This document shows positions 1-64,000 of a stretch of 64,000 nucleotides of DNA, piece by piece. The stretch lies in the IMG/VR virus record IMGVR_UViG_3300006143_000275; one strand, written 5' to 3'. How positions within the stretch are numbered: position 1 is the stretch's first letter; every line of letters begins with the position of its first letter. The stretch comes from a virus. Taxonomy: Duplodnaviria; Heunggongvirae; Uroviricota; Caudoviricetes. The translations under genes and the position numbers were made by a program. A model generated the notes under the pieces. That model was not told where the DNA came from. It searched no databases and worked only from the letters and a program-made list of their open reading frames with translations.

Positions 1-198
1 GGTATGCGATTGACCCATGGAAATCGTATCCACAGGATATTCACAGCCAACGACCATCCCGCTCTCTTTTACCTTTTCGACATCAAACTTACTGCCATTG
101 TCAGGCCATACGAGTTTTGCTGTGACCATTCTTTCACCACCTTCAACATAGGCGCGCAATACAAAAGGGCGGGCTTACGCCCGCCCCGTTGCGCTGGA

Positions 199-1794
199 TC
201 AACTTTCGATTGTCTTGAAGAAGATATCGGTTCTGCGGTTCTGCTCTGCATCGGGACCATGCGGGTCAGCGACCATGTTGGAGTTACCATTGCCGACTAC
301 AATGATGCGATTAGCATCAATTCCGTTGGCAACAAGATAATTCTTCACGGTCTTTGCACGTTCCTCAGAGAGCTTAATGCCGCCCTCTGTGTTGTTCACA
401 GAGTTGATATTGCCTTCAATCTGAATAATCGTCCCATCCAAGGTGTTTGCGATCTCAACGAATTCATGGAGAATGGAATCAGTCTCCGCCGTATCCAGGA
501 ACTTTGCGGTATCGGCAACGAAGTTGACCGTTGCGCTCTTGGAGAGCAATGCGGCTGTCTCCTTTGCAATATCACGCTGCTCCTGAGTAATCTCAGAAAC
601 AACCTTGGTGGTAGTCTGCGTATAGTGGTCAGACAGAGCCTTTACATAGCTCATATCAAACAAAGTCGCGCCGAGGTTGCGATCCACACTTTCGCCAATA
701 CTCTCCCAGATGTCGCACATATCCGAATAAATCACGGGGCAATCATTCTCCAGAGAAGCAATGTTATCTGCGTATCCCATCATACCGGCATCGCCACACT
801 GGGAGAGAATATCCTCGTCAGAAGCGTCCGCAAACATGGGCATAACGCTGCGGATATAGTCAAATTCTGTGGTATACATGGTATCCGCCGCTTGGAAGAT
901 ACCATCTGCGAACTTGGAAACGACGTCAGGATGCGCTTCAGCGAAATCGCTTCTAAACACAATGCCATCCATAATCAGCTTGTTGGAGGAGGCTGTGGAG
1001 AACAGGATATGAGAATTGGTGCTGTCCGCCGCGTTTGACAGGAACGGCTGCCAGGTCGCGGCCACATCCAGCTTGCCTGCAAAGAACGCCTGACCGGTGG
1101 CCTCGGCATCGTCCATCAGAATCATATTCTTGATGATCTCCTGCTTTGTGGTGTCAGGCAGATCGGACTTATTGACAAACCACACAACCAGTGTCTGCGC
1201 CTCGCTGAACTTCGGTACGCCAACCTTAGCGTTGGCCAGATCCTCAATGGAGTTAATACCATTCAGAGCAATGATGCCATCACCGCCATCTGAATAGTTG
1301 GTGAAAACTGGCATCACAACATCCAGACCAGCCTCCTTGAACTTGCCGGACAGGAATGCGACACGATTTATAGTATAGCCGGCGGCATTCAGGTCGCCCT
1401 TGATCAGCGCGTTGCTGGAAGAATCAGCGTCATTGATGATGTTGATGTTGACCTTAATACCCAGATTGTCAAAAATTGAACCTGACTTTGTTGTCAAGCC
1501 GCCGTTAGCGTCAATAATCGGCTTCCAACCAATCCACTCGTCCAAGGAGAGGTTGATTGTCGCGTCGCCGGTGCCCGTATGTACTGGCGTTGTTTGATTG
1601 GGAGCAGTGGAAACGCCAGGCGTCTGCGTTGTGCTCGGCTTCGGCGTGTTGGTGTTGTCTGACTGTGACGTGCCGAACAATCCGGGGTCGCGCTCAGAGA
1701 GGTATTGATACCCGAAGAACCCGGCCGTCCCAAGGATGGCAACGATCAGGACGAAGATAACAACACGCCCAGCTTTTGTCAGTCTCAATTTCAT
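199..1794 (-). CDS. ABC transporter substrate-binding protein (NMT1/SsuA-like) with N-terminal TM anchor, Ser/Thr-rich linker and C-terminal OmpA-like domain
   Basis: 531-aa ORF; N-terminal hydrophobic helix; NMT1-like periplasmic binding core; C-terminal NYLVANGIDANRIIVVGNGNS...RRTDIFF resembles the OmpA C-terminal fold. Confidence 0.55.
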   Translation of the reverse strand: MKLRLTKAGRVVIFVLIVAILGTAGFFGYQYLSERDPGLFGTSQSDNTNTPKPSTTQTPGVSTAPNQTTPVHTGTGDATINLSLDEWIGWKPIIDANGGLTTKSGSIFDNLGIKVNINIINDADSSSNALIKGDLNAAGYTINRVAFLSGKFKEAGLDVVMPVFTNYSDGGDGIIALNGINSIEDLANAKVGVPKFSEAQTLVVWFVNKSDLPDTTKQEIIKNMILMDDAEATGQAFFAGKLDVAATWQPFLSNAADSTNSHILFSTASSNKLIMDGIVFRSDFAEAHPDVVSKFADGIFQAADTMYTTEFDYIRSVMPMFADASDEDILSQCGDAGMMGYADNIASLENDCPVIYSDMCDIWESIGESVDRNLGATLFDMSYVKALSDHYTQTTTKVVSEITQEQRDIAKETAALLSKSATVNFVADTAKFLDTAETDSILHEFVEIANTLDGTIIQIEGNINSVNNTEGGIKLSEERAKTVKNYLVANGIDANRIIVVGNGNSNMVADPHGPDAEQNRRTDIFFKTIES

Positions 1795-1797
1795 CGT

Positions 1798-2541
1798 TTA
1801 CTTTCCTCCATATTTCTTTTTGAGAGATTCGAGATACTCGTCTCCGCGCATCTGCGCGGCCTTCTGCTCAGCGCGGGCAATCTTGGTGGAAGCGCGGTTC
1901 TCATGGACAATTCGCGCACCATCAACCTCCTTCTGGAGATCCCTCGACTTGTCCATCACAGCGTCAAGCATTCTGGACGTTGCGGTGTCCTTGCGGAGTT
2001 CGTCCAAGTCGCCAAGGAGATCCTTAAGCTGGCCGTTCATCTGGAGCTTTGCAACCGTCTCCTTCTTGACCCGCTTCAGATCTGTGAGCTTCTTCCCACA
2101 CGCAGCGTAGATTTGCCGTGCGTCTGCAACCATAGGTTTCAGCTTCTCTGCGCACTCCTTCTTCCGCTCGATCTCCGAAAGGATTTCGCTCCTTCGAGCG
2201 GAATAGACCTCCGCATCACTGTACTGCCCGCTTTTTACCAGACGCTCGCAGTTTGCCTCCACATCTCGCAGCTCCTTTGTGAGCCTTGCAATCGAATCCT
2301 CTGTACTTTTCAGCTCGCCAGACAGCTTATTGAATGTGGAAGCGGCTTTGTTGTAGTTGTTCTGGGCTTCTTGAATGGCCTGATTGAACACAGCTTCGGC
2401 GCCCTCCGGCGTCTTTGCCGCGTCCTCGACAAACACGTTCAGGAACCCGCCCACCAGAACCTTGATTTTCTTGCGAAACTCAGGGAAGATGAGCAAGGCC
2501 AGAAGAATAATCCCGAGAACAATGCCTAAGATCAGCTTCAT
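1798..2541 (-). CDS. PspA/IM30-like coiled-coil membrane-associated protein
   Basis: 247 aa; N-terminal TM helix followed by a long heptad-rich coiled coil resembling PspA. Confidence 0.4.
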   Translation of the reverse strand: MKLILGIVLGIILLALLIFPEFRKKIKVLVGGFLNVFVEDAAKTPEGAEAVFNQAIQEAQNNYNKAASTFNKLSGELKSTEDSIARLTKELRDVEANCERLVKSGQYSDAEVYSARRSEILSEIERKKECAEKLKPMVADARQIYAACGKKLTDLKRVKKETVAKLQMNGQLKDLLGDLDELRKDTATSRMLDAVMDKSRDLQKEVDGARIVHENRASTKIARAEQKAAQMRGDEYLESLKKKYGGK

Positions 2542-3080
2542 TTGGTTTCCTCCATTCCATTACAAAATTCCACCAGACCGTCAATGACGCTGATCTCGTC
2601 AGAAACGGACTGTTTGGTGGCGTTGATAATTTCCTCGGCCTCCCTGATCTTAATATTCGCGGCCTCAATCGCCTGCTTGAGAGACTCGATGTCCGCATTG
2701 GCCTCGGAGATTTCGGCGTTGCGCTCGCCGACGATTTTGTCACGCGCCGCAGTCAGGGTCTCAATACGCTTTGCGGCGTCGTCCAAAAGATCCTGAACGG
2801 ACTTTCCAGACACCTGGAGAATGCCAGACACAGTTGCCTGCTTCTTGGCGGTCGTCATTTCAGACGGCAGCGTGGCAATGAGCGCCTGGACAGTGAAGAT
2901 AGAGTTGCTCTTATCGCTCAGATCGTTCTGGGCATAAATGTCGCTTACCACGCTCTCTGGAGAACTCACCTCCGCGTCAACATCCGGCAGGTCGCTATCG
3001 ACATTGACAGGCGCTTGATATGTGCTGTCCAGCACCGGAGCTTCGCGCTCAACAAGCCCAATTTTTTCAAATAAATTCAT
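2538..3080 (-). CDS. hypothetical coiled-coil protein
   Basis: 180-aa ORF in operon with the ABC transporter genes; overlapping stops/starts. Confidence 0.35.
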   Translation of the reverse strand: MNLFEKIGLVEREAPVLDSTYQAPVNVDSDLPDVDAEVSSPESVVSDIYAQNDLSDKSNSIFTVQALIATLPSEMTTAKKQATVSGILQVSGKSVQDLLDDAAKRIETLTAARDKIVGERNAEISEANADIESLKQAIEAANIKIREAEEIINATKQSVSDEISVIDGLVEFCNGMEETK

Positions 3081-3733
3081 GTTTCTCCTCCAAGTTTTAT
3101 AATTTTGTCACACATTTTTCGCGCTTCGTCCTCGCTGTGCGTAACCATCACGACGGTGCTGTTTGTTTCCTGATGAATGTCCATAATCAAACGCTGCATC
3201 TTCGCTCTGGTCGCATCATCCAGCGCGGACAGTGGCTCGTCCATAAGCAGATACCGAGGCCGGACAAACAGAACCCTTGCTAACGAAAGGCGCTGCTGCA
3301 TTCCACCGGACAGTTCTGTTGGATACCAATCCATATACTCGCTGAGTCCAACCTGCTCCAAGATTGCCTCTGCAACCGGCTTTAGCTCTTTTCTTTTTCG
3401 CCTCTGCCGTACTGCTATCAGAACATTGTCGATACATGTCAGCCAGTTGAAATTTGTATACCGCTGGTGCATCATATAGATGCCTTTGTCATCGTCAAAT
3501 TGAACGGAACCAGAAAGTGGCTTTATCATTTTGGACACTGTTTTCAGAAGTGTACTTTTGCCGCAACCAGACTTGCCAAGAATACCGTACACGAGGCCAT
3601 CCTCAAACGTCATGCTGATTGGCTCCATTAGAGGCTTTTGATAGCCGATTACCAAATCATTCAAGATTATCATCCAAGTACCTCCATCTGAACACGCGGT
3701 GGATAACCTTGTTCCCGATTTTGTCAAACACAT
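3077..3733 (-). CDS. ABC transporter ATP-binding protein (NitT/TauT-like)
   Basis: Walker A GILGKSGCGKST, ABC signature LSGGMQQRLSLAR, Walker B LLMDEP. Confidence 0.8.
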   Translation of the reverse strand: MCLTKSGTRLSTACSDGGTWMIILNDLVIGYQKPLMEPISMTFEDGLVYGILGKSGCGKSTLLKTVSKMIKPLSGSVQFDDDKGIYMMHQRYTNFNWLTCIDNVLIAVRQRRKRKELKPVAEAILEQVGLSEYMDWYPTELSGGMQQRLSLARVLFVRPRYLLMDEPLSALDDATRAKMQRLIMDIHQETNSTVVMVTHSEDEARKMCDKIIKLGGET

Positions 3734-4400
3734 AGCTGAACAGTACGATCACAATGATTGCAGCAAACACGATTGTCGTTTTACCTCTTGCGGCTCCTAC
3801 ATTTATAATGAATCCAAGACCTCTCTTGGCGTTTGTCGCTTCAACCACAGCAACGTACGTCCATCCGATTCCATACATCATCAGGAAGGAACTCATAATA
3901 GATGGGAGTGCGGCTGGCAGGAGAATTTCCGTAATGATTTCATGCTGGCGCATTCCAATGGACTTCCCTGTATCAATCAAATCCTGTGGAACATCCTCCA
4001 AGCACATGACCGTAGACGGCAGGACATATACGAAGGTGGCCAAAAATAAAAACGAGACCTTCATTGTCTCGTCAATTCCGAACCACAAAATCAGCAGAGG
4101 AGAGAACGCGGTTACAGGTATGTACCGCATGGCAGACACCACTGGCGACACCATGTCTTTCAAGAACTTTACTGAGCAGATCAGCAAGGCGAGCGGAACC
4201 GCTGTTGCCATAGAAAGTAAAGATGCCGCTGTGATTCTGGTAAGAGAATACAGCAGGCCCGGAATGAGCTGCCCTGTTCCGTACAAACCAACCAGTGCTT
4301 TCCATACAGATAGCGGAGACGGAACAAAGAGTGGGATTGTTACCATTGATCCGATCTGCCATACTGCCAAAAGGAGAAGTAATCCGAGGACCTTTTTCAT
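3657..4400 (-). CDS. ABC transporter permease (SsuC/TauC-like)
   Basis: Multi-TM ORF; likely start at the internal MKKVLGLLLLLA (codon 19 of the listed ORF) to avoid overlap with the ATPase gene. Confidence 0.65.
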   Translation of the reverse strand: MKKVLGLLLLLAVWQIGSMVTIPLFVPSPLSVWKALVGLYGTGQLIPGLLYSLTRITAASLLSMATAVPLALLICSVKFLKDMVSPVVSAMRYIPVTAFSPLLILWFGIDETMKVSFLFLATFVYVLPSTVMCLEDVPQDLIDTGKSIGMRQHEIITEILLPAALPSIMSSFLMMYGIGWTYVAVVEATNAKRGLGFIINVGAARGKTTIVFAAIIVIVLFSYVFDKIGNKVIHRVFRWRYLDDNLE

Positions 4401-4407
4401 GATGCAC

Positions 4408-4989
4408 CTACTCGATCCAACACCATATGGTTTCATCATCAATCCGGATGCCATCCGGATTGTCTCGAATTATCTTCGCCAGCTTATCACATTTCCACAA
4501 GGGGTATGGCTCGGTAATATCAATCCCTACATCATCCATATAGGGAAGCTTCGCGGCATCCCCAGGCTCACGGTATTCTTCATATTCCTCATTACTCTCA
4601 ACCCACACGACATCGAAAAGGAACTTCTCTGTGCTGATATCGACAGTAACGCGGCCTTCCTCCCATCTTCGCGTATCCTCAATGCCTTCTGGAGTAACAG
4701 AGAGCAGTCCCTCGTTTCTATCAACTGCATCGCGGAACTTGATACCATCAAATTTGCCGCTTTTGTCCATACGGATTCTGCTCTTTTCCTCGTCATCGAC
4801 ACCAGCTCCAGTAGCCTGCAGGATTTCGACCGCAACGCGCAGAGGATTGATCTCAGTCCTGTTTTTATAGGCTTCGATGACATTCTCCAGTATTCCGAGC
4901 GAGGAGCTTGTGTAGGCAGACCAGTGATAGTATGCGTTGGCGAGCACTTCGCCGTCATAGCATACCTCAAAGTTCAACCGCTGACCCAT
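4408..4989 (-). CDS. hypothetical protein
   Basis: 193-aa ORF, acidic, no recognised motif. Confidence 0.35.
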   Translation of the reverse strand: MGQRLNFEVCYDGEVLANAYYHWSAYTSSSLGILENVIEAYKNRTEINPLRVAVEILQATGAGVDDEEKSRIRMDKSGKFDGIKFRDAVDRNEGLLSVTPEGIEDTRRWEEGRVTVDISTEKFLFDVVWVESNEEYEEYREPGDAAKLPYMDDVGIDITEPYPLWKCDKLAKIIRDNPDGIRIDDETIWCWIE

Positions 4990-5006
4990 ACTGTATCCCT
5001 CCCGTC

Positions 5007-5447
5007 TTATGTATATAGATGGTACTTTTTACTGATAGAGTGCGCTGTCTCATCTGGCAGAGGAGCAAACCAGATGCCGGTAAGAGTCGTCCCATCGTCT
5101 TCCTCTGGCGTCAGTTCTGTCAGACACTTATCATAAATCAGCCCGAACCCCACCCCTTCGACCAGACCAAGTTCCTCTGCAACGGTCTTCGCCTTCAACA
5201 GGTGACTTTTGTTTCTGGCCTCACAGATGGTCTTGACAAACGAGCCACAGACATAATCCTCAAAAATTTCCTTATCCACATGAACGGAGCAAGTAACAAA
5301 ATCCATTCCGTCATGTGTGATTTTTCGCCTGAGAAGATGCGTCCAATAGGCTTCAGCACAATGCGATACCTGTGCAGCCAGCTTGCCTGGAGACATGGCA
5401 AGGTCTTTTCGCATAATAAACAGACGTCTGTATCCCATTGGCTTCAC
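5007..5447 (-). CDS. peptidyl-tRNA hydrolase PTH2-like protein
   Basis: MRKDLAMSPGKLAAQVSHCA matches the PTH2 family GK(I/L)AAQxxHA motif; true start probably the internal Met near 5414. Confidence 0.5.
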   Translation of the reverse strand: MKPMGYRRLFIMRKDLAMSPGKLAAQVSHCAEAYWTHLLRRKITHDGMDFVTCSVHVDKEIFEDYVCGSFVKTICEARNKSHLLKAKTVAEELGLVEGVGFGLIYDKCLTELTPEEDDGTTLTGIWFAPLPDETAHSISKKYHLYT

Positions 5448-5951
5448 CTAATTTCTTGATTTCTTGGAACTATGGATTTCTGTGACCTTACCGTTTGCAT
5501 AGTAAATCCTTGCGTCCGGCGTTGTCCAACCGTACTCGTCAGCAAGAAATTGCGCATATTCCTCAATATCAGCAAAACAAATGCTGCCAGTGGCATATAC
5601 ACTACGGTAGAAAATCTTATTCTCAAGCGCTGGCGCGCTGACAACCTGGAACTTTCCATAACGTTTGTTCCATTCTGCAATAGCACTGTCGCGGTCTTCG
5701 CTGCTGGCGCTCACACTGTACCCATTTGTGGCGAATTCCAGAAGATTGATTTCATCCGCATACGGAGTCCAGCGATCTCCGCAGCACGGACAATCAATTC
5801 CATCCGTAACGCCGTTCCAGTAGCATCCAAGATCTTCTGCCTTGGCGATTGCCTCCTCCTCGCTGTTCGCTTCGATGAACAACCGATGACAGACATTATC
5901 GTCCACAATGAACGAACCACCAGAGTTGTTCTGATCAAATTCATAAAACAC
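5448..5951 (-). CDS. hypothetical protein with CxxC pair
   Basis: 167-aa ORF. Confidence 0.35.
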   Translation of the reverse strand: MFYEFDQNNSGGSFIVDDNVCHRLFIEANSEEEAIAKAEDLGCYWNGVTDGIDCPCCGDRWTPYADEINLLEFATNGYSVSASSEDRDSAIAEWNKRYGKFQVVSAPALENKIFYRSVYATGSICFADIEEYAQFLADEYGWTTPDARIYYANGKVTEIHSSKKSRN

Positions 5952-5962
5952 GATCTCACCTC

Positions 5963-6421
5963 TCAGTCATACCAGCACCGTACCCCATCATCACTGATAT
6001 CGAACTCATCAGCGAAACGGAACATCATAGCAAAGTCAATAATATCCTGCTGACTTGGCGCCGTTTTCTTCCCAACACCCTCAAAAGTAATTCTGAAATC
6101 GTTCCTGTCTGGGCCAATACAGTAACCGTGAACATACCATCCGTCTGTCTCCCGCTTGCGGAGAAACTCAATAATTTCTCCGGCAGTAGGGGAGTCATTC
6201 TGGGAGTCTCTCTTATCAATAACACCAACTTCCTCAAGCTGGTCGATTTGAGAAATCGTAAGTTCGTGGAAACGTCTCAGCCCGCCGCCATATTTCTCGG
6301 ATTTGTAGTCCTCACCAAAAACAATCTGGTCGCGCTGGTCGGCAAGGCTTAATCTGAAAATATCCAACATATGTATGACCTCCTTAATACCACTCCCAGT
6401 AGACAAGCGCAGAAGTCTCAC
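5963..6421 (-). CDS. hypothetical protein
   Basis: ORF in a co-directional gene string. Confidence 0.3.
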   Translation of the reverse strand: MRLLRLSTGSGIKEVIHMLDIFRLSLADQRDQIVFGEDYKSEKYGGGLRRFHELTISQIDQLEEVGVIDKRDSQNDSPTAGEIIEFLRKRETDGWYVHGYCIGPDRNDFRITFEGVGKKTAPSQQDIIDFAMMFRFADEFDISDDGVRCWYD

Positions 6422-6956
6422 TTGGCGCCTCTACAAGAATGTTGTCTTCCGGGAATTCCTTATTGAAAGCCGCAATCTGCTGTTCGTTCAGCACATAGTA
6501 ACCTGTATTCTCAACGGGTTCCGGGATGTTTTTGTGGAACCAGTCTTGAATGTCGTACGCCTTACGCCAGTAACATACCTCATCCCGGTCGCACACATAG
6601 CAGGTTTCCTCGCGGTCAATGGTGTATTTGCTCTCAATCAGCTCATCTGGGATGGTCACATGTTCGCTCGCGCCGTTTTTCTTTCCATAGATGCTTGTGG
6701 CGGAGGAACCGTTGCTGTCGCAACTCCAACCTCCGATATGAGCATCTTCCAGCCCGTAGTCCTCTCCGATCTTCTTCAAATCGTAGTAATGGTTGACAAC
6801 TCGGACTTCCACGCAGTACGGTGCAAGCTGCCGGTACATTGGAGACACGATGTCCTCACTGCTAAGTACAATGCCATCAAGCTCATCTCTGTCATACACT
6901 TTCCCTTTGTCGATAGCCGGTTTTTGGATACGAAACACATTCATATCAAGTCCCAC
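6384..6956 (-). CDS. hypothetical protein
   Basis: 190-aa ORF. Confidence 0.3.
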   Translation of the reverse strand: MGLDMNVFRIQKPAIDKGKVYDRDELDGIVLSSEDIVSPMYRQLAPYCVEVRVVNHYYDLKKIGEDYGLEDAHIGGWSCDSNGSSATSIYGKKNGASEHVTIPDELIESKYTIDREETCYVCDRDEVCYWRKAYDIQDWFHKNIPEPVENTGYYVLNEQQIAAFNKEFPEDNILVEAPSETSALVYWEWY

Positions 6957-7521
6957 GATGATTCCTCCCTTTCGTATTTGTGCGAAAAAAATACCCGAAC
7001 CGCCATGGATTTGGTAGTCCGGGTGCTGTTTCTTATGTTCGGCTGTCTTGTTCAGAGTCAGGGTTTCCTAATTCATTTCAACCAATTTCTTTGCTCATAC
7101 GAGTAAAATTATCTGAAGAGGACGGGTACATCCTCATTATAGAATTGCGTTTTCAAGACGCAGCAATCAAAGATTTTAATTAGAACGGCGTATATGGAGG
7201 CGTGTATCGTGCTCCGCAATGTTCGAGTTGGTGAGTTTTCGAGTAGATGCTTAGAACGCCGTAACGATTTGCGTCAAAAAAAGTACGATGAACAGGTAAC
7301 GCCTACTTTCTTGATATGGATTATCAGTCCACATTTATATATTTCAAGTCCAGACCATTACCTTAAAATGGCGGAATCTTCCTGTTTTTGAAAGATTTCA
7401 TTTGAGTTCTATGGCGCACTCAATTCGCCCCGCAGCACTACACTTCGTCTGTGGCTGAAGCGGTTGAAATTTCATATTCCACTCTGACCCTGAACGAGAC
7501 AGCCGAATGGCTGTCTCATGT

Positions 7522-8160
7522 TTACTCCGCAGGGTGGGCTGCTTCGATAAACTGTGCTACGATATCCTCGAAGGAGTCGTTGACACTGTATTCGGGATCG
7601 TATTCGACAACCAGTTCCACCATCAGCTTGTCGATACTGGTGGAAACCTCGTCAGACTTTGCAACCATGGCACGGCTCGCGTCTCTGACCTTGTTCCGGT
7701 CAAAGTCGATGGTCGTAACCTGCTTGACATCGTAGTTGTACGGGACCTGATTGCCCTCGCCGTTGAACTTGTAGGCGGTTCCACGGATAACGCTCTCGGA
7801 GGGACGCGCCTTGCTCATGTCGGCAAGGACTCCAGCCACCTTTTGGCGAGTTCGATTATTGGCCAGTTCCGCGTCAATGTCGATATCGCTGGTACGCTTT
7901 GCTGCGCTGATGGCGGCCGTGAGCTTCTCCTTCTCCTTCATCAGATGCTCAAGGAAACTCACCAGTTGATTGTTGGTACAGTCGAACGGACGATCAACGA
8001 CCACCTCGACCGTCTCGTCCTCCGCCTCGTGATTTGCCTTCTTACGCAGATGCACCTGCGTCGTCTTTGTGATGTAGTTGCGGTTGCCCAGATACATTGT
8101 GGTGCGGTCAACCATCCGGCTCAGAAAATTCTGATACCGAAAAGCTTCTTTCAGATACAT
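7522..8160 (-). CDS. hypothetical protein
   Basis: 212-aa ORF. Confidence 0.3.
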   Translation of the reverse strand: MYLKEAFRYQNFLSRMVDRTTMYLGNRNYITKTTQVHLRKKANHEAEDETVEVVVDRPFDCTNNQLVSFLEHLMKEKEKLTAAISAAKRTSDIDIDAELANNRTRQKVAGVLADMSKARPSESVIRGTAYKFNGEGNQVPYNYDVKQVTTIDFDRNKVRDASRAMVAKSDEVSTSIDKLMVELVVEYDPEYSVNDSFEDIVAQFIEAAHPAE

Positions 8161-8164
8161 CCTT

Positions 8165-8485
8165 TTATTCCTCCTCTGTTGTTGGCTGATATAGACCCAT
8201 GCGGATCTCGCTCAACTTGTAATATTCAACCAGCCCGTTGTAGGACTGCACCCCGATTTCATCCGGGTCGGCAACGGTTTGGAAACCTACTAGGAAATCG
8301 CCGTTACCCAGAGGGACGCACTCAATAACGAAGCCATAGTTTGCGCTTGAATCCTCGAACATACTCTCATCCATGAAAGCCTGCTGCTGTTCATATGGCG
8401 TATACACCTTCCGGTACACCCAGAATCGAAAGATGTCGTTCTGGTGAGATCGAAAGAAATCAGATACGGACTGAAATTCAACCAT
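8165..8485 (-). CDS. hypothetical protein
   Basis: 106-aa ORF. Confidence 0.3.
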   Translation of the reverse strand: MVEFQSVSDFFRSHQNDIFRFWVYRKVYTPYEQQQAFMDESMFEDSSANYGFVIECVPLGNGDFLVGFQTVADPDEIGVQSYNGLVEYYKLSEIRMGLYQPTTEEE

Positions 8486-8927
8486 CCTGCTCTATCCTCC
8501 AATCTTTGTACGGTTCCACGCAACGCCGCAGCTCTTCCTCTATGACCATCTGATGAAACCGCATCCATAAAGGCTCGTCGATATTCTTGTCTCCGTAACC
8601 ACCTCTATACTTTTGGTCGGTTATATCCTGGTCAAGCACGTAAAGCGTTTTCTTGGTCACATGTGGAAGGAAGGGAATGATGAAGTCGATCACAACACCA
8701 GGCATGTATGTCTGGCGGCCGATGGCATACCGAACAGCGCAGTTGAGAATGCAGCCAAAGTTATCATTGTCTGCCCTAATATGCGGAACCATTGGTTTCT
8801 TTGGTGTACTCACAGCTTTATCCCCGTCTGCTTTGGTTTTCGTGCGGCGAGTGCTTTCTGCACACGCTTCTCGCGTACTTCTGGGTTCCAACCGCACTTG
8901 TAGCAGGGTCGAAACTCCCCGGAGCAC
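8478..8927 (-). CDS. hypothetical protein
   Basis: 149-aa ORF, probable internal start. Confidence 0.3.
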   Translation of the reverse strand: MLRGVSTLLQVRLEPRSTREACAESTRRTKTKADGDKAVSTPKKPMVPHIRADNDNFGCILNCAVRYAIGRQTYMPGVVIDFIIPFLPHVTKKTLYVLDQDITDQKYRGGYGDKNIDEPLWMRFHQMVIEEELRRCVEPYKDWRIEQDG

Positions 8928-8964
8928 TCAATCATCTTGTTATGTACGCAGTTATTTGATTCCT

Positions 8965-9294
8965 TCATTCATCTACCTCCTCAAACAAGATACAATCCCG
9001 GACAATTCTGCGTTCCCAACTGAGGTCATCAAATGTTGGCCATCTTTTCCAATCGTACTGATCCGTACAGTCGCCGGTTATGTCATAGATATGGCCATCA
9101 ATCCGGCATCCGAAATGGTTGACAGGAGCATCATAGACGATTGCTACATTAGCATCCCACTCATACTGCTTGAAACGTTCGTATAAAATCTTGGCGAACC
9201 AATAGCACGCTCCGCAAGTGAAGATTTTGATGACCTCCTGATACTTCCCGTCGTTGGTAAAGCGAGAAATAAAAGACAAGACCTTTTGTTCCAT
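8965..9294 (-). CDS. hypothetical protein
   Basis: 109-aa ORF. Confidence 0.3.
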   Translation of the reverse strand: MEQKVLSFISRFTNDGKYQEVIKIFTCGACYWFAKILYERFKQYEWDANVAIVYDAPVNHFGCRIDGHIYDITGDCTDQYDWKRWPTFDDLSWERRIVRDCILFEEVDE

Positions 9295-9776
9295 CAGAAG
9301 TGATAGTCAACAACGCCGCCCAAATAGTACGTCCCCAGCGGCTCTACCGTGCGCATCCACTGCTGCATTGTATACAGTTCATCTTCATTCCACACATAAA
9401 AGCCGAATTGATCACTGTACGATTTTTTCAGGTCGTACATAGCCGAGTCAAGGCCGCAACAGACGGTTGATTTTGCAACAAATTGATTGAAGTCAATTTT
9501 TGACAGAGCATCGACCGCCTTCTTAAACTTCTCAAAATATTCGTCAAAGTAGTCGCCAATATCAATTTTGAATGTGAGCGTATCGCCGTCTCTGGTACAC
9601 ACCCGGCCGAAACTCGTACTCATCAACCATTCAAGTTCTTCATTGCGGTTCTCGTCGCTAACATCGGAAACATAATCAGCGATGGAACCAGTGAACCACT
9701 CTGGAATAGAATCTGCGCAGATGCGGTCTTCTACATCGACTGGCAAGCTCTCAATTTGAAAAATTCTGCTGTGCAT
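9294..9776 (-). CDS. hypothetical protein
   Basis: 160-aa ORF. Confidence 0.3.
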   Translation of the reverse strand: MHSRIFQIESLPVDVEDRICADSIPEWFTGSIADYVSDVSDENRNEELEWLMSTSFGRVCTRDGDTLTFKIDIGDYFDEYFEKFKKAVDALSKIDFNQFVAKSTVCCGLDSAMYDLKKSYSDQFGFYVWNEDELYTMQQWMRTVEPLGTYYLGGVVDYHF

Positions 9777-9780
9777 CGTA

Positions 9781-10701
9781 TCACCCTTGTTTCTTCAGAT
9801 ATTGGAACATTTCTGTAATATCGTTTGTAATATCGTGCCGGATGGAGCAACAGGAATTCTTTGCGAATTTCCCCTCGACAGCGTCGATATACATGGAGGC
9901 GGACGTGAACTCTCCATCCATACCGTCGTCCCCCATGTAGAATTCCTTCCACTGATCCTCCGACATCAGCCGCCTTACATCGAGCTGGCGAATAGCAAGA
10001 TTGTCAAAGCTGACTGCTTTGAAGAAGCCATGTTTCACAGCGTCACCCAATGCGTTATAGAGTGCAACCTTTTTAGCCGCGATGTCTTCGCCGTGCCGCT
10101 CCAAGTTGTCCTCGCCGCGCCGGAAATCTTTATACCCGAGAATCAGAATCTTCAGGTTGTGACCAGCCAGCGACCTGAACCCCTTCATCGAAATCATACC
10201 GTTGATGATGTGAATGACAGCATTGGGGTAATACTTAACCATCTCAATAAAGCTGTCTGTGTCTTCCGTCCAGTCCAGATAGGAGATACCAAGCCCATAA
10301 ATTAACCCATGCTCCGTCAGGTATCGGAGCATGGGAAGATTTTTCATGAAATGCGTTTTGTTAACCGTGATATTGGGAATCAGCTTCCGCTCTTTGAGTT
10401 GCTGTAGAAATGGAATCAAATCTGGATGGGCGAGCGGATTGCCGCCGCCAATAGCAAGCTCAGTATAGGGGCGGATAGAATCCAAGAATGGCAGATGCAG
10501 GATGTCTCCATGTCTGCCATCCGGTCTTGAGTCCTCGTGACACATAGCGCATCCCATATCACACTGGTTTGTGATCTTGATGTCAAACGACTCTGGGAAC
10601 TCAGGCTCAAAGAAATCCAGGTCGTTTTCACGAACCTTCGTTCCGTCGCTATAGATTCTCACACGGTAATTCCCGTTGGTGTACTCGCCTAAAATACTCA
10701 C
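9781..10701 (-). CDS. radical SAM protein, function unknown
   Basis: CxxxCxxC cluster (ITNQCDMGCAMC) followed by a Gly-rich SAM-binding segment (LAIGGGNPL); about 300 aa. Confidence 0.6.
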   Translation of the reverse strand: MSILGEYTNGNYRVRIYSDGTKVRENDLDFFEPEFPESFDIKITNQCDMGCAMCHEDSRPDGRHGDILHLPFLDSIRPYTELAIGGGNPLAHPDLIPFLQQLKERKLIPNITVNKTHFMKNLPMLRYLTEHGLIYGLGISYLDWTEDTDSFIEMVKYYPNAVIHIINGMISMKGFRSLAGHNLKILILGYKDFRRGEDNLERHGEDIAAKKVALYNALGDAVKHGFFKAVSFDNLAIRQLDVRRLMSEDQWKEFYMGDDGMDGEFTSASMYIDAVEGKFAKNSCCSIRHDITNDITEMFQYLKKQG

Positions 10702-10719
10702 GAAGGTTCCTCCCTTATC

Positions 10720-11049
10720 TTATCCGTCTCTCCCGTACTCACCAAACGCGACCATCTTGTCTCCACTCGGCGTAGTGAAGTAGTGGGAGTATGATTCCAT
10801 AGAACCCCAGTCACTGTAACCCAAGTGTCGATGATCCTGATATCGGTATTCCTCAGATTCGAGGAGCAGCTTTGAATACGGAACGAGTTTGCCATCGAAG
10901 CAGTCATACATCAGTTCATCCTGCTTGAATTTCTCGTATTCTTCCTGCGTGCAGATAACGATGCTATGCGTGGAGCTGCTGTTTGTTTCAAACACTCCAC
11001 ATCTTACTTGTCTCATACGCTCTCCTTTTTGATTGCGATTAAAACTCAC
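10720..11049 (-). CDS. FETNSSSTH-motif protein (paralog of 15550-16068)
   Basis: N-terminus MRQVRCGVFETNSSSTHS is nearly identical to the N-terminus of the ORF at 15550-16068. Confidence 0.4.
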   Translation of the reverse strand: MSFNRNQKGERMRQVRCGVFETNSSSTHSIVICTQEEYEKFKQDELMYDCFDGKLVPYSKLLLESEEYRYQDHRHLGYSDWGSMESYSHYFTTPSGDKMVAFGEYGRDG

Positions 11050-11803
11050 ATTTTATAGGCCGCGATGTCACATTCTGAAAGAATGGCATCGGCAGGAGCT
11101 TGTGCAGGTTACGCTCGTTCATGGTCTTGATTTTACTGTCAAGCGAAGGATCTCCTGTTGTACCGACCATGATGTACTTGTCGAGCTGCGCATAGGTAAA
11201 ACCGAGATTGTCCTCGTCACTTTTGCCACACAGGCCGTCAGACGGCGTTTTGTCCACCAGTTCACGCGGAATGGGCAATTCGTACCCGATTTGCAGGACT
11301 TCACTCACCAGGAGACTGGCAAGAGGACTGAAATCTCCCGCACTGTCCCCAAACTTTGTGGAATATCCCACATAATCCTCTGAGCCATTACATGTGTTGG
11401 CTACCCGTCCGCCGTTCGGAAGCGACTGCGCAACCGCATACAGTGTTGCCATGCGGATGCGAGCTGGCAGATTTACCTTCGACTGCTCCGTTACAGGCAT
11501 ATAACCGCGAATTTCCAAAGTCAGACGCTCAATCGCTCCTCCGATATTGATAGTGCAGTGCTCAATGCCAAGCGTCTCCACTACCTTTCGGCTGTCCTTG
11601 ATGTCGTGCTGGACACCATTTGGCATCAAAACACCAAATACGCGGTCTTTGCCGAGCGCCTCAACGCACAGGGCGGCGACAATCGAGCTGTCTTTCCCGC
11701 CAGAAATTCCGACAACCGCACTGCACTCCGGGCCGTTTTCCTGAAAATAATCACGAATCCACTGAACGATTGCGTCTTTTGTGTGTTTTGGGTTTGGAAG
11801 CAT
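11039..11803 (-). CDS. nadE: NH3-dependent NAD+ synthetase
   Basis: PP-loop SGGKDSS; C-terminal PSDGL...DE..LG..Y..LD.Y pattern typical of NadE. Confidence 0.75.
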   Translation of the reverse strand: MLPNPKHTKDAIVQWIRDYFQENGPECSAVVGISGGKDSSIVAALCVEALGKDRVFGVLMPNGVQHDIKDSRKVVETLGIEHCTINIGGAIERLTLEIRGYMPVTEQSKVNLPARIRMATLYAVAQSLPNGGRVANTCNGSEDYVGYSTKFGDSAGDFSPLASLLVSEVLQIGYELPIPRELVDKTPSDGLCGKSDEDNLGFTYAQLDKYIMVGTTGDPSLDSKIKTMNERNLHKLLPMPFFQNVTSRPIKCEF

Positions 11804-11806
11804 AAA

Positions 11807-12249
11807 TTACCCCTCTTTTCTCCATAGTTCTACCGTGTATTGCTGGCCAAGAATCTTCTCAATGATTCCGAACACAACACCCCAGTTGCCTCCACCAAGA
11901 CCACATCCAATCTTGTATGGCATTGCAATCGTCTCGCCAGCAGGAACGATCTGTTTTAATTGGAGTAGACACTTTTCAAAAGCTGCATAGTCTGTGTACT
12001 GCCTTCCGTTATAACCGTACTGGTCTTGAGAAAACAGATTGCAAACAACCTGGGGATCAATATTCTTGCCATCAACAGGTGTGCGCCCTCATCGCACCTG
12101 ACCTTATACCATTTGTAAACTGTGGGGAATTTTGTCCTTATCTGCTTTGCGACGCCGCTTCCCATTTTCCCTTGGCAGTTCACTTGGTGGCAAATATAAT
12201 TTGATTTTGTAGAGAACAGGTCTCCATCAATTATTTTGATAGACATCAA
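11807..12249 (-). pseudogene. macro-domain (ADP-ribose binding/processing) gene split by a frameshift
   Basis: Frame A (11956-12249) gives the macro N-terminus IIDGDLFSTKSNYICHQVNCQGKMGSGVAKQI; frame +2 (11807-12088) gives NIDPQVVCNLF...IAMPYKIGCGLGGGNWGVVFGIIEKIL and ends 4 nt before the nadE start. Confidence 0.5.
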
Positions 12250-13772
12250 AATTCCCCTCCATGGAGATTCTGCCGAACCTCATCCAAGGTATAAATTTTG
12301 ATGAACTCCCCATTCTTGAAGACCACCCGTAATTCATTGTTCTCTTGAGCCTCAGCCCAAGTTAGGCCATCCTTATAGATGTAGTTATCACCGTTTTTGA
12401 TCACACGGCAGCAACCCCGCTGAGACTTCTTGAAGTGACCAGTGTCGGTCTTGGGATTCTTGAAAATCATGATGGGCTTGCCGTCTGCATCCTCGGCATA
12501 GGTGGCCTTAACGGCGATACCAAAGGTGTCACGGGTGTATGGTGCGTATGTCTTATTGACAACAGAGATACCGGAAACGGGATTGGGTTCACTTCGTTCC
12601 AAAGTCTCCAAGCACTGCATGGAGAAGGAACCGACGCCAAGGGAGACATTGTTAATGGCAAACCCGTTGGATTCCAGAATCTGATAGATTTGCTTGCATC
12701 GCTGGGGAGTAATGCTGTCACCATACAACGCCTTGACGTGCGGATTCAGCACTTTGAACCCCTTGCTGTTCACGGTGCCTCCAAAAATGTCCCACAGCTT
12801 GAACGCAGTCTTGGTCACGACCTCGACGGGGTCTCCACTGTCTCCACGGATAAGCAGACATCCATCGTGTGCCAGAATCTCGTCTTTGAGCTGCGGCAGG
12901 ATGTTGTCTACCAGATTCCAGTAATCGTAGCTGTCACTGACCATGGAGAAGTTCTGGTGAGGGTAAATCTCGGTCAGCAGACGGCGGATATGGGTGACCT
13001 CGTCACCGTCCATAGCGAAGTTGGAACACATCACGCTGTGTTCGGTGGACAAAGCGCCATAGGCTACCGGCTCCTTAGCACAGTCGCAGTGATAGTTGTC
13101 CTCCAGCCACAGGATTGCGGGAACAGTGGCGGTGTTCAGGAAGCTGAGACAGAAAGCGGCAGAACTTTTGGTGGCGCTCTCCACGCTCTCTTGACCACGC
13201 ATGGAAAAATCGCCAAGGAGTCTGGCGCGGACCACGCTGTCATCACAGGTGCGATCTGTAAACTCGTTGACGATTTGGCGGTAGCGATAGCCGACCTCGG
13301 CGGAAACTTGGGTGTGCCACATGGTGCAGGACAGCATGGTCTCAATGGAGTTCACCAGCCACACAAAGTTCGGATGGGTGTTGGAAATCTCAATTTGCGG
13401 CACCTTGATATTGGTACGCACACCCTCCGGCACGGCCCGAATCTCTAGGGGAAGATAGCCCAAGTCATGAAGAGCTTTCAGGCGCTTTTCTCCAACACCA
13501 TCGGTGTTGATGGTGGCGTTGAGAACCCGCTTATACTCGCTGAGGACATCCTCCCAGTCCTCTTGGAAGAAAAAGTGGTTGAAGGCATCAACGAGGTACT
13601 CCTTGATGAACGCCTGGAGGCCAAACATCGTGACCTTATCTGTGTCTCCCAGCCGGGTCATGCGGGGAGTGTAGTAGGAGACCATCTTGGTCAGGGTCTG
13701 CGGATACTGCTCTGCGTGGGCCGTCTTGTAAAAGTCCAGGCAAAGCAGTGGATTGTAGCAACAACCACTCAT
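12246..13772 (-). CDS. nadV: nicotinamide phosphoribosyltransferase (NAMPT/NadV)
   Basis: 508 aa; N-terminal LDFYKTAHAEQYPQ matches the NAMPT DSYK(V)THyKQYP signature; length typical. Confidence 0.8.
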   Translation of the reverse strand: MSGCCYNPLLCLDFYKTAHAEQYPQTLTKMVSYYTPRMTRLGDTDKVTMFGLQAFIKEYLVDAFNHFFFQEDWEDVLSEYKRVLNATINTDGVGEKRLKALHDLGYLPLEIRAVPEGVRTNIKVPQIEISNTHPNFVWLVNSIETMLSCTMWHTQVSAEVGYRYRQIVNEFTDRTCDDSVVRARLLGDFSMRGQESVESATKSSAAFCLSFLNTATVPAILWLEDNYHCDCAKEPVAYGALSTEHSVMCSNFAMDGDEVTHIRRLLTEIYPHQNFSMVSDSYDYWNLVDNILPQLKDEILAHDGCLLIRGDSGDPVEVVTKTAFKLWDIFGGTVNSKGFKVLNPHVKALYGDSITPQRCKQIYQILESNGFAINNVSLGVGSFSMQCLETLERSEPNPVSGISVVNKTYAPYTRDTFGIAVKATYAEDADGKPIMIFKNPKTDTGHFKKSQRGCCRVIKNGDNYIYKDGLTWAEAQENNELRVVFKNGEFIKIYTLDEVRQNLHGGEF

Positions 13773-13993
13773 TTCTCATCATCCTCACTTTCAACTTTCT
13801 TTCCCGCATAGTAGATTGCAAATGCAAGAGGAGCCACGATAAACCACAAAGCCATGATCCATATTGGTAGATAGTGCATATCTTCCAGGTCGCTATAGCT
13901 GTTCTTTTTATACATCAGGTAGTAGTAAAAACCGCCAAGAGAAGAACCAATCAGAATGTAAGTGATAACAATTAAAACGATTAGAAACAGCAT
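13769..13993 (-). CDS. small membrane protein
   Basis: 74 aa with two hydrophobic helices. Confidence 0.3.
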   Translation of the reverse strand: MLFLIVLIVITYILIGSSLGGFYYYLMYKKNSYSDLEDMHYLPIWIMALWFIVAPLAFAIYYAGKKVESEDDEK

Positions 13994-13995
13994 AT

Positions 13996-14163
13996 TGTCA
14001 CCTCAATAGTGAATTTTCTGGACATAACCACACTTTTTGCAACGGTATATTTCTGTGTATCCAATAGGCATATCCTGTGGAGCCCACTCAGAATAGTTGG
14101 TTACTCTCGTGATATGTTCCCACTCATGTTTGCAAAACAGCGAGCGGATATAGTTGATAAGCC
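13996..14163 (-). CDS. small Zn-ribbon protein (55 aa, not in the ORF track)
   Basis: ATG preceded by AGGAGGTG; MRWLINYIRSLFCKHEWEH...CKKCGYVQKIHY. Confidence 0.25.
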
Positions 14164-14186
14164 ATCTCATCGCGCACCTCCTATGA

Positions 14187-14987
14187 CTACTCTAATACAG
14201 CCACTTTCTCATGTTCACCACGATAGATGCTGTTTGTTGTAAATACTCGTGAAATCTGGCCATCTGTCAACACGGAGCCCTTGAAGATGGTGCTCTCACA
14301 ATGGGACACATACAGAAAAATTTCCTTTGCACCAGCTTCTTTCAGGGCAGCAGCAGTATGGGTAAACGTACCGCCACGGGAGCAAATGTCGTCCACAATA
14401 AGAACATTTCGACCGGCGACCTTCTCACTGTTGGCGAGTTCAAGCCCTTCAATTTTGCCAGTGCGCCAGTCACGGTGCTTGATACCGAACACATACTCCC
14501 GGCCCATCAGGTCGGAGTACCGCTTGGCAGCGCCCTCGTCCGGGTAGCACATCAGAACATCAGTATCGCCTGTATCAGCCATGACACGCTCAATAGCCAG
14601 ACGGATATTGTCCGCAGGCTCCTTCACGCAGATGCGGTCGATAAGCGCTGCCGCCACATTGGAATGTGGATCAAGCACTTCAACCTTACGAAAGTTGAGA
14701 GTGTTAATGAACTCGGCGAACCATTTCAGGGTGAACACCTCGTCGCCGCTCTTGACCCTGTCCATACGAGCATTGGGAATGTACGGCAAAACGAGCTCAA
14801 TATCCACACCCATCCGATTGTTCGCCCGAATGTGATGCACCAAATGCCACAGGAGCATACACTCGTGGTCGCCATCATACCGCCACTCAATACGGAACCA
14901 GACAGCGTCTTTGGTATCAAGGCGGAAGGATGTGGTCCCGTCTGGGAACTGCGTAAAGTTAACAGGGGTTCTGTTCACCAGAATCAT
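14187..14987 (-). CDS. prs: ribose-phosphate pyrophosphokinase (PRPP synthetase)
   Basis: PRPP-binding loop VLIVDDICSRGGTFTHTAAALKEAGA; about 266 aa. Confidence 0.75.
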   Translation of the reverse strand: MILVNRTPVNFTQFPDGTTSFRLDTKDAVWFRIEWRYDGDHECMLLWHLVHHIRANNRMGVDIELVLPYIPNARMDRVKSGDEVFTLKWFAEFINTLNFRKVEVLDPHSNVAAALIDRICVKEPADNIRLAIERVMADTGDTDVLMCYPDEGAAKRYSDLMGREYVFGIKHRDWRTGKIEGLELANSEKVAGRNVLIVDDICSRGGTFTHTAAALKEAGAKEIFLYVSHCESTIFKGSVLTDGQISRVFTTNSIYRGEHEKVAVLE

Positions 14988-14990
14988 GTC

Positions 14991-15539
14991 TTACTCCTCC
15001 CAGTTCTCAATGTTGATTTGACACATCTTCATGGCCTTGAGGGCATTTTCGTGGCTCTCTGGTGTCACGCCAGCGCAGCAAGCGGCATCCACCGTAATTT
15101 TGACTTCCGGCAAAAACGCTTTAAGCAGCAGCGCGTTGGAAATGACACAGATATCGGTGCAGAGGCCGACCAGGACAATCTCGTCAATATGGCTCGACAC
15201 GCTGTTTTTAATGCGCAGGTACTCGCCAAGTTCAATAGAGCCAAACGTTTTCTTTCTGAAAGTAGAAGTCCACTCCTCCTTGTCTACGATTGCATTGAAA
15301 AGCACATCAGGGGCGCACCAGCCCTCGGTCTTATCAATGCAGTGCTCAACGGGGAGCATCTTCCCTTCCTGCGTCTCCAGATAGTCCTTATCGTGGGTAT
15401 CAAAGGTTGCAAGGATCTCGCCGTCAAACTCTTCGGCTTTCGCAACAACCTTCGGCAGAATCGCCTGCGCCTCTTTGGTGCCAAGAGACCCATCAATGAA
15501 ATCGTTTTGCATATCAACAATGACCAATACCTTACTCAT
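14991..15539 (-). CDS. pncA: nicotinamidase / isochorismatase-family hydrolase
   Basis: VLVIVDMQNDF signature; start taken at the internal MSKVLVIV. Confidence 0.7.
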   Translation of the reverse strand: MSKVLVIVDMQNDFIDGSLGTKEAQAILPKVVAKAEEFDGEILATFDTHDKDYLETQEGKMLPVEHCIDKTEGWCAPDVLFNAIVDKEEWTSTFRKKTFGSIELGEYLRIKNSVSSHIDEIVLVGLCTDICVISNALLLKAFLPEVKITVDAACCAGVTPESHENALKAMKMCQINIENWEE

Positions 15540-15549
15540 ATGTACCTCC

Positions 15550-16068
15550 TTAGTTCCCCTTGTAGTAAAATTCGTGCCGGTAATCGACATGGAAATTTTC
15601 CACGCGATCATCGTCAATTTCATCACTTGTTGTTAAAACAACGCTTTTATCGGAGAATAAATAACGGAGCAGCCGCCCGCTGCTCCGAAGTATTCCGTCC
15701 ACGAACCTCAGATGATCGTCCTCACCAGCATGATCGACAAAAGCATTAACGCAATAAACGCCGCTTCCATATCTGTGATAGGTGGCCTTTTCAAACTCAC
15801 ATTGAACACCAACTTTCATCAGTTCTTCCATAATCCATGTCTTTGCGTTCTCTGCCTTTTTCATTTCATAAAGCGACAGGATACTGGAGTATAAATACGC
15901 AGCCTTATCCTCGACTGACCGCAGTTCAGCAGGCTCTCGGCCAAAATCGTCACATCGAAAATACACCTTTTCTGGATATTCTAGTTCAGCCTTCCTGTCC
16001 GTCACAATACAAATACAGTGGGTGCTGCTGGAATTGGTCTCAAACACCGAATTTCGTACTTGCCGCAT
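15550..16068 (-). CDS. FETNSSSTH-motif protein (paralog of 10720-11049)
   Basis: MRQVRNSVFETNSSSTH N-terminus; the listed ORF is over-extended upstream, start taken at M63. Confidence 0.4.
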   Translation of the reverse strand: MRQVRNSVFETNSSSTHCICIVTDRKAELEYPEKVYFRCDDFGREPAELRSVEDKAAYLYSSILSLYEMKKAENAKTWIMEELMKVGVQCEFEKATYHRYGSGVYCVNAFVDHAGEDDHLRFVDGILRSSGRLLRYLFSDKSVVLTTSDEIDDDRVENFHVDYRHEFYYKGN

Positions 16069-16241
16069 TGGTTTTCTCCTTAAACTGATATGTTGTTCGT
16101 TCTGTAATCCGTCATTACAGATGTCCAGGTGAGATGTGACTGGACATCTGAATGATGCCAAAGGACTCGCGAGCGGCGCGACTTCGTCGGCGTCAGCCGA
16201 CCTCGTCGCGCTCGCGCAGCGAGGAAACAAACAAATCCATA

Positions 16242-16266
16242 CTCCGATTAACAATACGGAGTGCCC
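16242..16266. repeat. conserved hairpin motif copy E (CTCCG-ATTAACAATA-CGGAG-TGCCC)
   Basis: Stem changed by compensatory substitutions relative to copies A-D. Confidence 0.5.
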
Positions 16267-16355
16267 GCTTTATGTATTGATTGGTTATAACAGGCGATAT
16301 ACATTACAGAACTGTCGGAATTTTCTTTTTGCAGCCTTGAAGAAGTGACGCCGAT

Positions 16356-16403
16356 GATCCAAGATCCGGGAGGATCGCCCGCGATCCGTACGGATCTTTG
16401 ATC
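16356..16403. promoter_or_regulatory. cluster of six GATC sites with 10-bp periodicity inside nested palindromes
   Basis: TGATCCAAGATCCGGGAGGATCGCCCGCGATCCGTACGGATCTTTGATCA. Confidence 0.4.
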
Positions 16404-16438
16404 ATTCGGAGGAACTTCTTTGAGCGTGTGAACGGTTA

Positions 16439-16474
16439 CCCTTGCGTTTCTCTGATTCACAATACAGAGTGCCC
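16439..16474. repeat. conserved hairpin motif copy D
   Basis: CCTTGCGTTTCTCTGATTCACAATACAGAGTGCCC. Confidence 0.5.
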
Positions 16475-16515
16475 TATGTACGCAGACTGTGGGCTAATAC
16501 GCTGCAAAATGATTA

Positions 16516-17130
16516 TTACTCCTGGAACCTGTAGTCAACTCTCTCCCAGTTCCCAGGTCTTAGATATGTGATATAGATTTTGTCAAACGCCCAAGAACCG
16601 ACATCTCCCATGCCAGCCTCTCCGCGATAATCTCCGCCTCCCATGCCATTCCCGATGCAAGTGAGAAGCGGAAGCGGGTTGATACACCACACGCCAGACA
16701 TCCCGTATCTGTCGCGGACGGAGTTCCGCCTTATGTATTCCTCTATGTCGATGTAGCACTTTTTCGTTGCATTCACCAGATAGCACCCGGCGCTGTCGAG
16801 ATCGAGCTTATATTGTGGCGTTTCCGGTGAGATATCCTGAACGCTTCTGTATTCACCCCACACGCCGTTATACTTTTCAAGGAAGGCTTCAACACTTGTG
16901 ATATATCCATCACCAAAGTTGCATCCATCCTCCACTGCATCGGTGGCATAGTCTCCCATCCATGCGATACGGGCCGGTCTGTCCTCGATTTCATGCAGCA
17001 CCGCGTTAACAAAGTTATTGCCGATCCATGAGTGCTCCATCAGCTTGAGCCCATTGTCAAATGCGTGAGAATACGCAGACCGTTCCTCTCCGTCTTCAAA
17101 AATCATCAGCGGTCTATAATACTGTCCCAT
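16516..17130 (-). CDS. hypothetical protein
   Basis: 204-aa ORF. Confidence 0.3.
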   Translation of the reverse strand: MGQYYRPLMIFEDGEERSAYSHAFDNGLKLMEHSWIGNNFVNAVLHEIEDRPARIAWMGDYATDAVEDGCNFGDGYITSVEAFLEKYNGVWGEYRSVQDISPETPQYKLDLDSAGCYLVNATKKCYIDIEEYIRRNSVRDRYGMSGVWCINPLPLLTCIGNGMGGGDYRGEAGMGDVGSWAFDKIYITYLRPGNWERVDYRFQE

Positions 17131-17570
17131 CAGCTCGCCCTCCCAAGCACAGCTATAAAGCTGTCCGTTTCAATATCCTCCTCGATGTCAGCAGGCGCAA
17201 ACCAGTCGTCGGCATCTTCATCGGTGTCTTCTTCAATATCGTCTTCGACATTTTCTTCTTCTTCATCCCACGCTTCGTTTTCGTCCATATGCCGGAGGAC
17301 TTCGTTCTTGTAGTCGTCAAATGAATAATCTGCGTCCTCATATCCGCCATATCCATCCTCGCGGTAGTAATCGCAACGAGTCGGAATGTTCGCCAGAAGG
17401 CCACGGATTTCTTCCCAGTCACGCATATTGCCGATTGTTTCCAGCAGGATTTCATTGAGGTATTCTGCATCATAAACATCGTTGCAGAGATCATCAATTC
17501 CCTCATCAACACAGAAACTGATTAGGTCGCCGAATGAGTTTACACCTTCGATAAATTCCTGACGTGTCAT
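17130..17570 (-). CDS. highly acidic small protein with a conserved C-terminal tail (DSFIAVLGRAS)
   Basis: 146 aa, D/E-rich; C-terminus matches the tail shared by six other small ORFs. Confidence 0.4.
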   Translation of the reverse strand: MTRQEFIEGVNSFGDLISFCVDEGIDDLCNDVYDAEYLNEILLETIGNMRDWEEIRGLLANIPTRCDYYREDGYGGYEDADYSFDDYKNEVLRHMDENEAWDEEEENVEDDIEEDTDEDADDWFAPADIEEDIETDSFIAVLGRAS

Positions 17571-17594
17571 GAAGAAGACCCCTTTCTGTTGAAT

Positions 17595-17669
17595 TGGTGA
17601 CCCGGACGGGAGTCGAACCCGCGTTACCAGAGTGAAGGTCTGGTGTCTTAACCGCTTGACTACCGGGCC
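17595..17669 (-). tRNA. tRNA-Glu (anticodon TTC)
   Basis: Cloverleaf read by eye; T-loop GGTTCGACTCC; encoded CCA. Confidence 0.6.
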
Positions 17670-17672
17670 GTA

Positions 17673-17748
17673 TGGTCTGAGTGGGGAGGATCGAACTCCC
17701 GGCCTCGTGATCCCAAATCACGCGCTCTGCCAACTGAGCTACACCCAG
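17673..17748 (-). tRNA. tRNA-Pro (anticodon TGG)
   Basis: Anticodon loop TTTGGGA; T-arm GGGAGTTCGATCCTCCC; CCA. Confidence 0.6.
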
Positions 17749-17752
17749 ATAT

Positions 17753-17919
17753 TGTGCGGGCGGGGATTTTCACCCCGCATAGGTAAGATTATGTACCTGC
17801 TACCGAGCTTGTCGCCCATCGGCTACTTCACCGAACCCAAACAGGAGGACAACGATGGACTCGAACCATTGTCTTACCCTACCTCTCGTTATAGCGTCTA
17901 CCTATTCCGCCACCGCACA
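17753..17919 (-). ncRNA. atypical tRNA-like element, about 167 nt, with a tRNA-Leu-type D-arm and a large internal insertion
   Basis: 5' TGTGCGG pairs perfectly with 3' CCGCACA; D-arm GTGGCGGAATAGGTAGACGC matches tRNA-Leu; internal T-arm-like GGACAACGATGGACTCGAACCATTGTC; no clean anticodon arm. Confidence 0.3.
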
Positions 17920-17935
17920 TTTTGTATTGTGTAGC

Positions 17936-17970
17936 TCTAAAAACAGGACTCCCGCAGGCGAGCGTCCCTG
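17936..17970 (-). terminator. rho-independent terminator (minus strand)
   Basis: Hairpin CAGGGACGCTCGCCTGCGGGAGTCCTG followed by TTTTT on the minus strand. Confidence 0.45.
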
Positions 17971-18039
17971 TAAACCTGCTACACTCGGTTTTGAGCGTGC
18001 CCATCCCGCAGGGCGGCGGGGTGCTCCGTGTACTTTGGA

Positions 18040-18073
18040 GCAAAGAAAAAGATCGTGCCGAGAACTACGGCAC
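18040..18073 (-). terminator. rho-independent terminator after tRNA-Gly (minus strand)
   Basis: Hairpin GTGCCGTAGTTCTCGGCAC then TCTTTTTCTTTG on the minus strand. Confidence 0.5.
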
Positions 18074-18075
18074 GC

Positions 18076-18151
18076 TGGAGTGAGAGACGGGACTTGAACC
18101 CGCAGCTTCCGACTTGGAAGGACGGCACTCTGCCAGTTGAGTTACTCCCAC
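18076..18151 (-). tRNA. tRNA-Gly (anticodon TCC)
   Basis: Anticodon loop CTTCCAA; T-arm GCGGGTTCAAGTCCCGT; CCA. Confidence 0.55.
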
Positions 18152-18154
18152 AGA

Positions 18155-18574
18155 TGGTGGAGCCGGCGGGAATCGAACCCGCGTCCGAAATTCCTACATG
18201 AGCAAGACCTTTTTACGCAATAGGTTTCCTTTTAGGTGGATGCCTTATGGCGGGGCACCAAGATGGAATCCAAATCTACCCCAGGGCGTACCAGTTAAGT
18301 ACACCTCCACCACCTTGTCTTTTTGAACAGATTACAAGGAAAACTGTTTTTCTGGCGTATCCTCGACCGCAGGTACTTACCCAGCCAGAGGTGTACCGTT
18401 TTGGAATCCTGCCGACAGTTAAGCGGCGACCCTCTCTGCCATGAAGGCGGCGAAAGCGGGATGGATCATAACAACACTCATATCATTGTCATTTCATTTT
18501 TTGTTTAGCCTTAAGGCGGTCTCTACCTGCGAATCTTACTCTCTCAGAACCCCGTCGAAACCTTTACGGCCCCG
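18155..18574 (-). ncRNA. ssrA: tmRNA (ssrA)
   Basis: 5' end GGGGCCGTAAAGGTTTCGACGGGG matches the tmRNA 5' consensus GGGGCUGAUUCUGGAUUCGACGGG; 3' end GGACGCGGGTTCGATTCCCGCCGGCTCCACCA matches the tmRNA tRNA-like 3' end; the termini pair as an acceptor stem; about 420 nt; internal short ORF ending VAA-TAA. Confidence 0.6.
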
Positions 18575-18677
18575 TAAAAGAGGCCCGGCGTATAGCCGGG
18601 CCGTTCCCCACATTGTTATAGACCGCATGGGTGCGCTGTCTTATTAAATACCATGTTTGCACGTTCCCCTTTCGGGG

Positions 18678-18753
18678 TGGAGCTGGTAACAGGAGTCGAA
18701 CCCGCGACACTCGGAGTACAAAACCGATGCTCTACCAACTGAGCTATACCAGC
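18678..18753 (-). tRNA. tRNA-Thr (anticodon TGT)
   Basis: D-arm GCTCAGTTGGTAGAGC; anticodon loop TTTGTAC; CCA. Confidence 0.55.
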
Positions 18754-18756
18754 AAA

Positions 18757-18832
18757 TGGAGCTGATGCACGGACTCGAACCGCGAACCTAAGCTTTACGA
18801 AAGCCTCGCTCTGCCATTAGAGCTACATCAGC
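18757..18832 (-). tRNA. tRNA-Thr (anticodon CGT)
   Basis: Anticodon stem AGGCT/AGCTT with loop TTCGTAA; T-arm CGCGGTTCGAGTCCGTG; CCA. Confidence 0.55.
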
Positions 18833-18836
18833 ATGT

Positions 18837-18911
18837 TGGCTGGGGTGACTGGATTCGAACCAGCGAATGAGGGAGTCAAAGTCCCTTGCCTTGCCGCTTG
18901 GCGACACCCCA
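18837..18911 (-). tRNA. tRNA-Gln (anticodon TTG)
   Basis: 5' U, 3-bp D-stem, anticodon loop CTTTGAC; CCA. Confidence 0.55.
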
Positions 18912-18916
18912 ATATT

Positions 18917-18942
18917 GGGAGCGGTCGAATTGACCGCTCCGT
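18917..18942 (-). terminator. perfect 9-bp hairpin between the metallophosphatase gene and the tRNA cluster (terminator or processing site)
   Basis: GGAGCGGTC-GAATT-GACCGCTCC. Confidence 0.35.
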
Positions 18943-18946
18943 AGGA

Positions 18947-19621
18947 CTATACAAGCATTACCTTATTGTATAAGGCAATGAATTGATCATTCATAATTTT
19001 GTCGATATGGTAGTGTCCAAAATACCAACGTTTGAACTGAAGGTCAACCATAATACGCTCCAGATAGCTTACGAGCGGATCATTTTCATACCAATCTGCA
19101 ATCATGGTCTGAATGCTTCTTGGCGCACAGTGCGTTAACACATAATCAACAGACCATCCGTTGTTATCAAGCGCGTTGATCCCCCGTTCCATCTCTTCCA
19201 TAGATGGCATTTCGTCTTTCCACCAAGAAATATGTTCTGTACGATATTCTTTGTCATGAGATCTTGCACCGCCCATCACAAAGAACCTTTGCCCGTCGAT
19301 GGTCAGAACTTGTCCTCTCTCCAGATGGTAAATATTTGGCGCTATTTCTCGGACTTTACCACCGAACTTATCTTGAAGCGAAAATTTGCGGAGGATATCA
19401 AAATTCTCATGGTTCCCATCGATCCAGAGCGTGGTGAAGTTTTTACCCGCGAGCCATTTTTTCCACCATATCTCTCGTGTAGAACCGTCCCATATGAGCC
19501 CAAAATCCCCACAGACAATTAAATAATCCTTCTTAGTGAGCGATTTTTGCATCGGGAAGTTCTTGACAGACAACTTTTTTATGTCAATGTCCGCATGAGT
19601 ATCCCCTGTCACATAGATCAT
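18947..19621 (-). CDS. calcineurin-like metallophosphoesterase (phage Ser/Thr phosphatase-like)
   Basis: GDTHAD, GDFG, GNHEN motifs. Confidence 0.6.
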   Translation of the reverse strand: MIYVTGDTHADIDIKKLSVKNFPMQKSLTKKDYLIVCGDFGLIWDGSTREIWWKKWLAGKNFTTLWIDGNHENFDILRKFSLQDKFGGKVREIAPNIYHLERGQVLTIDGQRFFVMGGARSHDKEYRTEHISWWKDEMPSMEEMERGINALDNNGWSVDYVLTHCAPRSIQTMIADWYENDPLVSYLERIMVDLQFKRWYFGHYHIDKIMNDQFIALYNKVMLV

Positions 19622-19899
19622 TTTGAACCTCCAAGCATACGCATAAAGCTGTCTTCCTCAATGTCGATGGTTCCTTCTGGTTCATACAGCCTGATCTCAT
19701 TGCGTCCAACATACCATCCAAGTCCATGCTTGCAAGTATGTCCGCAGTCGTGTCCTCTTTGGATGGGCTTACCCCAATTAACACCAATATTATCTGATAC
19801 CCTGCATACTGTGCCAAGGTCGCCTATCTTGATATCAGGATTGCCGTCTGGATGATTACGAATAGCTTCGACACAATCTCCTACTTGAAATTCCATCAC
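19618..19899 (-). CDS. small Cys/His-rich protein (HDCGHTCKHGLGWYV) with a ubiquitin-like C-terminal tail ...SFMRMLGGSK
   Basis: 93 aa; paralog of 19856-20190. Confidence 0.4.
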   Translation of the reverse strand: MMEFQVGDCVEAIRNHPDGNPDIKIGDLGTVCRVSDNIGVNWGKPIQRGHDCGHTCKHGLGWYVGRNEIRLYEPEGTIDIEEDSFMRMLGGSK

Positions 19900-20190
19900 G
19901 CTTTGTCACCCCCCCCGCACGGAGAGCGACACCAAGGAAGGAGTTCTCGTCGATATCTTCAACATCATCTTCGTACGGCCTGATATATCTCGTATGGACA
20001 TACCACCCGTGGCCGTACTCACAATTTCCGGAGCAATCATGTCCTTCACCTAATTCATTATCCCAATCGACACCAACATGATCTCCGTCAATATCGCACA
20101 CCGTTCCAGTATCGCCAACCATGATATAGTCACTCTCATCTGGGTTGTTGACGATAGCTTCTACTCGATCTCCAATTTGATACCTTGCCA
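19856..20190 (-). CDS. small Cys/His-rich protein (HDCSGNCEYGHGWYV); C-terminus ...SFLGVALRAGG reads through a G8 tract
   Basis: Start at MARYQIGDRVEA with an AAAGGGTGG ribosome-binding site; the G8 tract (plus-strand C-run 19909-19916) sits on the GG codons; one G fewer gives ...LRAGG-stop. Confidence 0.4.
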
Positions 20191-20636
20191 TGGATACCAC
20201 CCTTTCGTGAAAGTCTGGCGCAATACTTAAAACCTGTGTTTTATCCCATACATAATAGCCATACTGCATGGGATGGCAAAAGGACGCTGAACTCGGGATT
20301 TTCCACTACCTCTTATTTCAAATAAATACTCGGATCAGCGTCCTAAAGTCCTTGAAATACGCACTTTGTTGTTTGTGATCTGCATTATATCTCGGCAGGC
20401 TACGAGGAGGGCTCCCTGCATCCGGATACAGCTCCCGGTTACTGCTGTCATCTGGTTTGGAATGATGTCGTGTGTCTGTGGGTTCCTGACATCGGGTGCC
20501 GAACTCCTTGAGTCTCAGTGTGTTGGCGGGTTTGGTGACCTTTGTCCTGATGGCCCCTGTGCGGGTCGGCGCCTGAGCAGGTGGTCGTCGGCTGCCGCGG
20601 GATCTCTGATCGCACGCACTGCGGCCGCCAAGCCGT

Positions 20637-20683
20637 CATCCTCCACCCAACCATTCGTTACTCTGATTTACAATACAGAGTTT
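20637..20683. repeat. conserved hairpin motif copy A
   Basis: CATCCTCCACCCAACCATTCGTTACTCTGATTTACAATACAGAGTTT. Confidence 0.55.
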
Positions 20684-20719
20684 AAGTCTTTCGACTTAAA
20701 ATACATCGCAACAACAAAG

Positions 20720-21298
20720 TTATTTTATATGCACAATATATCGCCCGCCGGTCGGCGGCTCTTGCTCAACGACCCGAAAACCAACAGAAGAATACTGATC
20801 CCAAACCTGTCCCCAGTTGATATAGTCGGTCAGCACGTCTTTACTGAGGGTGTCAAGCATCTCGTCTGTAACACCGTGGTCAAACGGCACTTTGAGTTCA
20901 GTCGCCAGATAACAAGCTGCGGTCTCCTTTGCGTTCATCGCCCAATGAAGATCAGATATGTCCTCGAACATAAAATCGTTTTCTTTCAGCTTACGCACAA
21001 ATTCCGGATCGAACAGGTCACCAGAAGACGAAGCTTCCATCAGAACCTTCAAATAATCTTCCGTCATCCCAGGATTTTCGCTGTTGATATCATCCAGTAT
21101 ATCGTTCAATCCACTGATATCGTCGTTTCGGCTGATTGGAATGTTGGGCGTGGTGGACAGAATAATGTAATCATAATGATTCTCTAATTCTGCCCGCAGA
21201 TTACATGGCAGTACAATGACTTTGGATTCGCCGCAATCCAAATCACTGACTTCGACTGCCAGTTGAATCATATCAACCACCTCTTTCATGCTTTGCAT
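20720..21298 (-). CDS. acidic hypothetical protein
   Basis: 192 aa, D/E-rich; sits between two copies of the conserved intergenic motif, immediately downstream (minus sense) of the RT gene. Confidence 0.35.
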   Translation of the reverse strand: MQSMKEVVDMIQLAVEVSDLDCGESKVIVLPCNLRAELENHYDYIILSTTPNIPISRNDDISGLNDILDDINSENPGMTEDYLKVLMEASSSGDLFDPEFVRKLKENDFMFEDISDLHWAMNAKETAACYLATELKVPFDHGVTDEMLDTLSKDVLTDYINWGQVWDQYSSVGFRVVEQEPPTGGRYIVHIK

Positions 21299-21552
21299 AA
21301 ACTTTGTAATCTACCATAAGGGATAGGAAGCTGGCCATGGTTTCCTCCAGAGAGGTGAGTCTGGGAATGTCATCTCGTGTGTTCCCGGCTGTCCGAACTG
21401 GTGTCAGGTTTCAGGAATTTTTGTGACGGAGTTCCTGCTGATTTCCTGGCGAAATGTGCAGTTCGGTAATAGTTCCGTTCTTCGTGATGTTGGTAAGGGT
21501 GTTTAGCATCTCCTGCTGCCGTCGCGGCCGGCAGCACTGCGCAGCCTGGCAG

Positions 21553-21601
21553 GCTCCCTTCTCCCAGCCATTCGTTACTCTGATTTACAATACAGAGTGC
21601 C
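21553..21601. repeat. conserved hairpin motif copy B
   Basis: CTCCCTTCTCCCAGCCATTCGTTACTCTGATTTACAATACAGAGTGCC. Confidence 0.55.
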
Positions 21602-21643
21602 TTTTGAGGAACAAAAGGCTATACATTACAAAATTTTGCTTAT

Positions 21644-22783
21644 TTATGCGGCCAAATCCTCATGGATGGTACGCATTACGTCCGTTTGATATTTTTCGTT
21701 GTTGTACTTGATGACCTCGTCAACATACTTTTCTTCAACCATCCGGTAGTAGTTGATAAGGCCGCGCAAAACCTGAACATCGTGCAGTTCCCAGACAATT
21801 CCGTTCTTACGGTCGAGGATGTAGTTGCTGATCATTGCACGAAAACGCTGCTTGTTCTTGTGACCGATGGTGATCTCATTGTCCTTATTGAGCATGAGCC
21901 CGAGGTTCCAATTACTGCCGGCTCTGGAACCATACCTCGTCTTCTCATCCTTGATCTTGAACGGCGCATGGAAATCATCCAGCGTCTGATTGATGAAGTC
22001 GATGACCTTATTGTAGTCAAACTCTCTCCGGCTTGAAATTAGAGAGTCGTCTGCGTATCTGGTGTAAACGAACGACTGCCCGTTAAAATCACGCAGGGTA
22101 TTGTATACCTTGTGATCAAGGGGGATCATCATCAGATTTGTGAGCATCGGAGAAATCGGCGTGCCCTGCGGCAATCCGCCATGAAGAAAACAGAGGTTGA
22201 GTGCCTTGTCCAGTGCTGCTCTGCCCCGTTCTGACTTGACAATCTCGCTGAACGGGAAAATCAAAGAGAGCGAATACCGAAGGAATACCAGCGTTGTGTC
22301 CCCAAAAAAGTTCGAGAAATCCGTCTTTAAGAACCAATGACTGTCATTCCTCTGGTGACGTTTGATGGCGTCAATGGTGGAACGATTCTTAACATAGGCA
22401 AAGGCGGAGGTGTGGTACAGCGCAAACATCTTGGTCTCAAACAAAGTCTTCAGATTCCGAAGCGCCGTCATCAGTTCTGGCACAGGGGCATTGATCTCAC
22501 GCAGGCCGCCGGACTTCTTCGGAATATGGAATGTGGTATAGAGGGCTTCTCTCGGAACGGCATACAGCTCGGCATTTTGTTCGCAAAAACTCTCCAGAGC
22601 GGAGACCATACCGGCGAAATCGAACCGATCCAGAAACTGTGGCTTGAGTCGCTGTGCGAAATGCGTTCTGGTATTGGTGCTGTTTGAAGTTATCATAGAC
22701 TGCATGTTGACCTCACCAGATATGATTTCCTCAAATGATATCTGATGGTATGCAGGCGATTGCATGACGGTTATGTATGGCAT
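21644..22783 (-). CDS. reverse transcriptase (retron / group II-like RT domain, standalone)
   Basis: RT motifs YTTFHIPKKSGGLREINAP, GLPQGTPISPMLTNLMM and YTRYADDSLIS (YxDD box); 379 aa; no maturase/endonuclease or RNase H extension. Confidence 0.8.
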   Translation of the reverse strand: MPYITVMQSPAYHQISFEEIISGEVNMQSMITSNSTNTRTHFAQRLKPQFLDRFDFAGMVSALESFCEQNAELYAVPREALYTTFHIPKKSGGLREINAPVPELMTALRNLKTLFETKMFALYHTSAFAYVKNRSTIDAIKRHQRNDSHWFLKTDFSNFFGDTTLVFLRYSLSLIFPFSEIVKSERGRAALDKALNLCFLHGGLPQGTPISPMLTNLMMIPLDHKVYNTLRDFNGQSFVYTRYADDSLISSRREFDYNKVIDFINQTLDDFHAPFKIKDEKTRYGSRAGSNWNLGLMLNKDNEITIGHKNKQRFRAMISNYILDRKNGIVWELHDVQVLRGLINYYRMVEEKYVDEVIKYNNEKYQTDVMRTIHEDLAA

Positions 22784-23082
22784 ATTTTTAATACCTCCTG
22801 ATGTCTGTATTCTGGTATACAGTAGGTTGAGGAATTCAGGATGCGATGGGTACTTGAGAGCTGGGACTGAGTGCGGGCTCGGTGGGTAATCTGGTGAGTG
22901 ATTTGCGGCGGTCCGATGGTTCTTGGGGTCGCCATCTGTCTTCCTGTTTGCTGTCCGTCACCTTTCTGGTCGAGATGTCAAGAGTTCTTTGCGTATTTGG
23001 AGCAGTAGAAAACAGTTTATTTATTACCTCTTGACCTCGGTGGCGGGCAGGCGCCTTCAGATTCCGCCTCCGGGCGGGGTGT

Positions 23083-23128
23083 CCCTTCTCCCAGCCATGC
23101 GCAACTCTGATTTACAATACAGAGCACC
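23083..23128. repeat. conserved hairpin motif copy C (start of the RT leader)
   Basis: TCCCTTCTCCCAGCCATGCGCAACTCTGATTTACAATACAGAGCACC. Confidence 0.55.
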
Positions 23129-23227
23129 CTCAGAATAACTCTGAAAGTAATGCAATACAGACTATATGGAAGGGGCAGCGGCAACCAAAGCCACTGCCCC
23201 TATAGAACTATCGTAAAACGTGATGCC

Positions 23228-23899
23228 TTACACGGCGATCACGTCGAATTCAAAAGCATCCACAAGAATCATCTTGCGGAGTTTCTCGCCCTTCACGAAG
23301 TTGATGAAGTTGGCTACGCCGTAGGCAACGATCGTTCGCACCGTCGGAACAACCGACAGTGTGATATTGCAGGCAGAAACGGGCGTCGCCTCTTTTGCCT
23401 CATCATGAGAGAACGCCATGCTGTCGATAAAGTTCTCCACCATCTTCTTGTCGCTCCAGTCAGCGGCATAGTGCTGGGCGTCCGTCAGCCGCATCCGGAA
23501 GTCGAACATCCCCTTGACGAACGTGTTCTCCTTACAGGAGGTGGCGATCTCCCGGCGGAGGTCAATGTTGTCCACCGCCAGGAACACATAACCGGAGAGA
23601 CGCTGGCCTGTCCAGCCCTCTTTGACCAGCTTCAGATCGGGGGCGCAGTCCGGATTGATCTCGGTGAGATACTCAGCCAAAGCATCAACCTTGGCCTTGC
23701 CGATATCCGTATTCCGGAACATCTGGTTGGCAATGTTGTGGGCTTCTACGGTATCGAAGTCATACAGCGTGATTTTCGTAATGCCGAACCGCACCAGATT
23801 CTCAGCGACCGTGGAACCAATCGCTCCACAGCCGATGATATGAATCCGCGATTCGAGCATATCCGGCTTGAAGAATTCGTAGGACTTCGCCAAATCCAT
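23228..23899 (-). CDS. ThiF/MoeB-family E1-like adenylyltransferase
   Basis: Rossmann IHIIGCGAIGSTVAENLVRFGITKITLYDFDTVE; 223 aa. Confidence 0.7.
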   Translation of the reverse strand: MDLAKSYEFFKPDMLESRIHIIGCGAIGSTVAENLVRFGITKITLYDFDTVEAHNIANQMFRNTDIGKAKVDALAEYLTEINPDCAPDLKLVKEGWTGQRLSGYVFLAVDNIDLRREIATSCKENTFVKGMFDFRMRLTDAQHYAADWSDKKMVENFIDSMAFSHDEAKEATPVSACNITLSVVPTVRTIVAYGVANFINFVKGEKLRKMILVDAFEFDVIAV

Positions 23900-23916
23900 T
23901 GTTTGTCTCTCCTTTC

Positions 23917-24789
23917 TTACTGTCCGAGGTATAGGCGGTCATAGGGATCGTCTTCGTCGAATTGGTAGTCGGAAAAGGACCGGCCAATGCCGGTATCACC
24001 TCCGTTTACCTTCGGTTTTGTTTTGACTCCGACGACGCTCGCACCGGCCGTCGCCGCCGGCGTTGTTGTCTGACTGATGGGTGTGACGACCCGCGTCTGC
24101 GTCTGCTGATAGGTTCCCTGAAAACCGGTGACAGGCTTATAGGTTCTGTTGGTGACGATCTCCTTGGCGCTGCTGATGAAAGCCTGAAGATCCACGCCGA
24201 CATCTCCAATATACACATCAACATCTGCCGTGTCGTACAGGGTGTTGTTCTTCAGATCGAAGATGCGGACAAAGTGCTCGTACCGCTTGTTCCAGATCAT
24301 GAAGATGTAGTAGTCGTCATCGGAGATTTGCTCCAGAATCTTCTCCTGGTGAGTTGTGTCCACACCAGAGGGAGACACGCCCATATTGACGTGGCTGTGT
24401 CCTTGCATCCGGATGTTATTGAACACATCATCATCAAAGGAGTAAAGCCACGTCTGGTACGCCTCTTGATCGGTGTTGACCGTTGCGCCGGTAACAACCT
24501 GCGGGTATACCAAAATGTCGGTGATGTGGAAGATGGACGGATCCTGCTCATCACGGTGAACCACGCCGTGCCACGCGACCTCGTCGTTGAACTGCTGAAT
24601 GAGCGAGTTCATCTTGGCGAAGGCAATCGAGGACAGGTAGACAGTTGCCCGGTCGTCATCGCCCTCCCACTTGAACGTCCGGCTGTATTCCAGCTTTCCG
24701 TCAAACATCTTGGTGGACTTCACCTTTGCGATGAACTCCTCCTGAATTTTTTGCAGCAGCTCGTCCGTGAGCTTAATGGGCTTACTCAT
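23917..24789 (-). CDS. JAB/MPN (JAMM) metalloprotease-domain protein
   Basis: JAMM motif GHSHVNMGVSPSGVD (HxHx7Sx2D) with an upstream Glu; start taken at MSKPIKLTDELL. Confidence 0.65.
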   Translation of the reverse strand: MSKPIKLTDELLQKIQEEFIAKVKSTKMFDGKLEYSRTFKWEGDDDRATVYLSSIAFAKMNSLIQQFNDEVAWHGVVHRDEQDPSIFHITDILVYPQVVTGATVNTDQEAYQTWLYSFDDDVFNNIRMQGHSHVNMGVSPSGVDTTHQEKILEQISDDDYYIFMIWNKRYEHFVRIFDLKNNTLYDTADVDVYIGDVGVDLQAFISSAKEIVTNRTYKPVTGFQGTYQQTQTRVVTPISQTTTPAATAGASVVGVKTKPKVNGGDTGIGRSFSDYQFDEDDPYDRLYLGQ

Positions 24790-26275
24790 GGCTCTCCTCC
24801 TGTTCTTTTTCTTTCTTCGCCTTGACATCTTGTTCCTCCAACCACAATACGGCCTCAAACGGCGTCTTGGTCGTACCGTCGGGCATTTCGATTACCTTAC
24901 CGATCCTGTTCGAGAACAGCAACTGCGTCATCTTGCCGGTTGTTGCGCTCTCCTGAACATTGACGCTCTTTGCCGACTGAACACAAGCAGCTACCGCGCC
25001 GACATAATCCCGGTTACGCATAGATTGGCGAATTGTCGCCTCATTTCCACCAAGGCAGTGAAACGCCTGGATGTGCTGGTTCGGCGTGTGATCCATGATG
25101 ATATCCGACGGGAAATCGTATCCGCTAATCCCGGCGTACCTGCCGTTATCGAAGTTCAGCGAATATGCGGCGCAAATGCGAATCTTCATCGTCTCTTTGA
25201 CGAAAATCTCCGTCATCAGACGCTTAATGCGCTCTACCGTCATATTTTCGTTGTCACGATATTCATAGATGTAGCTACGGTTATTCTGAATGACGGACTC
25301 CGCTGCGTCAGGATCGAAGTTTGCAACCGTGGTGGTTACAATGAACTTGATTTCGCCATTGTATACGCTGACCAGATGCAGCGAATTGTTGCATAGGAAG
25401 TAGTCCAAAAGCTCGCTGCTCTCCGCGCCGCCTCCGTGTGTGATTTTATCGACCAGACCGCACTCCTGCGTTCTCAGGTCGTCCATCTGCTGGTAGTAAT
25501 TGGAGAAAGTGCTCTCCAAATCACGCATCCTGCGATCCATATCGTTGATCTGGCTGCGGACGGACTCCAGCTTCCGGCGGTCAAAGTGTGTTTCAAAGCC
25601 GGTCAACTGATTGCGGATAACCTGTGACCGGAAGTCAAACCGCTTGGCGAACTCCTGAATCTTCGTTTCATAGCTGGGGGCGTAACGCTTTGTGAGCGTC
25701 TTGACGATCTCAATCTCCTCGTCAGTCATCGGATTGGACTCGAAGTACCACGGGAAGTAGCGGGAAATCAGAGACTCCAGCATGTGCCACCGCTTCATGT
25801 TCATCTTTTCCGTGAAGATGATGGTGTTGCGGTACTCCTCGTTCACATAGACCTTGGCGCGGAACTTTGCGTCGCTCTCAATCCATGCGGACAGATCCGC
25901 CAGGAGCTTGTATCCAGAGACTGTCTTTGGAACACCTTCAACGAGTTTCTCGAAGCAGGTTGTGTTGCTCTCGTCGCTCCCCTCAAATGAATGGATGAGC
26001 AAAATGCCGGTTGAACCATCCATAATCGGAGTTCGGTTAAAGAAAGCCCTGACGCAGTCTCTCGGAGACGAGCCAGATAACTGCCCGGAACTGTAGTCTG
26101 TGCTTTTATATCGCAGTGTGATTGACTCCTCTTTCGGAACCCTGCTATACAGCAAAGCTCTCAAGGTCGCAACGAACGACTCGTCATTGCGGAACTTATC
26201 TCCGCCGATATTCGGGAATACGGTCGATGCGATCTCATTGGTGAGAGTCAGACCAGTGATTTCTTTTGAGAACAT
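24782..26275 (-). CDS. large hypothetical protein (497 aa) in the E1/JAB operon; possible E2-like region
   Basis: C-terminal DHTPNQHIQAFHC loosely resembles the UBC HPN...C catalytic motif (weak). Confidence 0.35.
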   Translation of the reverse strand: MFSKEITGLTLTNEIASTVFPNIGGDKFRNDESFVATLRALLYSRVPKEESITLRYKSTDYSSGQLSGSSPRDCVRAFFNRTPIMDGSTGILLIHSFEGSDESNTTCFEKLVEGVPKTVSGYKLLADLSAWIESDAKFRAKVYVNEEYRNTIIFTEKMNMKRWHMLESLISRYFPWYFESNPMTDEEIEIVKTLTKRYAPSYETKIQEFAKRFDFRSQVIRNQLTGFETHFDRRKLESVRSQINDMDRRMRDLESTFSNYYQQMDDLRTQECGLVDKITHGGGAESSELLDYFLCNNSLHLVSVYNGEIKFIVTTTVANFDPDAAESVIQNNRSYIYEYRDNENMTVERIKRLMTEIFVKETMKIRICAAYSLNFDNGRYAGISGYDFPSDIIMDHTPNQHIQAFHCLGGNEATIRQSMRNRDYVGAVAACVQSAKSVNVQESATTGKMTQLLFSNRIGKVIEMPDGTTKTPFEAVLWLEEQDVKAKKEKEQEESHE

Positions 26276-26364
26276 AGCCTGCTCCTTTTCTGAAAGATTT
26301 AAGGGCTCCCACCGCTCAGATGGGAGCCCTCGGCCCTATGTATAGGGGACTGCGGTGGGTCTGA

Positions 26365-26619
26365 TCAGGCGTTGTCAGCCTTGACGACGGAGATCAGGAA
26401 GCACTTGTCGTGGCCGGGCTCGCCGGTGTAGCCCATCTCGGCGAAGGTCTGATCCAGCTTGGCACCGGTGACGGTCTCGCCGTCCAGGGACAGCATACCC
26501 ACGGAGTAGTCGATGCCGGTCTCGCCCTGGGTGCTCTCCAGAGCCTGGCGGATGGTGGTGTTGGGGTTCAGGTTGAAACGGGCGCGCTTCAGGTTGTTAC
26601 CGATAGTGACGTTAATCAT
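26365..26619 (-). CDS. small protein (84 aa), possible beta-grasp/Ubl-like
   Basis: Alternating strand/helix pattern MINVTIGNN...MLSLDGETVTGAKL reminiscent of ThiS/MoaD; C-terminus is not GG. Confidence 0.3.
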   Translation of the reverse strand: MINVTIGNNLKRARFNLNPNTTIRQALESTQGETGIDYSVGMLSLDGETVTGAKLDQTFAEMGYTGEPGHDKCFLISVVKADNA

Positions 26620-26706
26620 GATTCATTCTCCTTCTTATTCAAAAAATTTTGGGTTGACAGGTTTGTGTTGCCGGGCGGGGATTCCCCCGCCCGGACTTAG
26701 CCATCC

Positions 26707-27108
26707 TTAGATGACGGTGATGTTAGCCATGACCTCGGCGTTCTCAGCCTCGACCTCGGCCAGGGCATCGTCGATGCCGGCCTCCACCTTGTTCAGGCGA
26801 ACCACGGCCTTGCCGACCAGCTTGGCAGCATAGTCGATCACGTTCTCAGTCCCAGCGGGGACGGGAATCGTGATGGTGGCCAGCTTCGCCTCGTCGTGGG
26901 TCTCGGAGGCGAAAGTCGCGCCGTTCTGGTTGATGCTGCCGGCAGCAGCGGCGGTCTCCACGCGGAAGATTTCCTCCTTCTTACCGTTCTCATCGGTCTC
27001 GATGAGACGAAGAGCCTTCGGGCGGTACTCCTCCAGCGTCTTCAGAGCCTTGAGGCTCTTGCCGCTGGTGACGATGATCGCGTCACCAGCAATGGTGATC
27101 TTTGCCAT
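26707..27108 (-). CDS. hypothetical protein (start at MAKITIAGD)
   Basis: Ribosome-binding site AAAGGATG upstream; the listed ORF extends through a structured leader. Confidence 0.35.
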   Translation of the reverse strand: MAKITIAGDAIIVTSGKSLKALKTLEEYRPKALRLIETDENGKKEEIFRVETAAAAGSINQNGATFASETHDEAKLATITIPVPAGTENVIDYAAKLVGKAVVRLNKVEAGIDDALAEVEAENAEVMANITVI

Positions 27109-27219
27109 ACTGATACATCCTTTCTGTTCGGGCTTTGCCCTTAATATGTACCCCGTTTGCTCACCCCCCCCCATCGGGGGCTCCCCAGCCTGAACCACGA
27201 GGAGGTGGGGCCGATCAGG

Positions 27220-27253
27220 CCGCAAAGAACCCCGTAACTTTTCAGCTACGGGG
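27220..27253 (-). terminator. rho-independent terminator (minus strand)
   Basis: CCCCGTAGCTGAAAAGTTACGGGG followed by TTCTTTG. Confidence 0.5.
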
Positions 27254-27259
27254 CTCTTG

Positions 27260-27703
27260 TCAACTTCTGATGATTCGATTGAATGCGTCTTCTGATATTT
27301 CCGGGTTATTGCAGGCCATCCCCTCTGGATGGTATTCAAAGTGGCAGTATGGATACCAGTCGTTATAGTCTCCGGTTCCAACCTCCAAAATGATCTCGTC
27401 AGTTACCTCGTCTTGCATCACCAGGATGTCATTATCGTATCCGCCATCTTCTTCGTTCTTCATGTAACATTTCATGGCCTGCGGCGGAAACGAATATCTC
27501 GGCGGATCATCGGACACAACAAGCTCCCTGCATCTGCTTCTATATCCATCTTCCGGGTCTTCGACAGCCATGTAGTGAACACCGTCAAGCGTAAACTTTA
27601 CGAAGTTGCAATCCTGTGATTCACCCCAACTATCATCCACACATATACGTCCGGTTTCGACACCTGACAGTTTGTGTGTTCCTACCAAATCGGAAAGTTC
27701 CAC
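27260..27703 (-). CDS. small protein with conserved C-terminal tail ...EDAFNRIIRS
   Basis: 147 aa; GTG start after GGGAGGTG. Confidence 0.4.
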   Translation of the reverse strand: MELSDLVGTHKLSGVETGRICVDDSWGESQDCNFVKFTLDGVHYMAVEDPEDGYRSRCRELVVSDDPPRYSFPPQAMKCYMKNEEDGGYDNDILVMQDEVTDEIILEVGTGDYNDWYPYCHFEYHPEGMACNNPEISEDAFNRIIRS

Positions 27704-27707
27704 TTAA

Positions 27708-28022
27708 TCACCTCCCGATGATAGCCGCAAAACTTTCGTCGGAGATGTCCTCTTGCTCTTCCCCATAGAAAGTGCATTTCATGTAGTCGTCCGCATCGTT
27801 CTTTGACCCATATCTCACAGTATCGCCTCTGATATAGTAGCAGAAATTACCACGGTGTTTCTCCCAGTAATTTTTCTTCAGAGGACTCTCGCCGGTCGGG
27901 TATTTGATGCCAAACGCGACTAATATTGCGGCAAATTCACGCTCCAAATCTGCTTCTGGGCAATTTACAGCAACATAGCTGTTTTCTCCCAGCATTGATG
28001 TATCAAATGGCCTGTCCCACAT
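27708..28022 (-). CDS. small protein (paralog of 28028-28384), tail ...DESFAAIIGR
   Basis: Shared CPxxDL...KCTFYG core with the next ORF. Confidence 0.4.
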   Translation of the reverse strand: MWDRPFDTSMLGENSYVAVNCPEADLEREFAAILVAFGIKYPTGESPLKKNYWEKHRGNFCYYIRGDTVRYGSKNDADDYMKCTFYGEEQEDISDESFAAIIGR

Positions 28023-28027
28023 TTGTC

Positions 28028-28384
28028 TTACCTCCCTTGATTACCCCCCCCCGCAGAGATAATTGCTTCAAATCCGGCATCGGAGATTTCAAAGTCGGGC
28101 TCCACGCCGTAAAATGTGCATTTGATATAATTTCTGTATGCGCTGTCTGAGTAACATGTTCTGCTCCCATATTTCATTGTTCCTCGCGGTTCAATGCGAT
28201 AACAGGTTTCTTCTCTGTTCTCATGCCAATGAGTTTCTCCAACTGGCTCATCACCATACCATTTTATATCGTTTTCTTCTAAAAACGAAAACAGTTCATC
28301 TACCAAGTCTTTGTCAGGACAATGGATGATGACACCGTTGAATAGCATTGAAATCTCAAGCGGAGTGTCTGGCCAATCTACCAT
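28028..28384 (-). CDS. small protein, tail ...DAGFEAIISAGGGNQGR through a G9 tract
   Basis: G9 (plus-strand C-run 28044-28052) encodes GGG; two fewer G give ...ISAGG-stop. Confidence 0.4.
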   Translation of the reverse strand: MVDWPDTPLEISMLFNGVIIHCPDKDLVDELFSFLEENDIKWYGDEPVGETHWHENREETCYRIEPRGTMKYGSRTCYSDSAYRNYIKCTFYGVEPDFEISDAGFEAIISAGGGNQGR

Positions 28385-28390
28385 TGAGAC

Positions 28391-28636
28391 TCACCCCCCC
28401 CGAGTTAGAATATTGAGCAGAGACTCGAAGTCGGTGTAATCGTAAGGATTGATGGGATGACCATTATACATAGCAAAGAGCACTTTTGCATCGTTGGCTG
28501 GAACAAAATTGCATTCACCATTCCAATCGTCAACGACGCCCTGAAGGTACTTAGCCTGAATCAAGTACGGATCGCCATCTGCGTTTTCAGTGACGACAAC
28601 CGTATCGCTACCAAGCATAACAGTTTTCAGATCCAC
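28391..28636 (-). CDS. ubiquitin-sized protein (81 aa) ending ...LNILTRGG
   Basis: The C-terminal RGG is encoded inside a G8 tract (C-run 28394-28401) and followed directly by a stop; GTG start. Confidence 0.4.
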   Translation of the reverse strand: MDLKTVMLGSDTVVVTENADGDPYLIQAKYLQGVVDDWNGECNFVPANDAKVLFAMYNGHPINPYDYTDFESLLNILTRGG

Positions 28637-28641
28637 TCATT

Positions 28642-28815
28642 TCACCTCCGTTTTCGTTCTGCCCAATCGTTATTCCATCCACGATGCCGGGTGTTGTACG
28701 ATTGGTGTATGATGACGGATTCAAGCCACCATAACTTATCTCCGATAATGGTAGGCAGAATCATAAATCGGGTCACAATTCTCGTTTCTCCAGCAATCGG
28801 AAAACTCCAAACCAT
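28642..28815 (-). CDS. small hypothetical protein (57 aa)
   Basis: AGGAGGTG ribosome-binding site and ATG; the longer listed ORF runs through two tRNA genes. Confidence 0.25.
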   Translation of the reverse strand: MVWSFPIAGETRIVTRFMILPTIIGDKLWWLESVIIHQSYNTRHRGWNNDWAERKRR

Positions 28816-28836
28816 GGTTTGCACCTCCTGATATAA

Positions 28837-28922
28837 TGGTGTCGATGATGGGATTTGAACCCATACGGCGTTAGAGCCAACAGGGTTTGAGCCTGTCATG
28901 TCTACTATTCCATCACATCGAC
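28837..28922 (-). tRNA. tRNA-Leu (anticodon CAA), type II
   Basis: Anticodon loop CTCAAAC; long variable arm; T-arm ATGGGTTCAAATCCCAT; CCA. Confidence 0.5.
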
Positions 28923-28925
28923 ATA

Positions 28926-29012
28926 TGGTGTGGGCGGCGGGAATTGAACCCGCACATCGAACCCGATATAGAGGCTTAAACTCCATGTGTCTTCCAATTC
29001 CACCACGCCCAC
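28926..29012 (-). tRNA. tRNA-Leu (anticodon TAA), type II
   Basis: Anticodon loop TTTAAGC; variable arm with ATCG/CGAT stem; T-arm GCGGGTTCAATTCCCGC; CCA. Confidence 0.5.
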
Positions 29013-29024
29013 AGAAGAGTAATT

Positions 29025-29276
29025 TTATGTTATTCCGTGAGATTGCTCAAACGAAACAAGTTTCTCAATCGCGTCGTCATATGCAGCTCGCGTCTTCTCG
29101 TTATTGGTTCTTGATACAATGCTTCCAAAATACTTTGCAGCAGATTTCAACGCGTCCAAAGTGCGTTTCTCCGCCATGGTTAATCCCATGTGGGCAGCCT
29201 CACATTCCTCAATCGCATCATGGCTCAGAGACTCTTTGCCGCAATGTTCACAGACATACATTTGATACATCCTCAC
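29025..29276 (-). CDS. small CxxC zinc-ribbon protein
   Basis: 83 aa, CEHCGK...C..AH. Confidence 0.3.
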   Translation of the reverse strand: MRMYQMYVCEHCGKESLSHDAIEECEAAHMGLTMAEKRTLDALKSAAKYFGSIVSRTNNEKTRAAYDDAIEKLVSFEQSHGIT

Positions 29277-29289
29277 GATGTCCCCTCCA

Positions 29290-29496
29290 TTACCATGGCC
29301 AGTTCATGATGGAATAAAACGTTGCACCACCCAGAAAGAACCAATCTAACAAATCCAAAAGCCTCTTGTATGTTAAATAGTAACTTTCTTTCGACAGAAA
29401 TTGAAGCGCCAAACGCAGCAACGAAAGGATGATAATTGCAGAACAATAAATGAGGAACAATATGCTTTCTTCCATCTTTGGCCGCCTCCTAATCAA
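29290..29496 (-). CDS. small membrane protein
   Basis: 68 aa, hydrophobic. Confidence 0.25.
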   Translation of the reverse strand: MIRRRPKMEESILFLIYCSAIIILSLLRLALQFLSKESYYLTYKRLLDLLDWFFLGGATFYSIMNWPW

Positions 29497-29590
29497 AGGA
29501 CTGTTTTATTCATCGTACTCGATATCCGTGGTTACAGCCCAAACCAAGCCTGTCAGGCCAACCAGGAAATAAATGTTTTCTTACTCATTT

Positions 29591-30391
29591 TTATCTCCAG
29601 TTCGTACCAATCCGACCGTCTGGGTGGATTATGATATTGGAGTATCCGGCTCCATAGTCATTCTGGCGTTGCTGCCACATATCTCCAAGTGTTACGCGGG
29701 CGTGCTTTCCATCGTAGTCAAAGGTCGCATAGACAAAGAAGTCACCGATTCTGAATGTATGTATATCAATTTCTTCGTCCTCTTGCAGAGCATTCCAGAT
29801 ATCTACCGGGTAATCCTTCTTCTCAAGCCTGCTAAGAAACCGGAACGAAAAGCTGTCGGCATCTATCTTCATGTAATCTTTGATTGATGAGAGAGACGGA
29901 CTTTCCATCACTGTTTGGACTGTGCAACCAGGAAACCGGGCCGGATTTGCATGGACGAACTCATTGTGGGACAGGTTGATATGAGCCAACCCACTCAGGT
30001 CTGCGTTGAAACCAGCAGTATTGATAGAGCAAAAAACATTGTTGCTATTACACCTGTATGTCTCAGCGATATTCGCAATCTGCTCTGGATAAAGTCCTGG
30101 TTCTCCACCTGTTATGGTAAGTCTGGCATCTGGATGCTCGCCAAGTACCATTTTCAGAGCCTCGATTTGGGCAGGGAAATTATTGTCGCCCGTCATGGGG
30201 TTTTGCCGCTCCAAACAGAACGGGCAGTTAAAGGGGCACTCTTCCGTTGTAATCAACTGGACATTGATACGGTAGTACAGAGGTCGGCCAAGGGACGTTT
30301 CCGCCTTCCTGCTCTGTAATCTATACCTCAGGTCATCCCGCATCTCAGTCCTTATGTCTTCGTAGGAACCAATAAATGGAATTCTGTTCAT
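29591..30391 (-). CDS. radical SAM protein (paralog class of 9781-10701)
   Basis: CPFNCPFC cluster and TITGGEPGL SAM-binding motif; start taken at the internal MNRIPFIG. Confidence 0.55.
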   Translation of the reverse strand: MNRIPFIGSYEDIRTEMRDDLRYRLQSRKAETSLGRPLYYRINVQLITTEECPFNCPFCLERQNPMTGDNNFPAQIEALKMVLGEHPDARLTITGGEPGLYPEQIANIAETYRCNSNNVFCSINTAGFNADLSGLAHINLSHNEFVHANPARFPGCTVQTVMESPSLSSIKDYMKIDADSFSFRFLSRLEKKDYPVDIWNALQEDEEIDIHTFRIGDFFVYATFDYDGKHARVTLGDMWQQRQNDYGAGYSNIIIHPDGRIGTNWR

Positions 30392-30593
30392 TTTGCTACT
30401 CACTCGCGCCAACCTCCTTCGCATCAAAGAACTATTTGATTGCTGTAACGATAATGAAAAGTATGACTATCGCCAAACACCAGAAGCCTTGTTTTTGGTA
30501 GAGTTTGCGGCAACAAGAACGTTCCTCGACATACCGTTCCCATGCCAAATCAGATACGAAATCTTCTCGTTTCATTCAAGACGCTCCTCTCTC

Positions 30594-31037
30594 TTACCAT
30601 GGAGCGCTTTCCGAAAGCCCAAGGATACAGTATCCATCGGCCAACCCATATTCTTTTGCGTCTTTAAGGATGTACTGAATCATACGGATGGAATACTCTC
30701 CGGTGTATCCGTTGTCAGAGCTCCATTCTCGAAGCACCACAATATCGCCAACCACAAAGTCCCTATCGTTCCTCCGAAGTTCGAAGTTTTTCTCAAAGGA
30801 AAAATATTTCGGAAGAATTTTGAGTTCATGGACTTTTATCGTTTCACCCACAAATCTTGGATTTTCATCATATTTAATTGCGTGACGATCAAAGAACCTT
30901 CCGCTTTCCAGTCCTGGTATACAATCTTTGCATGGGGCTTCCGCTACCGAACAAGAAAAGTGCTTGCAGGAATGGCAAGTACACCGCCTGCCATTGTGGT
31001 AAAAGCTCAGATAATCCATCATATTGCCTCCATTCAA
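30594..31037 (-). CDS. ASCH/DUF3850-like protein with N-terminal Cys cluster
   Basis: HELKILPKYF...FELRRNDRDFVVGDIVVLREW resembles DUF3850 (ASCH-like). Confidence 0.45.
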   Translation of the reverse strand: MNGGNMMDYLSFYHNGRRCTCHSCKHFSCSVAEAPCKDCIPGLESGRFFDRHAIKYDENPRFVGETIKVHELKILPKYFSFEKNFELRRNDRDFVVGDIVVLREWSSDNGYTGEYSIRMIQYILKDAKEYGLADGYCILGLSESAPW

Positions 31038-31040
31038 AAC

Positions 31041-31238
31041 CTATCGGATTGCCCGTTCATATGACTCTTTATCCAGGAATCTGTCATTATGCCATCCGCG
31101 AATTGTTATGTCTGGCCTCCATTCCTGACGGAGATAAACTGTCTCAAGCCACACAATTTCATGATCGACTTTGACAGGGAAAATTGCAAAACGCTTAATG
31201 AATCGTTCTTCTCCCCAATATGGCATATGGATTCTCAC
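31041..31238 (-). CDS. small hypothetical protein
   Basis: 65 aa, GTG start. Confidence 0.25.
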   Translation of the reverse strand: MRIHMPYWGEERFIKRFAIFPVKVDHEIVWLETVYLRQEWRPDITIRGWHNDRFLDKESYERAIR

Positions 31239-31267
31239 GTCATCACCCGTCCTAACTAAATTTCATA

Positions 31268-31343
31268 TGGTGGAGATAGTCGGGATCGAACCGGCGACCT
31301 CCTGCTTGCAAGGCAGGCGCTCTCCCATCTGAGCTATATCCCC
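31268..31343 (-). tRNA. tRNA-Ala (anticodon TGC)
   Basis: GGGGATATAGCTCAGATGGGAGAGCGCCTGCCTTGCAAGCAGGAGGTCGCCGGTTCGATCCCGACTATCTCCACCA. Confidence 0.6.
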
Positions 31344-31348
31344 ATATT

Positions 31349-31434
31349 AGAGAGTGGTGGGAATCGAACCCACGCAGCGCATATCCGGTTGACAGGCATG
31401 TATCTGCCCCGCTCTGCCACTGAGCTACACTCTC
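31349..31434 (-). tRNA. tRNA of uncertain identity (about 86 nt) with an apparently 8-nt anticodon loop and a long variable region
   Basis: Canonical acceptor, D-arm (GCTCAGTGGCAGAGC) and T-arm (GTGGGTTCGATTCCCAC); best anticodon stem GGCAG/CTGTC encloses ATACATGC; no encoded CCA. Confidence 0.35.
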
Positions 31435-31493
31435 ATAGAACCGGCTTTCACGGTGCGTCTATATTGACGCGCTTGAATTTCACACTCACGATG

Positions 31494-32423
31494 TTAGTCG
31501 ATCCCGTCAACACCGACAATAGTGCCGCCAGACGAATTAACCTTGGGGAGAACACCGTTCCACTGCTCATACTTGATCTTTTCAATCAGCTCGGGCGTGA
31601 GAGACTGTGCAATCTGCTGGTTAGCCGCCGCCTCTGCTTCTGCGGCGATCCGAACCACCTCTGCAGCTGCATTGGCCTCAATGATTTCCGTCTCTGCCTG
31701 AATTTCGGCAGCCTCTTTTTCCTTCTGAGCCTGAATCAGAGCAACCTCGCGCTCTTTCTCCGCCTGTACCTTGGCTGTCTGAGCCTCGATATTGGCCAGC
31801 TCCAGCTCCTGCTGGGCGGTAACCTTTTTCTGAATGGCCGCAGCAGTTTCAGCATCAACAGAAATATCGGTGAAGTTCACGGTGTCAATGATGATGCCGT
31901 ACACATCAAATTTCTGTCGCAGGTAGGTATCCAACTCCGCATTGATAGCAGTACGCTTATCACCGAAGATGTCGGTAACGGGATAATTAGCGGAAACCTC
32001 CTGCGTCCAGGCGATGACCTTGGGCTTGATGAATGTGTCCTTGATAGTCTCGCCGGACTTGCCCTTGAATGTGACGAACGTCTGCGCCACACGTGCCTCG
32101 TCAAACCGGTAGGAGAACTCAAGGTTCACACGTACGGTCTTTCCATCGGACGTTGGGATACTGAAACTCTCGTCGTCCTTGGAGTCACCCTTGTCCTCAG
32201 CGGTCAGATAGGACTGCTCAATGCCGATGGAGTATGTAGTGACCTTCTTTGTGGGAGAGACCAGATGCCAGCCCTGGGTCAGAATCTCTCCGTCAACGCC
32301 GCCGTTCATGTTGTAAACCACCCCAACATAGCCGGCAGGCACACGCTCCAGACAGATAACGGCACCAATCAGGCCAAGGATCAGGGCAAGTGCCAGAAGC
32401 AGCGCACCAATTTTACCTTTCAT
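31494..32423 (-). CDS. SPFH/band-7 (stomatin/prohibitin-like) membrane protein
   Basis: N-terminal TM, SPFH core, Ala/Glu-rich coiled-coil tail; start at MKGKIGALLL. Confidence 0.65.
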   Translation of the reverse strand: MKGKIGALLLALALILGLIGAVICLERVPAGYVGVVYNMNGGVDGEILTQGWHLVSPTKKVTTYSIGIEQSYLTAEDKGDSKDDESFSIPTSDGKTVRVNLEFSYRFDEARVAQTFVTFKGKSGETIKDTFIKPKVIAWTQEVSANYPVTDIFGDKRTAINAELDTYLRQKFDVYGIIIDTVNFTDISVDAETAAAIQKKVTAQQELELANIEAQTAKVQAEKEREVALIQAQKEKEAAEIQAETEIIEANAAAEVVRIAAEAEAAANQQIAQSLTPELIEKIKYEQWNGVLPKVNSSGGTIVGVDGID

Positions 32424-32601
32424 TCGATGAATCGTCCTCCCATTCTTCAAAGTATTCCTCGGACTCGTCGTCCTCGATTTCTCTTTTTGCATCGTTGAAT
32501 AGGTCTAAAAACCACCCGCCAATGTCTTTGAAGGCAAAGCTCAGGCAGAACCAGACCAGAACCAACACGATAATGACGAGAAGCCAGAAAACAATGTTCA
32601 T
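32413..32601 (-). CDS. small membrane protein upstream of the SPFH gene
   Basis: 62 aa, one TM then acidic tail. Confidence 0.35.
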   Translation of the reverse strand: MNIVFWLLVIIVLVLVWFCLSFAFKDIGGWFLDLFNDAKREIEDDESEEYFEEWEDDSSNER

Positions 32602-32666
32602 ACAGACTCCTCCTTGAATTTCGGATGGGCGGCTTTTAAGAGGAGCCGCCAGAACCTCGCTGGGGA

Positions 32667-33983
32667 TTACTCCGCGTCAGCAACCTCGTCAGCCTCAGTC
32701 TGCTGGACAACCGGAGCCGGAGCAGGAACAGCCGCAGGAGCCTGAAACAGGCCGCCGCCCATCATCTGGCTCAGCATCAGCATCTTCATCATACCGCCGG
32801 ACTCGCCATCGTCATCGCCGCCGGACAGAGCCATCAGCATCAGGGGGTTGATCCCACCGAACAGGCCACCGGTGGGAGCCGCAGCAGCGTTGCCGCCCAT
32901 CATGGTCATCATGGCAACAGTGGTGAACAGATCGTCCTCGCTGTCGGCGTCGCCCATCAGCATCAGGAACATGGGGTTGATGCCCTCAGCACCCTTGCCG
33001 TTCATCATGGTGAACAGAGAAGTGACCTTGGCGTAGGGGCAGTAGCCCATCACGGTGTTGATCTCCTTCACCAGAGTGGCGGTACGGCCACTGTCCAGAG
33101 ACACACCCTTGATGGCACCCGAGTGGGTGATGTTGGTGATGTAGATATACTTTCCGCCGTTGAGAACCACGTCGCCGACGCTGACGTCCTTCACGGGCAT
33201 GACGAAGACCATCTTGTCCAGCGCCTCGGAACCCAGCACCAGATCCATGCAGTTGTTGATGGACTTGCTCTCGGGATCGTAGAAGACATAGTCGCCGTTC
33301 TTGCGCTGGTAGGCGATGTCGCCGGAGATGCTCAGAGCGACGGAGCCGTCATCGATGGCGTGGGGCATGTACTGCTTCAGCATTTTCTTGAAATCAAACT
33401 TCATTTTGGACTTCTTCCTTTCATTCTTTGTTGTAGTGTTGGTCTGGGTGCCGCAGGTGATTCCGCCAGTCACAGTAGGCTGAACAGGAACGCCGGGGAT
33501 GCAGGGAACTGTGGATCTGCAGGCGGGCGCCGTCGTGCGGGTGAACCGCTGGATAGCAGGACCGGCAAAGTCGTTAGCGTGCCAGACCCACATTCCATCG
33601 TCTTCAGCGATGGAGTAACCGGGTTCGCTCCCGAACACGTCCACCACATCCTCCCCAGTGATCGTAACTTCGCGGCCAGCCAGTTCCCGCATCGCAGGGG
33701 CATGAAGGTCGTCGAGGTCAGACCTCACCATAACCTTATCGCCGACATGGTATTTGACAGCAAAACCTGCGAACATTTCGTCGGTCCACCCCCATCCACC
33801 GCAGTCCTCTCGGATATGGTAGCCGTAACAGTCAACTTCTTCGATGGTCACAACTTGACCGCGGAGATGCGTCATTTCGGGCACAACACTATTGTGATGA
33901 CTACCATCATCCATGTAGTACCCGCTGCGCACTTCGAGATCGTCCAACACCTTGACCTTATCCCCCTCTTTGTATTTGGGCAT
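32667..33983 (-). CDS. hypothetical protein with Met/Gly-rich low-complexity C-terminus
   Basis: 438 aa; C-terminal MMTMMGGNAAAAPTGGLFGGINPLMLMALSGGDDDGESGGMMKMLMLSQMMGGG. Confidence 0.35.
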   Translation of the reverse strand: MPKYKEGDKVKVLDDLEVRSGYYMDDGSHHNSVVPEMTHLRGQVVTIEEVDCYGYHIREDCGGWGWTDEMFAGFAVKYHVGDKVMVRSDLDDLHAPAMRELAGREVTITGEDVVDVFGSEPGYSIAEDDGMWVWHANDFAGPAIQRFTRTTAPACRSTVPCIPGVPVQPTVTGGITCGTQTNTTTKNERKKSKMKFDFKKMLKQYMPHAIDDGSVALSISGDIAYQRKNGDYVFYDPESKSINNCMDLVLGSEALDKMVFVMPVKDVSVGDVVLNGGKYIYITNITHSGAIKGVSLDSGRTATLVKEINTVMGYCPYAKVTSLFTMMNGKGAEGINPMFLMLMGDADSEDDLFTTVAMMTMMGGNAAAAPTGGLFGGINPLMLMALSGGDDDGESGGMMKMLMLSQMMGGGLFQAPAAVPAPAPVVQQTEADEVADAE

Positions 33984-34246
33984 TGACTAAACTCCTTTCC
34001 TTTATGTACTTAGATCAAACGCTCGGGGAGAGCGCTAATCCCAATGGGATTGGCATCGTCAATCGACACCATCAAGTTCGTCCAACGCTTCTTTCATGGT
34101 ATCCGCGCTGAACTGAAAGACACCATCGAGGAAGACCTCAATGTGTCCTCTGACCCATTTGAACTGATACATGAGGCACCTCACTTTCTTCCTCTGGCGA
34201 GTAAAAAAGACACTAACTGTCTCCAGCCAGTGTCTGTCGTTTCCCT

Positions 34247-34346
34247 ATCTACAATAGTACAGAGATTCTCTTTAAGGGTAACACCCCTCAAACCATTGCA
34301 AATCAAGGACTTTTTGAGCGTTTTGCCACCTCGATGGTGGCAAGCG
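34247..34346. repeat. 100-bp direct repeat copy 1 (TACAGAGATTCTCTTTAAGGGT...TTTTGCCACC-N4-TGGTGGCAA)
   Basis: About 80% identical to 42081-42196; ends in an 8-9-bp inverted repeat. Confidence 0.5.
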
Positions 34347-34371
34347 ATTGCCCACTCTGCGTTTCTGAACC

Positions 34372-34401
34372 GGGCTTGTGACCGGCTATGGCCGCATTAG
34401 G
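34372..34401. repeat. 30-bp repeat R1 (GGGCTTGTGACCGGCTATGGCCGCATTAGG) followed by an 8-bp-stem hairpin
   Basis: A second copy at 35764-35793 is followed by a different hairpin. Confidence 0.4.
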
Positions 34402-34487
34402 CAGGCGGCCCGCTACTTTGCAGGCCGCCTATCGGAAAGGAAAGAACCGCTGGATGTAACCTACGGCATTGGGAAGCGCCTATGGCG

Positions 34488-34553
34488 CTGGCATCGGGAG
34501 TGGGATTTGAACCCACGGACGGTTTCCCGCCTCCAGTCGCTCGGCCACCCCGA
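34488..34553 (-). ncRNA. tRNA-Ser-derived tRNA-like element lacking an anticodon arm (about 66 nt)
   Basis: Acceptor GTCGGGG/TCCCGAT, D-arm GCCGAGCGACTGGAGGC (matches tRNA-Ser GGCCGAGCGGTTGAAGGC), T-arm GTGGGTTCAAATCCCAC, CCA; only 11 nt (GGAAACCGTCC) where the anticodon and variable arms should be. Confidence 0.4.
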
Positions 34554-34575
34554 CTTAGGGTGGTGGTTTTTGTTC
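34545..34575 (+). terminator. rho-independent terminator (plus strand)
   Basis: CCACCCCGACTTAGGGTGG followed by TGGTTTTTGTTC. Confidence 0.4.
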
Positions 34576-34950
34576 AGGCAGAACCACCAAACTGCTGATA
34601 GGCCGGCATTCAACGGGGAGCACATATGACTCCCCAGGTTGATGTCAAGGTTCGGCAAACCTCCTTTACTCATCGGTAAAGCATGGACTTCACGCCGTCT
34701 GGCAAATCTGCCGGCGGCGCCGTAAAATCTTTCAATTTAATCTTCGATAATCAATCTATTATGAAGATTTGGGCTGGTCGCGTGCTCGATGCAAAACCTT
34801 CCCTCCTTTTCGAGGTTCCGTCCCCGGCGCAATGGGCCCGGTCTACCGCCGGGCGCGGCGGGCATAAATTCTCGGATACCTCCATGAAGATAATATTCAA
34901 ACACTCCTAGGCGTCTTCAGAGTGCAGAATAACGAAATAAAACTACCGTT

Positions 34951-35496
34951 TTAGGTTTCCTGGTCGATGCTATCAGGATCAGGAATGTCTTCCGAACCCT
35001 CATCGGGATCTCCAAACGGGTACTGAACCATCACGCCGTCAACATTGGTTGGGTGTCGGATAGAGAACCCAAAGTTCTCGAACAGGTATTCCTCGACGAT
35101 TGAGGCGATTTCATCAATTTCCTGTGGAGAAATTCCCGCCTTTGCGGGGTCTTCGTCAAGCATGACGGTAAGCATGTCCTCGACGGAACCGATGATTTCA
35201 TTGACCCGTTCTTCATCGCCCGACACATAATCTTCCTCATCATCGTCGGGATAGATATATGTGGAAAGCAAGTTATCATAGGTCTTCTCTGCGTCGAGGT
35301 ACGAATAGGTCTTGACGTTGTGAACCTCCTCGCCGTCAACCTCAACAGAGAAACAGGGGAAACCTCCATCTTCGGCGACATAGATTTCAACGCCTTGATC
35401 TTCATCGCTGGCAATTACCTGATACTCATTTGCCAACGCTTTCCTGTGCTCTGAGAAATATTCCCAAAGCTCATCCACGGTGATGTTTTCTTTCAT
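34951..35496 (-). CDS. acidic hypothetical protein
   Basis: 181 aa, D/E-rich. Confidence 0.35.
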   Translation of the reverse strand: MKENITVDELWEYFSEHRKALANEYQVIASDEDQGVEIYVAEDGGFPCFSVEVDGEEVHNVKTYSYLDAEKTYDNLLSTYIYPDDDEEDYVSGDEERVNEIIGSVEDMLTVMLDEDPAKAGISPQEIDEIASIVEEYLFENFGFSIRHPTNVDGVMVQYPFGDPDEGSEDIPDPDSIDQET

Positions 35497-35508
35497 GACC
35501 TCACCTCT

Positions 35509-35715
35509 TTATACAATCACGATTTTGCGGCTGAACAGAAACCACAGACCGAGTGGGAGCGTGATGAAGATTGCGGTACAGTCCTGGTCTTCAGGTGTTA
35601 CGCCGGTTGAAGCGAGCCAGAAGATGAGACCTGTGATAAGGAGCATAATCAAACCCATGACCCTTTGCTGTGCCATTAGCTTCTGGCGGCGCTGATTTCT
35701 TGTATAAGCTGCCAT
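35509..35715 (-). CDS. small membrane protein
   Basis: 68 aa with TM helices; GGGAGG ribosome-binding site. Confidence 0.3.
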   Translation of the reverse strand: MAAYTRNQRRQKLMAQQRVMGLIMLLITGLIFWLASTGVTPEDQDCTAIFITLPLGLWFLFSRKIVIV

Positions 35716-35763
35716 CTAAAACCTCCCTCTCGTTGCGGGTTTCTCACTCTGCATTTCTCATGC

Positions 35764-35793
35764 GGGCTTGTGACCGCCAATGGCTGCATTAAG
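35764..35793. repeat. 30-bp repeat R2
   Basis: GGGCTTGTGACCGCCAATGGCTGCATTAAG followed by GCCGTCCGGAAATTCTGGACGGC. Confidence 0.4.
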
Positions 35794-36042
35794 AAGCCGT
35801 CCGGAAATTCTGGACGGCGACCCACGCTACTGAGGTTTCTTATTTCGTAAGTGTGCGTGTAGCTTAGTCCGTATCAATTCATAAACTAAACTATCGGATT
35901 TTCCCGACTTTCTACCCACTGCTGGGTCATCCCCTCAGACCAAGGAATGGGGACGCCTCCCAATCCCTTCCGTATCTCGGTACTCTTTTCACGATACGGT
36001 ATGCCGCGTAAAGCCCGTCGCGGTCAGCTTTGCCATGTGGTT

Positions 36043-36115
36043 TAGCGTGGACCGGGCTTGAACCGGCGACACACGGATTATCAATCCGCAGCTCTACCTA
36101 CTGAGCTACCACGCC
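36043..36115 (-). tRNA. tRNA-Ile (anticodon GAT)
   Basis: GGCGTGGTAGCTCAGTAGGTAGAGCTGCGGATTGATAATCCGTGTGTCGCCGGTTCAAGCCCGGTCCACGCT; no encoded CCA. Confidence 0.5.
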
Positions 36116-36170
36116 ATATGCAAACCGAACCTCAAAATCGGTATGAGGATCGGTTTACTAACTGAAATCA

Positions 36171-36326
36171 TGCCGGCTGTTCTTCCACCACATCAGAGAT
36201 GAAAACCCGTCCGCCGACAAGTTCTTTTGCCTGTTCCCATGCTTCTTCGATTTTCAGCGCGAAGACATAACAGACCGGAATATTGGGGTTATACCCATAA
36301 CCGAAAACTGCAAAGCGTTTCATATC
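36171..36326 (-). CDS. small hypothetical protein (51 aa, not in the ORF track)
   Basis: ATG after GGGGGA; MKRFAVFGYGYNPNIPVCYVFALKIEEAWEQAKELVGGRVFISDVVEEQPA. Confidence 0.2.
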
Positions 36327-37171
36327 TAATCCCCCTATGCAAATGAACCGCTATGATTTTTACCACGAGGCCAGCCTCCACCTCGTTCAACGCCGCCAAC
36401 CTCCGAACACGGCGCACTGGCCAGATGTTACCTTAAAACCCTTCTGGGCATGGATACAGAAGCACCCTCGAATGTGGCGACAACGAGAGAGTGAGTAGCT
36501 GCGATAGCACACCTATCGCAATCCAGATGCAAACCCCTATTGCAGCACACATCGCAGGAGTAAGAGAAATTCTTTCTTGCGTGGCCGATGGATACAGCTT
36601 CATGCTGGAGCTCAACGCCGCGCTGCTCAAACTTGGTCATCGTATCACCCTCTCATATTCGATTTTGGTTTGAAACCTGATGGCGGAACAGCATACAGTT
36701 CCATTACCCTCAGCTCAACAGTTCACTTGAAGCAAATCGAGGGAGTTTAGCCTGTGAACCCGGCAACATGGGTGACTCGAACGCGGCCCCTATATGCCTG
36801 TTCCGCCGACCGCCCTATTGGGCGGTTTCGTCGCAATTTTCAGCGACTCGTCAGGGCGGCTATATGCCGACTACTTACTGCCGGAAACCTTCTTGCCCTT
36901 CTTCTTGGGAGCGGGCGGGACATACTTCGGATTAGCGGAGCAATATCTGTTTCCGCAGGGCTTCTCCTGCCCGCATGTCTCCTTACAAGAATAATTCGCC
37001 ATAGATTTCCTCCGTTCATTTTTTGATTTGTGAACCTCAGCAGACAGTATTCCATCCGCGGACGGGCAAAAGCCCGTTTCGCCGTCATTACGGCTCATCA
37101 GCGCGGCTATCAAATGGGCATAAAAAAGACCCTCTGGGTCGAAACCTCAGAGAGTCCTTTTATACGCCTGT

Positions 37172-37510
37172 TCAGTTGTCGTCGAAAACGCCTTTCACCG
37201 TCATCGAAGCCCTTAGACCGCCATTGTTCAATGGAACCAGCTCGAAGGTATTGCACTTGCTCAAAGCGTCTCTCAGCATAGAAACCTTTTCTCCTTCCAA
37301 GTGGATGTCAGGAATCTCAATCGAAACGCTCCCAGAAGTGAACGTCGGGTATAGCTTCAAGGTCGCCGCCGCTCCAATGATGTCGGAAACCTCATTGTAA
37401 ACGGATTTCAAAACCTCATACTGACCATCGTTCACAGTGCATTTGTCCGAAGGGCCGTCCCTTACGGCAGCCACAAGCAGAGCCTCGAAGATGTGCTCAA
37501 ACTGGTACAA
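37172..37510 (-). CDS. hypothetical protein
   Basis: 112-aa ORF. Confidence 0.3.
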   Translation of the reverse strand: MYQFEHIFEALLVAAVRDGPSDKCTVNDGQYEVLKSVYNEVSDIIGAAATLKLYPTFTSGSVSIEIPDIHLEGEKVSMLRDALSKCNTFELVPLNNGGLRASMTVKGVFDDN

Positions 37511-37602
37511 TCCATCACGCTCCTTGCCTAAAGTTTAAGCCAATTATACCATCAGCAGAATTGATTTGCAATCAGAAACCTCACCAGAGCAGAGCCAAAA
37601 AC

Positions 37603-37989
37603 CTAACCCTGGCTTACAACATACGGCGGATGACTCAGCTCAAGGATCACATAGCCGGAGTATTCTGTTTTCAAAATCACATCATCCAGGATGGTGTCGG
37701 GCGTCCCGTTACAATCCCACAAGAGAATCTCGGCAATATCGCCGGTACACCAATCCTCACAGCCAGCGAATTGCCAACGAAAACCTACAGCGTCCACGAG
37801 ATAAACCGTATCCGCTTCATAATCCAAGGACACCACCTCAGCAGTCCTCAGATGGTAGGCCGAAACGTCAGGCGTTTCGATTGACAGACCTCCCAGAATG
37901 GGACCGATAGCAAACGCGGTGGAACCTATCGCCATCAGGGATACGGCCATCACGACCGCAGAGATGAGAACCGTCAAACGTTTTCTCAT
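37603..37989 (-). CDS. secreted / lipoprotein-like hypothetical protein
   Basis: Start at MRKRLTVLISAVVMAVSLMAIGSTAFA (signal peptide). Confidence 0.35.
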   Translation of the reverse strand: MRKRLTVLISAVVMAVSLMAIGSTAFAIGPILGGLSIETPDVSAYHLRTAEVVSLDYEADTVYLVDAVGFRWQFAGCEDWCTGDIAEILLWDCNGTPDTILDDVILKTEYSGYVILELSHPPYVVSQG

Positions 37990-38126
37990 ACAAAACCTCC
38001 TCCTGGCCTTCAGGCCGTAAGTCAAAACCTTTTGCCCTCTCTGCGTTTACACGGACTTGAGACCGTTAGCGGACAACGTCCGCCAGTCGCATTAGGCGCG
38101 GAGGTAAAACCTCCGCTGTGCCGCAA

Positions 38127-38990
38127 TCAGGCGGCGGCAGGAGCCTTCTCGGCGGTCATCGGCTCAGGAGTGGAAACCTCAGCCGCCTTGGACTTCTTGG
38201 CGCGGGTCTTGGAACCCGTTTTGGCCTTGGGCGCAGAACCCTTCTCATCCTTGGGCTCGGTGGCGGCGGCACCGTTGCGCTTGTAATCCACGCCGTAGAC
38301 ACCCTTGGTAACGATGCGGTAGAAAACGTCGCCCATCAAGGACATCAGGATGGTGTGCTTGGAACACTGAACCCGCAGGGCGGCGCGGTTGTTGCGCTTG
38401 GTGTAACAGGACATCACATAGCCCAGGTCGTGGCCGTTGACCTTGCCCTCACCGGGGGAAAGCATGTCCAAAACCCGTTGCATATGCTTGACGACCTGGG
38501 TGTCGCTGGTGGGTGTCTTGCCCAACTGGATTTCAGACGCCAACTTGTCCATGTTGTAGGAGTCATCAATCCGCTTCATCTCAGCGGCGGTAACTCCGAT
38601 GGTCTCGGCGACGCGGAGCGTCAGCCGCTTGTTGAGAGCCTGAAGCTCATAGAACCAGCCCAGGTCGAACCCCTTGACCTCGCAGAACTTCTTAAGGTCG
38701 ATTTGAACGGTGCGCTCGGCCTTCTCAACGCCGGTCATGCGGCCCTCGTCGGTGGTCTTCTTGTGGCCGATGGTGGTGAAGTGGTGAAGCTCGATGGCCT
38801 GGTGGGTGTCCAGAAGCCCGGCGAACACCTCGGACTCGCGCAAGGAGCGATACTCCTTCTCGATGTTGACGAGCTCAGCCAGCTTGCCCTCAACGTCGGC
38901 GTTCGTTCCCTTGGCGCAAGCCTGGTTGACCTCGGCGATCTTCGCCTCGTAATCCTTCAGCAGCTCTGCCTTACGATTTTTCGTTGCCAT
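38127..38990 (-). CDS. hypothetical protein with Lys/Ala-rich basic C-terminal tail (possible DNA-binding)
   Basis: 287 aa; tail KDEKGSAPKAKTGSKTRAKKSKAAE. Confidence 0.35.
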   Translation of the reverse strand: MATKNRKAELLKDYEAKIAEVNQACAKGTNADVEGKLAELVNIEKEYRSLRESEVFAGLLDTHQAIELHHFTTIGHKKTTDEGRMTGVEKAERTVQIDLKKFCEVKGFDLGWFYELQALNKRLTLRVAETIGVTAAEMKRIDDSYNMDKLASEIQLGKTPTSDTQVVKHMQRVLDMLSPGEGKVNGHDLGYVMSCYTKRNNRAALRVQCSKHTILMSLMGDVFYRIVTKGVYGVDYKRNGAAATEPKDEKGSAPKAKTGSKTRAKKSKAAEVSTPEPMTAEKAPAAA

Positions 38991-39731
38991 AACGTAACCT
39001 CCTAATAAGATTTTCTATGGGCAAGCCCATAATGAAGCCCTGGAACGAAGCCGCTCCAGGGCTCGATATAGGTTTGCACTCCCTCTGGTGACTTCTGCTC
39101 TGCGCTCAAGTCCACGGGACGTAAAGACGCCCGCACCACTTGTCGCAGTATTCACCGAAGTGCGCGGCATTTCAACCGCTCACCATTGGGAGAGAAAAAT
39201 TCACGTTATCATGCTATCAAATCCACTCCGGCCAACTATTCCGCTCGCTGTACTAACTCCCTTAGAGCCTTCCGGCGGCGATGTGCCACGCAACGCGCAA
39301 CCCTCCTTGAGAACTGCGACGCCTTTTAAGCATAGTCACAAAGCTGCTTTATAGCTGAGCCATCCTGAACCGTCAAGCACTTATCCACCCACACGTTTCC
39401 ATCACGTTTGCAGTTGGAGCGGAACCAACTGATTGCCGAGAACTCAATACTGCCCGCGTTCAGTACCCGCGCACTGGGAGCCTAACTCTCCCAATTTTTG
39501 GCTGGCCTTCTCTTGGGACGGTTGGAGCCGTCACATGTTGCAAGAGTACACTTCTTCTGATGGCAGAAGTACCCCTTGAGCAAGCGTGGGATGCCCTCAA
39601 GGTGGCGCTGAGATACCCCTCTGCATTACAGGCTTGGGACTGACCGGCCAATACCCATAAGGGATTGACTGGGCTGCATTGGTATCTTGTTTTTTTTGGT
39701 GGGGCGGTGCTGTGCCGTTCGCCCTACATAT

Positions 39732-39752
39732 ACGCATGGGCTTGTATGTCAC
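39732..39752. repeat. 21-bp repeat ACGCATGGGCTTGTATGTCAC, copy 1, in the terminator loop downstream of the regulator gene
   Basis: Identical 21-mer at 40731-40751. Confidence 0.45.
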
Positions 39753-39764
39753 CAGAGGGCGAAC

Positions 39765-39806
39765 GAAAAAAAAAAAGAGGGGCGCGGCGTGTGCCGCTCC
39801 CCTCTT
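39765..39806 (-). terminator. rho-independent terminator downstream of the sigma-like regulator gene (minus strand)
   Basis: AAGAGGGGAGCGGCACACGCCGCGCCCCTCTT followed by T11 on the minus strand. Confidence 0.55.
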
Positions 39807-39822
39807 GCGTGGTGGCCTGGTA

Positions 39823-40605
39823 TCACTTTTTCTTGTCCCAACGTGCGCGGTGGCGTAAAATGTTCAACGTTTCGTCAATGTCGCTTGCCGTGTATCCAGC
39901 GGCGGTGAACGCTTGTAAATTGACGTCAATTTCAACGGCGCGGGAAAGTACCTTGTAATAAGCCCTGTAAAGCGTCTGGTAGACGGTGGCGCGTTTCGTG
40001 CCTGTTTCGTCTGCTATGTCTTGCACGCTTTTGCCCTGTTCATAGGACATCAAAAGCGCGTTCATTTGCCCATCTGTCATATCCGCGCTTTTGACGGCTT
40101 TTCTAATCAGTCTGTCAAGGGCCGGGCAAGTGGCGCGGGCCTCTCGCGGCGTAACGTTGCAAGCAATCCAGCCGGGCATATATTCCCGCTCACTATTCCT
40201 GTCCTTTTTGCCCTGTTCTGTGCGGATAGCAGAAAAGGCGGCGGTTTTCAGCGTGTGCATATCGGCGGCGGCGTTCTCCGCAAATATGGCGTTGATTGCT
40301 ACACATGCAATCATTACCATGTCTTCACGCTCCCATATGTTACGGCGTTGGGGGTTCAATACGGCGTTATTGTTGCGTCGCTCCCAATTTTCCACGCTTG
40401 CCAATGTGTGACGCGCAAGCTCCATTTGCGCCGCTCCATCGGTGGGAGTACAGAAGGGATAAACGCGAATATCCGCCAATTTATACCCTTGTGCCGTGGC
40501 CTGTTCGGTGGCCTGTGCGATTGTGTCCGCTTCCACTTGTGCGGTGGCTGTGACTGTGCGCCCCTGTTCGGTGGCTGCTCCCAATGTGCAAATTTGGTAT
40601 TTCAT
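39823..40605 (-). CDS. transcription regulator with C-terminal sigma-70 region-4-like HTH
   Basis: MNALLMSYEQGKSVQDIADETGTKRATVYQTLYRAYYKV resembles sigma/ECF region 4; start at MKYQICTLG. Confidence 0.5.
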   Translation of the reverse strand: MKYQICTLGAATEQGRTVTATAQVEADTIAQATEQATAQGYKLADIRVYPFCTPTDGAAQMELARHTLASVENWERRNNNAVLNPQRRNIWEREDMVMIACVAINAIFAENAAADMHTLKTAAFSAIRTEQGKKDRNSEREYMPGWIACNVTPREARATCPALDRLIRKAVKSADMTDGQMNALLMSYEQGKSVQDIADETGTKRATVYQTLYRAYYKVLSRAVEIDVNLQAFTAAGYTASDIDETLNILRHRARWDKKK

Positions 40606-40730
40606 GGTGTATTCCTTTCTATTCACCAATGGTATCGGGTGGCACGTTTGCGGCGTGTCTGCCCTGGTGATATAGCTACTATACACCACCGAACGCCACT
40701 TGTCAACACTTTTCTTTATGGCGCATAGTA

Positions 40731-40751
40731 ACGCATGGGCTTGTATGTCAC
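40731..40751. repeat. 21-bp repeat copy 2, in the divergent control region; carries a TATGTCAC half-site
   Basis: Identical to 39732-39752. Confidence 0.45.
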
Positions 40752-41088
40752 TATGTGGAGTGTGGGCCGCTTTTCTCCCTGTTCCCTATGTCACAAAATG
40801 ACACTATGTCCCATAGGGGCGTAATTTCCATATTTTGAGACGGCAACGCCGCGCCCCAGCCCATTAGTTGCCCCATCTCCCACACCCAATTTTTCCTCAC
40901 TTCGGCACCGATTTCTCGCCCATCAATCCGTTGTGTTTCAAGCCCTTTTATTATCGGGGATGGTGCCTTGAACAAGCCAATTTCTATATAGGATCATCAC
41001 AGATAATAAAAGGGTGCCTTCCAAAGTGCCTTGATTTGTGACTTTGATCCACGGCTCCAAAATCAACAATTTTTTATGAAGAAAACGC

Positions 41089-41124
41089 TTGACATCTTGG
41101 CCAGATGTGGTATAATGGTATCGT
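41089..41124 (+). promoter_or_regulatory. sigma70-type promoter for the integrase gene
   Basis: TTGACA, 17-bp spacer, TATAAT (cTTGACAtcttggccagatgtggTATAATgg). Confidence 0.6.
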
Positions 41125-41181
41125 AGTCAACAGGCATTTATGAGGCGGTTTCGCCAGATACATAGGAGGTCACCAAATACG

Positions 41182-42003
41182 ATGAACAAGGTAATTACCG
41201 TAGATTTCAGAGCGAGGAGTGAGGACTCCATCATTGATGTTAAGGCGGTTGCCCGGTCTGCCAGGGCTCTCCGAGATGGCCTGATCGCACCGGCCACAGA
41301 GGATACGAGCTACGAGATCGCCAACGAACACACCAGCGAGCCAATCAAGAGTGTGGACGACATATACGCCGTCTCTGAGTGGTTTATCTCCAATGGCCGG
41401 TACAGAGACAACATGCTCTTCATTGTTGGCATCAACTTTGGCCTGCGAGTGAGCGATCTGCTGACGCTGCGGTTCTCCCACATCATCGACGAGCAGTTCA
41501 GGTTCAAGACTACATTTCCCATTCTGGAGAAGAAGACGAAGAACACCAGAAATGTAAAGAAGAACAGATACATCACCATCAACGATGCCGTTGTGGATGC
41601 TGTCACCCTCTATCTGGAGAACACGCCCAACGTCAGGCTTAGCGACTTCATGTTCAAGGGCGTGAGCAACAGGTGCGGTAAAGACAACAACAAGTCTCTC
41701 TCCAGGAAGTCAGCAGATCGTGTGCTGAAGGAGGTCGGAGAGGCATTAGGTCTCGACATCCACATTGCAACACATACACTCCGCAAGACATTCGCCTATC
41801 ATCAGATGGTCATGAGCAACAACGATCCGCGCAAGCTCCTGCTCCTGCAGAAGATGTTCGGACATAGCACCTCCGCCCAGACACTGGACTATATCGGCAT
41901 TACTGGTGAGGAGATCGAGGATGCGTACCTGAAACTCAATCTGGGTGGACGTCGCGAGCTGCATCTGGTGGACAGCACCATCATCGAACAGACTGCCGGC
42001 TGA
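41182..42003 (+). CDS. int: tyrosine recombinase / phage integrase
   Basis: C-terminal HTLRKTFAYHQM...LLQKMFGHSTSAQTLDYIGI (R, HxxR and catalytic Y boxes); ATG after AGGAGG. Confidence 0.8.
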   Translation: MNKVITVDFRARSEDSIIDVKAVARSARALRDGLIAPATEDTSYEIANEHTSEPIKSVDDIYAVSEWFISNGRYRDNMLFIVGINFGLRVSDLLTLRFSHIIDEQFRFKTTFPILEKKTKNTRNVKKNRYITINDAVVDAVTLYLENTPNVRLSDFMFKGVSNRCGKDNNKSLSRKSADRVLKEVGEALGLDIHIATHTLRKTFAYHQMVMSNNDPRKLLLLQKMFGHSTSAQTLDYIGITGEEIEDAYLKLNLGGRRELHLVDSTIIEQTAG

Positions 42004-42080
42004 CCCGACGTCTCTGGCACCATTGCACCTTGACAATTTCATAGAGTACCATAGCCCTCTGCTACGTTGTTTTAAGGCTC

Positions 42081-42196
42081 TATAGCTACAAGTGTTCCTA
42101 CAGAGATTCTCTTTAAGGGTCACCCCCTGAAAAGCCCCATTTCAAGGGACCAAATTTTCGTTTTGCCACCTTGGTGGTGGCAAACGGTGGCAAGGA
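42081..42196. repeat. 100-bp direct repeat copy 2, immediately upstream of the ORF at 42200
   Basis: TACAGAGATTCTCTTTAAGGGTCACCCCCT...TTTTGCCACCTTGGTGGTGGCAAACGGTGGCAAGGAGG. Confidence 0.5.
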
Positions 42197-42199
42197 GGT

Positions 42200-42583
42200 T
42201 TGCTTATGAAAAATAATTGGTTACAGTTCTATAGGATTTGCAGCGCCGTACCGGTGGAGGAGGACTTCGACGACTACGGCTCTGGCGAGGATCACCGCAT
42301 ATCTATCGGTGATGAGCTGGAGGCATCAGATAAGAGCGGTGTTGTCCACGCCGGGGTGGTAGTCGGAATCATCCGCGACATCAATGGGTGTCCAGTATGT
42401 TATAAGGTGTGGGATGAGGAGCACGATGACTTTGATTACATCCAAGCATCAGACAGTATCGTGTGCGAACCGTGCGGATCGTCGCAGTGGGCGTTAGAGC
42501 GTATTGGATACAAGAAGAAGTACGAGGCCGGCGAGCATGGCTTTTACTTTAATGACCGGATAAAGGACGTGATCTTTTGGTAA
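42200..42583 (+). CDS. hypothetical protein with Cys cluster
   Basis: 127 aa; preceded by a GGAGG ribosome-binding site and the 100-bp repeat copy 2. Confidence 0.35.
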   Translation: MLMKNNWLQFYRICSAVPVEEDFDDYGSGEDHRISIGDELEASDKSGVVHAGVVVGIIRDINGCPVCYKVWDEEHDDFDYIQASDSIVCEPCGSSQWALERIGYKKKYEAGEHGFYFNDRIKDVIFW

Positions 42584-43803
42584 AAGTATGCGACGCCATT
42601 ATGGGCACGGGGAAAAGTTCCGCTGCTATTACATACATGAACGAGCACCCTGAAAAAAGATTCGTCTATATCACACCGTATCTGGAGGAGGCGACGCGGA
42701 TCGTAACGTCATGCCCACGTCTCCAATTCTTCGAGCCCAAAAAGAAAACAGAGTTTAACGGTTCCAAAACGCTCCATACACTTGATCTGGTGAAACGCGG
42801 GGAAAACATCGCCACCACACACCAGGCGTTCAGATTCTATCCACAGGAGCTGCTGGACATGGTTAGGGATCGTGGATACACGCTTATCATCGACGAGAAC
42901 GTTGACGTGTTGGAGACGCTGGAGGAAGACCCGGCGGACATTCAAATGGCGATAGATGCCGGGTATATCGAAGAAGTCCGGCAGGACGTATATCATCTCG
43001 CCAGAGACGTATACAACGGGAAGACTCACCGCGAGTTGTTCCGCATCCTGCGGACGCGAGATCTGATCCGTATGACTGGTGAGAAAAAGGAATCTTTCTT
43101 CTATTGGCAGTTGCCGCCAGAACTTATCACTTCATTCGACGAGGTGTTTATCCTGACATACCTGTTCGAGGGGCAGAGCCTTCACCACTTTCTGGAGATG
43201 TACGATATCCCGTATGAGTTCATCGGAGTGCAGCGAGACGAAAGTGTCGGGTTCAGATTCAGTGATTCATCGGGTTATGTCCCTGAGTACGTTGCAACGT
43301 TGAAGGATATGATTCATGTGGTGGATGATCCAAAGCTGAACAAGATTGGAGAGTCAGAGTTCTCTCTGTCCTTGAACTGGTTCAACAAAGAGGGGTCGGA
43401 CATCAATCAGTTGAAGAACAACCTATACAACTTTTTCCGTCATATCTGCGGTACAGATACTGCCGAGAAGATGTGGAGTACATATAAAGACGCTAAACAC
43501 AAGATACAGGGTAAAGGGTACACCAGAGGATTTATCCCATTCAATAAGAAAGCAACCAATGAGTATAGAGATCGCACTGCCGTGGCGTATTGCGTCAATC
43601 TTTACATGAACGTTGGACAAAAGATTTTCTATGAAAATAACGGTGTTGATGTAAACGAAGACGCTTATGCGCTGTCCATCATGGTACAGTGGATTTGGAG
43701 AAGTGCAATCAGGGATGGGAACGAGATTTGGCTGTATGTCCCAAGCAAGCGTATGCGCGATCTGCTCACCAACTGGATGGAGGAGGTGAGTGTACGTGGC
43801 TAA
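42577..43803 (+). CDS. P-loop NTPase, putative replication initiation/loader-type protein
   Basis: N-terminal Walker A IMGTGKSSAA; 408 aa. Confidence 0.45.
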   Translation: MVKVCDAIMGTGKSSAAITYMNEHPEKRFVYITPYLEEATRIVTSCPRLQFFEPKKKTEFNGSKTLHTLDLVKRGENIATTHQAFRFYPQELLDMVRDRGYTLIIDENVDVLETLEEDPADIQMAIDAGYIEEVRQDVYHLARDVYNGKTHRELFRILRTRDLIRMTGEKKESFFYWQLPPELITSFDEVFILTYLFEGQSLHHFLEMYDIPYEFIGVQRDESVGFRFSDSSGYVPEYVATLKDMIHVVDDPKLNKIGESEFSLSLNWFNKEGSDINQLKNNLYNFFRHICGTDTAEKMWSTYKDAKHKIQGKGYTRGFIPFNKKATNEYRDRTAVAYCVNLYMNVGQKIFYENNGVDVNEDAYALSIMVQWIWRSAIRDGNEIWLYVPSKRMRDLLTNWMEEVSVRG

Positions 43804-43972
43804 ATGCGATAAATGCTTGTGGGCAGACCAGTGCTATACAGCCAAGAATGAGTGCAGCGATTATACCCCCATGGACGAATACGATAACAAGGAAGATGTA
43901 ATTGAGGGCGGATTGTACGAATTTCGGAGACTTTGGACGGTTTATACCCGCAATAACGGAGACGAAGTTTAA
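43790..43972 (+). CDS. small CxxC protein
   Basis: 60 aa. Confidence 0.25.
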   Translation: MYVAKCDKCLWADQCYTAKNECSDYTPMDEYDNKEDVIEGGLYEFRRLWTVYTRNNGDEV

Positions 43973-44005
43973 TTTTTTAGCCATTCAACACTAAATTATG
44001 AGGCG

Positions 44006-46762
44006 GTGAGCAATATTTCCAAACAACAGTCTTGTCAAAAGTTTATCTATAAGATACATAGCGCACGCTTACGCAAGGCGAGATGGAATTTGACGCTCCC
44101 AATCTCCGAGGCACGGAGAAACGATGAGGTTATTTCCTTGAGCGACAGCCAGATGCTGCGCTTCATAGATAGGCTGAACGGTATCGAAAACGGGGACGAG
44201 GTTGCAAGAAATATCAAAAATGAGATAAAAATGCTCAGAAAACAGCCAAATTCCCTACAAAATCGCAAGAAAATCAAGAGATTATACGAAGAATTGGACG
44301 AAATTCAGTACAAGCCTGACTACATGTGCCTGATTATCGACAAGGAGAAGGACTACTGGAGAGCTTGCAAGGGCTTCAAAATCAACGGTGTTGCGTATGC
44401 CAGACTGCTTGGAACGAACGGCGGTATCAAGAACTCGACAATCGTATTTGTCAGTGAGCGGCTCGCCCCAGAGCTTCGGCGGCTGATTGATAACGGGCGT
44501 GATAAGAGCAAGGAGTTGGTGCCGGCCAAACTGGAAGCATATCAGGCTCTGGTGTGCAGTGGATCTATTCCGGTGTCTATACCGCATGGTATCGCTGTGG
44601 TGGATGACTGTGTAACGCACTTCAAATCCGATGTCGTCAACATCGAAGACGCGGACGGAGAGCCAAAGATGTGGTTCGAGGAGGGCGCAGACGTAGAACT
44701 CGACGAGTCCGACGGATATGGTATCATGCTCCCTTCTCTGGCGAGAAGGTGGTCTGAAGAATTAAAACTCGATTATATGGTGAGCGGGGTGAATACGCGG
44801 CTCTCTTTCGAGAAGGGCATGGTGTTTACCTTTGACTTCCTAGAGTTTGCAGATCAGGTAGCTGGAACGCGCATCATCAAAGATGCGTGGGGTAACGAGG
44901 TAGACCTTTCCAATGTGGAAATGGTGTTGACTACATCAATGGTTAAGCTATGGGACAGCTATGCGAGCTGCGACGACTACATAAGAAACTGTGTTGAGAA
45001 CGGATATACCTTCGGGATTACAAAATCGTGTCCAAGAGTGCTAGAGAATGAGAGAATGACCAACTACCAGTTCCTACAGGTATACGATTTGAACGACGAA
45101 CAGATCGAGGAGCTGATTCAGCCAACCATACAGGAGATTCACGACATCCTTGCACTTGATTGGAGGAAGGCTGTTCTATTCCTGAAGGGCACCGGTATCA
45201 CCGAGGACAACATAGACTTTGTTGACTCTGATTTTGCAAAGGCTATTATGATCGACCAGCGAATGATGGATGATCCATTTATCACCAAAAAGATATACGC
45301 GCTCATTAAGAAGCGTATTGTAGATGCAAAAATTGGTGTTATCAAGGCACGGGGGAATTACTCCATCATATCTGGAGACCCATACGCACTATGCCAAAAC
45401 ATGTTTGGGTTAGAGGTCACAGGTATTTTGCAAGCTGGAGAAATCTACAATCACTATTGGCTGGAGCACGGGGTCAACACAGTATCATGCTTCCGCGCTC
45501 CGATGACCTGCGCCAACAATGTTGTAAAGATGACTGTGAACGGCAGTGACGATGCGAGACACTGGTATCAGTACATGACTGCGTGTACGCTGCTGAACGC
45601 ATGGGACACGACGGCGGCAGCACTGAACGGCGCGGATAAGGACGGGGATCTGATCTTCACCACCGACAACCGTATTTTGGTGGAGTGTCACAATCAACTA
45701 CCGGCGCTCATATGCGCACAGAGGAAAGCAACGAAGTGTGTGCCGTCAGAGGAGGACATTATCCACTCTAATATCGCCAGCTTTGGTGATGATATCGGGA
45801 AGATCACTAATCATATTACATCTATGTTTGATATCATCGCTCAGTACGACAAGGACAGCCAGGAGTACGCGACGTTGGACTATCGTATCAAATGTGGGCA
45901 AAAATTCCAACAGGATTCTATCGACAAGGCGAAAGGCATCATCTCCAAGCCGATGCCGAAGGGCTGGTACGACCGTGTTGCCGCAAAGGGCGATGACGGC
46001 GATGACGAAGCTACAGTGCAGCTCAATTTGCGGGTGGTGGCCGACAAGAAGCCATACTTCATGCGGTACATCTATCCCTCGTTGATGCGCAAGTACAATA
46101 CATATATCTCCAACACGAACAAGAAAGCGCTCAGGGAATTCCGCATGACGATGGACGAGTTAATTGAGCGAGAGAACGCGGGCGAGAGTACAGAAGAGGA
46201 ACGGGAATTTCTCCACTACTACTGCGTCAAGATGCCAGTTGGTGTAAATAACTGCGTTATGAACAGGATTTGCCGCCGGTTTGAGGCGGAGTTCGATGGC
46301 TATATTGCAAGACATACTTCAGAAACTGAGTTCGATTACACAATCATGAAGAGTGGCACGGAGTATTCGCAGACGCAGTACAACACGATTCTAAGGCTAT
46401 ATGAAGCATATAACAGACGGATACAGGATTATATGCAGTATGCCAAGAAGGAGCGGCTGGACGAGGATGAGCACACCAATCTGCGGTTTGTGATGGTTCA
46501 GGATTTCCGCAGAGAGTGCCAGATCGCTTGTTCCAACAAAGATCAGTTGTGCGATATCCTTCTGGATATATGCTACCAGAAAGAAGGATCAAAACAGTTT
46601 GTATGGGATATGGCAGGTGAAGATATCATCGACGCTCTGCTCAGGAATAATGGCGGACGTATCTCGTTTCCTGTTCGTGCTGAGGATGGTGATATTACTT
46701 TCGGAGGAGATCAGTTCACATTCGTAACGAAACAGATTGGAGGGGGAAGACGATGGGGATAG
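44006..46762 (+). CDS. large replication/transcription-module protein; candidate YonO-like single-subunit RNA polymerase
   Basis: 918 aa; NGADKDGDLIF resembles the universal RNAP NADFDGD Mg-binding motif; no DNA polymerase or helicase motifs recognised. Confidence 0.35.
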   Translation: MSNISKQQSCQKFIYKIHSARLRKARWNLTLPISEARRNDEVISLSDSQMLRFIDRLNGIENGDEVARNIKNEIKMLRKQPNSLQNRKKIKRLYEELDEIQYKPDYMCLIIDKEKDYWRACKGFKINGVAYARLLGTNGGIKNSTIVFVSERLAPELRRLIDNGRDKSKELVPAKLEAYQALVCSGSIPVSIPHGIAVVDDCVTHFKSDVVNIEDADGEPKMWFEEGADVELDESDGYGIMLPSLARRWSEELKLDYMVSGVNTRLSFEKGMVFTFDFLEFADQVAGTRIIKDAWGNEVDLSNVEMVLTTSMVKLWDSYASCDDYIRNCVENGYTFGITKSCPRVLENERMTNYQFLQVYDLNDEQIEELIQPTIQEIHDILALDWRKAVLFLKGTGITEDNIDFVDSDFAKAIMIDQRMMDDPFITKKIYALIKKRIVDAKIGVIKARGNYSIISGDPYALCQNMFGLEVTGILQAGEIYNHYWLEHGVNTVSCFRAPMTCANNVVKMTVNGSDDARHWYQYMTACTLLNAWDTTAAALNGADKDGDLIFTTDNRILVECHNQLPALICAQRKATKCVPSEEDIIHSNIASFGDDIGKITNHITSMFDIIAQYDKDSQEYATLDYRIKCGQKFQQDSIDKAKGIISKPMPKGWYDRVAAKGDDGDDEATVQLNLRVVADKKPYFMRYIYPSLMRKYNTYISNTNKKALREFRMTMDELIERENAGESTEEEREFLHYYCVKMPVGVNNCVMNRICRRFEAEFDGYIARHTSETEFDYTIMKSGTEYSQTQYNTILRLYEAYNRRIQDYMQYAKKERLDEDEHTNLRFVMVQDFRRECQIACSNKDQLCDILLDICYQKEGSKQFVWDMAGEDIIDALLRNNGGRISFPVRAEDGDITFGGDQFTFVTKQIGGGRRWG

Positions 46763-47487
46763 TGTTGAATGAGCTTGACTATGTGAGAGATATCCTGGAC
46801 AGAGGCGAGCTTGGCTCGAAACCAACAGAAACACTATCGCGGGTAGCACGATACTATTCGTCTCTCAAGGGAGCCACCAAATCGAGCGTCAGCGCGAGTC
46901 TTGAGGACTTCATGCTCCGGTGTGATCCTACTATCAATCTGGTAAAGTGGCAGGACACCATTGACAGAATTGTTAGAGGTGCGAATAAGTTCCCGCTGAT
47001 TAACATAGAGAGCGTTCCCATTACAGAAGGTGAAATGAAAATCTGTGACTCTCTGGAGGGAGTTCAATGTCGCCGGCTGTTGTTTACGCTGATTTGTTTA
47101 GCAAAATACTCAGATCTTGTTAATGAGAAAAACGGCGGATGGGTGAACAAACAGGACAAAGAGATTTTCAAGTTGGCCAACGTGGTCACGTCTATCAAAA
47201 GACAGTCGCTCATGCTGAATGACTTTCGTTCTGCCGGACTGATCCGTTTTAGCCGGAAGGTGGATAACGTCAATATCAATGTGCAGTGTCTGGATACTGG
47301 TGGGAAGACTGTTTTGAAAATTCGAGATTTTCGCAATCTCGGATATCAATATATGCGTTTCCATGGAGACCCGTACATCGAATGCGAAGAGTGCGGACTT
47401 GTTATTAAGAAGCGCAGCAACGCTCAAAAATACTGCCATGACTGCGCGATTGATGTGAACAGGCAGCGTGCGCGTAATCGAATTTGA
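46753..47487 (+). CDS. hypothetical protein with C-terminal zinc-ribbon
   Basis: 244 aa; CEECG...CHDC. Confidence 0.35.
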   Translation: MGIVLNELDYVRDILDRGELGSKPTETLSRVARYYSSLKGATKSSVSASLEDFMLRCDPTINLVKWQDTIDRIVRGANKFPLINIESVPITEGEMKICDSLEGVQCRRLLFTLICLAKYSDLVNEKNGGWVNKQDKEIFKLANVVTSIKRQSLMLNDFRSAGLIRFSRKVDNVNINVQCLDTGGKTVLKIRDFRNLGYQYMRFHGDPYIECEECGLVIKKRSNAQKYCHDCAIDVNRQRARNRI

Positions 47488-47518
47488 TGTAAAATTTTCT
47501 GATTTAGTTTGAAATAGA

Positions 47519-47559
47519 AGTGGTCTGTAAGGACGCAGTTCACGCTTCTTACAGACCAC
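47519..47559. terminator. 12-bp perfect stem hairpin (terminator-like)
   Basis: GTGGTCTGTAAG...CTTACAGACCAC. Confidence 0.35.
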
Positions 47560-47822
47560 GATGCAATGTGCCTATTTATGTAAGGGAGAATAATGGCCGT
47601 GTTCTGCGTCTGTTCTCCTAAATATAAGGTTGAAAGGATGTTTGTTTGTGATTGCGATTAACGCAAAGGAAAAAGAAATTATTGCGGAACGTCTTCCGGA
47701 GACTCATATCCGAAGGACGGTAAAACAGAAGTCTAAGCGCCATCGGTACTACGCAGAAGAGAGCCGTGGCGTGATGCGTATCTTGAGGTCGCTTCGCAGG
47801 CCCGCATAAAGAGGAGGACTAC

Positions 47823-49016
47823 ATGGACAAGCTTTCGAAAAGGCCAAACGAAACAGATTTGGCGTATCACAAGCGTCTGATCTATGGGAAGTTGGTTGAC
47901 GGGACGCTTGCCGACGAGGACTACTCAGAACTGGCTCCATATGTCTATGGCAGAGAATACAGTACAGATGTTGCACGCAGGATGATGTACGGCAGTAAGC
48001 GGACGCTTGAAATTATGAGCGATAGCATTGAGCGGTCTATTACGTCGGATGACGTCTTGAGTGAACTGGATGAAAAGAAAATCGCTCTCCAAAAGGAGAA
48101 GCAGAAATTCTTTGATCAGAGATCCGCGCTTAGTAAGCTGATCCGAGAACGCGCCCGTCAGGAAGAACTGAATGAACTTCTGGTTGACGCAGTATCTAAC
48201 GGTAATCTCCCGCGCCTTGATTATTCGCCATCCGGTGTTGTTTCGTCAGACAATGATATTTTGGTGAGTCTGAACGATATCCATTATGGTGCGAATGTAG
48301 ATAATTACTGGAACAAGTACAATTCTGATATCTGCCGTGACATGATGCGCCGGTATCTGGATCGTATCATCGAAATCGGAGAATTACATAACAGTGAGAA
48401 TTGTATTGTATGGGAAAATGGCGACGCTATCTCTGGTAATATCCATCACTCCATCGCGGTCACAAACAAAGAGAATGTGATCGAGCAGGTGGTTGGTGTG
48501 TCTGAACTGATTGCCGAATTTCTGGCAGAACTGAGCAAGCACTTTACAACAGTGCAGTTCGTCAGCGCGTCAGGAAATCACTCGCGTATCGACATCAAGG
48601 ATCGGGCGCTGAAGGACGAAAGACTTGATGATCTTGTGGAATGGTATTTGTCTGCGCGATTACAGAATTTTGAAAATGTCATTATCGGCGCGGGGGACAA
48701 AGTTGACTCCACAATGTATTTGATTGATGTCCGTGGGAAGACATACTGTGGTATTCACGGAGATTACGATGGAAGTGCTGCGAAAGTGCAAGCACTTCAA
48801 ACAATGGCTCGCAGACCGCTCTATGCGGTCTTGTCGGGACATTTACACCACTGTCGAATGGATGAAGTCCAGGGAATCAAAACGGTTATGGCCGGCAGCT
48901 TCCTTGGAATGGATGATTTTTGTGTTAGTAAACGAATCTATGGGAGACCGGAGCAGATGATTTGTGTCTGTGACGGGTCTGGCATCAGGTGCTCGTACAA
49001 CATTGATCTTAGCTAA
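47823..49016 (+). CDS. metallophosphoesterase, SbcD/Mre11-like nuclease candidate
   Basis: DIHYG, GDAISG, GNHS, GHLHH phosphoesterase motifs. Confidence 0.5.
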   Translation: MDKLSKRPNETDLAYHKRLIYGKLVDGTLADEDYSELAPYVYGREYSTDVARRMMYGSKRTLEIMSDSIERSITSDDVLSELDEKKIALQKEKQKFFDQRSALSKLIRERARQEELNELLVDAVSNGNLPRLDYSPSGVVSSDNDILVSLNDIHYGANVDNYWNKYNSDICRDMMRRYLDRIIEIGELHNSENCIVWENGDAISGNIHHSIAVTNKENVIEQVVGVSELIAEFLAELSKHFTTVQFVSASGNHSRIDIKDRALKDERLDDLVEWYLSARLQNFENVIIGAGDKVDSTMYLIDVRGKTYCGIHGDYDGSAAKVQALQTMARRPLYAVLSGHLHHCRMDEVQGIKTVMAGSFLGMDDFCVSKRIYGRPEQMICVCDGSGIRCSYNIDLS

Positions 49017-49020
49017 AGCG

Positions 49021-49057
49021 ACCGGGAGGGGTGAACAACCCCTCCCTTTCTTTTTTA
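49021..49057 (+). terminator. rho-independent terminator
   Basis: GGGAGGGGTGAACAACCCCTCCC followed by TTTCTTTTTTAT. Confidence 0.65.
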
Positions 49058-49059
49058 TA

Positions 49060-49133
49060 TCGCGGAGTCGTCTAATGGTAGGACGCCTGGTTCATGCCCA
49101 GGAAATCAGAGTTCGAGTCTCTGCACCGCAACC
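49060..49133 (+). tRNA. tRNA-Met (anticodon CAT) with initiator-like C1-A72 mismatch
   Basis: 5' CGCGGAG / 3' CACCGCAACCA; anticodon loop TTCATGC; T-arm CAGAGTTCGAGTCTCTG. Confidence 0.5.
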
Positions 49134-49179
49134 AAGAATATTCTAACATTTATATAAGCAAAGACGAAAGGGTGAATTT

Positions 49180-49467
49180 ATGGTAACAAAGGACGAGTTC
49201 GTCGAACGTCTGTCAAAGAAGGGATACACAAAGCGGGATGCAGGCGTTGTAATGGACGACTTTATCAAAACATTGGAAGAGGCTCTTGTTAATGGAGAGT
49301 CTGTTATGTTCCATGGGTTCGGGACATTTGAGATTCGTGAGCGTGCTGAGCGCAAGGGTACGAATCCTCAAGGTGAGCCCATCGTGATTCCCTCTTATCA
49401 AACCGCGCACTTCACGCCTGGGAAAAAGCTGAAGCGTGAGATCAAAGAGGGATTTATCCGGGAGTGA
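49180..49467 (+). CDS. HU/IHF-family DNA-binding protein
   Basis: 95 aa with the HU signature GFGTFEIRERAERKGTNPQGEPIVIP. Confidence 0.8.
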   Translation: MVTKDEFVERLSKKGYTKRDAGVVMDDFIKTLEEALVNGESVMFHGFGTFEIRERAERKGTNPQGEPIVIPSYQTAHFTPGKKLKREIKEGFIRE

Positions 49468-49478
49468 GGTGACGCACG

Positions 49479-50555
49479 ATGCCAAAGCAGAGTAAGATTA
49501 CCAGTTCCAGGCCGAATGTAGCCGCTCCTGTCAAAGATAAGCCTGACAGATTTTATTGCACACGCTGTCCCAGGTCTTTTACCAAACAGAAATCGAATTT
49601 TCCTGCGGTGCAAAGTCCAATGTGGCGTGAGAATGGCGGTTATCTCCCTGTTTGCAGGCATTGCGTTGATGAACTGTACGATCACTACAAGGAACATTAT
49701 AGAGATGTGCTCGGAGATGAAAAGGCCGAGAGGGCTGCTCTCAGACGTATTTGTCTGAAGTTCGACATCTACTGGAGTGACGACATTTATAAGATGCTCA
49801 ACAAATCTTCTACAACGAACTCCAGGGTTTTAAGCTATATCAGTAAGTCGAATCTATATCAGTTTGTCGGAAAGACATTTGACGACACACTGGACGAGGA
49901 GGCAGCAGCGGAAGCTGATAAATCGGCGTGGATGCTGCGGCAGCACGACGGCAACGTTGAAGGTGAGGATCAGGAGCAAGACATACAGATTGACCAGGAT
50001 GTTATTGACTTCTGGGGACCTGGGCTTACTCCAACCATGTATATCGAACTTGAGCAGAGAAGGAATTATTGGATGAGCAACCTTCCTGAAGGCGTTGATC
50101 TCGGTATCGGTATCAAAGCTCTGATCCGGCAAATCTGCAACCTTGAGGTTGACATCAACCGCGACCGTGCTGCAGGAAAATCTGTGGACAAGGCAATCGG
50201 TACACTGAACACACTGCTTGGGAGCGCTATGCTGAAACCAAGTCAGAAAGCGGACAATGCAGATGGTTCTATGGAGAAGACGCCATTTGGAGTGTGGATC
50301 AAACGATGGGAAGATAAAAGGCCAATCCCGGAGCCAGATCCAGAGATGCAGGATGTTGACGGCATTGTCAGGTATATAGATATCTGGCTCAGAGGTCATC
50401 TATCAAAGATGCTCGGGAAAAAGAACGCCTATTCTGCGCTTTATGAAAAAGAAATCGCAAAACGGCGGCTGGAGCGACCGGAGTTTGACGACGAAGATGA
50501 TGAGACCTTCTTCTCCGATGTGTTTGGAGAGGAGGATCAGGATGACGAAAGTTGA
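49479..50555 (+). CDS. putative terminase small subunit
   Basis: Immediately upstream of and overlapping terL; N-terminal Zn-finger CTRCPRS...CRHC; acidic C-terminus. Confidence 0.4.
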   Translation: MPKQSKITSSRPNVAAPVKDKPDRFYCTRCPRSFTKQKSNFPAVQSPMWRENGGYLPVCRHCVDELYDHYKEHYRDVLGDEKAERAALRRICLKFDIYWSDDIYKMLNKSSTTNSRVLSYISKSNLYQFVGKTFDDTLDEEAAAEADKSAWMLRQHDGNVEGEDQEQDIQIDQDVIDFWGPGLTPTMYIELEQRRNYWMSNLPEGVDLGIGIKALIRQICNLEVDINRDRAAGKSVDKAIGTLNTLLGSAMLKPSQKADNADGSMEKTPFGVWIKRWEDKRPIPEPDPEMQDVDGIVRYIDIWLRGHLSKMLGKKNAYSALYEKEIAKRRLERPEFDDEDDETFFSDVFGEEDQDDES

Positions 50556-52272
50556 ACGGGTTATGGAAGGCGTAGCTCAATACTGCGCCTACTATCGAGC
50601 GAACCCACACAGGTTCGTCAAAGACTATTTACATATTGACCTGAGACTGTTCCAGAAGATCGTCATTATTATGATGATGCGAAGCACGAACAATGTGTTC
50701 ATTGGCTCGCGTGGTATTGGCAAAACTTATCTGAGTGCTATTTTTTGCTGCGTTAAGGCTATCTTGTGGCCTGGGTCGAAAATAGTCATTGCGTCTGGTA
50801 CGCGAGGTCAGTCTATCAATGTGCTTGAGAAAATCATGCTGGAACTGAAACCAAACTCACCAGAATTGGCCGCAGAAATTGAAGATGCGAAAATCAACGG
50901 AACGGATGCAAAGATCATATTCAAAAATGGCAGCTACATCAAGGTTGTCACTGCTGGTGACTCCGCGAGAGGTAATCGTGCCACCGTTCTGATTTTGGAT
51001 GAGTTCCGTCTGATCTCAAAAGATGTCATTGATACGATCCTCCGCAAATTTCTAACGCAGCGCCGTATGCCGAAGTATGAGGAATTGTCAAAGGCGGAGC
51101 GCAACATTGAGTACGACAAAGATAAGAATATGACGGCGTATCTCAGTTCCGCATATTATACGGATCATTGGAGCTATACGAAATGTGTGGACACCTTTGA
51201 AGAAATGCTCAATGACTCAAAGTCTCAATTTGTATGCAGCCTCCCTTATCAGCTTTCGATTGAAGAAGGGCTGCTGGACGCAAATACGGTTTTGGACGAA
51301 ATGTCTGAGACAGATTTTTCAGAAGTAAAATTCTCAATGGAGTATGAAGCATTGTTCTATGGCTCCAGCGAAGATGCGTTCTTTGATTTTGAGTCGCTGT
51401 CCAAGAATCGACGCATCAAGTATCCGATGTTGCCGGACAATATATCCGGTAAAATATCCTCTAATCAGAATATCCGCATTGTTCCAAAGAAGGTCGGAGA
51501 GAAAAGAATTCTCTCCGTTGATATCGCTCTTATGCGCAGTAAGAAACGAAAGAATGACGCAACGGCAATCTTTATCAATCAGATGCTACCAACAAAAGCT
51601 GGCCGGTATGTGAGTAATATCGTGTATGCGGACAGCAACGAGGGTATGCACACTGCAGACCAGGCTTTACTTATCCGCAAGATGTTTGATGATTACGATT
51701 GTGACTATCTTGTAATCGATGCCAACGGTGTGGGCGCGGGCGTTGCGGATCTGATTATGCGAGACATTCCAGACCCCGTTACTGGTGATATTTATCCAGC
51801 CATATCGTGTTGCAATGATCCAGAGATGGCGGCGCGGTGTACGGTTCCTGACGCCAGAAAAGTGATCTGGTCAATCAAAGCATCCAAGAAGTTCAACTCC
51901 GATATTGCGTATCTTCTGCGCGAAGGATTCAGAAGCGGACGTATTCGCCTTTTGGAGACCGAGGTTGGCGGAGAAACCAGTATGAGCGAATTGCGCGGAT
52001 ATTCATCCCTTAATCCGGTAGAGCGCACGCAGTTATCTCTTCCATATGTCCACACGACGCTACTGATTGATGAATTAACGAAACTGCAGCACGAGGAAAA
52101 GGATGGGTATGTGCGGATATTTGAGCGTTCTGGCAAACGGAAGGACAGATATTCCAGCTTAGCCTATAATTATTGGGTCGCCTGCCAAGTTGAAAACAAG
52201 ATGCGCAAAAGGAGCGCATCTCTGCCTTCAACAGGGCAGACGTTTTTGTTTAGGGCACCAAAAATCAAGTAA
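50542..52272 (+). CDS. terL: terminase large subunit
   Basis: Walker A FIGSRGIGKTYL; Walker B VLILDEF; C-terminal nuclease-like region; start at MTKVERV after GGAGGA. Confidence 0.8.
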   Translation: MTKVERVMEGVAQYCAYYRANPHRFVKDYLHIDLRLFQKIVIIMMMRSTNNVFIGSRGIGKTYLSAIFCCVKAILWPGSKIVIASGTRGQSINVLEKIMLELKPNSPELAAEIEDAKINGTDAKIIFKNGSYIKVVTAGDSARGNRATVLILDEFRLISKDVIDTILRKFLTQRRMPKYEELSKAERNIEYDKDKNMTAYLSSAYYTDHWSYTKCVDTFEEMLNDSKSQFVCSLPYQLSIEEGLLDANTVLDEMSETDFSEVKFSMEYEALFYGSSEDAFFDFESLSKNRRIKYPMLPDNISGKISSNQNIRIVPKKVGEKRILSVDIALMRSKKRKNDATAIFINQMLPTKAGRYVSNIVYADSNEGMHTADQALLIRKMFDDYDCDYLVIDANGVGAGVADLIMRDIPDPVTGDIYPAISCCNDPEMAARCTVPDARKVIWSIKASKKFNSDIAYLLREGFRSGRIRLLETEVGGETSMSELRGYSSLNPVERTQLSLPYVHTTLLIDELTKLQHEEKDGYVRIFERSGKRKDRYSSLAYNYWVACQVENKMRKRSASLPSTGQTFLFRAPKIK

Positions 52273-52286
52273 GGAGGTGAGTAAGT

Positions 52287-53843
52287 TTGGCAAGGAAAAT
52301 TGTAGATGCACAGGAGAGTGTTGATAATCCGCATAAAGAACCACTGACATTTGATGCGAACGGGCTGATTAGAATTCCGCAGAGATTTGCGGCACTTAAT
52401 CGTGTGATTATGCGCGATCTGAACGGCAGCGGAAGAAGCCCTACATTCTATAAGTATACGAAAGATCAGATTGCGACTTATCTGACAAATCCGTATTCTT
52501 ACCAGAAGAATTTGCGTAATGCGGCAATCTATATGTATGCAGCAAGTTCGCATTTCAGACGGTTGATACAGTATTTTGTAGCTTTGTCCGATTTGTCTTA
52601 TATCGTATCTCCGTACAGGATCGACACAAGTACCGCCAAGGCGGCCACGATAGGGAAGCAGTACAGGCGTACGCTCAATATGCTTTCCGCTATGGATATC
52701 AAGAATCAGTTTCCTAAGATATTGACTGTCTGCCTGCGCGAGGATACCTTCTTTGGGACTATGTGGGTCACCAATGACAATGTAACCATTCAGCAACTCC
52801 CGTCTGATTACTGTGAGATTGCAGTAATTGAGGGTAACGTGTTGAACGTGTCATTCGATTTCTCGTATTTTGATTCAAATAGCGAGTTCCTTGAACTGTA
52901 TCCTCCTGAGTTCAATAAAAAGTACAATCTGTACCAAGACGACAGAACTGGGATGAAATGGCAGGAACTTGACTCACCCACTTCGTTTGCCGTGAAGTGC
53001 AACAACGATATTTTGAATTATTCCGTTCCTCCGTTCGCCGGTATTTTCAGAGATATTTACGACCTGGAAGATTACAGGAATTTGAAGATGACAAAAACGG
53101 AACTGGAGAATTACGCCTTACTGGTCATGCGTCTTGGCATCAATAAGGATGGCGAGTGGGAGATGGACTTTGACAAGGCGAGGGAGTTTTACTCTAACCT
53201 CGACGGTGTATTGCCGGAGGAAGTCGGAGCCGTATTGTCCCCAATGGACATCAACAAAATAAGTTTTGAAAAGTCCAATACCGGTGACACAGACACGATT
53301 GCAGATGCGGAACAAAATCTGTTTACCTCTGCTGGCGTATCGACCCTGCTCTTTAACAACGATAAAGCGTCGAGCAATGCGCTTTTGCTGTCTATCAAGG
53401 CAGACCAAGCTCTGACATATGGAATCGTGAAGAGCATCGAGTGTGTGGTCAACCGTTTTATCCAGAGTTACTCCTACGGAAAGAATTTCAAGGTTACATT
53501 CCTCGATGTGAGCCCATACAACCGGCGCGAGATCGGAGAACAATATTTGAAGGGAGCGCAGTATGGGCTCCCCATGCTGTCACATTATTGTGTTTCGCAA
53601 GGACTTTCACAGGCCGACATGGATTGCATGGACTTTTTGGAAAATGACGTGCTTGACCTTAAGAGCCGGTTTAAGCCGCTGCAGAGTTCTTCGACTATCA
53701 GTAGTGGACAATCTGAGAATTCTGGCAGCGGTTCTGACGGAACTGGCGACGCTGGGAGGCCAAAGAAGGAAATTGGTGACCTGACGGATTCCGGAGAGTC
53801 GTCACAAGAGCATGATGATGGCGACGACAGCATGAATGGGTAA
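52287..53843 (+). CDS. portal protein (candidate)
   Basis: 518 aa directly downstream of terL; acidic C-terminus. Confidence 0.5.
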   Translation: MARKIVDAQESVDNPHKEPLTFDANGLIRIPQRFAALNRVIMRDLNGSGRSPTFYKYTKDQIATYLTNPYSYQKNLRNAAIYMYAASSHFRRLIQYFVALSDLSYIVSPYRIDTSTAKAATIGKQYRRTLNMLSAMDIKNQFPKILTVCLREDTFFGTMWVTNDNVTIQQLPSDYCEIAVIEGNVLNVSFDFSYFDSNSEFLELYPPEFNKKYNLYQDDRTGMKWQELDSPTSFAVKCNNDILNYSVPPFAGIFRDIYDLEDYRNLKMTKTELENYALLVMRLGINKDGEWEMDFDKAREFYSNLDGVLPEEVGAVLSPMDINKISFEKSNTGDTDTIADAEQNLFTSAGVSTLLFNNDKASSNALLLSIKADQALTYGIVKSIECVVNRFIQSYSYGKNFKVTFLDVSPYNRREIGEQYLKGAQYGLPMLSHYCVSQGLSQADMDCMDFLENDVLDLKSRFKPLQSSSTISSGQSENSGSGSDGTGDAGRPKKEIGDLTDSGESSQEHDDGDDSMNG

Positions 53844-53855
53844 GGGGGTTCTGGT

Positions 53856-54047
53856 ATGCGCTTTGTCTATGTGAAGAGCGAGCAGGATAGAGACCTGATG
53901 CTTGCGCTTGGATATGCCCTGATGAAGGAAGACAAACGGAACCATATATGGATATTTCAAAACAAAAACGACATTGCATTTGACAGTGATGGAAAGCTGG
54001 ATAATGTCGGTGTGAAATTTGTTTTGTCCAATACGCTTACATTTTAA
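53856..54047 (+). CDS. small hypothetical protein
   Basis: 63 aa. Confidence 0.2.
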   Translation: MRFVYVKSEQDRDLMLALGYALMKEDKRNHIWIFQNKNDIAFDSDGKLDNVGVKFVLSNTLTF

Positions 54048-54085
54048 GCGGATGTGATATGGGTGCGTTGGAGGTGACATTGTAA

Positions 54086-55651
54086 ATGGATAACCAAATC
54101 CGTCTGCAGTTCACTTCCTCTATCGAAGATATTTGCGATATTAACGAGTCGTTTGCCTCTGCCCGTCTGAAGGCATTTTATCTTGGCGGGAATCGGAATG
54201 GCTCATTTATCAACAAGTCAAGTACAGAAGATGCAATTCCATCAATGTTCAACTGTCCAATCGTATGTAATTACGATGTAGAGTCCGATACGATTGGCGG
54301 CCATGACATAGATATTGTGGCCACCGATTCTGGCGATGTTAAGCTGATCAATTTGACATCGGCTGTCGGCGTTATTCCGATGGGGGCAAAATACAGTTTT
54401 GAAAAGATCGAGGAAGAAGACGGGTCTGTTCATGAGTATTTTATTGTGGACGCGATCCTATGGAAACGCTCTCCCGCTTATGACAAGATTAAGCGAGATG
54501 GAATCGTATCTCAGTCGATGGAGATTACAGTTACCGAAGGACACATGCAGGGAGACCTGTATGTGATCGAGAAGTTTATCTTCACAGCGTTCTGCCTGCT
54601 CGGTGAGGGCGTAGAGCCCTGTTTTGAATCTGCATCACTGCAGTTATTTGATAGAGGAAACTGTAGGCAACAATTTGCTCTGATGATGAAAGAGTTGAAA
54701 CAAAACATCAAATCGGTCAATCCATCTATTCAGGATGACAATAATACACAAAATTTCGCAACGGAAGGAGGAGAAAAGGAGTTGGACGAGAAAAAGAAGC
54801 TGGCCGCTGAATATGGACTCGATATTGAGAGTCTGGGCTTTTCCGTGGACGATATGTCTCTCGATGAACTGCGGACAAAGTTTGAGGAAATGAAAGCCGC
54901 CAGCAATGACAACAACGGCGAAAACGGCACACAGGACTTCTCTCTGGAAGGCACATTCCGTGATGAACTCCTCAATGCGCTTTACGAGGAGAAGGTTGGG
55001 ACTTCGTGGGGTATGGACTCCCATTATTGGTTCTGGGATTACGACAGGGATTTGTCTGAGGTGTATGCGACAGATACATGCGACTGGAATCTGTATGGGT
55101 TTGGATTTTCCATGGACGGCGACCGCGTCGTGATCGATTTTGCCAGCAAGAAGCGCATGAAGCTCGCTGTTGAGCCCTTTAACGAGGGGAGCGCGGATTC
55201 TCCATATCGAGAGATGTTCAATGCGGTCCTTGAAAAATCGGTTGCCGCAAAAACAAGTGAACTCCAATCAAAGTTTGATACAGAGAAGGCTGAGTTGGAG
55301 GGAAAGTACCAAGCTGCGTTCGGGACAATCGAACAAATGAATACGGAACTTAACGAACTGCGCCAGTATAAGCAGCAGAAGCTCAGTGATGAGCGTGATG
55401 CCGCTGAGGGTGCAGTTTTTGCTATGTTCCCAGATCTGAATGGTATCGAGGCGTTTGAGAAGCTGCGCGAAAATTGCGCAGAGATGTCAATCGAAGATAT
55501 CGAGGACAAGTGCTTCGCTATTCGTGGACGGAATGCTTCAAACCAGACATTCTCTGCACAGAAGCAGAAGACACCGCGTCTGCCCATCGAAAAAGGCGCG
55601 GCTGATGAACCATACGGCGGGCTTTTTGTTGAGTTCCCACCACAGCGATAA
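54086..55651 (+). CDS. head morphogenesis / scaffold-like protein
   Basis: 521 aa with coiled-coil segments between portal and capsid genes. Confidence 0.35.
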   Translation: MDNQIRLQFTSSIEDICDINESFASARLKAFYLGGNRNGSFINKSSTEDAIPSMFNCPIVCNYDVESDTIGGHDIDIVATDSGDVKLINLTSAVGVIPMGAKYSFEKIEEEDGSVHEYFIVDAILWKRSPAYDKIKRDGIVSQSMEITVTEGHMQGDLYVIEKFIFTAFCLLGEGVEPCFESASLQLFDRGNCRQQFALMMKELKQNIKSVNPSIQDDNNTQNFATEGGEKELDEKKKLAAEYGLDIESLGFSVDDMSLDELRTKFEEMKAASNDNNGENGTQDFSLEGTFRDELLNALYEEKVGTSWGMDSHYWFWDYDRDLSEVYATDTCDWNLYGFGFSMDGDRVVIDFASKKRMKLAVEPFNEGSADSPYREMFNAVLEKSVAAKTSELQSKFDTEKAELEGKYQAAFGTIEQMNTELNELRQYKQQKLSDERDAAEGAVFAMFPDLNGIEAFEKLRENCAEMSIEDIEDKCFAIRGRNASNQTFSAQKQKTPRLPIEKGAADEPYGGLFVEFPPQR

Positions 55652-55680
55652 CGCTGTAACACTATAAGGAGGAATATATC

Positions 55681-56178
55681 ATGGCTTATACAGTTTTTCG
55701 GTCTGACCTGATGCACGGAACGGATTCTGGCGTGGATCTGGTCTCTGTCCGTGTCTATGATGCAAGTGACGAACCTATTGCCGTGGAGAATGGCGCCATT
55801 GTCGAGCTGAAGGAGTATGAGGACGGCGAGCGTGAGGTATGGAAGGGTGTTCTTGCGACCGCTTCCAGCAAGCTGTCTGATTGCGTCGTTATTGGCTCTG
55901 AGGAAGTCTTCTACGATGAGCGAAAGAAGAACCTGGATGAGTTTATCAACGATGCTGGCTCCATCTGCCGTGGGTACATCCTGCGCAGCCGCAATATGTT
56001 CAGCGTCACAAAGGAAGGCTTTGTTGGCGGCACTGCTCCCGCCAAGGGCGACGCCGTTGGTATCGGCGCAGACGGTAAGATCAATGCTTCCGGTTCTGGT
56101 CTGGGAACTACGCAGGCCGTTGAAGCTGCCGGTCGCTACACCTACTATGTGATCCGTATTGGTAATACGGAAGCCTAA
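55681..56178 (+). CDS. hypothetical head protein
   Basis: 165 aa, upstream of the capsid gene. Confidence 0.3.
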   Translation: MAYTVFRSDLMHGTDSGVDLVSVRVYDASDEPIAVENGAIVELKEYEDGEREVWKGVLATASSKLSDCVVIGSEEVFYDERKKNLDEFINDAGSICRGYILRSRNMFSVTKEGFVGGTAPAKGDAVGIGADGKINASGSGLGTTQAVEAAGRYTYYVIRIGNTEA

Positions 56179-56187
56179 TGAAGGAGG

Positions 56188-57213
56188 GTGAAAAAGATGG
56201 CTGAAATGAATGAAATTGTTCGGCTTGCTGTTGACGCTTATCATGGCGTTACCACTGGCAAGTATTCCATGAACGAGTCCATGGACACGCTGCGTCAGGC
56301 GCTGGTTGCCGCCAACAACGGTTCCACGAAGATGGACTATAAGGCGATCCGCGACGGTAAGTGCGTTGGCCTGTTTACTCTGATCGAGGAAATCCTGTCC
56401 CGCACTGTCGTCGAGGGTTTCCAGGGCGACGAGTATTTCAACGCTCTGGTCGATTTCCGCAATGTCGCCCTGGGCGACAAGAACATTTTTGAGGTCGAGG
56501 ACAGCAACTTGTTTGTGGTTGCCGACGCCACTGAGGGAACTCAGGGCATCCGCCGGCAGCGCCTCGGCGGGGTCACGCAGACCTCTATCCCCACTCATCT
56601 CAAGGTCGTTAAGATTTATGAGGAAATGAACCGGGTGCTGTCTGGTCAGGTGGACTTCAACTACTTCATCAACAAGGTCGCCGAATCCTTCCGCCGGAAG
56701 CTGCTGGATGACATCTACGGACTGTGGAGCACCGCCACTTCCGCTGACTTCGGTGGCACGACTTATTTCCCTGCTGCTGGTACATATGACGAGGACGCTC
56801 TGCTCGACCTGATTAACCATGTCGAGGCCGCCGCGAATGGCCGCAACGCAACCATCATCGGCACCAAGAAGGCTGTCCGCAATCTGGCGCCAGCTATTGA
56901 GGGTACAGATTCCAAGAGCGACCTGTATAACATGGGCTACTATGGCAAGTTCTATGGAACAAGCGTCGTGGTGACTCCTCAGCGCCACAAGGTCGGTTCT
57001 ACTGACTTTATCTTCCCCGACAACACCCTGACCATCATTGCCGGAGACGACAAGCCAATCAAGTGCGTGTATGAGGGTCAGTCCACTGTCATCATGGGCG
57101 ACATGTTCAAGAATGCCGATATGACCCAGGACTACTACTATGCTGATCGTTACGGCATGGGTATCGTCCTGGCTGGCGGCAACGCTGGCATCGGCCGTTA
57201 CGAGATGGCGTAA
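56188..57213 (+). CDS. major capsid protein (candidate)
   Basis: 341 aa; position and size typical of HK97-fold major capsid protein. Confidence 0.5.
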   Translation: MKKMAEMNEIVRLAVDAYHGVTTGKYSMNESMDTLRQALVAANNGSTKMDYKAIRDGKCVGLFTLIEEILSRTVVEGFQGDEYFNALVDFRNVALGDKNIFEVEDSNLFVVADATEGTQGIRRQRLGGVTQTSIPTHLKVVKIYEEMNRVLSGQVDFNYFINKVAESFRRKLLDDIYGLWSTATSADFGGTTYFPAAGTYDEDALLDLINHVEAAANGRNATIIGTKKAVRNLAPAIEGTDSKSDLYNMGYYGKFYGTSVVVTPQRHKVGSTDFIFPDNTLTIIAGDDKPIKCVYEGQSTVIMGDMFKNADMTQDYYYADRYGMGIVLAGGNAGIGRYEMA

Positions 57214-57288
57214 CAAAGACAACACCAAGTGGCAGCTTCGTGTTTTGCGGGGCTGCCACTTATATGCTGAATGAAAGGAATGTGAATC

Positions 57289-57891
57289 ATGCCTAATACT
57301 ACCACTGGCAGCAAGGTTCGGAAGACAACTGCCACATCAAAAAGCTCTACTAAAGCTAAAAAGGCGGTGGAGACGGTGCCTGCGGCTGCAGAAGTGGCTG
57401 CTGAAACGGTCGCCGCACCCGCAGAGAAACCAGTCTATAAGGTCAAGAATGACCTCAACCCCAATATGGTCGTTACAGTTAAGAACGGTTTCAACGGCAC
57501 ATTGGTGTATAAGAGCAAAAGAACCGGCGAGGTATTTGTATGGGATGTTTTCGGAAGCGAGCAGGAGATGGAACTGCAGGATCTGAAAGCAGCCAGGAAT
57601 ACATACAAGGCGTTTTTCATCAATAACTGGTTCCTGTTTGATGACCCGGAGGTTATCGAGTGGCTTGGTATGACGCAGTATTACAAGCACGCCCTGAACA
57701 GCGAATCCTTCAACGATCTGTTCTCTGGAACACCAGATGAGATCAAGGAGACTGTCGCTAAACTGTCTGACGGACAGAAAAAGTCCGTTGCGTTCCGTGC
57801 AAAACAGCTTATTCAGGAGGGCGAGATCGATTCGATCAAAGTCATCAATGCGTTGGAGGAAAGCCTCTCTATCGATCTGATTGAGAGATAA
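57289..57891 (+). CDS. hypothetical structural protein
   Basis: 200 aa. Confidence 0.3.
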   Translation: MPNTTTGSKVRKTTATSKSSTKAKKAVETVPAAAEVAAETVAAPAEKPVYKVKNDLNPNMVVTVKNGFNGTLVYKSKRTGEVFVWDVFGSEQEMELQDLKAARNTYKAFFINNWFLFDDPEVIEWLGMTQYYKHALNSESFNDLFSGTPDEIKETVAKLSDGQKKSVAFRAKQLIQEGEIDSIKVINALEESLSIDLIER

Positions 57892-57903
57892 CGGAGGTGT
57901 CTT

Positions 57904-58401
57904 ATGAACGTACCATACGATGTATTCGCCGGCGCATTTCTCGGGAAAGTTACTGAGTATGATTTTCTGCGGCTTGACGATTATGACAGGAACAAGACCG
58001 TGGATGGATATATGAAACGTGCTATCGCTGCGTTCAAGCATGTCTGTAAATATGACCTTACAAATACTGCGGATGACAACGTGCGAGAGTTCATCATCAA
58101 GACAGACAGAGATGATCCAGACGGAGAGTTGCAGAAACGATTGGATAAGGAATTGGAAGAAGACCTGGACGAAATCGTTGATATTGTATCGGAGGGTATG
58201 CTGGTACAATGGATGAAGCCGTACTTTTTCCGGGCAGACAATCTTGAAAATGTATTGAATACTGCGGATTTTTCAGCATATTCCCCGGCTGAATTGCTGT
58301 ATCGAATCACCAGCGCCTATAACGAAGCAAAGAGGGACTTCAGGAATATGGTGAGGGAATACTCGTATAACCATGGAGACTTGAGTAATCTTGCGCTATG
58401 A
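57904..58401 (+). CDS. hypothetical head-tail connector region protein
   Basis: 165 aa. Confidence 0.3.
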   Translation: MNVPYDVFAGAFLGKVTEYDFLRLDDYDRNKTVDGYMKRAIAAFKHVCKYDLTNTADDNVREFIIKTDRDDPDGELQKRLDKELEEDLDEIVDIVSEGMLVQWMKPYFFRADNLENVLNTADFSAYSPAELLYRITSAYNEAKRDFRNMVREYSYNHGDLSNLAL

Positions 58402-58727
58402 GAACGACAAATGGTTATAACATCCCTACTGAAATGGTTGGGAACTATTTGGGCGGCCTTGTGAACCAGTTCTTCAAAATTCTCCCCATTAAAGAAAGCG
58501 GGGAGCCCTCTTTGAACGAGTTCATGCGGAGCCTACAAGTGGAGCTGCTTGGGCATAAGGGCTTGATGCGGTATCTCAAATATGACTCCATGTATATGGC
58601 GCTTCTGTCAATTCTCCAATATCTGATTGACAATGATTGTGATACGCCGGTGGTTAAACGCGAAGTATTCAAGGCAATTTCGATTTGCAAAAAGCTACGA
58701 GAAAAATATTGCGGTGGGGAGGGGTGA
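58398..58727 (+). CDS. hypothetical protein
   Basis: 109 aa. Confidence 0.3.
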   Translation: MRTTNGYNIPTEMVGNYLGGLVNQFFKILPIKESGEPSLNEFMRSLQVELLGHKGLMRYLKYDSMYMALLSILQYLIDNDCDTPVVKREVFKAISICKKLREKYCGGEG

Positions 58728-58732
58728 TCTGA

Positions 58733-59545
58733 ATGAGTGTATGGAGCACTTATGAGGCGCGGTTTGCGCAAGGGAATCAGGATATGGACCCACGCTGGAA
58801 CTCCGCCCAAGATCACATCCAAAGCAGAATGCGTCGAAAGCTTGTTTCTTCCCTTTCGTATAAGCGCGTAAAGTGCTCAGGCGCAGATATGCAAATGGCG
58901 ATTGTCGATGTCTCAAATGATTTTGGGACTAAGAAAATCTTCTCCATGCCTGGCGAGACACTTCCACATGGATCAGTTATTGAATGGGAAGACTCGTATT
59001 GGCTAATCACAGAACTGAATGCCCATAAGGAGCTATGCTCTGAGGGGAAGATGCGGCGCTGCAACTACTACCTCAAATGGATCAATGATAAAGGCAATGT
59101 AATTGGTCGCTGGTGTGTCGTTGAAGACGGAACTAAGTATCTGATTGGTGAACGCGAAGAAGATACTATGTCGATTGGTGATGCCAGAATGGCTGTTACT
59201 ATCGGCAAGGACACGGAGACAAGCCAAATCAGTCGTGGAAGGAGATTCCTGATTGACGATATAGACTCGAAAGATGTGCTTGCGTTCGAGGTAACAAAGC
59301 CCAATAAGATGTTCAATGTCTTCAATGGTAAAGGTGTATTTCGGTTTATCATGGGAGAGTCAAATCTGACAGACAATGATAATACTCAGTTGCGAATTGC
59401 AGATTATTATAGCTGGAAGCCACGGACTGACCGTATTACGCCAGACACCAAGATAGAGGCGACATTTGAAGAAATTGCGGCTGCGGCTGTCGAGAAGGAT
59501 AAGGCCACACAAGAAGAAATTGAGAGAAATGGGGTGTGGTTGTAA
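58733..59545 (+). CDS. hypothetical protein
   Basis: 270 aa. Confidence 0.3.
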   Translation: MSVWSTYEARFAQGNQDMDPRWNSAQDHIQSRMRRKLVSSLSYKRVKCSGADMQMAIVDVSNDFGTKKIFSMPGETLPHGSVIEWEDSYWLITELNAHKELCSEGKMRRCNYYLKWINDKGNVIGRWCVVEDGTKYLIGEREEDTMSIGDARMAVTIGKDTETSQISRGRRFLIDDIDSKDVLAFEVTKPNKMFNVFNGKGVFRFIMGESNLTDNDNTQLRIADYYSWKPRTDRITPDTKIEATFEEIAAAAVEKDKATQEEIERNGVWL

Positions 59546-60042
59546 TGCTTCTTAATGAATTTTTTGACTACAAGAACAAGCTGATGGAAACGTTGTGCAA
59601 GAACGAGAATATTGTCAGGTTAGTGACAGATAGCGAGAGCGCACCGGTTCCAAATTACAGCTTGGCATACACTCAACTATTTCCGTTTGAATACATCCCG
59701 GAGACTGTGGATGATGGCAGAATATTCATCTGCTTTGATGTGGATATCGCACAAGTATACGACAAGACATATTACGAGCCAGTGCTTTACTTATGGGTGT
59801 TCGCCCATAAAAGCAAAATGCGTTTGAGTCAAGGTGGCATTCGCACGGATCAACTGGCCGTTGAAATCAACAAGGAGCTAAACGGCAGCAGATATTTTGG
59901 GCTTGGCGAATTGGATCTGTATTCAGTGGGCAGGTTTTCCCCGATTTCAGATTACCAAGGCCGCGTTATGACATATGCGGCAAAGGACTTTAATCGTCTT
60001 GGCATATCCAAAAAGCCGCCGGCAAATCGTAAGAGGCCATGA
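59536..60042 (+). CDS. hypothetical protein
   Basis: 168 aa. Confidence 0.3.
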   Translation: MVVMLLNEFFDYKNKLMETLCKNENIVRLVTDSESAPVPNYSLAYTQLFPFEYIPETVDDGRIFICFDVDIAQVYDKTYYEPVLYLWVFAHKSKMRLSQGGIRTDQLAVEINKELNGSRYFGLGELDLYSVGRFSPISDYQGRVMTYAAKDFNRLGISKKPPANRKRP

Positions 60043-60752
60043 GTAGCGGGTATTTGTATGCGCGATCTTTCCCGGTCAATGATTACATCTCAATCACAAT
60101 ACCAACAGTTGGTCAGATATGGGATAACGAAGCCGAATATTATGGTCTTATTACATCCATCATCGCAACCCCGTCAGACTTCATGGTTCAGCTTGACGAT
60201 ATAGGAATCGACTTTTCCTCGATTTCATCGTTCGAGCTTTTTTTATTACTTTTTAACGGAATCAGGTCAACAGACACAAGCCTTGTTTTTGGGGACCTCG
60301 ATCTATCCGGATTCAAAACGGCAATCAACGAGAAGAACGGGAAAGTTGTCCTGGTGGATCAGGATAAAGATATTGTGATAGATCGGGCTATTCATGACCA
60401 GATTCGGAGAGTGATACGCAAGATCAACCACCTTGAAAAGAGCGACAAAAATCCCGGCAATGAAGAAGCCAAAAAATACATGATCGAACGTGCACGCATC
60501 AAGCAAAAGAGAGCGGCACGCAGACCGCATAAGTCGCAGTTGGAAGACCTGATTATTGCGATGGTCAACACCGAGCAATACAAGTACGGGTACGAGGAAA
60601 CAAGAGACTTAACGATTTACCAGTTTCACGCCAGTGTTTATCAAATTATCAGGAAGATCAATTACGACAACACAATGATCGGCTGCTATGCAGGGACGAT
60701 CAACGCAAAGGAATTGAGCCAGGATCGACTAAACTGGCTGACATCAAAATAG
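60039..60752 (+). CDS. hypothetical protein
   Basis: 237 aa. Confidence 0.3.
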   Translation: MSSGYLYARSFPVNDYISITIPTVGQIWDNEAEYYGLITSIIATPSDFMVQLDDIGIDFSSISSFELFLLLFNGIRSTDTSLVFGDLDLSGFKTAINEKNGKVVLVDQDKDIVIDRAIHDQIRRVIRKINHLEKSDKNPGNEEAKKYMIERARIKQKRAARRPHKSQLEDLIIAMVNTEQYKYGYEETRDLTIYQFHASVYQIIRKINYDNTMIGCYAGTINAKELSQDRLNWLTSK

Positions 60753-60756
60753 GAGG

Positions 60757-61614
60757 ATGATATCAATGGTTAATGTCAACGATATTACCGTGACCAGTAT
60801 CGAAACGATCACTGCGTTTGACATCAGTTCAGGTGCGTTCAAGTGGGTCCTGGACGAACTTCAGAACGCGACAATCGCAAACACGCAGGAAACGACCGAC
60901 ATCACCGGTAAGCAGGGACGGCTGCTGAACACGCTGAAGAAGAACAAGGCTGTGACTGTGAGCGGCAGCAACGGTCTGATCTCCGGCGGCCTGCTTGAGA
61001 CCCAGACCGGCAGCGCCTTTGAAAAGAAGATGACTTCCATCATGTACCCCGACTACCTGACTGTGGCTGGCAACAAGGCGACTACATCCTACAAGGCAGT
61101 CGGCACCGCCGGTAATGAGATTGAGACCATCTATATCCGCAATAACGATGGTACGCTTGGCACAGCGCTGACCCAGGATTCTGCCGTCGGCCCCGGCAAG
61201 TTCACCTACGACCCCGACACCCGCGAGATCGAGTTCTATCCTGGTGATTCGGCTGCTGATCCTGCTGTTCCGGCTGACGTTGCGGACGGCGAAGAGATCG
61301 CCGTGTACTACTTCCGCAAGATTCAGGCCAATGTGCTGGAGAACCTTTCTGACCACTATTCCGAGAAGGTGTCTCTGTACGTGGACGCTTTTGCCGAGGA
61401 CAAGTGCGCCAATGTGTTCCGTGTGCAGTTCTACATCCCGAAGGCCGACTTCAACGGCAACTTTGACCTGGAGTTCGGCGAGAACCAGAGCGCCCATGCG
61501 TTCGAGGCCCGTTCTCTTGCTGGCAGCGCTTGTAACGGTGCAGGCAATGGCAATTCCGGTGCTACCCTGTGGACTTATACCATTTTTGGCGAAGATACCC
61601 CTGACGCTGAGTAA
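60757..61614 (+). CDS. major tail (tube) protein candidate
   Basis: 285 aa; position after the head-tail joining genes. Confidence 0.4.
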   Translation: MISMVNVNDITVTSIETITAFDISSGAFKWVLDELQNATIANTQETTDITGKQGRLLNTLKKNKAVTVSGSNGLISGGLLETQTGSAFEKKMTSIMYPDYLTVAGNKATTSYKAVGTAGNEIETIYIRNNDGTLGTALTQDSAVGPGKFTYDPDTREIEFYPGDSAADPAVPADVADGEEIAVYYFRKIQANVLENLSDHYSEKVSLYVDAFAEDKCANVFRVQFYIPKADFNGNFDLEFGENQSAHAFEARSLAGSACNGAGNGNSGATLWTYTIFGEDTPDAE

Positions 61615-61622
61615 TTTGCGAG

Positions 61623-61934
61623 GTGGTAACTATGCCAAAACAGACGAAGGTATGTCGCGTTTGCGGTAAGACTTATGAGTCCTGCCGCAGTATCAAAAAC
61701 GGCAGCGGCGTCTTCAACTGGCGTGAGATGTGCTGTTCTCCTGAGTGCGGGCAGACTTACTTCCAGCGCGTGCAGGAGGCCCGTAATCCGGCTCCTAAGC
61801 CGAAGGACAGGAAAGTACATACCCGGCGCGAGGTGGCCATCAGACAGGCTCCTGTGGCCTCTGAGACGGCCTCTGCTGTCAAGCAGGACATTCAGCCCGC
61901 AGAGCCAGAAGTTGACGCGCCTGCAGAAAACTAA
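61623..61934 (+). CDS. small zinc-ribbon protein
   Basis: CRVCGK...CCSPECG. Confidence 0.3.
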   Translation: MVTMPKQTKVCRVCGKTYESCRSIKNGSGVFNWREMCCSPECGQTYFQRVQEARNPAPKPKDRKVHTRREVAIRQAPVASETASAVKQDIQPAEPEVDAPAEN

Positions 61935-61982
61935 ATTCTTTGGGGAGGAGGAGAAGAAAGATCTCCCCTCCCCTGTTTTTGT

Positions 61983-62552
61983 GTGGTGATATATTTGAAC
62001 ATCCTTGCAATCGACCAGGCGCGGAATGGGGCTTGGGCTGTCTTTGACTATGAGAAAGGCGAGCTGATTGGGTATGGCACGTTTGAGTTTTCTCTTGAGA
62101 AGTATACATACGCAAAAGCAATTATGCACATCAAAGAGCTGATTGCAGCGGTGTTGAAAACATACGACATTGACGCTGTGTTTATTGAGGACATACAGAT
62201 GCGCGTTTCAGTGTCTTCATTCAAGAAGCTGGCACAGCTTCAGGGCGTCCTCGTTAACCTTTTTGAGGAGAACGAATACTTGTATGGCTATATTGCGCCA
62301 TCGCAATGGCAGAATTTCTGTCGTGCGCGTGGGCGTAACACAAAAGAAAAAAGCGCCCGTGTGCTTGCTCTTGAAAGGTCAGGCGTGAAACAGTCAAAGA
62401 TCCTTTCCATACAGTTCATAAAAGACCAGTTTGGTATAGATACAGAGAACGATAACTTGGCAGACGCGATATGCCAAGGGTATTACATCGTAAATGCTGT
62501 TGAAATACTGAAAAAGGACAAGGTGCTCCGCAAACGCGGAGATAAGAAATAA
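61983..62552 (+). CDS. RuvC-like Holliday junction resolvase
   Basis: LAIDQARNGAWAV...FIEDIQM...DAICQGYY RuvC/YqgF-like catalytic acidic residues. Confidence 0.55.
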   Translation: MVIYLNILAIDQARNGAWAVFDYEKGELIGYGTFEFSLEKYTYAKAIMHIKELIAAVLKTYDIDAVFIEDIQMRVSVSSFKKLAQLQGVLVNLFEENEYLYGYIAPSQWQNFCRARGRNTKEKSARVLALERSGVKQSKILSIQFIKDQFGIDTENDNLADAICQGYYIVNAVEILKKDKVLRKRGDKK

Positions 62553-62564
62553 AGGAGAATCGCT

Positions 62565-63227
62565 ATGAGCAAGAAGTCGAATCGAATTTCTATCAATAAA
62601 CTTGAATCCATTGTGCAGAACAACACCGTTACGGTTCCTATGGATGGGAACCCTGATATTGAGATCATAATCCGTCGTATTCTTCCCCTGCAGGAAGTTC
62701 TCCAGTTTGTTGAGGACGTTGTGTCTTCCTGCATTGATGTGGAGACTGGACAGTACATCCCTGAAATCCAGGCATTCACAGTCAGAGCGTCTGTTTTGAC
62801 GCGATATGCGAATTTTACGCTTCCCAAAGATCCAGAAAAGCAATATGACCTGATCTACAATACGGACGCATTTCAGCAGGTAATGGGGCACATTGACCGG
62901 GTGCAGTACGACGAAATTCTGTACGCTATCAACGAGCGTATTCGTCATGGTGTCGCTATGGCAGAGAATGCACTTGCAGCCCAGATGGCAGAACTGACCG
63001 CAAAGTTGAATTCCTTTATCAACAACAGCGAAGAACTGTTTGGTTCTGTTAAGGGGGACGACATGGCTACGCTGGTGAAGAATCTTGCCAATGCCGGTAG
63101 CATTGATGAGAGCAAGCTGGTTGAGGCTGTGTTTGATGCGCAGAAGAAGACGAATGAGCATCCCAATGATAATGTCGTAGTGGCTTCTGACGGAGACGTT
63201 GTTACGCTTCGCAAGAGGAAGGTCTGA
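62565..63227 (+). CDS. hypothetical protein (tail assembly region)
   Basis: 220 aa. Confidence 0.3.
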   Translation: MSKKSNRISINKLESIVQNNTVTVPMDGNPDIEIIIRRILPLQEVLQFVEDVVSSCIDVETGQYIPEIQAFTVRASVLTRYANFTLPKDPEKQYDLIYNTDAFQQVMGHIDRVQYDEILYAINERIRHGVAMAENALAAQMAELTAKLNSFINNSEELFGSVKGDDMATLVKNLANAGSIDESKLVEAVFDAQKKTNEHPNDNVVVASDGDVVTLRKRKV

Positions 63228-63232
63228 TAGCA

Positions 63233-63688
63233 ATGCCTGATTATGGTAGCTGGGAAGAACTTTGTGATGCAGCGCAAAAGAAGTGCCATGATGTTTTGAA
63301 ACGAGATGTGGCACCTGTTGCAAAGGAAATTGTTAAAAAACATATCCAGAGTGACATTTATGATGTATACACTCCAACTCCACATGGGTGGGTTAACGGA
63401 ACGACATATCAACGCCGCCATGTACTTAACAGCTCTGTATATTGCGAGTTTGTGAATGATGATGAAATCATGGTGACAAGCAGGGCGACCGCGTCGAAGT
63501 CGGTTGTTCCTGGGTACAGCTTCCATAACAGGCGGCCTGGATCATTTCTGAAGTTATTAGAGACAGGAAGAATGGGAATCTGGAGGAATGGATTCCCAAG
63601 ACCTGCAATCGGTAATGCGCAAAAAGAAATAGATCATAGTTCGGCAATTCGGAATGCAATACAGTCCGGGCTGGACAGATATTTTTAA
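63233..63688 (+). CDS. hypothetical protein
   Basis: 151 aa. Confidence 0.3.
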   Translation: MPDYGSWEELCDAAQKKCHDVLKRDVAPVAKEIVKKHIQSDIYDVYTPTPHGWVNGTTYQRRHVLNSSVYCEFVNDDEIMVTSRATASKSVVPGYSFHNRRPGSFLKLLETGRMGIWRNGFPRPAIGNAQKEIDHSSAIRNAIQSGLDRYF

Positions 63689-63740
63689 TCATTGATGGGC
63701 GGGAGAAATCCTGCCCATTTTTCTAAGGACGGTGATAAAA

Positions 63741-64000
63741 ATGGCAGGTTTTGGCGCGAAGGTTAAACTTACTGTTGATCGGTCGAGTAAGGCTGAGTTC
63801 AACAAGCAAATCAACAGCATGGTCGGTCAGATCAAGATCAGCAATAAGTTCACGGTTCTGCAAAAGGACATGGACCGCGTGAGAAAAGAAGCGCAAGCCA
63901 TGCTGAACAGCAACCCAATGACCTTGAAGGTGAACAAGATTGACTGTTCTGCCGCCGTAACGAATGTAAAGAAGCAACTCCAGACAATGCTCAGCTCTCT
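63741..64000 (+). CDS. partial ORF at the window end (possible tape-measure N-terminus)
   Basis: ATG after GGTGATAAAAATGG; runs off the window. Confidence 0.2.
   Translation, partial: MAGFGAKVKLTVDRSSKAEFNKQINSMVGQIKISNKFTVLQKDMDRVRKEAQAMLNSNPMTLKVNKIDCSAAVTNVKKQLQTMLSS

Follow-up and report, generated by a model that had tools for sequence, protein, structure and literature searches.

The sequence analysed here is a 64-kb window from a Caudoviricetes virus (IMG/VR record IMGVR_UViG_3300006143_000275), a gut phage whose host probably belongs to the Clostridia. Profile searches identify five genes of named families, all on the minus strand, inside positions 11039-15626, and the Prs-like gene is separated from the NAMPT-like gene by two small open reading frames (ORFs), at 14003-14170 and 13769-13993. 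In order of transcription, the features are:

14991-15542, minus strand: PncA-like nicotinamidase of the isochorismatase fold (PF00857, 9.4e-21)
14187-14987, minus strand: putative Adps-like ADP-ribose pyrophosphokinase of the Prs fold (phrog_619, 7.7e-72)
14003-14170, minus strand: 55-aa Zn-ribbon-like ORF with a CxxC...CxxC pattern (phrog_3036, no assigned function)
13769-13993, minus strand: 74-aa membrane ORF with no assigned function (ORF listing)
12246-13772, minus strand: Namat-derived (NAMPT-like) transferase (PF04095 and PF18127; phrog_448, 1e-156)
11807-12246, minus strand: macro-domain gene, Adpp-like, frameshifted (phrog_335 and matches of the repaired protein)
11039-11803, minus strand: NadE, an NH3-dependent NAD+ synthetase in its short single-domain form (PF02540, 5.7e-52)

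A preliminary description had read this region as five adjacent genes forming a phage NAD+ reconstitution module. The module is corroborated by the family matches and by the same gene set in more than 100 independent viral contigs, a recurrence which shows that the arrangement is not a product of chance. The strand and the families also hold, but the genes are not strictly adjacent, the PncA start is displaced to 15542, and the Prs models are not reached. The 55-aa ORF has a homologue only in the closest relative, locus L003, and is probably a passenger outside the pathway; the 74-aa membrane ORF, kept in L003 (82%) and weakly in L004 and L005, is probably a passenger as well.

The outer genes encode the most readily classified proteins. 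The PncA ORF of 211 aa opens with a GTG at 15626 and overlaps the upstream gene; homologues begin at the ATG at 15542, which is most likely the true start. The closest solved relative of PncA is the P. horikoshii pyrazinamidase/nicotinamidase (1ILW, 3.3e-11), and PncA keeps the residues aligned with the Asp/Lys/Cys set and the Asp-x-His...His motif of 1ILW, which we take to be the catalytic triad and the metal site, respectively. NadE scores 174.7 bits against TIGR00552 (cutoff 63.65) and carries an SGGKDS PP-loop, and catalytic motifs are thus retained in both proteins. The top PDB matches of NadE, an archaeal NadE (2E18, 5e-35) and the Francisella NMN synthetase (3FIU, 2e-34), are about equally similar to it, so that similarity alone does not fix deamido-NAD (NaAD) as its substrate.

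The two central enzymes are best understood in relation to NARP1, a phage NAD+ rebuilding pathway that consists of Adps and Namat (Osterman et al. 2024, bioRxiv 10.1101/2024.02.11.579819). In published work, phage pairs of a Prs-like and a Nampt-like gene belong to this pathway. Adps pyrophosphorylates ADP-ribose (ADPR), not ribose-5-phosphate, and Namat joins the base to the ADPR-PP, with no involvement of NMN or NMNAT. Structures are available for Namat (9W5X/9W5W; PMC12774641) and for Adps (PMC13586617), and NARP1-AP is the form that includes Adpp, a macro-domain ADPR-1''-phosphate phosphatase (bioRxiv 10.64898/2026.01.28.702374). The Prs-like protein of the window does not reach the curated threshold of any Prs model (TIGR01251, 99.8 versus 113; PF14572 and PF13793 likewise), whereas it shares 36-40% identity with phage Adps homologues (E 1e-42 to 1e-50; cellular Prs, 1.8e-12). 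It lacks the C-terminal alpha11-alpha12 module and has a K.RD..TG.I hairpin, which bears the catalytic Lys, as well as a PP-loop that reads DDIC; the C-terminal module, hairpin and PP-loop are the features by which Adps is distinguished (PMC13586617). These hallmarks indicate that the protein is probably of the ADP-ribose pyrophosphokinase type, an activity predicted from its sequence. The profile annotation proposed in the preliminary description therefore recovers the NadE, NAMPT-like and PncA-like families, but leaves the Prs-like protein short of the curated Prs cutoffs.

The transferase matches the SPbetaL1 Namat (9W5X/9W5W) at 4e-120, with Xcc Nampt at 1.6e-52 and human NAMPT at about 1e-42, and is about 40% identical to SPbetaL1 Namat across most of its length. 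The earlier assignment of these two genes as Prs supplying PRPP and NadV making NMN is probably wrong, since the proteins fall on the Adps/Namat side. The catalytic core (D13, Y15, F189, R192, H245, R309, D311) is kept, and the adenine-clamp residues R40 and F383 are present; the latter equals the clamp aromatic F392 and is retained as 'GSF', where Nampt has 'GGG'. The window protein has a 21-aa insertion after F383, most members of its subfamily have a 9-24-aa insertion in place of the Tyr396 region of the clamp helix, and Arg40 varies across the subfamily. Because part of the adenine clamp is changed in this way, the use of ADPR-PP is uncertain.

The pyridine pocket is remodelled. Its residues in the window protein are Ala215, Ser242, Gly187, Phe207, Asn213 and Leu241, so that relative to SPbetaL1 Namat Asp215 is replaced by Ala and Ala242 by Ser, and four further positions are altered. 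Asp215 of SPbetaL1 Namat hydrogen-bonds nicotinamide, and its human equivalent, Asp219, determines which substrate is preferred, with a switch of substrate affinity in D219S and a loss of activity in D219A. Among 150 representatives at 50% identity together with 13 reference sequences, positions 215 and 242 co-vary (D/A 101, A/S 34, S/S 19, and eight rarer or gapped combinations). In a neighbour-joining tree built without the six pocket columns, one split parts all 49 sequences with A/S or S/S, written [A/S]S below, from all 102 D/A sequences; the remodelled transferases are a monophyletic subfamily with a single origin. A by-eye motif alignment suggests that Asp215/Ala242 correspond to Ser/Thr of PncB, in a region that lies outside the stretch aligned by hhalign. 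The pocket changes suggest nicotinate as the substrate and, together with the linkage to PncA and NadE, point away from a reliance on host NadD.

The neighbours of the transferase follow its pocket. Among 79 [A/S]S loci collected on transferase similarity alone, many of the IMG/VR loci being near-duplicates of one another, NadE is found in 78 and PncA in 74, whereas neither gene occurs in any of 80 loci with the canonical D/A or E/A pocket. The nine cultured-phage NARP1/NARP2 loci, all D/A or E/A, likewise carry neither PncA nor NadE. Since the subfamily has a single origin, this perfect association represents one maintained evolutionary event and not many. The [A/S]S loci show at least four gene orders, and Adps linkage is as tight in them (77/79) as in canonical NARP1 (78/80). 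In locus L122 an S/S transferase is fused to NadE (865 aa, verified on the DNA), with PncA as the next gene upstream and a Prs-like gene two genes beyond that, and in L025 the macro domain is fused to NadE. Phages that have PncA and NadE but neither Adps nor the transferase carry a PncB-type NAPRTase and NadD-like genes. A NadD-like gene is nearby in only 1 of about 100 cassette loci, and none was found in the cassette-bearing phage Phass-1, whose genome is complete; the cassette and PncB plus NadD thus show a complementary distribution. In L018, a genuine NAPRTase of the PncB type accompanies NadE, PncA and an Adps-like gene. In the 64-kb window itself, PF01467 matches none of the ORFs of at least 60 aa, and searches for an NMNAT by tblastn, with a small HMM and by motif are all negative, in agreement with the earlier observation that an NMNAT is lacking.

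The macro domain previously noted between nadV and nadE is present at that place, but its gene is frameshifted near 12071. The ORF at 11956-12249 encodes no more than the first ~58 native residues, and the C-terminal half, with its GCGLGGG loop, lies in another frame that ends at a stop at 11809-11807; the frames are split by two extra bases at about 12071-12072. Homologues in related phages read in frame, with the gene intact in L036, L040, L045 and L049 and absent from L003 and L037. As read, the gene is a pseudogene in this genome. The N-terminal fragment matches phrog_335 'phosphatase' (1.2e-18), and the conceptually repaired protein matches the macro domains of DarG, TARG1 and Poa1p (6LFQ, 1.6e-5) as well as the macro genes of canonical NARP1 loci; it corresponds to the published Adpp accessory. 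The gene is present in 41 of 79 [A/S]S loci (52%) and in 14 of 80 loci with the canonical pocket (17.5%; about 15-17% for canonical NARP1).

On balance, we favour the reading that the cluster is a NARP1-family cassette which would rebuild NAD+ through the deamidated branch. We infer its enzymatic steps as follows. Immune NADases would cleave NAD+ to ADP-ribose and nicotinamide, and PncA would convert nicotinamide to nicotinate and NH3. Adps would form ADPR-PP and AMP from ADPR and ATP, the Namat-derived transferase would join nicotinate to ADPR-PP to give NaAD and PPi, and NadE would convert NaAD, ATP and NH3 to NAD+. An NMN or NaMN adenylyltransferase would be unnecessary. In relatives, the macro-domain Adpp would return ADPR-1''-phosphate to ADPR. 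The link to ADPR is suggested by the tight Adps linkage, the clamp residue F392 and the enriched macro gene of the ADPR-1''-phosphatase type. The deamidated route costs one ATP more than NARP1, which counts against this reading, as do the broken macro gene in this genome, the clamp changes, the single origin of the subfamily, the ambiguous similarity of NadE, the by-eye basis of the PncB comparison and L018.

Like NARP1, the cassette links a phage-borne Adps-clade gene to a Namat-clade transferase whose catalytic core is conserved and whose adenine clamp is conserved in part, and has no NMNAT. Unlike NARP1, its transferase has Ala215 (Ser in other members), Ser242, four more pocket changes and the clamp-helix insertion, is tied to PncA and NadE, which canonical loci lack (0/80), and has NaAD instead of NAD+ as its predicted product. 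It shares with NARP1-AP a DarG/TARG1/Poa1p-like macro gene within the operon, one that is commoner in the variant cassettes, frameshifted in the window and NadE-fused in one relative. NARP2 (Nampt and NMNAT, Vibrio phage KVP40) has the same end product and likewise relies on a type II phosphoribosyltransferase from the Nampt superfamily, but no NMNAT accompanies the cassette, either in the window or in the complete related genome, and the transferase of the cassette is Namat-side and linked to Adps; the earlier contrast with a NadV and NMNAT pair is upheld. The cassette shares with Preiss-Handler salvage (PncA, PncB, NadD, NadE) PncA as the first step, NadE as the last and the passage from nicotinate through NaAD to NAD+. 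Phage copies of that salvage are found in loci L020-L022 and in Kuafu-type jumbo phages (PMC11662467). The cassette replaces PncB and NadD by Adps and the Namat-derived transferase, and the ribosyl donor, PRPP in that salvage, is predicted to be ADPR-PP obtained by recycling cleaved NAD+. The 'different wiring' suspected at the outset is thus partly borne out: PncA and NadE are tied to an Asp-replaced transferase, but reliance on host NadD is not indicated.

It is unlikely that the genes instead boost Preiss-Handler salvage itself, with nicotinate from PncA, PRPP from the Prs-like protein, NaMN from the transferase, NaAD from host NadD and NAD+ from phage NadE, a scheme that resembles the wiring of the preliminary description. 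The pocket substitutions favour nicotinate and say nothing on the ribosyl donor, the transferase has its insertion in the clamp region, and SPbetaL1 Namat is published to accept PRPP if ADPR-PP is absent; the phage encodes no NMNAT, so host NadD would be available, and L018 fits a PRPP route at least equally. However, the Prs-like protein shows Adps hallmarks and misses the Prs cutoffs, and a tested Adps yielded no product in a published assay for Prs activity. PRPP-using NARP2 has no Prs-like gene, as is also the case for the NARP2-type L033 (one locus, 3-kb flanks, without an Adps/Prs homologue), while nearly all cassettes retain Adps. Phages running Preiss-Handler bring their own PncB and NadD, which the cassettes lack. 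In a PRPP route, moreover, the transferase-NadE fusion would join non-consecutive steps and the macro domain would have no role.

Two further readings are each quite improbable. One is ordinary NARP1(-AP) acting on nicotinamide, with neutral pocket changes and with PncA and NadE as an independent add-on that feeds host PncB/NadD. Canonical NARP1 is well established, the transferase core including His245 is intact, and gut jumbo phages are published to carry assorted NAD genes, pncA and nadE among them; but PncA and the transferase would compete for nicotinamide, the amide-binding Asp is replaced in every member along with five other pocket positions (human D219A is listed as inactive), and both the absence of NadE and PncA from D/A-type loci and the transferase-NadE fusion speak against independence. 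The other is general auxiliary metabolism, in which the cassette, whatever its wiring, raises NAD+ for replication in NAD-poor gut hosts. A metagenomic study does read gut-phage NAD genes as metabolic boosters, yet homologous NARP1 operons experimentally defeat SIR2-HerA, Thoeris, DSR1/2 and SEFIR, and the ADPR-1''-phosphatase accessory counters a specific defence, aRES; a role in counter-defence is the one we consider probable for the cassette. No description of a nicotinate-type variant of phage NAD rebuilding was found in a literature search. If the favoured reading is true, the known phage NAD+ rebuilding pathway would have an undescribed variant that proceeds through nicotinic acid and deamido-NAD.

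Depletion of NAD+ is among the commonest antiviral strategies of bacteria, and the phage genes considered here may serve to rebuild this cofactor. They are closely packed on the minus strand across 11039-15626:

11039-11803, minus strand, NadE
11807-12246, minus strand, macro-domain gene, frameshifted
12246-13772, minus strand, NAMPT-like transferase
13769-13993, minus strand, small ORF of 74 aa
14003-14170, minus strand, small ORF of 55 aa
14187-14987, minus strand, Prs-like (Adps-like) gene
14991-15542, minus strand, isochorismatase/PncA-like gene, with an ORF that reaches 15626

Profile annotation with Pfam, PHROGs, and NCBIfam bears out the family labels of the preliminary description at family level. 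Its five adjacent genes do share a strand and are packed, but two small ORFs part the Prs-like gene from the NAMPT-like gene. A promoter and terminator scan of 10400-16600 gave nothing clearly exceeding shuffled sequences and no intergenic terminator within the cassette. A paralogous pair of phrog_28997 genes (10720-11049 and 15550-16068, both minus strand, both starting MRQVR..VFETNSSSTH) directly flanks the cassette and may be a recombination or mobility boundary; no such paralogues were detected at 1e-4 among the first 26 fetched loci (L001-L026: Phass-1, MT835544, and loci selected by NadE).

The window belongs to a phage, with a large terminase (50443-52272), HU, a RuvC-like gene, 12 tRNAs, and one tmRNA, and the IMG/VR contigs related to it are mostly roughly 50-300 kb. 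The tRNAs lie at 17595-18911, 28837-29012, 31268-31434, 36042-36116, and 49061-49134; the ARAGORN call at 31349-31434 has a four-base anticodon, 'acat', without an assigned amino acid. The tmRNA gene (18155-18573, minus strand) lies inside the tRNA cluster and encodes the tag peptide AVEDTPEKQFSL. A reverse transcriptase (21644-22783, minus strand; PF00078, 1.5e-16) is found in the early/accessory region, and 199-4454 (minus strand) holds unusual phage cargo, namely a protein of 531 aa that carries an OmpA domain at its C-terminus, a PspA/IM30-like protein, and an ABC-transporter permease of the inner-membrane type (PF00528). Further accessory genes, all on the minus strand, encode a ThiF/E1-like enzyme (23228-23899), a PTH2 peptidyl-tRNA hydrolase (5007-5447), two radical-SAM proteins (9781-10701 and 29591-30427), and an SPFH/Band-7 protein (31494-32492). 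Proteins closely related to the transferase are also encoded in human faecal viromes and in metagenome-assembled genomes that bear the labels Clostridia, Oscillospiraceae, and Lachnospiraceae, so the host is likely a gut Clostridia. A megablast search with 9000-17500 found no match among 50,697 phage records, and searches at the protein level were therefore needed.

The phage pathways described since 2024 are NARP1 (Adps plus Namat), NARP2 (Nampt plus NMNAT), and NARP3, with one accessory enzyme in NARP1-AP. In NARP1, Adps converts ADPR and ATP to ADPR-PP, with no PRPP made, and Namat joins ADPR-PP to nicotinamide to yield NAD+, independently of the host NMN-utilising enzymes PncC and NadR (Osterman et al., bioRxiv 10.1101/2024.02.11.579819). 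The Prs-like protein of the window matched 1540 phage records at no more than 40% identity, including ICP1, BASEL, Kayvirus, and Listeria A511-type phages, with E values of 1e-42 to 1e-50 against phage homologues versus 1.8e-12 for the best cellular Prs. Loss of the C-terminal alpha11-alpha12 module is a defining signature of Adps (PMC13586617). The solved Adps structures of that study were absent among the PDB sequence matches to the window protein, so its criteria were checked on our own alignment, which included E. coli Prs and the Adps of ICP1-type and other phages. In this alignment the window protein lacks the module and contains a DDIC PP-loop and the K.RD..TG.I hairpin that bears the catalytic Lys. 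The phage thus has an Adps-clade gene only a few genes away from a Nampt-like one, which is the arrangement of NARP1. The neighbouring transferase matches the solved SPbetaL1 Namat (9W5X/9W5W) at 4e-120, as against 1.6e-52 for Xanthomonas Nampt (7YQO) and about 1e-42 for human NAMPT. The preliminary description had Prs giving PRPP and NadV giving NMN; with the 9W5X match and a Prs-like protein that falls under every NCBIfam curated Prs cutoff, the pair sits on the Adps/Namat side, and by sequence it is classified as NARP1 and is probably not a PRPP-to-NMN route.

The nicotinamide pocket of this transferase is altered. SPbetaL1 Namat holds nicotinamide by Phe189, Arg192, Asp215, Ala242, Arg306, Asp13', and Tyr15', with Asp215 providing a hydrogen bond (PMC12774641). 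The equivalent of Asp215 in the human enzyme is Asp219, where the listed effect of D219S is a switch in substrate affinity and that of D219A a loss of activity. With pocket positions fixed by the solved homologue at about 40% identity, the window transferase keeps D13, Y15, F189, R192, H245, R309, and D311 and carries Ala215 and Ser242, so that recognition of nicotinamide by Asp215, as in Namat, is missing. Further substitutions are Gly187 and Phe207 (both His in canonical enzymes), Asn213 (Gly), and Leu241 (Pro). Ala or Ser occupies position 215 in 22/22 cassette homologues selected by NadE and in 79/79 variant loci pulled by similarity, and Asp or Glu in all canonical homologues. By eye, the variant pocket shifts toward PncB motifs, in that GTS replaces GTD and the third residue ahead of the catalytic His bears a hydroxyl; the correspondence of GTD/ATEH (Nampt) to GTS/GTQAH (PncB) is a by-eye one because an hhalign comparison of Namat with a small PncB alignment reached the C-terminal half only, at 9.9% probability. 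The complete adenine clamp (SCL Arg40; SCH Phe392 and Tyr396) is retained in Phass-1. The window keeps Arg40 and the Phe392 equivalent (F383), and a 21-aa insertion interrupts its Tyr396 region. Variant transferases read 'GSF' at the clamp Phe392, versus 'GGG' in true Nampt. Many transferase homologues reach 800-1100 aa owing to large insertions (P0258, P0161, P0124, P0146, and others), among them an intein-like insert directly ahead of the catalytic EHS motif in P0258 and, in P0161, an HNH/AP2 endonuclease segment within the extension that lies N-terminal to the transferase domain.

The best 120 transferase homologues are all 77-90% identical and therefore uninformative on diversity; the spread was obtained by aligning 13 reference sequences with the representatives of the 150 nearest clusters at 50% identity. 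At positions 215/242, 101 of these sequences read D/A, 34 read A/S, and 19 read S/S, and there are eight combinations that are rarer or gapped. Apart from three pocket variants or fragments (A/G, V/S, and N/gap), the top 34 representatives by score are A/S or S/S. In a neighbor-joining tree (our own implementation, six pocket columns removed) a single split sets 49/49 variant sequences apart from 102/102 canonical ones. The [A/S]S transferases, at least 49 clusters at 50% identity, are by this tree a single, old subfamily of one evolutionary origin.

Gene content follows the same division. The variant loci below were chosen without reference to NadE or PncA, and the counts come from redundant metagenomic loci.

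Table. Loci with a neighbouring gene of each kind.
Variant loci (79 of the 80 pulled with the mixed transferase alignment): NadE 78, PncA 74, Adps 77, macro 41
Canonical loci (80 pulled with the canonical-only alignment; 78 D/A, 2 E/A): NadE 0, PncA 0, Adps 78, macro 14

The sole canonical locus in the mixed-alignment set has Adps and Namat only, and variant cassettes lacking one gene mostly lie at contig ends. PncA and NadE were absent from nine cultured-phage loci, all D/A or E/A (Bacillus, Staphylococcus, Vibrio ICP1, Mycobacterium, BASEL, Felixounavirus, Pseudomonas, a crAss-like phage, and a T4-like NARP2 Nampt). Among 50,697 INPHARED records, 2043 had Namat/Nampt-like, 44 NadE-like, and 8 PncA-like matches. 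The five-gene cassette is also present in Phass-1 (OQ749652.1, 96860-101298), a TAG-recoded ('code 15') gut phage. Variant cassettes show at least four gene orders. In one locus, L122, an S/S-type transferase and NadE are naturally fused into a single protein of 865 aa (6001-8598; contig in two samples, exact translation), with PncA directly upstream and a 510-aa Prs-like gene two genes further up, past an RNA ligase. Read-through of a recoded stop was rejected for this fusion, since neither W nor Q stands at the junction and the translation from the contig is exact. In L025 the macro domain is fused in frame to NadE (9521-10741, 406 aa). Many variant cassettes also have a conserved gene of about 116 aa between PncA and Adps (L008, 5082-5429; equivalents in L009, L015, L016, L019, L026, L072, and L076), which may be a further pathway component; the PncB-type NAPRTase ORF of L018 (10809-12344) has the same domain at its N-terminus.

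In the window PncA, all six positions of the catalytic triad (Asp-Lys-Cys) and metal site (Asp/His/His) are conserved in alignment to the P. horikoshii nicotinamidase 1ILW. Its NCBIfam equivalog score of 32.3 is under the cutoff of 174, which makes it a divergent member. NadE scores 174.7 for TIGR00552 against a cutoff of 63.65 and has the GISGGKDSS motif; its scores against 2E18 and 3FIU are nearly equal, so that similarity does not separate a preference for NaAD from one for NaMN. Francisella-type use of NadE (NaMN to NMN) was rejected because an NMNAT would still be required and PncA would be left purposeless.

The preliminary description placed a macro domain between nadV and nadE; a homologue is indeed located there, but it is frameshifted in the window. 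Its first 58 residues are native; reading on into the conserved C-terminal half (…PYKIGCGLGGGNW…WRKEG) requires a change of frame at about 12071-12072, where two extra bases separate TTG from GGC. The sequences are too diverged for DNA alignment to place the frameshift, which was located by aligning the translations of both frames with intact homologues. The gene is in frame in L036, L040, L045, and L049 and absent from the closest relative (L003/L037), and the frameshift could be an assembly error. Adpp, the ADPR-1''-phosphate phosphatase of NARP1-AP, is present in 15% of NARP1 operons, and NARP1 then beats aRES (bioRxiv 10.64898/2026.01.28.702374). The repaired window protein matches the DarG/TARG1/Poa1p group and also detects the macro genes of canonical NARP1 loci. 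The window gene thus corresponds to Adpp, yet the intact gene of a NARP1-AP operon is lacking here.

The preliminary description saw no recognisable NMNAT in this gene combination, and none was found in the 64-kb window, so the NMN adenylyltransferase of NARP2 is missing there: a Pfam scan of ORFs of at least 60 aa, run as concatenates, gave no match to PF01467. Neither tblastn, for which E. coli NadD and three NadD-like proteins of phages served as queries, nor a small HMM built from these, nor the GxFxPxHxGH motif gave a hit in the window or in the complete Phass-1 genome (135,976 bp). The whole-window Pfam scan also lacked PnuC and NadR, which mark NARP3, and neither a PncB-type NAPRTase (NAPRTase_N domain) nor NadD is in the window. 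Three loci selected by NadE (L020, L021, and L022; IMG/VR contigs 3300028832_000157, 3300021387_000529, and 3300021255_004488) have PncA and NadE without Adps or the transferase, and a PncB-type NAPRTase and a NadD-like gene within 10 kb, by their genes a complete Preiss-Handler set. A NadD-like gene is nearby in 1 of about 100 cassette loci. As partners of PncA and NadE, the pair of Adps and the variant transferase and the pair of PncB and NadD therefore nearly exclude each other.

We somewhat favour the reading that the variant is a large, monophyletic, undescribed branch of NARP1, abundant in gut viromes, which would make NAD+ via deamido-NAD by a new reaction of nicotinate with ADPR-PP. 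The enzyme would then, on balance, be a 'nicotinate ADP-ribose transferase', and Adps and this transferase would replace PncB and NadD of the Preiss-Handler pathway. The most likely mechanism that we infer is linear, the simplest scheme in which every conserved gene has a role. PncA would convert nicotinamide to nicotinate, Adps would convert ADPR to ADPR-PP, the variant transferase would join nicotinate and ADPR-PP to form NaAD, and NadE would convert NaAD to NAD+ with ATP and NH3; where intact, the macro protein (Adpp) would feed ADPR-1''-P into the pathway. ADPR-PP is kept as the donor because the Adps linkage is as tight as in canonical NARP1 (77/79 versus 78/80), Phe392 of 'GSF' is retained, the macro gene is enriched, and the transferase-NadE fusion would join successive steps.

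The main rival is a PRPP-based boost of the Preiss-Handler pathway leaning on host NadD, which is the idea of the preliminary description with nicotinate in place of nicotinamide. The altered clamp speaks for it, as does L018, in which an Adps-like gene, NadE, and PncA are paired with a true PncB-type NAPRTase; it leaves the retained Adps, the macro gene, and the fusions unexplained, and we regard it as unlikely. A canonical, nicotinamide-using NARP1 with unrelated PncA and NadE add-ons is improbable, as it clashes with the strict covariation and PncA would compete for the substrate. A purely metabolic role of the cassette fits poorly with ADPR as a substrate and is given an equally low probability.

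Nicotinate use with ADPR-PP would cost an extra ATP. Speculatively, Clostridial hosts may salvage via nicotinate and deamidate nicotinamide fast, charged nicotinate may stay in the cell while nicotinamide diffuses out, and plentiful gut ammonia may suit an NH3-dependent NadE.

Parts of this cassette have appeared under other labels. A metagenomic survey recorded pncA, nadE, and NAMPT genes in gut jumbo phages by KEGG annotation, and the Phass-1 record has genes labelled 'nicotinamidase', 'ribose-phosphate pyrophosphokinase', and 'nicotinamide phosphoribosyltransferase'; the two hypothetical proteins adjoining them are macro and NadE. NARP1 and nicotinamidase never appeared together in the literature searched, nor did ADPR-PP and NaAD terms, with subscription-only or very recent papers lying outside this search. 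The supplements of the NARP1-AP preprint (bioRxiv 10.64898/2026.01.28.702374) mention neither NAD synthase nor isochorismatase.

For annotation, a Prs-like and NadV-like pair in a phage would be read as NARP1, and PncA and NadE accompanying a transferase that has Ala/Ser at Namat position 215 and Ser at 242 as the deamido variant. Base specificity becomes a one-residue hypothesis open to mutagenesis, and why gut phages would pay an extra ATP for a deamido route is now a concrete question. If confirmed, the scheme would add an enzyme reaction not yet known (nicotinate + ADPR-PP to NaAD) and explain the presence of pncA and nadE beside 'prs' and 'nadV' in hundreds of gut-phage genomes. It would represent a fourth logic of phage NAD+ rebuilding, in which the ADP-ribose left by immune NADases is recycled and joined to nicotinate instead of nicotinamide.

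Follow-up and report, generated by a model that had tools for sequence, protein, structure and literature searches.

The adpp macro-domain gene of a NARP1-type NAD+ cassette has lost 73 bp in the 64,000-nt stretch of caudoviral DNA analysed here (hereafter the window), and it cannot encode a complete macro domain. We consider it very likely (probability of about 0.88) that this gene is a dead copy of adpp, inactivated by a single deletion that is both fixed and young, and that with it the phage lineage lost the component that turns NARP1 into NARP1-AP.

Structure of the split macro-domain gene

All genes in the region of the macro-domain gene are encoded on the minus strand (Table 1), and the gene itself is divided between two reading frames. 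Frame A corresponds to an ORF at positions 11956-12249 with its ATG at 12246, which reads MSIKIIDGDLFSTKSNYICHQVNCQGKMGSGVAKQIRTKFPTVYKWYKVRCDEGAH, continues with 40 unrelated codons and ends at a TAA (11958-11956). Frame B is the -1 frame, open from 12088 to 11810 and terminated by a TAA at 11809-11807; its sequence reads ..PVDGKNIDPQVVCNLF / ..PVDGKNIDPQVVCNLFSQDQYGYNGRQYTDY ... IAMPYKIGCGLGGGNWGVVFGIIEKILGQQYTVELWRKEG, and its C-terminal end is ELWRKEG. The earliest start codon in frame B is an ATG at 11923, which would give a product of only 38 aa, and stops abound in the third frame. At the upstream border, the stop codon of the Namat-like gene overlaps the frame A ATG (TGATG), and at the downstream border 3 nt separate the frame B stop from the nadE ATG at 11803.

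Table 1. Coordinates of the adpp remnants and of the surrounding NAD+ cassette in the window
Feature	Position	Strand	Remarks
Adpp remnant, N-terminal codons 1-56 (macro domain residues 1-56), frame A	12080..12246	-	profile positions 1-56 (E 3.6e-30); H20/N23 kept
73-nt deletion junction	12079..12080	.	GGCGCACA joined to CCTGTTGAT on the minus strand
Adpp remnant, C-terminal 90 codons (last 90 residues) and TAA, -1 frame	11807..12079	-	profile positions 72-153 (E 6.5e-44)
Out-of-frame tail of the frame A ORF, 40 codons (LLMARILIPRLF...SVYSN) and TAA	11956..12078	-	no family homology
Namat-like gene (earlier 'nadV'), 508 aa	12246..13772	-	405 bits to SpbetaL1 Namat 9W5X/9W5W
Adps-like gene (profiles: prs)	14187..14987	-	37% identity to SpbetaL1 Adps
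NadE, NAD synthetase, NH3-type	11039..11803	-	GAGGGG Shine-Dalgarno 6 nt ahead of ATG
Isochorismatase-family (PncA-like nicotinamidase) gene, head of cassette	14991..15626	-	family match

The two frames match complementary parts of a macro profile of 50 homologues, which found no further match elsewhere in the 64-kb window. When joined, the remnants (147 aa) exceed the gathering score of the Pfam Macro family (26.5 vs 22 bits). These results bear out the initial annotation, which had described a macro-domain gene interrupted between 'nadV' and nadE, with a macro N-terminus running into unrelated codons in one frame and the remainder of the domain in another. Translation gave no single uninterrupted frame, and the similarity to macro domains was confirmed by the profile. 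An overlap of about 130 nt between the frames had also been reported; both frames are indeed open there, but the overlap is incidental, as the homologous parts abut at 12080 and 12079. The residues H20 and N23, invariant across the 50 homologues, are retained in frame A. The sole window-specific change at an invariant column is A15S (codon 15, 12202-12204, minus strand), where a Ser stands instead of the Ala found in all 50 homologues; it is possibly the first sign of relaxed constraint.

The 73-nt deletion

Homologues closest to the repaired protein measure 163-170 aa, compared to the 147 aa of the joined remnants. Its best relative is a protein of 170 aa (P0001, 81% identity) encoded on a 46-kb contig (L004), where the gene order is NAMPT-like / macro / NadE, as in the window. 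The DNA alignment of the window with L004 (89% identical) contained one gap of 73 columns. This missing block amounts to 24 codons + 1 nt, so the downstream part of the gene falls in the -1 frame, and it is carried by all close homologues (163-170 aa). A shared C leaves the placement of the junction ambiguous by 1 nt, and no microhomology beyond this nucleotide was found at the deletion ends when L004 was used as reference. Comparison with orthologous loci, which the initial annotation had proposed, thus revealed a 73-nt deletion in a gene that relatives encode in a single frame, instead of the frameshift in an otherwise complete gene that had first been described.

Among the deleted codons 57-80, which read EKDRLGLSRSPLLGQVQVVYKEDY, are those for G70 and Q73, both conserved in at least 90% of the 50 homologues. 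In the AlphaFold model of P0001 (pLDDT 92.9), residues 57-80 comprise the last part of helix 41-61 together with a loop and the complete strand 71-76. This core strand (LLGQVQVV) aligns with KLGSVSLS of the Adpp of Vibrio phage Gary. Since strand 71-76 and the conserved G70 and Q73 were deleted, the model predicts that restoration of the reading frame alone would leave the fold unrestored. A functional member of this family would be expected to have a complete single-frame coding sequence with a full macro core. The window gene has lost codons 57-80 and is shifted in frame, and it is therefore a pseudogene of the family rather than a functional member.

Identity of the macro-domain gene

A Foldseek search with the P0001 model placed Poa1p of S. 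cerevisiae (PDB 6LFQ/6LFR) at the top (E 5e-11, TM 0.77), followed by DarG and TARG1. At the sequence level, the family profile aligned with the Adpp of Vibrio phage Gary with 98.7% probability (hhalign, E 1.8e-16, 134 columns). P0001 was 33% identical (BLASTP, E 2e-19) to the Adpp of JG004, a NARP1-associated macro protein listed in Table S1 of bioRxiv 10.64898/2026.01.28.702374. In that study, Osterman et al. characterised the Adpp of Gary (KNV71_gp137) and described Adpp as a Poa1p-like macro protein which is present in the operon of 15% of NARP1 phages and converts ADPR-1''-phosphate into ADPR (bioRxiv 10.64898/2026.01.28.702374). The RES-domain defence aRES generates ADPR-1''-phosphate, which Adps cannot use, and the system named NARP1-AP, which consists of NARP1 (Adps and Namat) together with Adpp, overcomes aRES (bioRxiv 10.64898/2026.01.28.702374). 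Mutation of H24 and N27 of Gary Adpp led to loss of activity (bioRxiv 10.64898/2026.01.28.702374), and these residues are equivalent to H20 and N23 of the window gene.

We assign the macro gene to NARP1-AP because its neighbours are Namat- and Adps-like. The hydrolysis of ADPR-1''-phosphate that had been guessed from the sequence agrees with the activity of the characterised relatives (bioRxiv 10.64898/2026.01.28.702374). The accompanying proposal that the gene neutralises ADP-ribose-derived signals or ADP-ribosylation is not supported, as this macro family is known for supplying NARP1 with ADPR, not for signal destruction or reversal of ADP-ribosylation, and the gene is dead here.

The window gene and Gary Adpp share a Poa1p-like macro fold, detectable homology and the catalytic HQxNC motif, and both adjoin Namat in a cassette that also contains Adps. 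They differ in gene order, which is Adps-x-x-Namat-Adpp-NadE in the window and Adps-Adpp-Namat in Gary, and in the additional presence of NadE and a PncA-like gene in the window cassette. Moreover, the intact relatives of the window gene form a subclade of 163-170 aa with an extra helix/loop segment, and the window gene itself is inactivated by the 73-nt deletion. Poa1p, to which the intact relative is structurally closest, shares its reaction chemistry with Adpp, whereas sequence identity is only ~20%. Poa1p is a cellular enzyme for a tRNA-splicing by-product and not a phage counter-defence protein.

Both sequence and fold place DarG and TARG1 (PDB 5M31, 5M3E, 5M3I, 7OMU, 4J5R) in the same macro subclade, and phage DarG-like counter-defence proteins are known (PMC13309987). 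An anti-DarT role as in DarG was considered and rejected. The NCBIfam DarG model yielded 58.5 bits against a cut-off of 250 bits and matched residues 3-55 only, the protein is a 170-aa single domain without a DarT-binding domain, and the genomic context is that of NAD+ reconstitution rather than DNA de-ADP-ribosylation.

P0001 also matched phrog_335 (E 8.7e-41), a large macro-domain family of phages labelled as 'phosphatase', relatives of which occur in 855 GenBank phage records. Since many members of phrog_335 do not lie beside NARP1, membership alone does not imply a role in NARP1-AP. Examples occur in Bacillus phages FADO and Thrax5, whose macro genes were discarded as cases of NARP1-AP because they are not adjacent to NARP1.

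The NAD+ cassette and its variable adpp slot

The neighbour that had been called nadV, and that profile libraries label nicotinamide/nicotinate phosphoribosyltransferase, proved to be a Namat homologue. Its protein scored 405 bits against 9W5X/9W5W, the crystal structures of SpbetaL1 Namat (PMC12774641), versus 145-182 bits against true Nampt structures. The equivalents of the clamp residues R40 and F392 are conserved, and the protein displays an insertion of 21 aa (residues 387-407) at the selectivity-clamp helix, where the equivalent of Y396 is ambiguous. Meanwhile, the gene that profiles assign to prs, for ribose-phosphate pyrophosphokinase, lies three genes upstream of the adpp remnant, an order also found in L004, L022 and L024. 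Its product is 37% identical over the full length to the biochemically characterised Adps of SpbetaL1 (154 bits, E 2e-50) and scored 114 bits against Gary Adps, versus 50 bits against the best true Prs, and it falls below the TIGR01251 cut-off. With 'nadV' nearest to Namat and 'prs' nearest to Adps, homology identifies the cassette as NARP1 (Adps and Namat), and this corrects its annotation from nadV/prs to Namat/Adps.

The content of the slot between Namat and NadE varies among relatives. L004, L022 and L024 encode a 170-aa Adpp there. L001 and L002 carry an allele of ~150 aa with a protein identity of only 54-55% to that of the window, beside a Namat gene with ~82% DNA identity, suggesting that recombination replaced the adpp allele in a cassette-like manner. 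In L025 the slot is empty and the stop of the Namat-like gene overlaps the NadE start, and in L026 and L027 the macro gene lies downstream of NadE. Adpp is fused in-frame to NadE in L047 (3521-4741) and in five protein clusters (P0127-P0131). These fusions, 406-427 aa long, represent at least six lineages with a mutual identity of only 48-50%; their N-terminal ~150 residues scored 155-172 bits against the family profile, and the remainder corresponds to Pfam NAD_synthase. No mention of a link between Adpp and NadE was found in the NARP papers searched. As both the content and the position of the slot vary among relatives, Adpp appears to be an accessory and often exchanged part of the cassette, which would fit a tolerated loss in the window lineage.

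By NadE, L025 (794-3426) is the nearest IMG/VR relative of the window (76% identity), and its NadE ORF of 375 aa has a C-terminus ~120 aa longer than usual. A NadE-like protein of 291 aa (P0152), encoded on a 3.7-kb ENA contig, matches with its first 67 residues only positions 1-71 of the macro profile. Here adpp may have been truncated a second time, independently, beside NadE.

NadE and PncA-like genes flank the NARP1 genes in the window and in relatives (L005, L022). No mention of NadE was found in the NARP papers searched, and no NaMN adenylyltransferase was seen near the NARP1/NadE/PncA-like cassette. The fusions of Adpp to NadE hint at a branch of NAD+ reconstitution that proceeds through deamidated intermediates. 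Conceivably, nicotinamide would be converted into nicotinate, which would be combined with ADPR-PP to yield deamido-NAD, to be amidated by NadE. That the macro gene belongs to such a larger, undescribed module (PncA-like - Adps - Namat - Adpp - NadE) is a speculative and rather unlikely proposal at this stage. If this route were true, Adpp would be an optional feeder, the loss of which could be tolerated or even selected.

Consequences of the deletion and alternative interpretations

In the scenario that we favour, the decay of adpp, a single 73-bp deletion took out codons 57-80, and with them a helix end, a loop and a whole core strand, and the same event moved the 90 codons that follow into the -1 frame. 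Translation coupled to Namat would now yield a 96-aa product composed of 56 native and 40 junk residues, and the C-terminal remnant would be left without a usable start codon. The gene downstream is probably still expressed, since NadE has its own GAGGGG ribosome-binding site. The phage would still rebuild NAD+ from ADPR and nicotinamide, and ADPR-1''-phosphate would presumably no longer be usable. The loss of this recycling step would mean that the lineage reverted from NARP1-AP to NARP1, and a renewed vulnerability to RES-type (aRES) NAD+ cleavage is predicted. A profile of the aRES inhibitor aRad1 had no match in the six-frame translation of the 64-kb window, in a genome of at least 141 kb.

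The gene that decayed is of a known kind of counter-defence, from a family described in 2026, and no new mechanism is involved. It would be relevant as a knock-out that arose naturally and extends across the population, in a counter-defence gene described only that year, and as a putative case of reversion of NARP1-AP to NARP1 in the wild. The reversion predicts that the host population exerts little aRES-type pressure. The pseudogene alone changes little; the attachment of NadE and PncA-like genes to NARP1 and the recurrent Adpp-NadE fusions are more promising.

We regard as improbable the alternative that the truncated 96-aa product gained a new role, for example as a ligand-binding or decoy peptide, and that the loss was selected. 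Such a product would combine the 56 native residues, including the catalytic His and Asn, with a new hydrophobic tail. Its translational coupling to Namat persists through the TGATG, it is identical in all contigs, and the lineage is widespread despite the loss. However, with 99.9% identity over the whole region, the agreement between contigs carries no information, the 56 residues represent about one third of the macro fold with most of the binding pocket missing, and the 40-residue tail has no homologues.

Still less credible is a programmed -1 frameshift, or another form of recoding, that joins the two frames into a functional macro protein of 146-147 aa, an option that the initial annotation had listed. 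Both halves are stop-free and display a low dN/dS, frame B is the -1 frame, and re-pairing of a single tRNA would be possible at four positions within the permissive zone of 130 nt. Against this, no canonical slippery heptamer (X XXY YYZ) occurs in the stretch open in both frames (12088-11958), and a TGA in frame B three codons ahead of the first homologous residue leaves almost no room for a shift. Relatives are single-frame: among 24 viral loci related via NadE, 17 have an intact macro gene within 4 kb, the gene is split only in the window lineage, and no use of frameshifting was seen among 886 homologues and these 17 intact loci. Even a perfectly joined product would be devoid of the core beta-strand and of G70 and Q73.

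Occurrence of the deletion in independent assemblies

Independent confirmation of the junction came from exact-protein look-ups. The exact 96-aa product of frame A was found in 95 index blocks and 41 contigs from NCBI, JGI, ENA and Logan, the longest of which measures 204 kb. All 11 contigs examined, from 11 different samples, contained the junction; from Namat to NadE they are 99.85-100% identical to the window, and one 141.5-kb JGI contig is identical to it over this region. All contigs that a look-up of the identical NadE retrieved encode the truncated ORF as well. The protein cluster of this ORF consists of a single sequence without related clusters. No intact sibling allele more than 81% identical to the repaired protein was found among 5.8 billion protein clusters, and the 2.8-kb region had no match among 50,697 GenBank phages (megablast). 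The deletion is real, and it is fixed in a phage lineage that is nearly clonal and has been sampled widely.

A sequencing or assembly artefact that conceals an intact gene, corresponding to the 'sequencing indel' suggested at first, is effectively refuted: indels are possible in metagenomic assemblies, and exact-pattern scans did not find again the junction in viral contigs or the left flank in metagenome and genome contigs, but the same junction and 96-aa ORF in 11 independent assemblies from different pipelines (JGI, ENA SPAdes with coverage of up to 55x, and Logan) and the absence of an intact allele from the protein collection rule out such an error, for which a clean loss of 73 nt would also be atypical at the level of base calling.

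Age of the deletion and selection on the remnants

The remnants differ from L004 by 33 synonymous and 9 non-synonymous changes, giving a dN/dS of 0.053, which is indistinguishable from the 0.045-0.13 of the flanking intact genes. Under a constraint like that of the flanks, ~8.6 non-synonymous changes would be expected in the remnants, so that the 9 observed represent no visible excess. No additional stop or indel was found in either remnant. At a dS of 0.49 to the intact relative, a rough estimate would confine the neutral phase to less than ~5% of the divergence from that relative. The deletion is evolutionarily young, as the dN/dS of the remnants matches that of the flanking genes; taken alone, a low ratio would fit either a very recent loss or ongoing selection. 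Variation within the lineage amounts to 7 SNPs in 2.7 kb, with 0 in the remnant where ~1 was expected, numbers too small for a test of constraint. Out of the three origins that had been put forward for the interruption, the analysis favours the recent pseudogene.

Other features of the window

The window encodes 12 tRNA genes, a number in keeping with a large phage genome (contigs of 141-204 kb). Inside a cluster of tRNA genes lies a full-length tmRNA gene (18155-18573, minus strand; Rfam, 96 bits) with the tag peptide AVEDTPEKQFSL. A tRNA-like gene at 31349-31434 (minus strand; Rfam tRNA, 46 bits) displays an anticodon loop of 8 nt (AUACAUGC) and a long extra arm or insert, and ARAGORN reports its anticodon as 'acat'; it may be a quadruplet-decoding or an intron-containing tRNA. 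This tRNA was considered as a suppressor of the adpp frameshift and rejected, since quadruplet decoding yields a +1 shift and a shift of -1/+2 is needed. Downstream of NadE, the minus strand encodes a YunG-like phage protein (8965-9294) and a protein of 306 aa (9781-10701) whose match to radical-SAM is weak and falls under the cut-off (22 bits). The order of these two genes is conserved in relatives.

Follow-up and report, generated by a model that had tools for sequence, protein, structure and literature searches.

Retrons are bacterial anti-phage systems. To our knowledge, those known have one ncRNA per reverse transcriptase (RT), and no natural retron array has been described so far. In the retron ncRNA, the 5' and 3' ends are generally complementary to each other, the msr forms short stem-loops, the msd folds into a long hairpin, and a G serves for branching (PMC8632793). 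Retron RTs are recognized by the signatures VTG in RT7 and NAXXH between RT2 and RT3 (PMC7736814). The ncRNA sequence of retron Ec86 is 100% identical in 48 E. coli genomes and adjoins a gene annotated as 'retron St85 family effector protein'. Its arm a1 (TGCGCACCCTTA) is followed by a G, and its arm a2 (TAAGGGTGCGCA) is preceded by one. Engineered arrays of retron ncRNAs, termed multitrons, are reverse-transcribed by a single RT (bioRxiv 10.1101/2023.07.17.549397), which makes a natural array plausible. Repeated intergenic elements of another kind are found in phage SPbeta, where the regulatory element SPBRE is bound by MrpR at about ten promoters (PMC10516654).

Here, we analyzed a 64-kb stretch of phage DNA (the window). 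It contains five repeats that appear to be the stem-loops of retron-like ncRNA units accompanied by one retron-type RT. This looks like a natural retron array.

Results

A hairpin repeated between accessory genes

The hairpin CTCYG-TATTGTNAAT-CRGAG occurs five times in the window, always on the minus (gene) strand and between accessory genes. The core CTCTGATTTACAATACAGAG, searched with up to three mismatches and read on the plus strand, was located at 16242, 16450, 20661, 21578 and 23105, with a chance expectation of 0 (100 shuffles). A covariance model built from related units returned exactly five sites in the window, all on the minus strand, with no sixth. Both searches confirm the five copies, in their places, of a first-pass annotation. 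Its assignment of the hairpin to the boundaries of gene cassettes also holds, as the copies belong to units wedged between the ORFs of one gene cluster. The consensus it proposed stands for the core in all five copies; the longer left flank, CCAGCCATKCG..ACTCYG, is restricted to 20647, 21564 and 23091. The late, structural-gene side of the window contains no copy in either the pattern or the covariance-model scan, which argues against the suggested connection to a YonO-like polymerase or a sigma-like regulator. In an Rfam scan of the window, the gathering thresholds were passed by tRNAs and tmRNA only, and Rfam (retron msr included) gave no match to the leaders at E<=5.

The conserved hairpin (hp2) had been drawn as a 5-bp stem around a 10-nt loop, and a more accurate description is 5 bp followed by a 1-nt bulge, another 3 bp and a triloop. 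As previously noted, the copy at 16242 has the stem CTCCG/CGGAG, and the other four have CTCTG/CAGAG. Stems of differing sequence thus coexist within one genome.

The hairpin is part of a larger RNA unit

Inspection of the surrounding sequence revealed hp2 to be the most conserved piece of a larger structured RNA unit of 183-360 nt (Table 1). From 5' to 3', the unit begins with a1 (7-16 nt), an invariant G, hp1 of variable sequence and hp2. The conserved tail TAACGAATGGCTGGGAGGA comes next, then a variable region that contains long hairpins, and last a G followed by a2, which is complementary to a1. The a1/a2 closing helix, 7-16 bp in length, joins the two ends of the unit, and its arms stand 160-340 nt apart. 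This fits the earlier description of a small hairpin (hp1) before each copy and an ORF-less stretch after it. The same leaders had been called GC-rich and 300-450 nt long. Their GC content is only moderate (0.46-0.52), and the length does not apply to the copies at 16242 and 16450, which lie in short units of 214 and 183 nt. Four copies lead to genes as proposed, and the copy at 16450 runs into the next unit. On the upstream side, units C, D and B start 0-7 nt from the preceding stop codon, with a1 of unit C beginning on the last base of that codon and unit D 7 nt past the RT stop codon. On the downstream side, a2 is about 20-30 nt from the next start codon/RBS or the next unit for most units; the distance from the end of unit E to the RT ATG is 19 nt, and that from a2 of unit C to the ATG at 20193 is about 170 nt.

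Table 1 Coordinates of the RNA units and associated genes in the window.
Feature	Position	Strand	Description	Evidence
Unit E	22803..23162	-	360 nt, leader of RT gene	covariance model 69 bits, MFE
Unit E a1	23154-23162	-	GTCTGTATT; invariant G at 23153	
Unit E hp1; hp2; conserved tail	23126-23148; 23105-23124; 23080-23104	-		
Unit E a2	22803-22811	-	AATACAGAC; preceding G at 22812; RT ATG at 22783	
Unit D	21303..21632	-	330 nt, leader of acidic 192-aa gene	covariance model 82 bits
Unit D a1	21625-21632	-	TTTGTAAT; extendable to 21636 with one U-G pair; G at 21624	
Unit D hp1; hp2; tail	21599-21619; 21578-21597; 21553-21577	-		
Unit D a2	21303-21310	-	ATTACAAA; preceding G at 21311	
Unit C	20363..20720	-	358 nt, upstream of SH3-like small-protein pair	covariance model 71 bits
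Unit C a1	20705-20720	-	16 nt, 1 mismatch and 1 bulge relative to a2; G at 20704	
Unit C hp1; hp2	about 20682-20699; 20661-20680	-		
Unit C a2	20363-20379	-	preceding G at 20380	
Unit B	16327..16509	-	183 nt, unit A directly next	covariance model 19.5 bits, E 0.029
Unit B a1	16501-16509	-	TTTTGCAGC; G at 16500	
Unit B hp1; hp2; long imperfect msd-like hairpin	16471-16494; 16450-16469; about 16336-16424	-		
Unit B a2	16327-16335	-	GCTGCAAAA; preceding G at 16336	
Unit A	16099..16312	-	214 nt, FETNSSSTH leader	covariance model 29.7 bits, E 2e-4
Unit A a1	16303-16312	-	GTTCTGTAAT; G at 16302	
Unit A hp1; hp2	16263-16295; 16242-16261	-	hp2 stem CTCCG/CGGAG	
Unit A long hairpins	about 16167-16223; about 16112-16156	-		
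Unit A a2	16099-16108	-	ATTACAGAAC; preceding G at 16109	
Retron-clade reverse transcriptase	21644..22783	-	379 aa, YADD intact	Pfam RVT_1
Acidic 192-aa protein	20720..21298	-	downstream of unit D; likely true start 21271	
FETNSSSTH protein	15550..16071	-	173 aa, gene follows units B and A	phrog_28997

The helices hp1, hp2 and a1/a2 covary strongly across more than 90 distinct units of related phage contigs. RNAalifold predicted hp1 and hp2 each independently, with double compensatory changes in 12 of 15 pairs, which upholds the claim that a functional hairpin has been preserved by compensatory change. The paired cells of hp1/hp2 amounted to 93.3%, compared to 69% after shuffling and 30-48% when the partners were slid, and the covariation score was 0.83 versus 0.33. 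Over 92 distinct units, 94.9% of the hp1/hp2 cells were paired. For a2, the 7 nt that end at the invariant G were taken from 46 units, which contain 17 distinct a1 heptamers, and their exact reverse complement was sought in the downstream 380 nt. It was present in 41, each time directly preceded by a G, and the remaining 5 have a 7-nt complement with one mismatch, whereas non-cognate a1/a2 pairings gave a complement rate of 4.1%. The G after a1 is invariant both in the aligned units (36/36, column 9) and in those tested (46/46). Unconstrained MFE folding recovered a1/a2, hp1 and hp2 in all five units of the window, and the covariance model found units A and B, which are outside its seed.

The variable regions are unrelated in sequence among the units of one genome. 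Short units (B, A and those of relatives) contain long msd-like hairpins beside a2 that differ in sequence; the hairpin stem in a short unit of one relative, L003, extends over 28 bp. The variable region of units E, D and C (330-360 nt), about 230 nt in length, folds into a multi-branched structure rather than one long msd hairpin, and unit E reaches a folding z-score of only -1.7.

A retron-type reverse transcriptase shares the locus

Judged by its sequence, the RT falls in the retron clade, and its gene adjoins a unit on the same strand. The protein matched the PADLOC models RT_II-A (6e-47) and RT_I-A (1e-38), and scored 175 bits against NCBIfam retron_St85_RT, under the cut-off of 235. Its best sequence matches in the PDB are retron RTs, namely 22et ('Retron'), Ec83 and Ec78/St85-family entries. 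At the positions of the canonical signatures, motif 7 reads NLG instead of the VTG of retrons, and region X reads AIKRH instead of NAXXH. The most conserved signature residues, the G of VTG and the H of NAXXH, are retained and are invariant in 12 relatives. Two unit-bearing contigs of partial sequence (L019 and L024) were left out of the RT check.

The system is not a one-off, as relatives of the RT are encoded in at least 212 IMG/VR stretches. The carriers are a family of large phages (60-150-kb viral contigs), with tRNA/tmRNA and NAD-salvage genes nearby. Among 61 RT loci, 58 have at least one unit and 52 at least two. A covariance-model search of these loci, of the kind that the first-pass annotation had called for, gave 155 matches, all on the RT strand. 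Typically, a single unit lies some 300 nt upstream of the RT, and two tandem units come right after it. The hp2 sequence varies between RT clades and is common to all units of a genome in 37 of 52 loci. Units hold orthologous positions across relatives, and the gene after the C-type unit varies (SH3-like pair, macrodomain or metallophosphoesterase). The acidic 192-aa gene is syntenic in relatives and its product has no family match; the FETNSSSTH protein, conserved among relatives, gave no fold match in the PDB. PADLOC/retron effector models did not match the 192-aa protein, the SH3-like pair, the metallophosphoesterase or the FETNSSSTH protein.

Discussion

By analogy with retrons, it is probable that one RT serves several retron ncRNAs inside a polycistronic accessory-gene cluster. 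Each copy of the motif would be the hp2 of a retron-type ncRNA unit, equivalent to msr-msd, and the RT would be common to all five units. The cluster would be transcribed as a polycistronic RNA, and the RT would bind the hp2/tail region of every unit. It would then prime from the 2'-OH of the G following a1 and copy the msd-like variable region from immediately 5' of the G preceding a2, to yield one msDNA per unit. Among the most likely functions, each msDNA may pair with the product of the gene next downstream, much as retron msDNA-RT complexes control effectors; alternatively, and also among the most likely, reverse transcription and RNase H processing may couple to the expression of accessory/anti-defence genes. 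We are evenly divided on the broader reading that large phages of a widespread family have a natural retron array, in which one RT makes several msDNAs from leader/intercistronic ncRNA units. These would serve the virus in an accessory/anti-defence cluster, for example by controlling or partnering downstream proteins or as decoy/regulatory ssDNAs, rather than forming a single-template bacterial abortive-infection device.

The units could instead be cis-acting leader RNAs that are independent of the RT, which would be merely one cargo gene. Such leaders might be insulators, processing sites, inter-cistron stabilizers or elements of translational control, with hp2/tail recognized by a host or phage RNA-binding protein or RNase. 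The precise fit of the units between ORFs, where a2 lies some 20-30 nt ahead of the following RBS, would suit this, as would the majority of units that precede non-RT genes and the lack of a single msd-like hairpin in the long units; reverse transcription of the units, moreover, would follow from the retron analogy only. We nevertheless consider this unlikely, since an a1/a2 helix of 7-16 bp is short for an RNase III substrate, and the Gs flanking a1/a2 are given no role, yet reproduce the layout of retron Ec86. Units are also found at 58/61 of the retron-clade RT loci, usually with one directly upstream of the RT. The helix with its flanking Gs and the strict linkage to the RT are likewise not explained by RNA processing or recombination, which had been suggested as candidate roles. 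Either may be a secondary consequence of the units.

Mobility of the units is very unlikely in our view. They would be non-autonomous MITE-like elements with a1/a2 as terminal inverted repeats, or cassette-shuffling modules like PeSL. The PeSL cassettes of T4-type phages, attributed to Arbiol et al. in 2010, reportedly combine an early promoter with a terminator and may drive recombination. The unit ends are indeed inverted repeats, tandem units occur, and the gene after the C-type unit is variable among relatives. However, target-site duplications were not found flanking a1/a2, and internal sequences are unrelated within a genome, yet positions are orthologous across relatives. Pairwise a1/a2 covariation, including a U-G pair, is not expected from selection on transposase-binding ends.

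Slighter still is the chance that the inverted repeat acts as duplex DNA, either as a promoter used by a polymerase or sigma factor of the phage or as the operator of a dimeric regulator, comparable to SPBRE/MrpR. This possibility, raised by the first-pass annotation, would account for the recurrence of an intergenic element in a phage with a portal similar to that of large Firmicutes phages. It has a precedent in SPBRE at about ten promoters (PMC10516654), and the loop contains TATTGT, a passable -10 hexamer. However, no sigma-70-like -35/-10 site coincides with the motif at any of the five copies, and the short distances between units C, D and B and the upstream stop codons leave no room for promoters. 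The wobble cells comprise 55 G-U/U-G on the sense strand versus 12 C-A/A-C. As wobble pairs work on one strand only, this bias favors a sense single-stranded structure over a protein site in duplex DNA. Stems that differ in sequence within one genome, a hairpin placed inside a larger fold with distant closing arms, and the confinement of the copies away from the late-gene side of the window further argue against a duplex site. Finally, the leaders have next to no chance of being template repeats of a diversity-generating retroelement (DGR), despite an RT beside a non-coding A-rich region, as the RT matches retron families and not DGR RTs, and the window has no variable-repeat-like leader copy elsewhere, only chance 11-12-mers.

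If the retron array is real, such arrays exist in nature, with a phage RT and three to five cognate ncRNAs, and viruses themselves use retron-type reverse transcription. The tie between each ncRNA unit and a different accessory gene would give a handle on roles of msDNA beyond toxin guarding. The arrays would also supply ncRNA scaffolds that are ready-made and compatible with one another, for use in multiplexed retron genome editing, and roughly 1.4 kb of puzzling non-coding sequence in a compact phage genome would be explained.

Comparison with known systems

The units resemble PeSL in being a conserved stem-loop intergenic module that flanks variable accessory genes; PeSL differs in that it is not known to have a long-range closing helix or an RT. 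Like SPBRE/MrpR, the units are a conserved element that recurs in numerous intergenic regions of a large phage of Firmicutes type. However, SPBRE consists of 15 bp of duplex DNA to which a repressor binds at promoters, whereas the element described here is a folded RNA that is strand-specific, measures 183-360 nt and is linked to an RT.

The likeness to bacterial retrons, especially Ec86/Eco1 and the St85 family (types II-A, I-A), extends from the RT clade to the ncRNA, which is directly upstream of the RT on the same strand and has two short stem-loops followed by a variable region with long hairpins, with an ORF starting a few tens of nt past a2. As in Ec86, a G follows a1 (the candidate branching G at its inner end) and another precedes a2. 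In contrast to retrons with one ncRNA per RT, there are five units here and 2-4 elsewhere; the units also lie ahead of non-RT genes and can be arranged in tandem. Large phages, rather than a bacterial defence island, carry the system. The phage RT reads NLG and AIKRH in place of VTG and NAXXH, the long units (330-360 nt) are without a single msd hairpin, and the phage locus has no recognizable effector. Several ncRNA units per transcript served by one RT, as predicted here, are also a feature of multitrons. Unlike these synthetic constructs, the array is apparently of natural origin, with an a1/a2 sequence and a downstream gene particular to each unit.

Motif copies and hairpin structure

Five copies of the 20-nt core CTCTGATTTACAATACAGAG, with at most 3 mismatches, lie on the + strand of the window (16242, 16450, 20661, 21578 and 23105); none is expected from shuffles, and a looser loop pattern added only one site, at chance level. 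Every gene from position 1 to ~40.7 kb lies on the minus strand, and the element is therefore best read on that strand, in the order hairpin 1 (hp1), CTCTG-TATTGTAAAT-CAGAG (hairpin 2, hp2), TAACGAATGGCTGGGAGAAGG, an ORF-free stretch and a gene. The first-pass annotation had noted five hairpin copies, one with a CTCCG/CGGAG stem and four with CTCTG/CAGAG. This was confirmed, with CTCCG/CGGAG in the hp2 stem at 16242 and CTCTG/CAGAG at the other four copies. A covariance-model search, also suggested there, was seeded with 36 units and returned exactly the five reported sites in the window, two of them outside the seed. The window carries 12 tRNAs, a tmRNA, a terminase and a portal, and belongs to a large phage. 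Its portal is closest to those of large Firmicutes phages, and a DNA search against cultured phages gave tRNA matches only, revealing no cultured relative at the DNA level.

Aligning and folding the copies had likewise been proposed. RNAalifold, applied to 36 diverse units, independently predicted hp1 (6 bp) and hp2 (6 bp, a 1-nt bulge, 3 bp and a triloop), with compensatory double changes at 12 of the 15 pairs. Paired cells reached 93.3%, compared to 69% in the shuffled control and 30-48% in slid-partner controls, and the covariation score was 0.83 (0.33 shuffled). The figure for 92 distinct model-aligned units was 94.9%, from an alignment that is fitted to the model and leans toward structure. 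The proposed functional hairpin with compensatory stem changes is thus supported by covariation, but its "10-nt loop" resolves into a GUN triloop closed by a 3-bp helix (AUU/AAU), preceded by a bulged U. Other clades have GCC/GGC, GCU/AGC, ACU/AGU or GCG/CGC as this inner helix. The stems of related copies comprise CTCTG/CAGAG, CTCCG/CGGAG, CTTTG/CAAAG, CTTCG/CGAAG and CTCTG/CGGAG, the last of which pairs (U-G) on the sense strand only. Wobble cells number 55 for G-U/U-G versus 12 for C-A/A-C, a bias which indicates that the structure belongs to the sense strand, i.e. to RNA.

A closing helix and the placement of the units

In an alignment of 22 whole leaders, a 3' box, TGTA-G-ATTACAG, is conserved 15-30 nt ahead of the Shine-Dalgarno sequence and is complementary to a 5' box, CTGTAAT-G-CAT, upstream of hp1. 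The boxes covary (TGTAAT/ATTACA, TGTATT/AATACA and TGTGAT/ATCACA, as well as TTTG../..CAAA against TCTG../..CAGA), and tandem units carry the pair TTTTGCAGC/GCTGCAAAA. We scored this helix, termed a1/a2, by exact-helix tests, taking as a1 the 7 nt before the invariant G, a position which the alignment fixes without reference to the 3' end. In 41 of 46 units an exact reverse complement of a1 lay within 380 nt downstream, with a G before it every time, and the remaining five contained it with one mismatch; non-cognate pairings matched at a rate of 4.1%. The a1 heptamers comprise seventeen distinct sequences. Unconstrained minimum-free-energy folds recovered a1/a2, hp1 and hp2 in all five window units. 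A second long-range helix, from the tail to the region before a2, was rejected as inconsistent across units by inspection.

The window units (A to E, in the table) are wedged between ORFs. Unit D starts 7 nt from the stop codon of the reverse transcriptase (RT) gene, unit B starts 6 nt from the upstream stop codon, unit C begins on the final base of the stop codon before it, and 14 nt separate the end of unit B from the start of unit A. At the other end, a2 terminates 19 nt from the ATG at 22783 in unit E, 27 nt from the ATG at 16071 in unit A and ~30 nt from the likely start at 21271 in unit D. This packing makes promoters between the genes unlikely. Unit C, unlike the others, lies ~170 nt from its own gene; the intervening stretch (20195-20362, minus strand) holds a possible 21-codon ORF with a good Shine-Dalgarno sequence (AAGAGG-N5-GTG), and in relatives a different gene stands directly behind the C-type unit. 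A GC-rich 11-bp hairpin, GGGGCAGTGGC...GCCGCTGCCCC (23168-23198, minus strand), lies after the ThiF stop codon and before a1 of unit E. It has no U-tract and could act in termination, in processing or as a protective structure.

Units and neighbouring features in the window, in + strand coordinates
Feature	Coordinates	Strand	Remarks
Unit E	22803-23162	-	
Unit D	21303-21632	-	
Unit C	20363-20720	-	
Unit B	16327-16509	-	
Unit A	16099-16312	-	
NAD-salvage genes	12246-15626	-	downstream of unit A; NAMPT-like, Prs-like, nicotinamidase-like
ThiF/E1-like adenylyltransferase and weak JAB-like protein	23228-24858	-	immediately upstream of unit E
tmRNA	18155-18573	-	Rfam 96 bits; tag peptide AVEDTPEKQFSL*
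tRNA with four-base anticodon (acat)	31349-31434	-	ARAGORN call, no amino acid assigned; Rfam tRNA 46 bits

Units in related phages

When viral, metagenome and genome collections were scanned for the pattern, ~60 true motif copies turned up in related contigs; the other matches arose by chance within coding DNA. Host labels from MAGs (Bacteroides, Anaeroplasmataceae) are attached to short contigs and were not trusted. The copies occupy orthologous positions: upstream of the RT, upstream of the 192-aa acidic protein, at the C-type position upstream of a metallophosphoesterase, macrodomain or SH3-like gene, and as a tandem pair upstream of the FETNSSSTH protein. RT relatives with 45-85% identity are present in at least 212 IMG/VR stretches, mostly contigs of 60-150 kb, and almost all of those examined have a matching unit upstream of the RT. 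This unit reads a1|G, hp1, hp2, a TAACAAATTG.. tail and ..G|a2, spans 285-350 nt, and its a2 ends 22-31 nt before the ATG.

The covariance model yielded 155 matches in 61 RT loci, every one on the RT strand, with at least one unit in 58 loci and at least two in 52. The commonest pattern is three units, of which one precedes the RT and two follow it directly in tandem; tandem pairs after the RT occur in most relatives. The hp2 sequence varies between RT clades. Within a genome, it is identical across the units in 37 of 52 loci and elsewhere differs by compensatory changes. Head-to-tail units with no gene between them occur in contigs L198-L202 (~5237-6030) and L160 (5171-5750) and in the window (16099-16509), so an array can grow by unit duplication alone. 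BLAST detected three hp2-like copies in L198.

The associated reverse transcriptase

Unit E leads into a gene for a 379-aa protein that Pfam identifies as an RT (RVT_1) and whose best matches are all retron RTs. It matched RT_II-A (6e-47) and RT_I-A (1e-38) of PADLOC, and scored 175 bits against NCBIfam retron_St85_RT, under the 235-bit cut-off. The best PDB matches, in full-length alignment, were 22et (labelled 'Retron'), retron Ec83 and RTs of the Ec78/St85 family. YADD is intact, and the retron signatures are degenerate, with NLG for VTG and AIKRH for NAXXH. The G of VTG and the H of NAXXH, the single most conserved residue of each signature (PMC7736814), are invariant in this RT family.

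Taken together, we consider it probable that the phage carries a retron-type system in which one RT is served by multiple ncRNA units. The cluster would be transcribed as one RNA, the RT would bind hp2 and the tail of the units, and priming at the G would yield msDNA. The downstream proteins did not match retron effector models. The FETNSSSTH protein, encoded behind units B and A, has a confident structure prediction (pLDDT 91), for which a PDB comparison returned no fold match. Rfam searches of the leaders gave nothing at gathering or E<=5 thresholds.

Neighbouring genes

The neighbouring NAD-salvage, macrodomain/phosphoesterase, ThiF/E1-like and JAB-like genes suggest that the setting is an accessory or anti-defence one. 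The FETNSSSTH gene is followed directly downstream by genes for an isochorismatase/nicotinamidase-like protein, a ribose-phosphate diphosphokinase-like protein (266 aa) and a 508-aa phosphoribosyltransferase, the "NAMPT-like" protein (NCBIfam NF006629, nicotinate phosphoribosyltransferase, 452 bits). Together they resemble a phage NAD+-reconstitution (NARP1-type) counter-defence pathway, and their synteny is kept in two related contigs (L007 and L180). A macrodomain or phosphoesterase is found behind the C-type unit in relatives. CBASS Cap2-type models match the ThiF/E1-like adenylyltransferase in their E1 part, and the gene order ThiF, unit, RT is kept in all relatives with enough flank. The tmRNA sits among six tRNA genes in a tRNA cluster (17595-18911) between the unit-C and unit-B/A cassettes. 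The tRNA with a four-base anticodon may be frameshift-suppressor-like or a mis-call.

Alternative readings

The main rival, that the units function as leaders independently of the RT, appears improbable. A reading as MITE-like elements or PeSL-like recombination modules is disfavoured by the absence of target duplications, by interiors that are unrelated from unit to unit and by pairwise covariation of the ends. Since the gene behind the C-type unit varies among relatives, the units may still mark exchange points. RNase III-type processing stems would leave the flanking Gs and the RT linkage unexplained, and a 7-16-bp helix is short for that role.

The first-pass annotation had listed a promoter or operator first among its candidate roles. 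Such a duplex-DNA site has a precedent in SPBRE/MrpR of SPbeta (PMC10516654) but is disfavoured by the strand-specific wobbles, the long-range fold, the presence of different stems side by side in a single genome, and the lack of both room for promoters and promoter matches. A promoter and terminator scan at the motif returned nothing except the terminator-like hp1 of units D and E. Published work has yet to define the YonO promoter (PMC5467207), and the idea of a promoter for a YonO-like polymerase was abandoned because no motif copies lie on the late side of the window and the 918-aa protein at 44006-46762 (+), presumably the polymerase meant, has no match in Pfam or among PDB sequences. The PHROG matches of this protein are strong but of unknown function, and its C-terminus gives a weak GGDEF-like match.

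A DGR template is ruled out by the RT type and the lack of a second copy of any leader in the window, and no match to a DGR template or antisense target was found within the window. Hidden coding is also rejected: the conserved ATGG of the tail begins ORFs that range from 3 to 68 codons and share no conserved peptide, and the leaders have stops in every frame, which excludes recoded ORFs.

Comparison with retrons

By the definition given in reviews, a retron ncRNA has 5' and 3' ends that complement each other, an msr of short stem-loops, a long hairpin in the msd and a conserved branching G, whose 2'-OH is where the RT primes (PMC8632793; PMC7736814). Full-text searches of a limited literature found no phage-encoded retrons and no retrons with several ncRNAs, an absence that is not proof. 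For comparison we used the Ec86/Eco1 ncRNA, whose sequence was verified by 100% identity in 48 E. coli genomes, where it adjoins a gene annotated 'retron St85 family effector protein'. It is arranged as a1 TGCGCACCCTTA | G ... G | TAAGGGTGCGCA a2, and the same a1|G...G|a2 arrangement is seen in the phage units. The short units (A, B and relatives) carry long hairpins of up to 28 perfect bp beside a2, like msd stems, and the sequences of these hairpins are unrelated to each other. Unlike a retron msd, the long units E, D and C show no single long hairpin. Engineered retron ncRNA arrays function with one RT (bioRxiv 10.1101/2023.07.17.549397), which makes the proposed arrangement of several units with a single RT mechanistically plausible.
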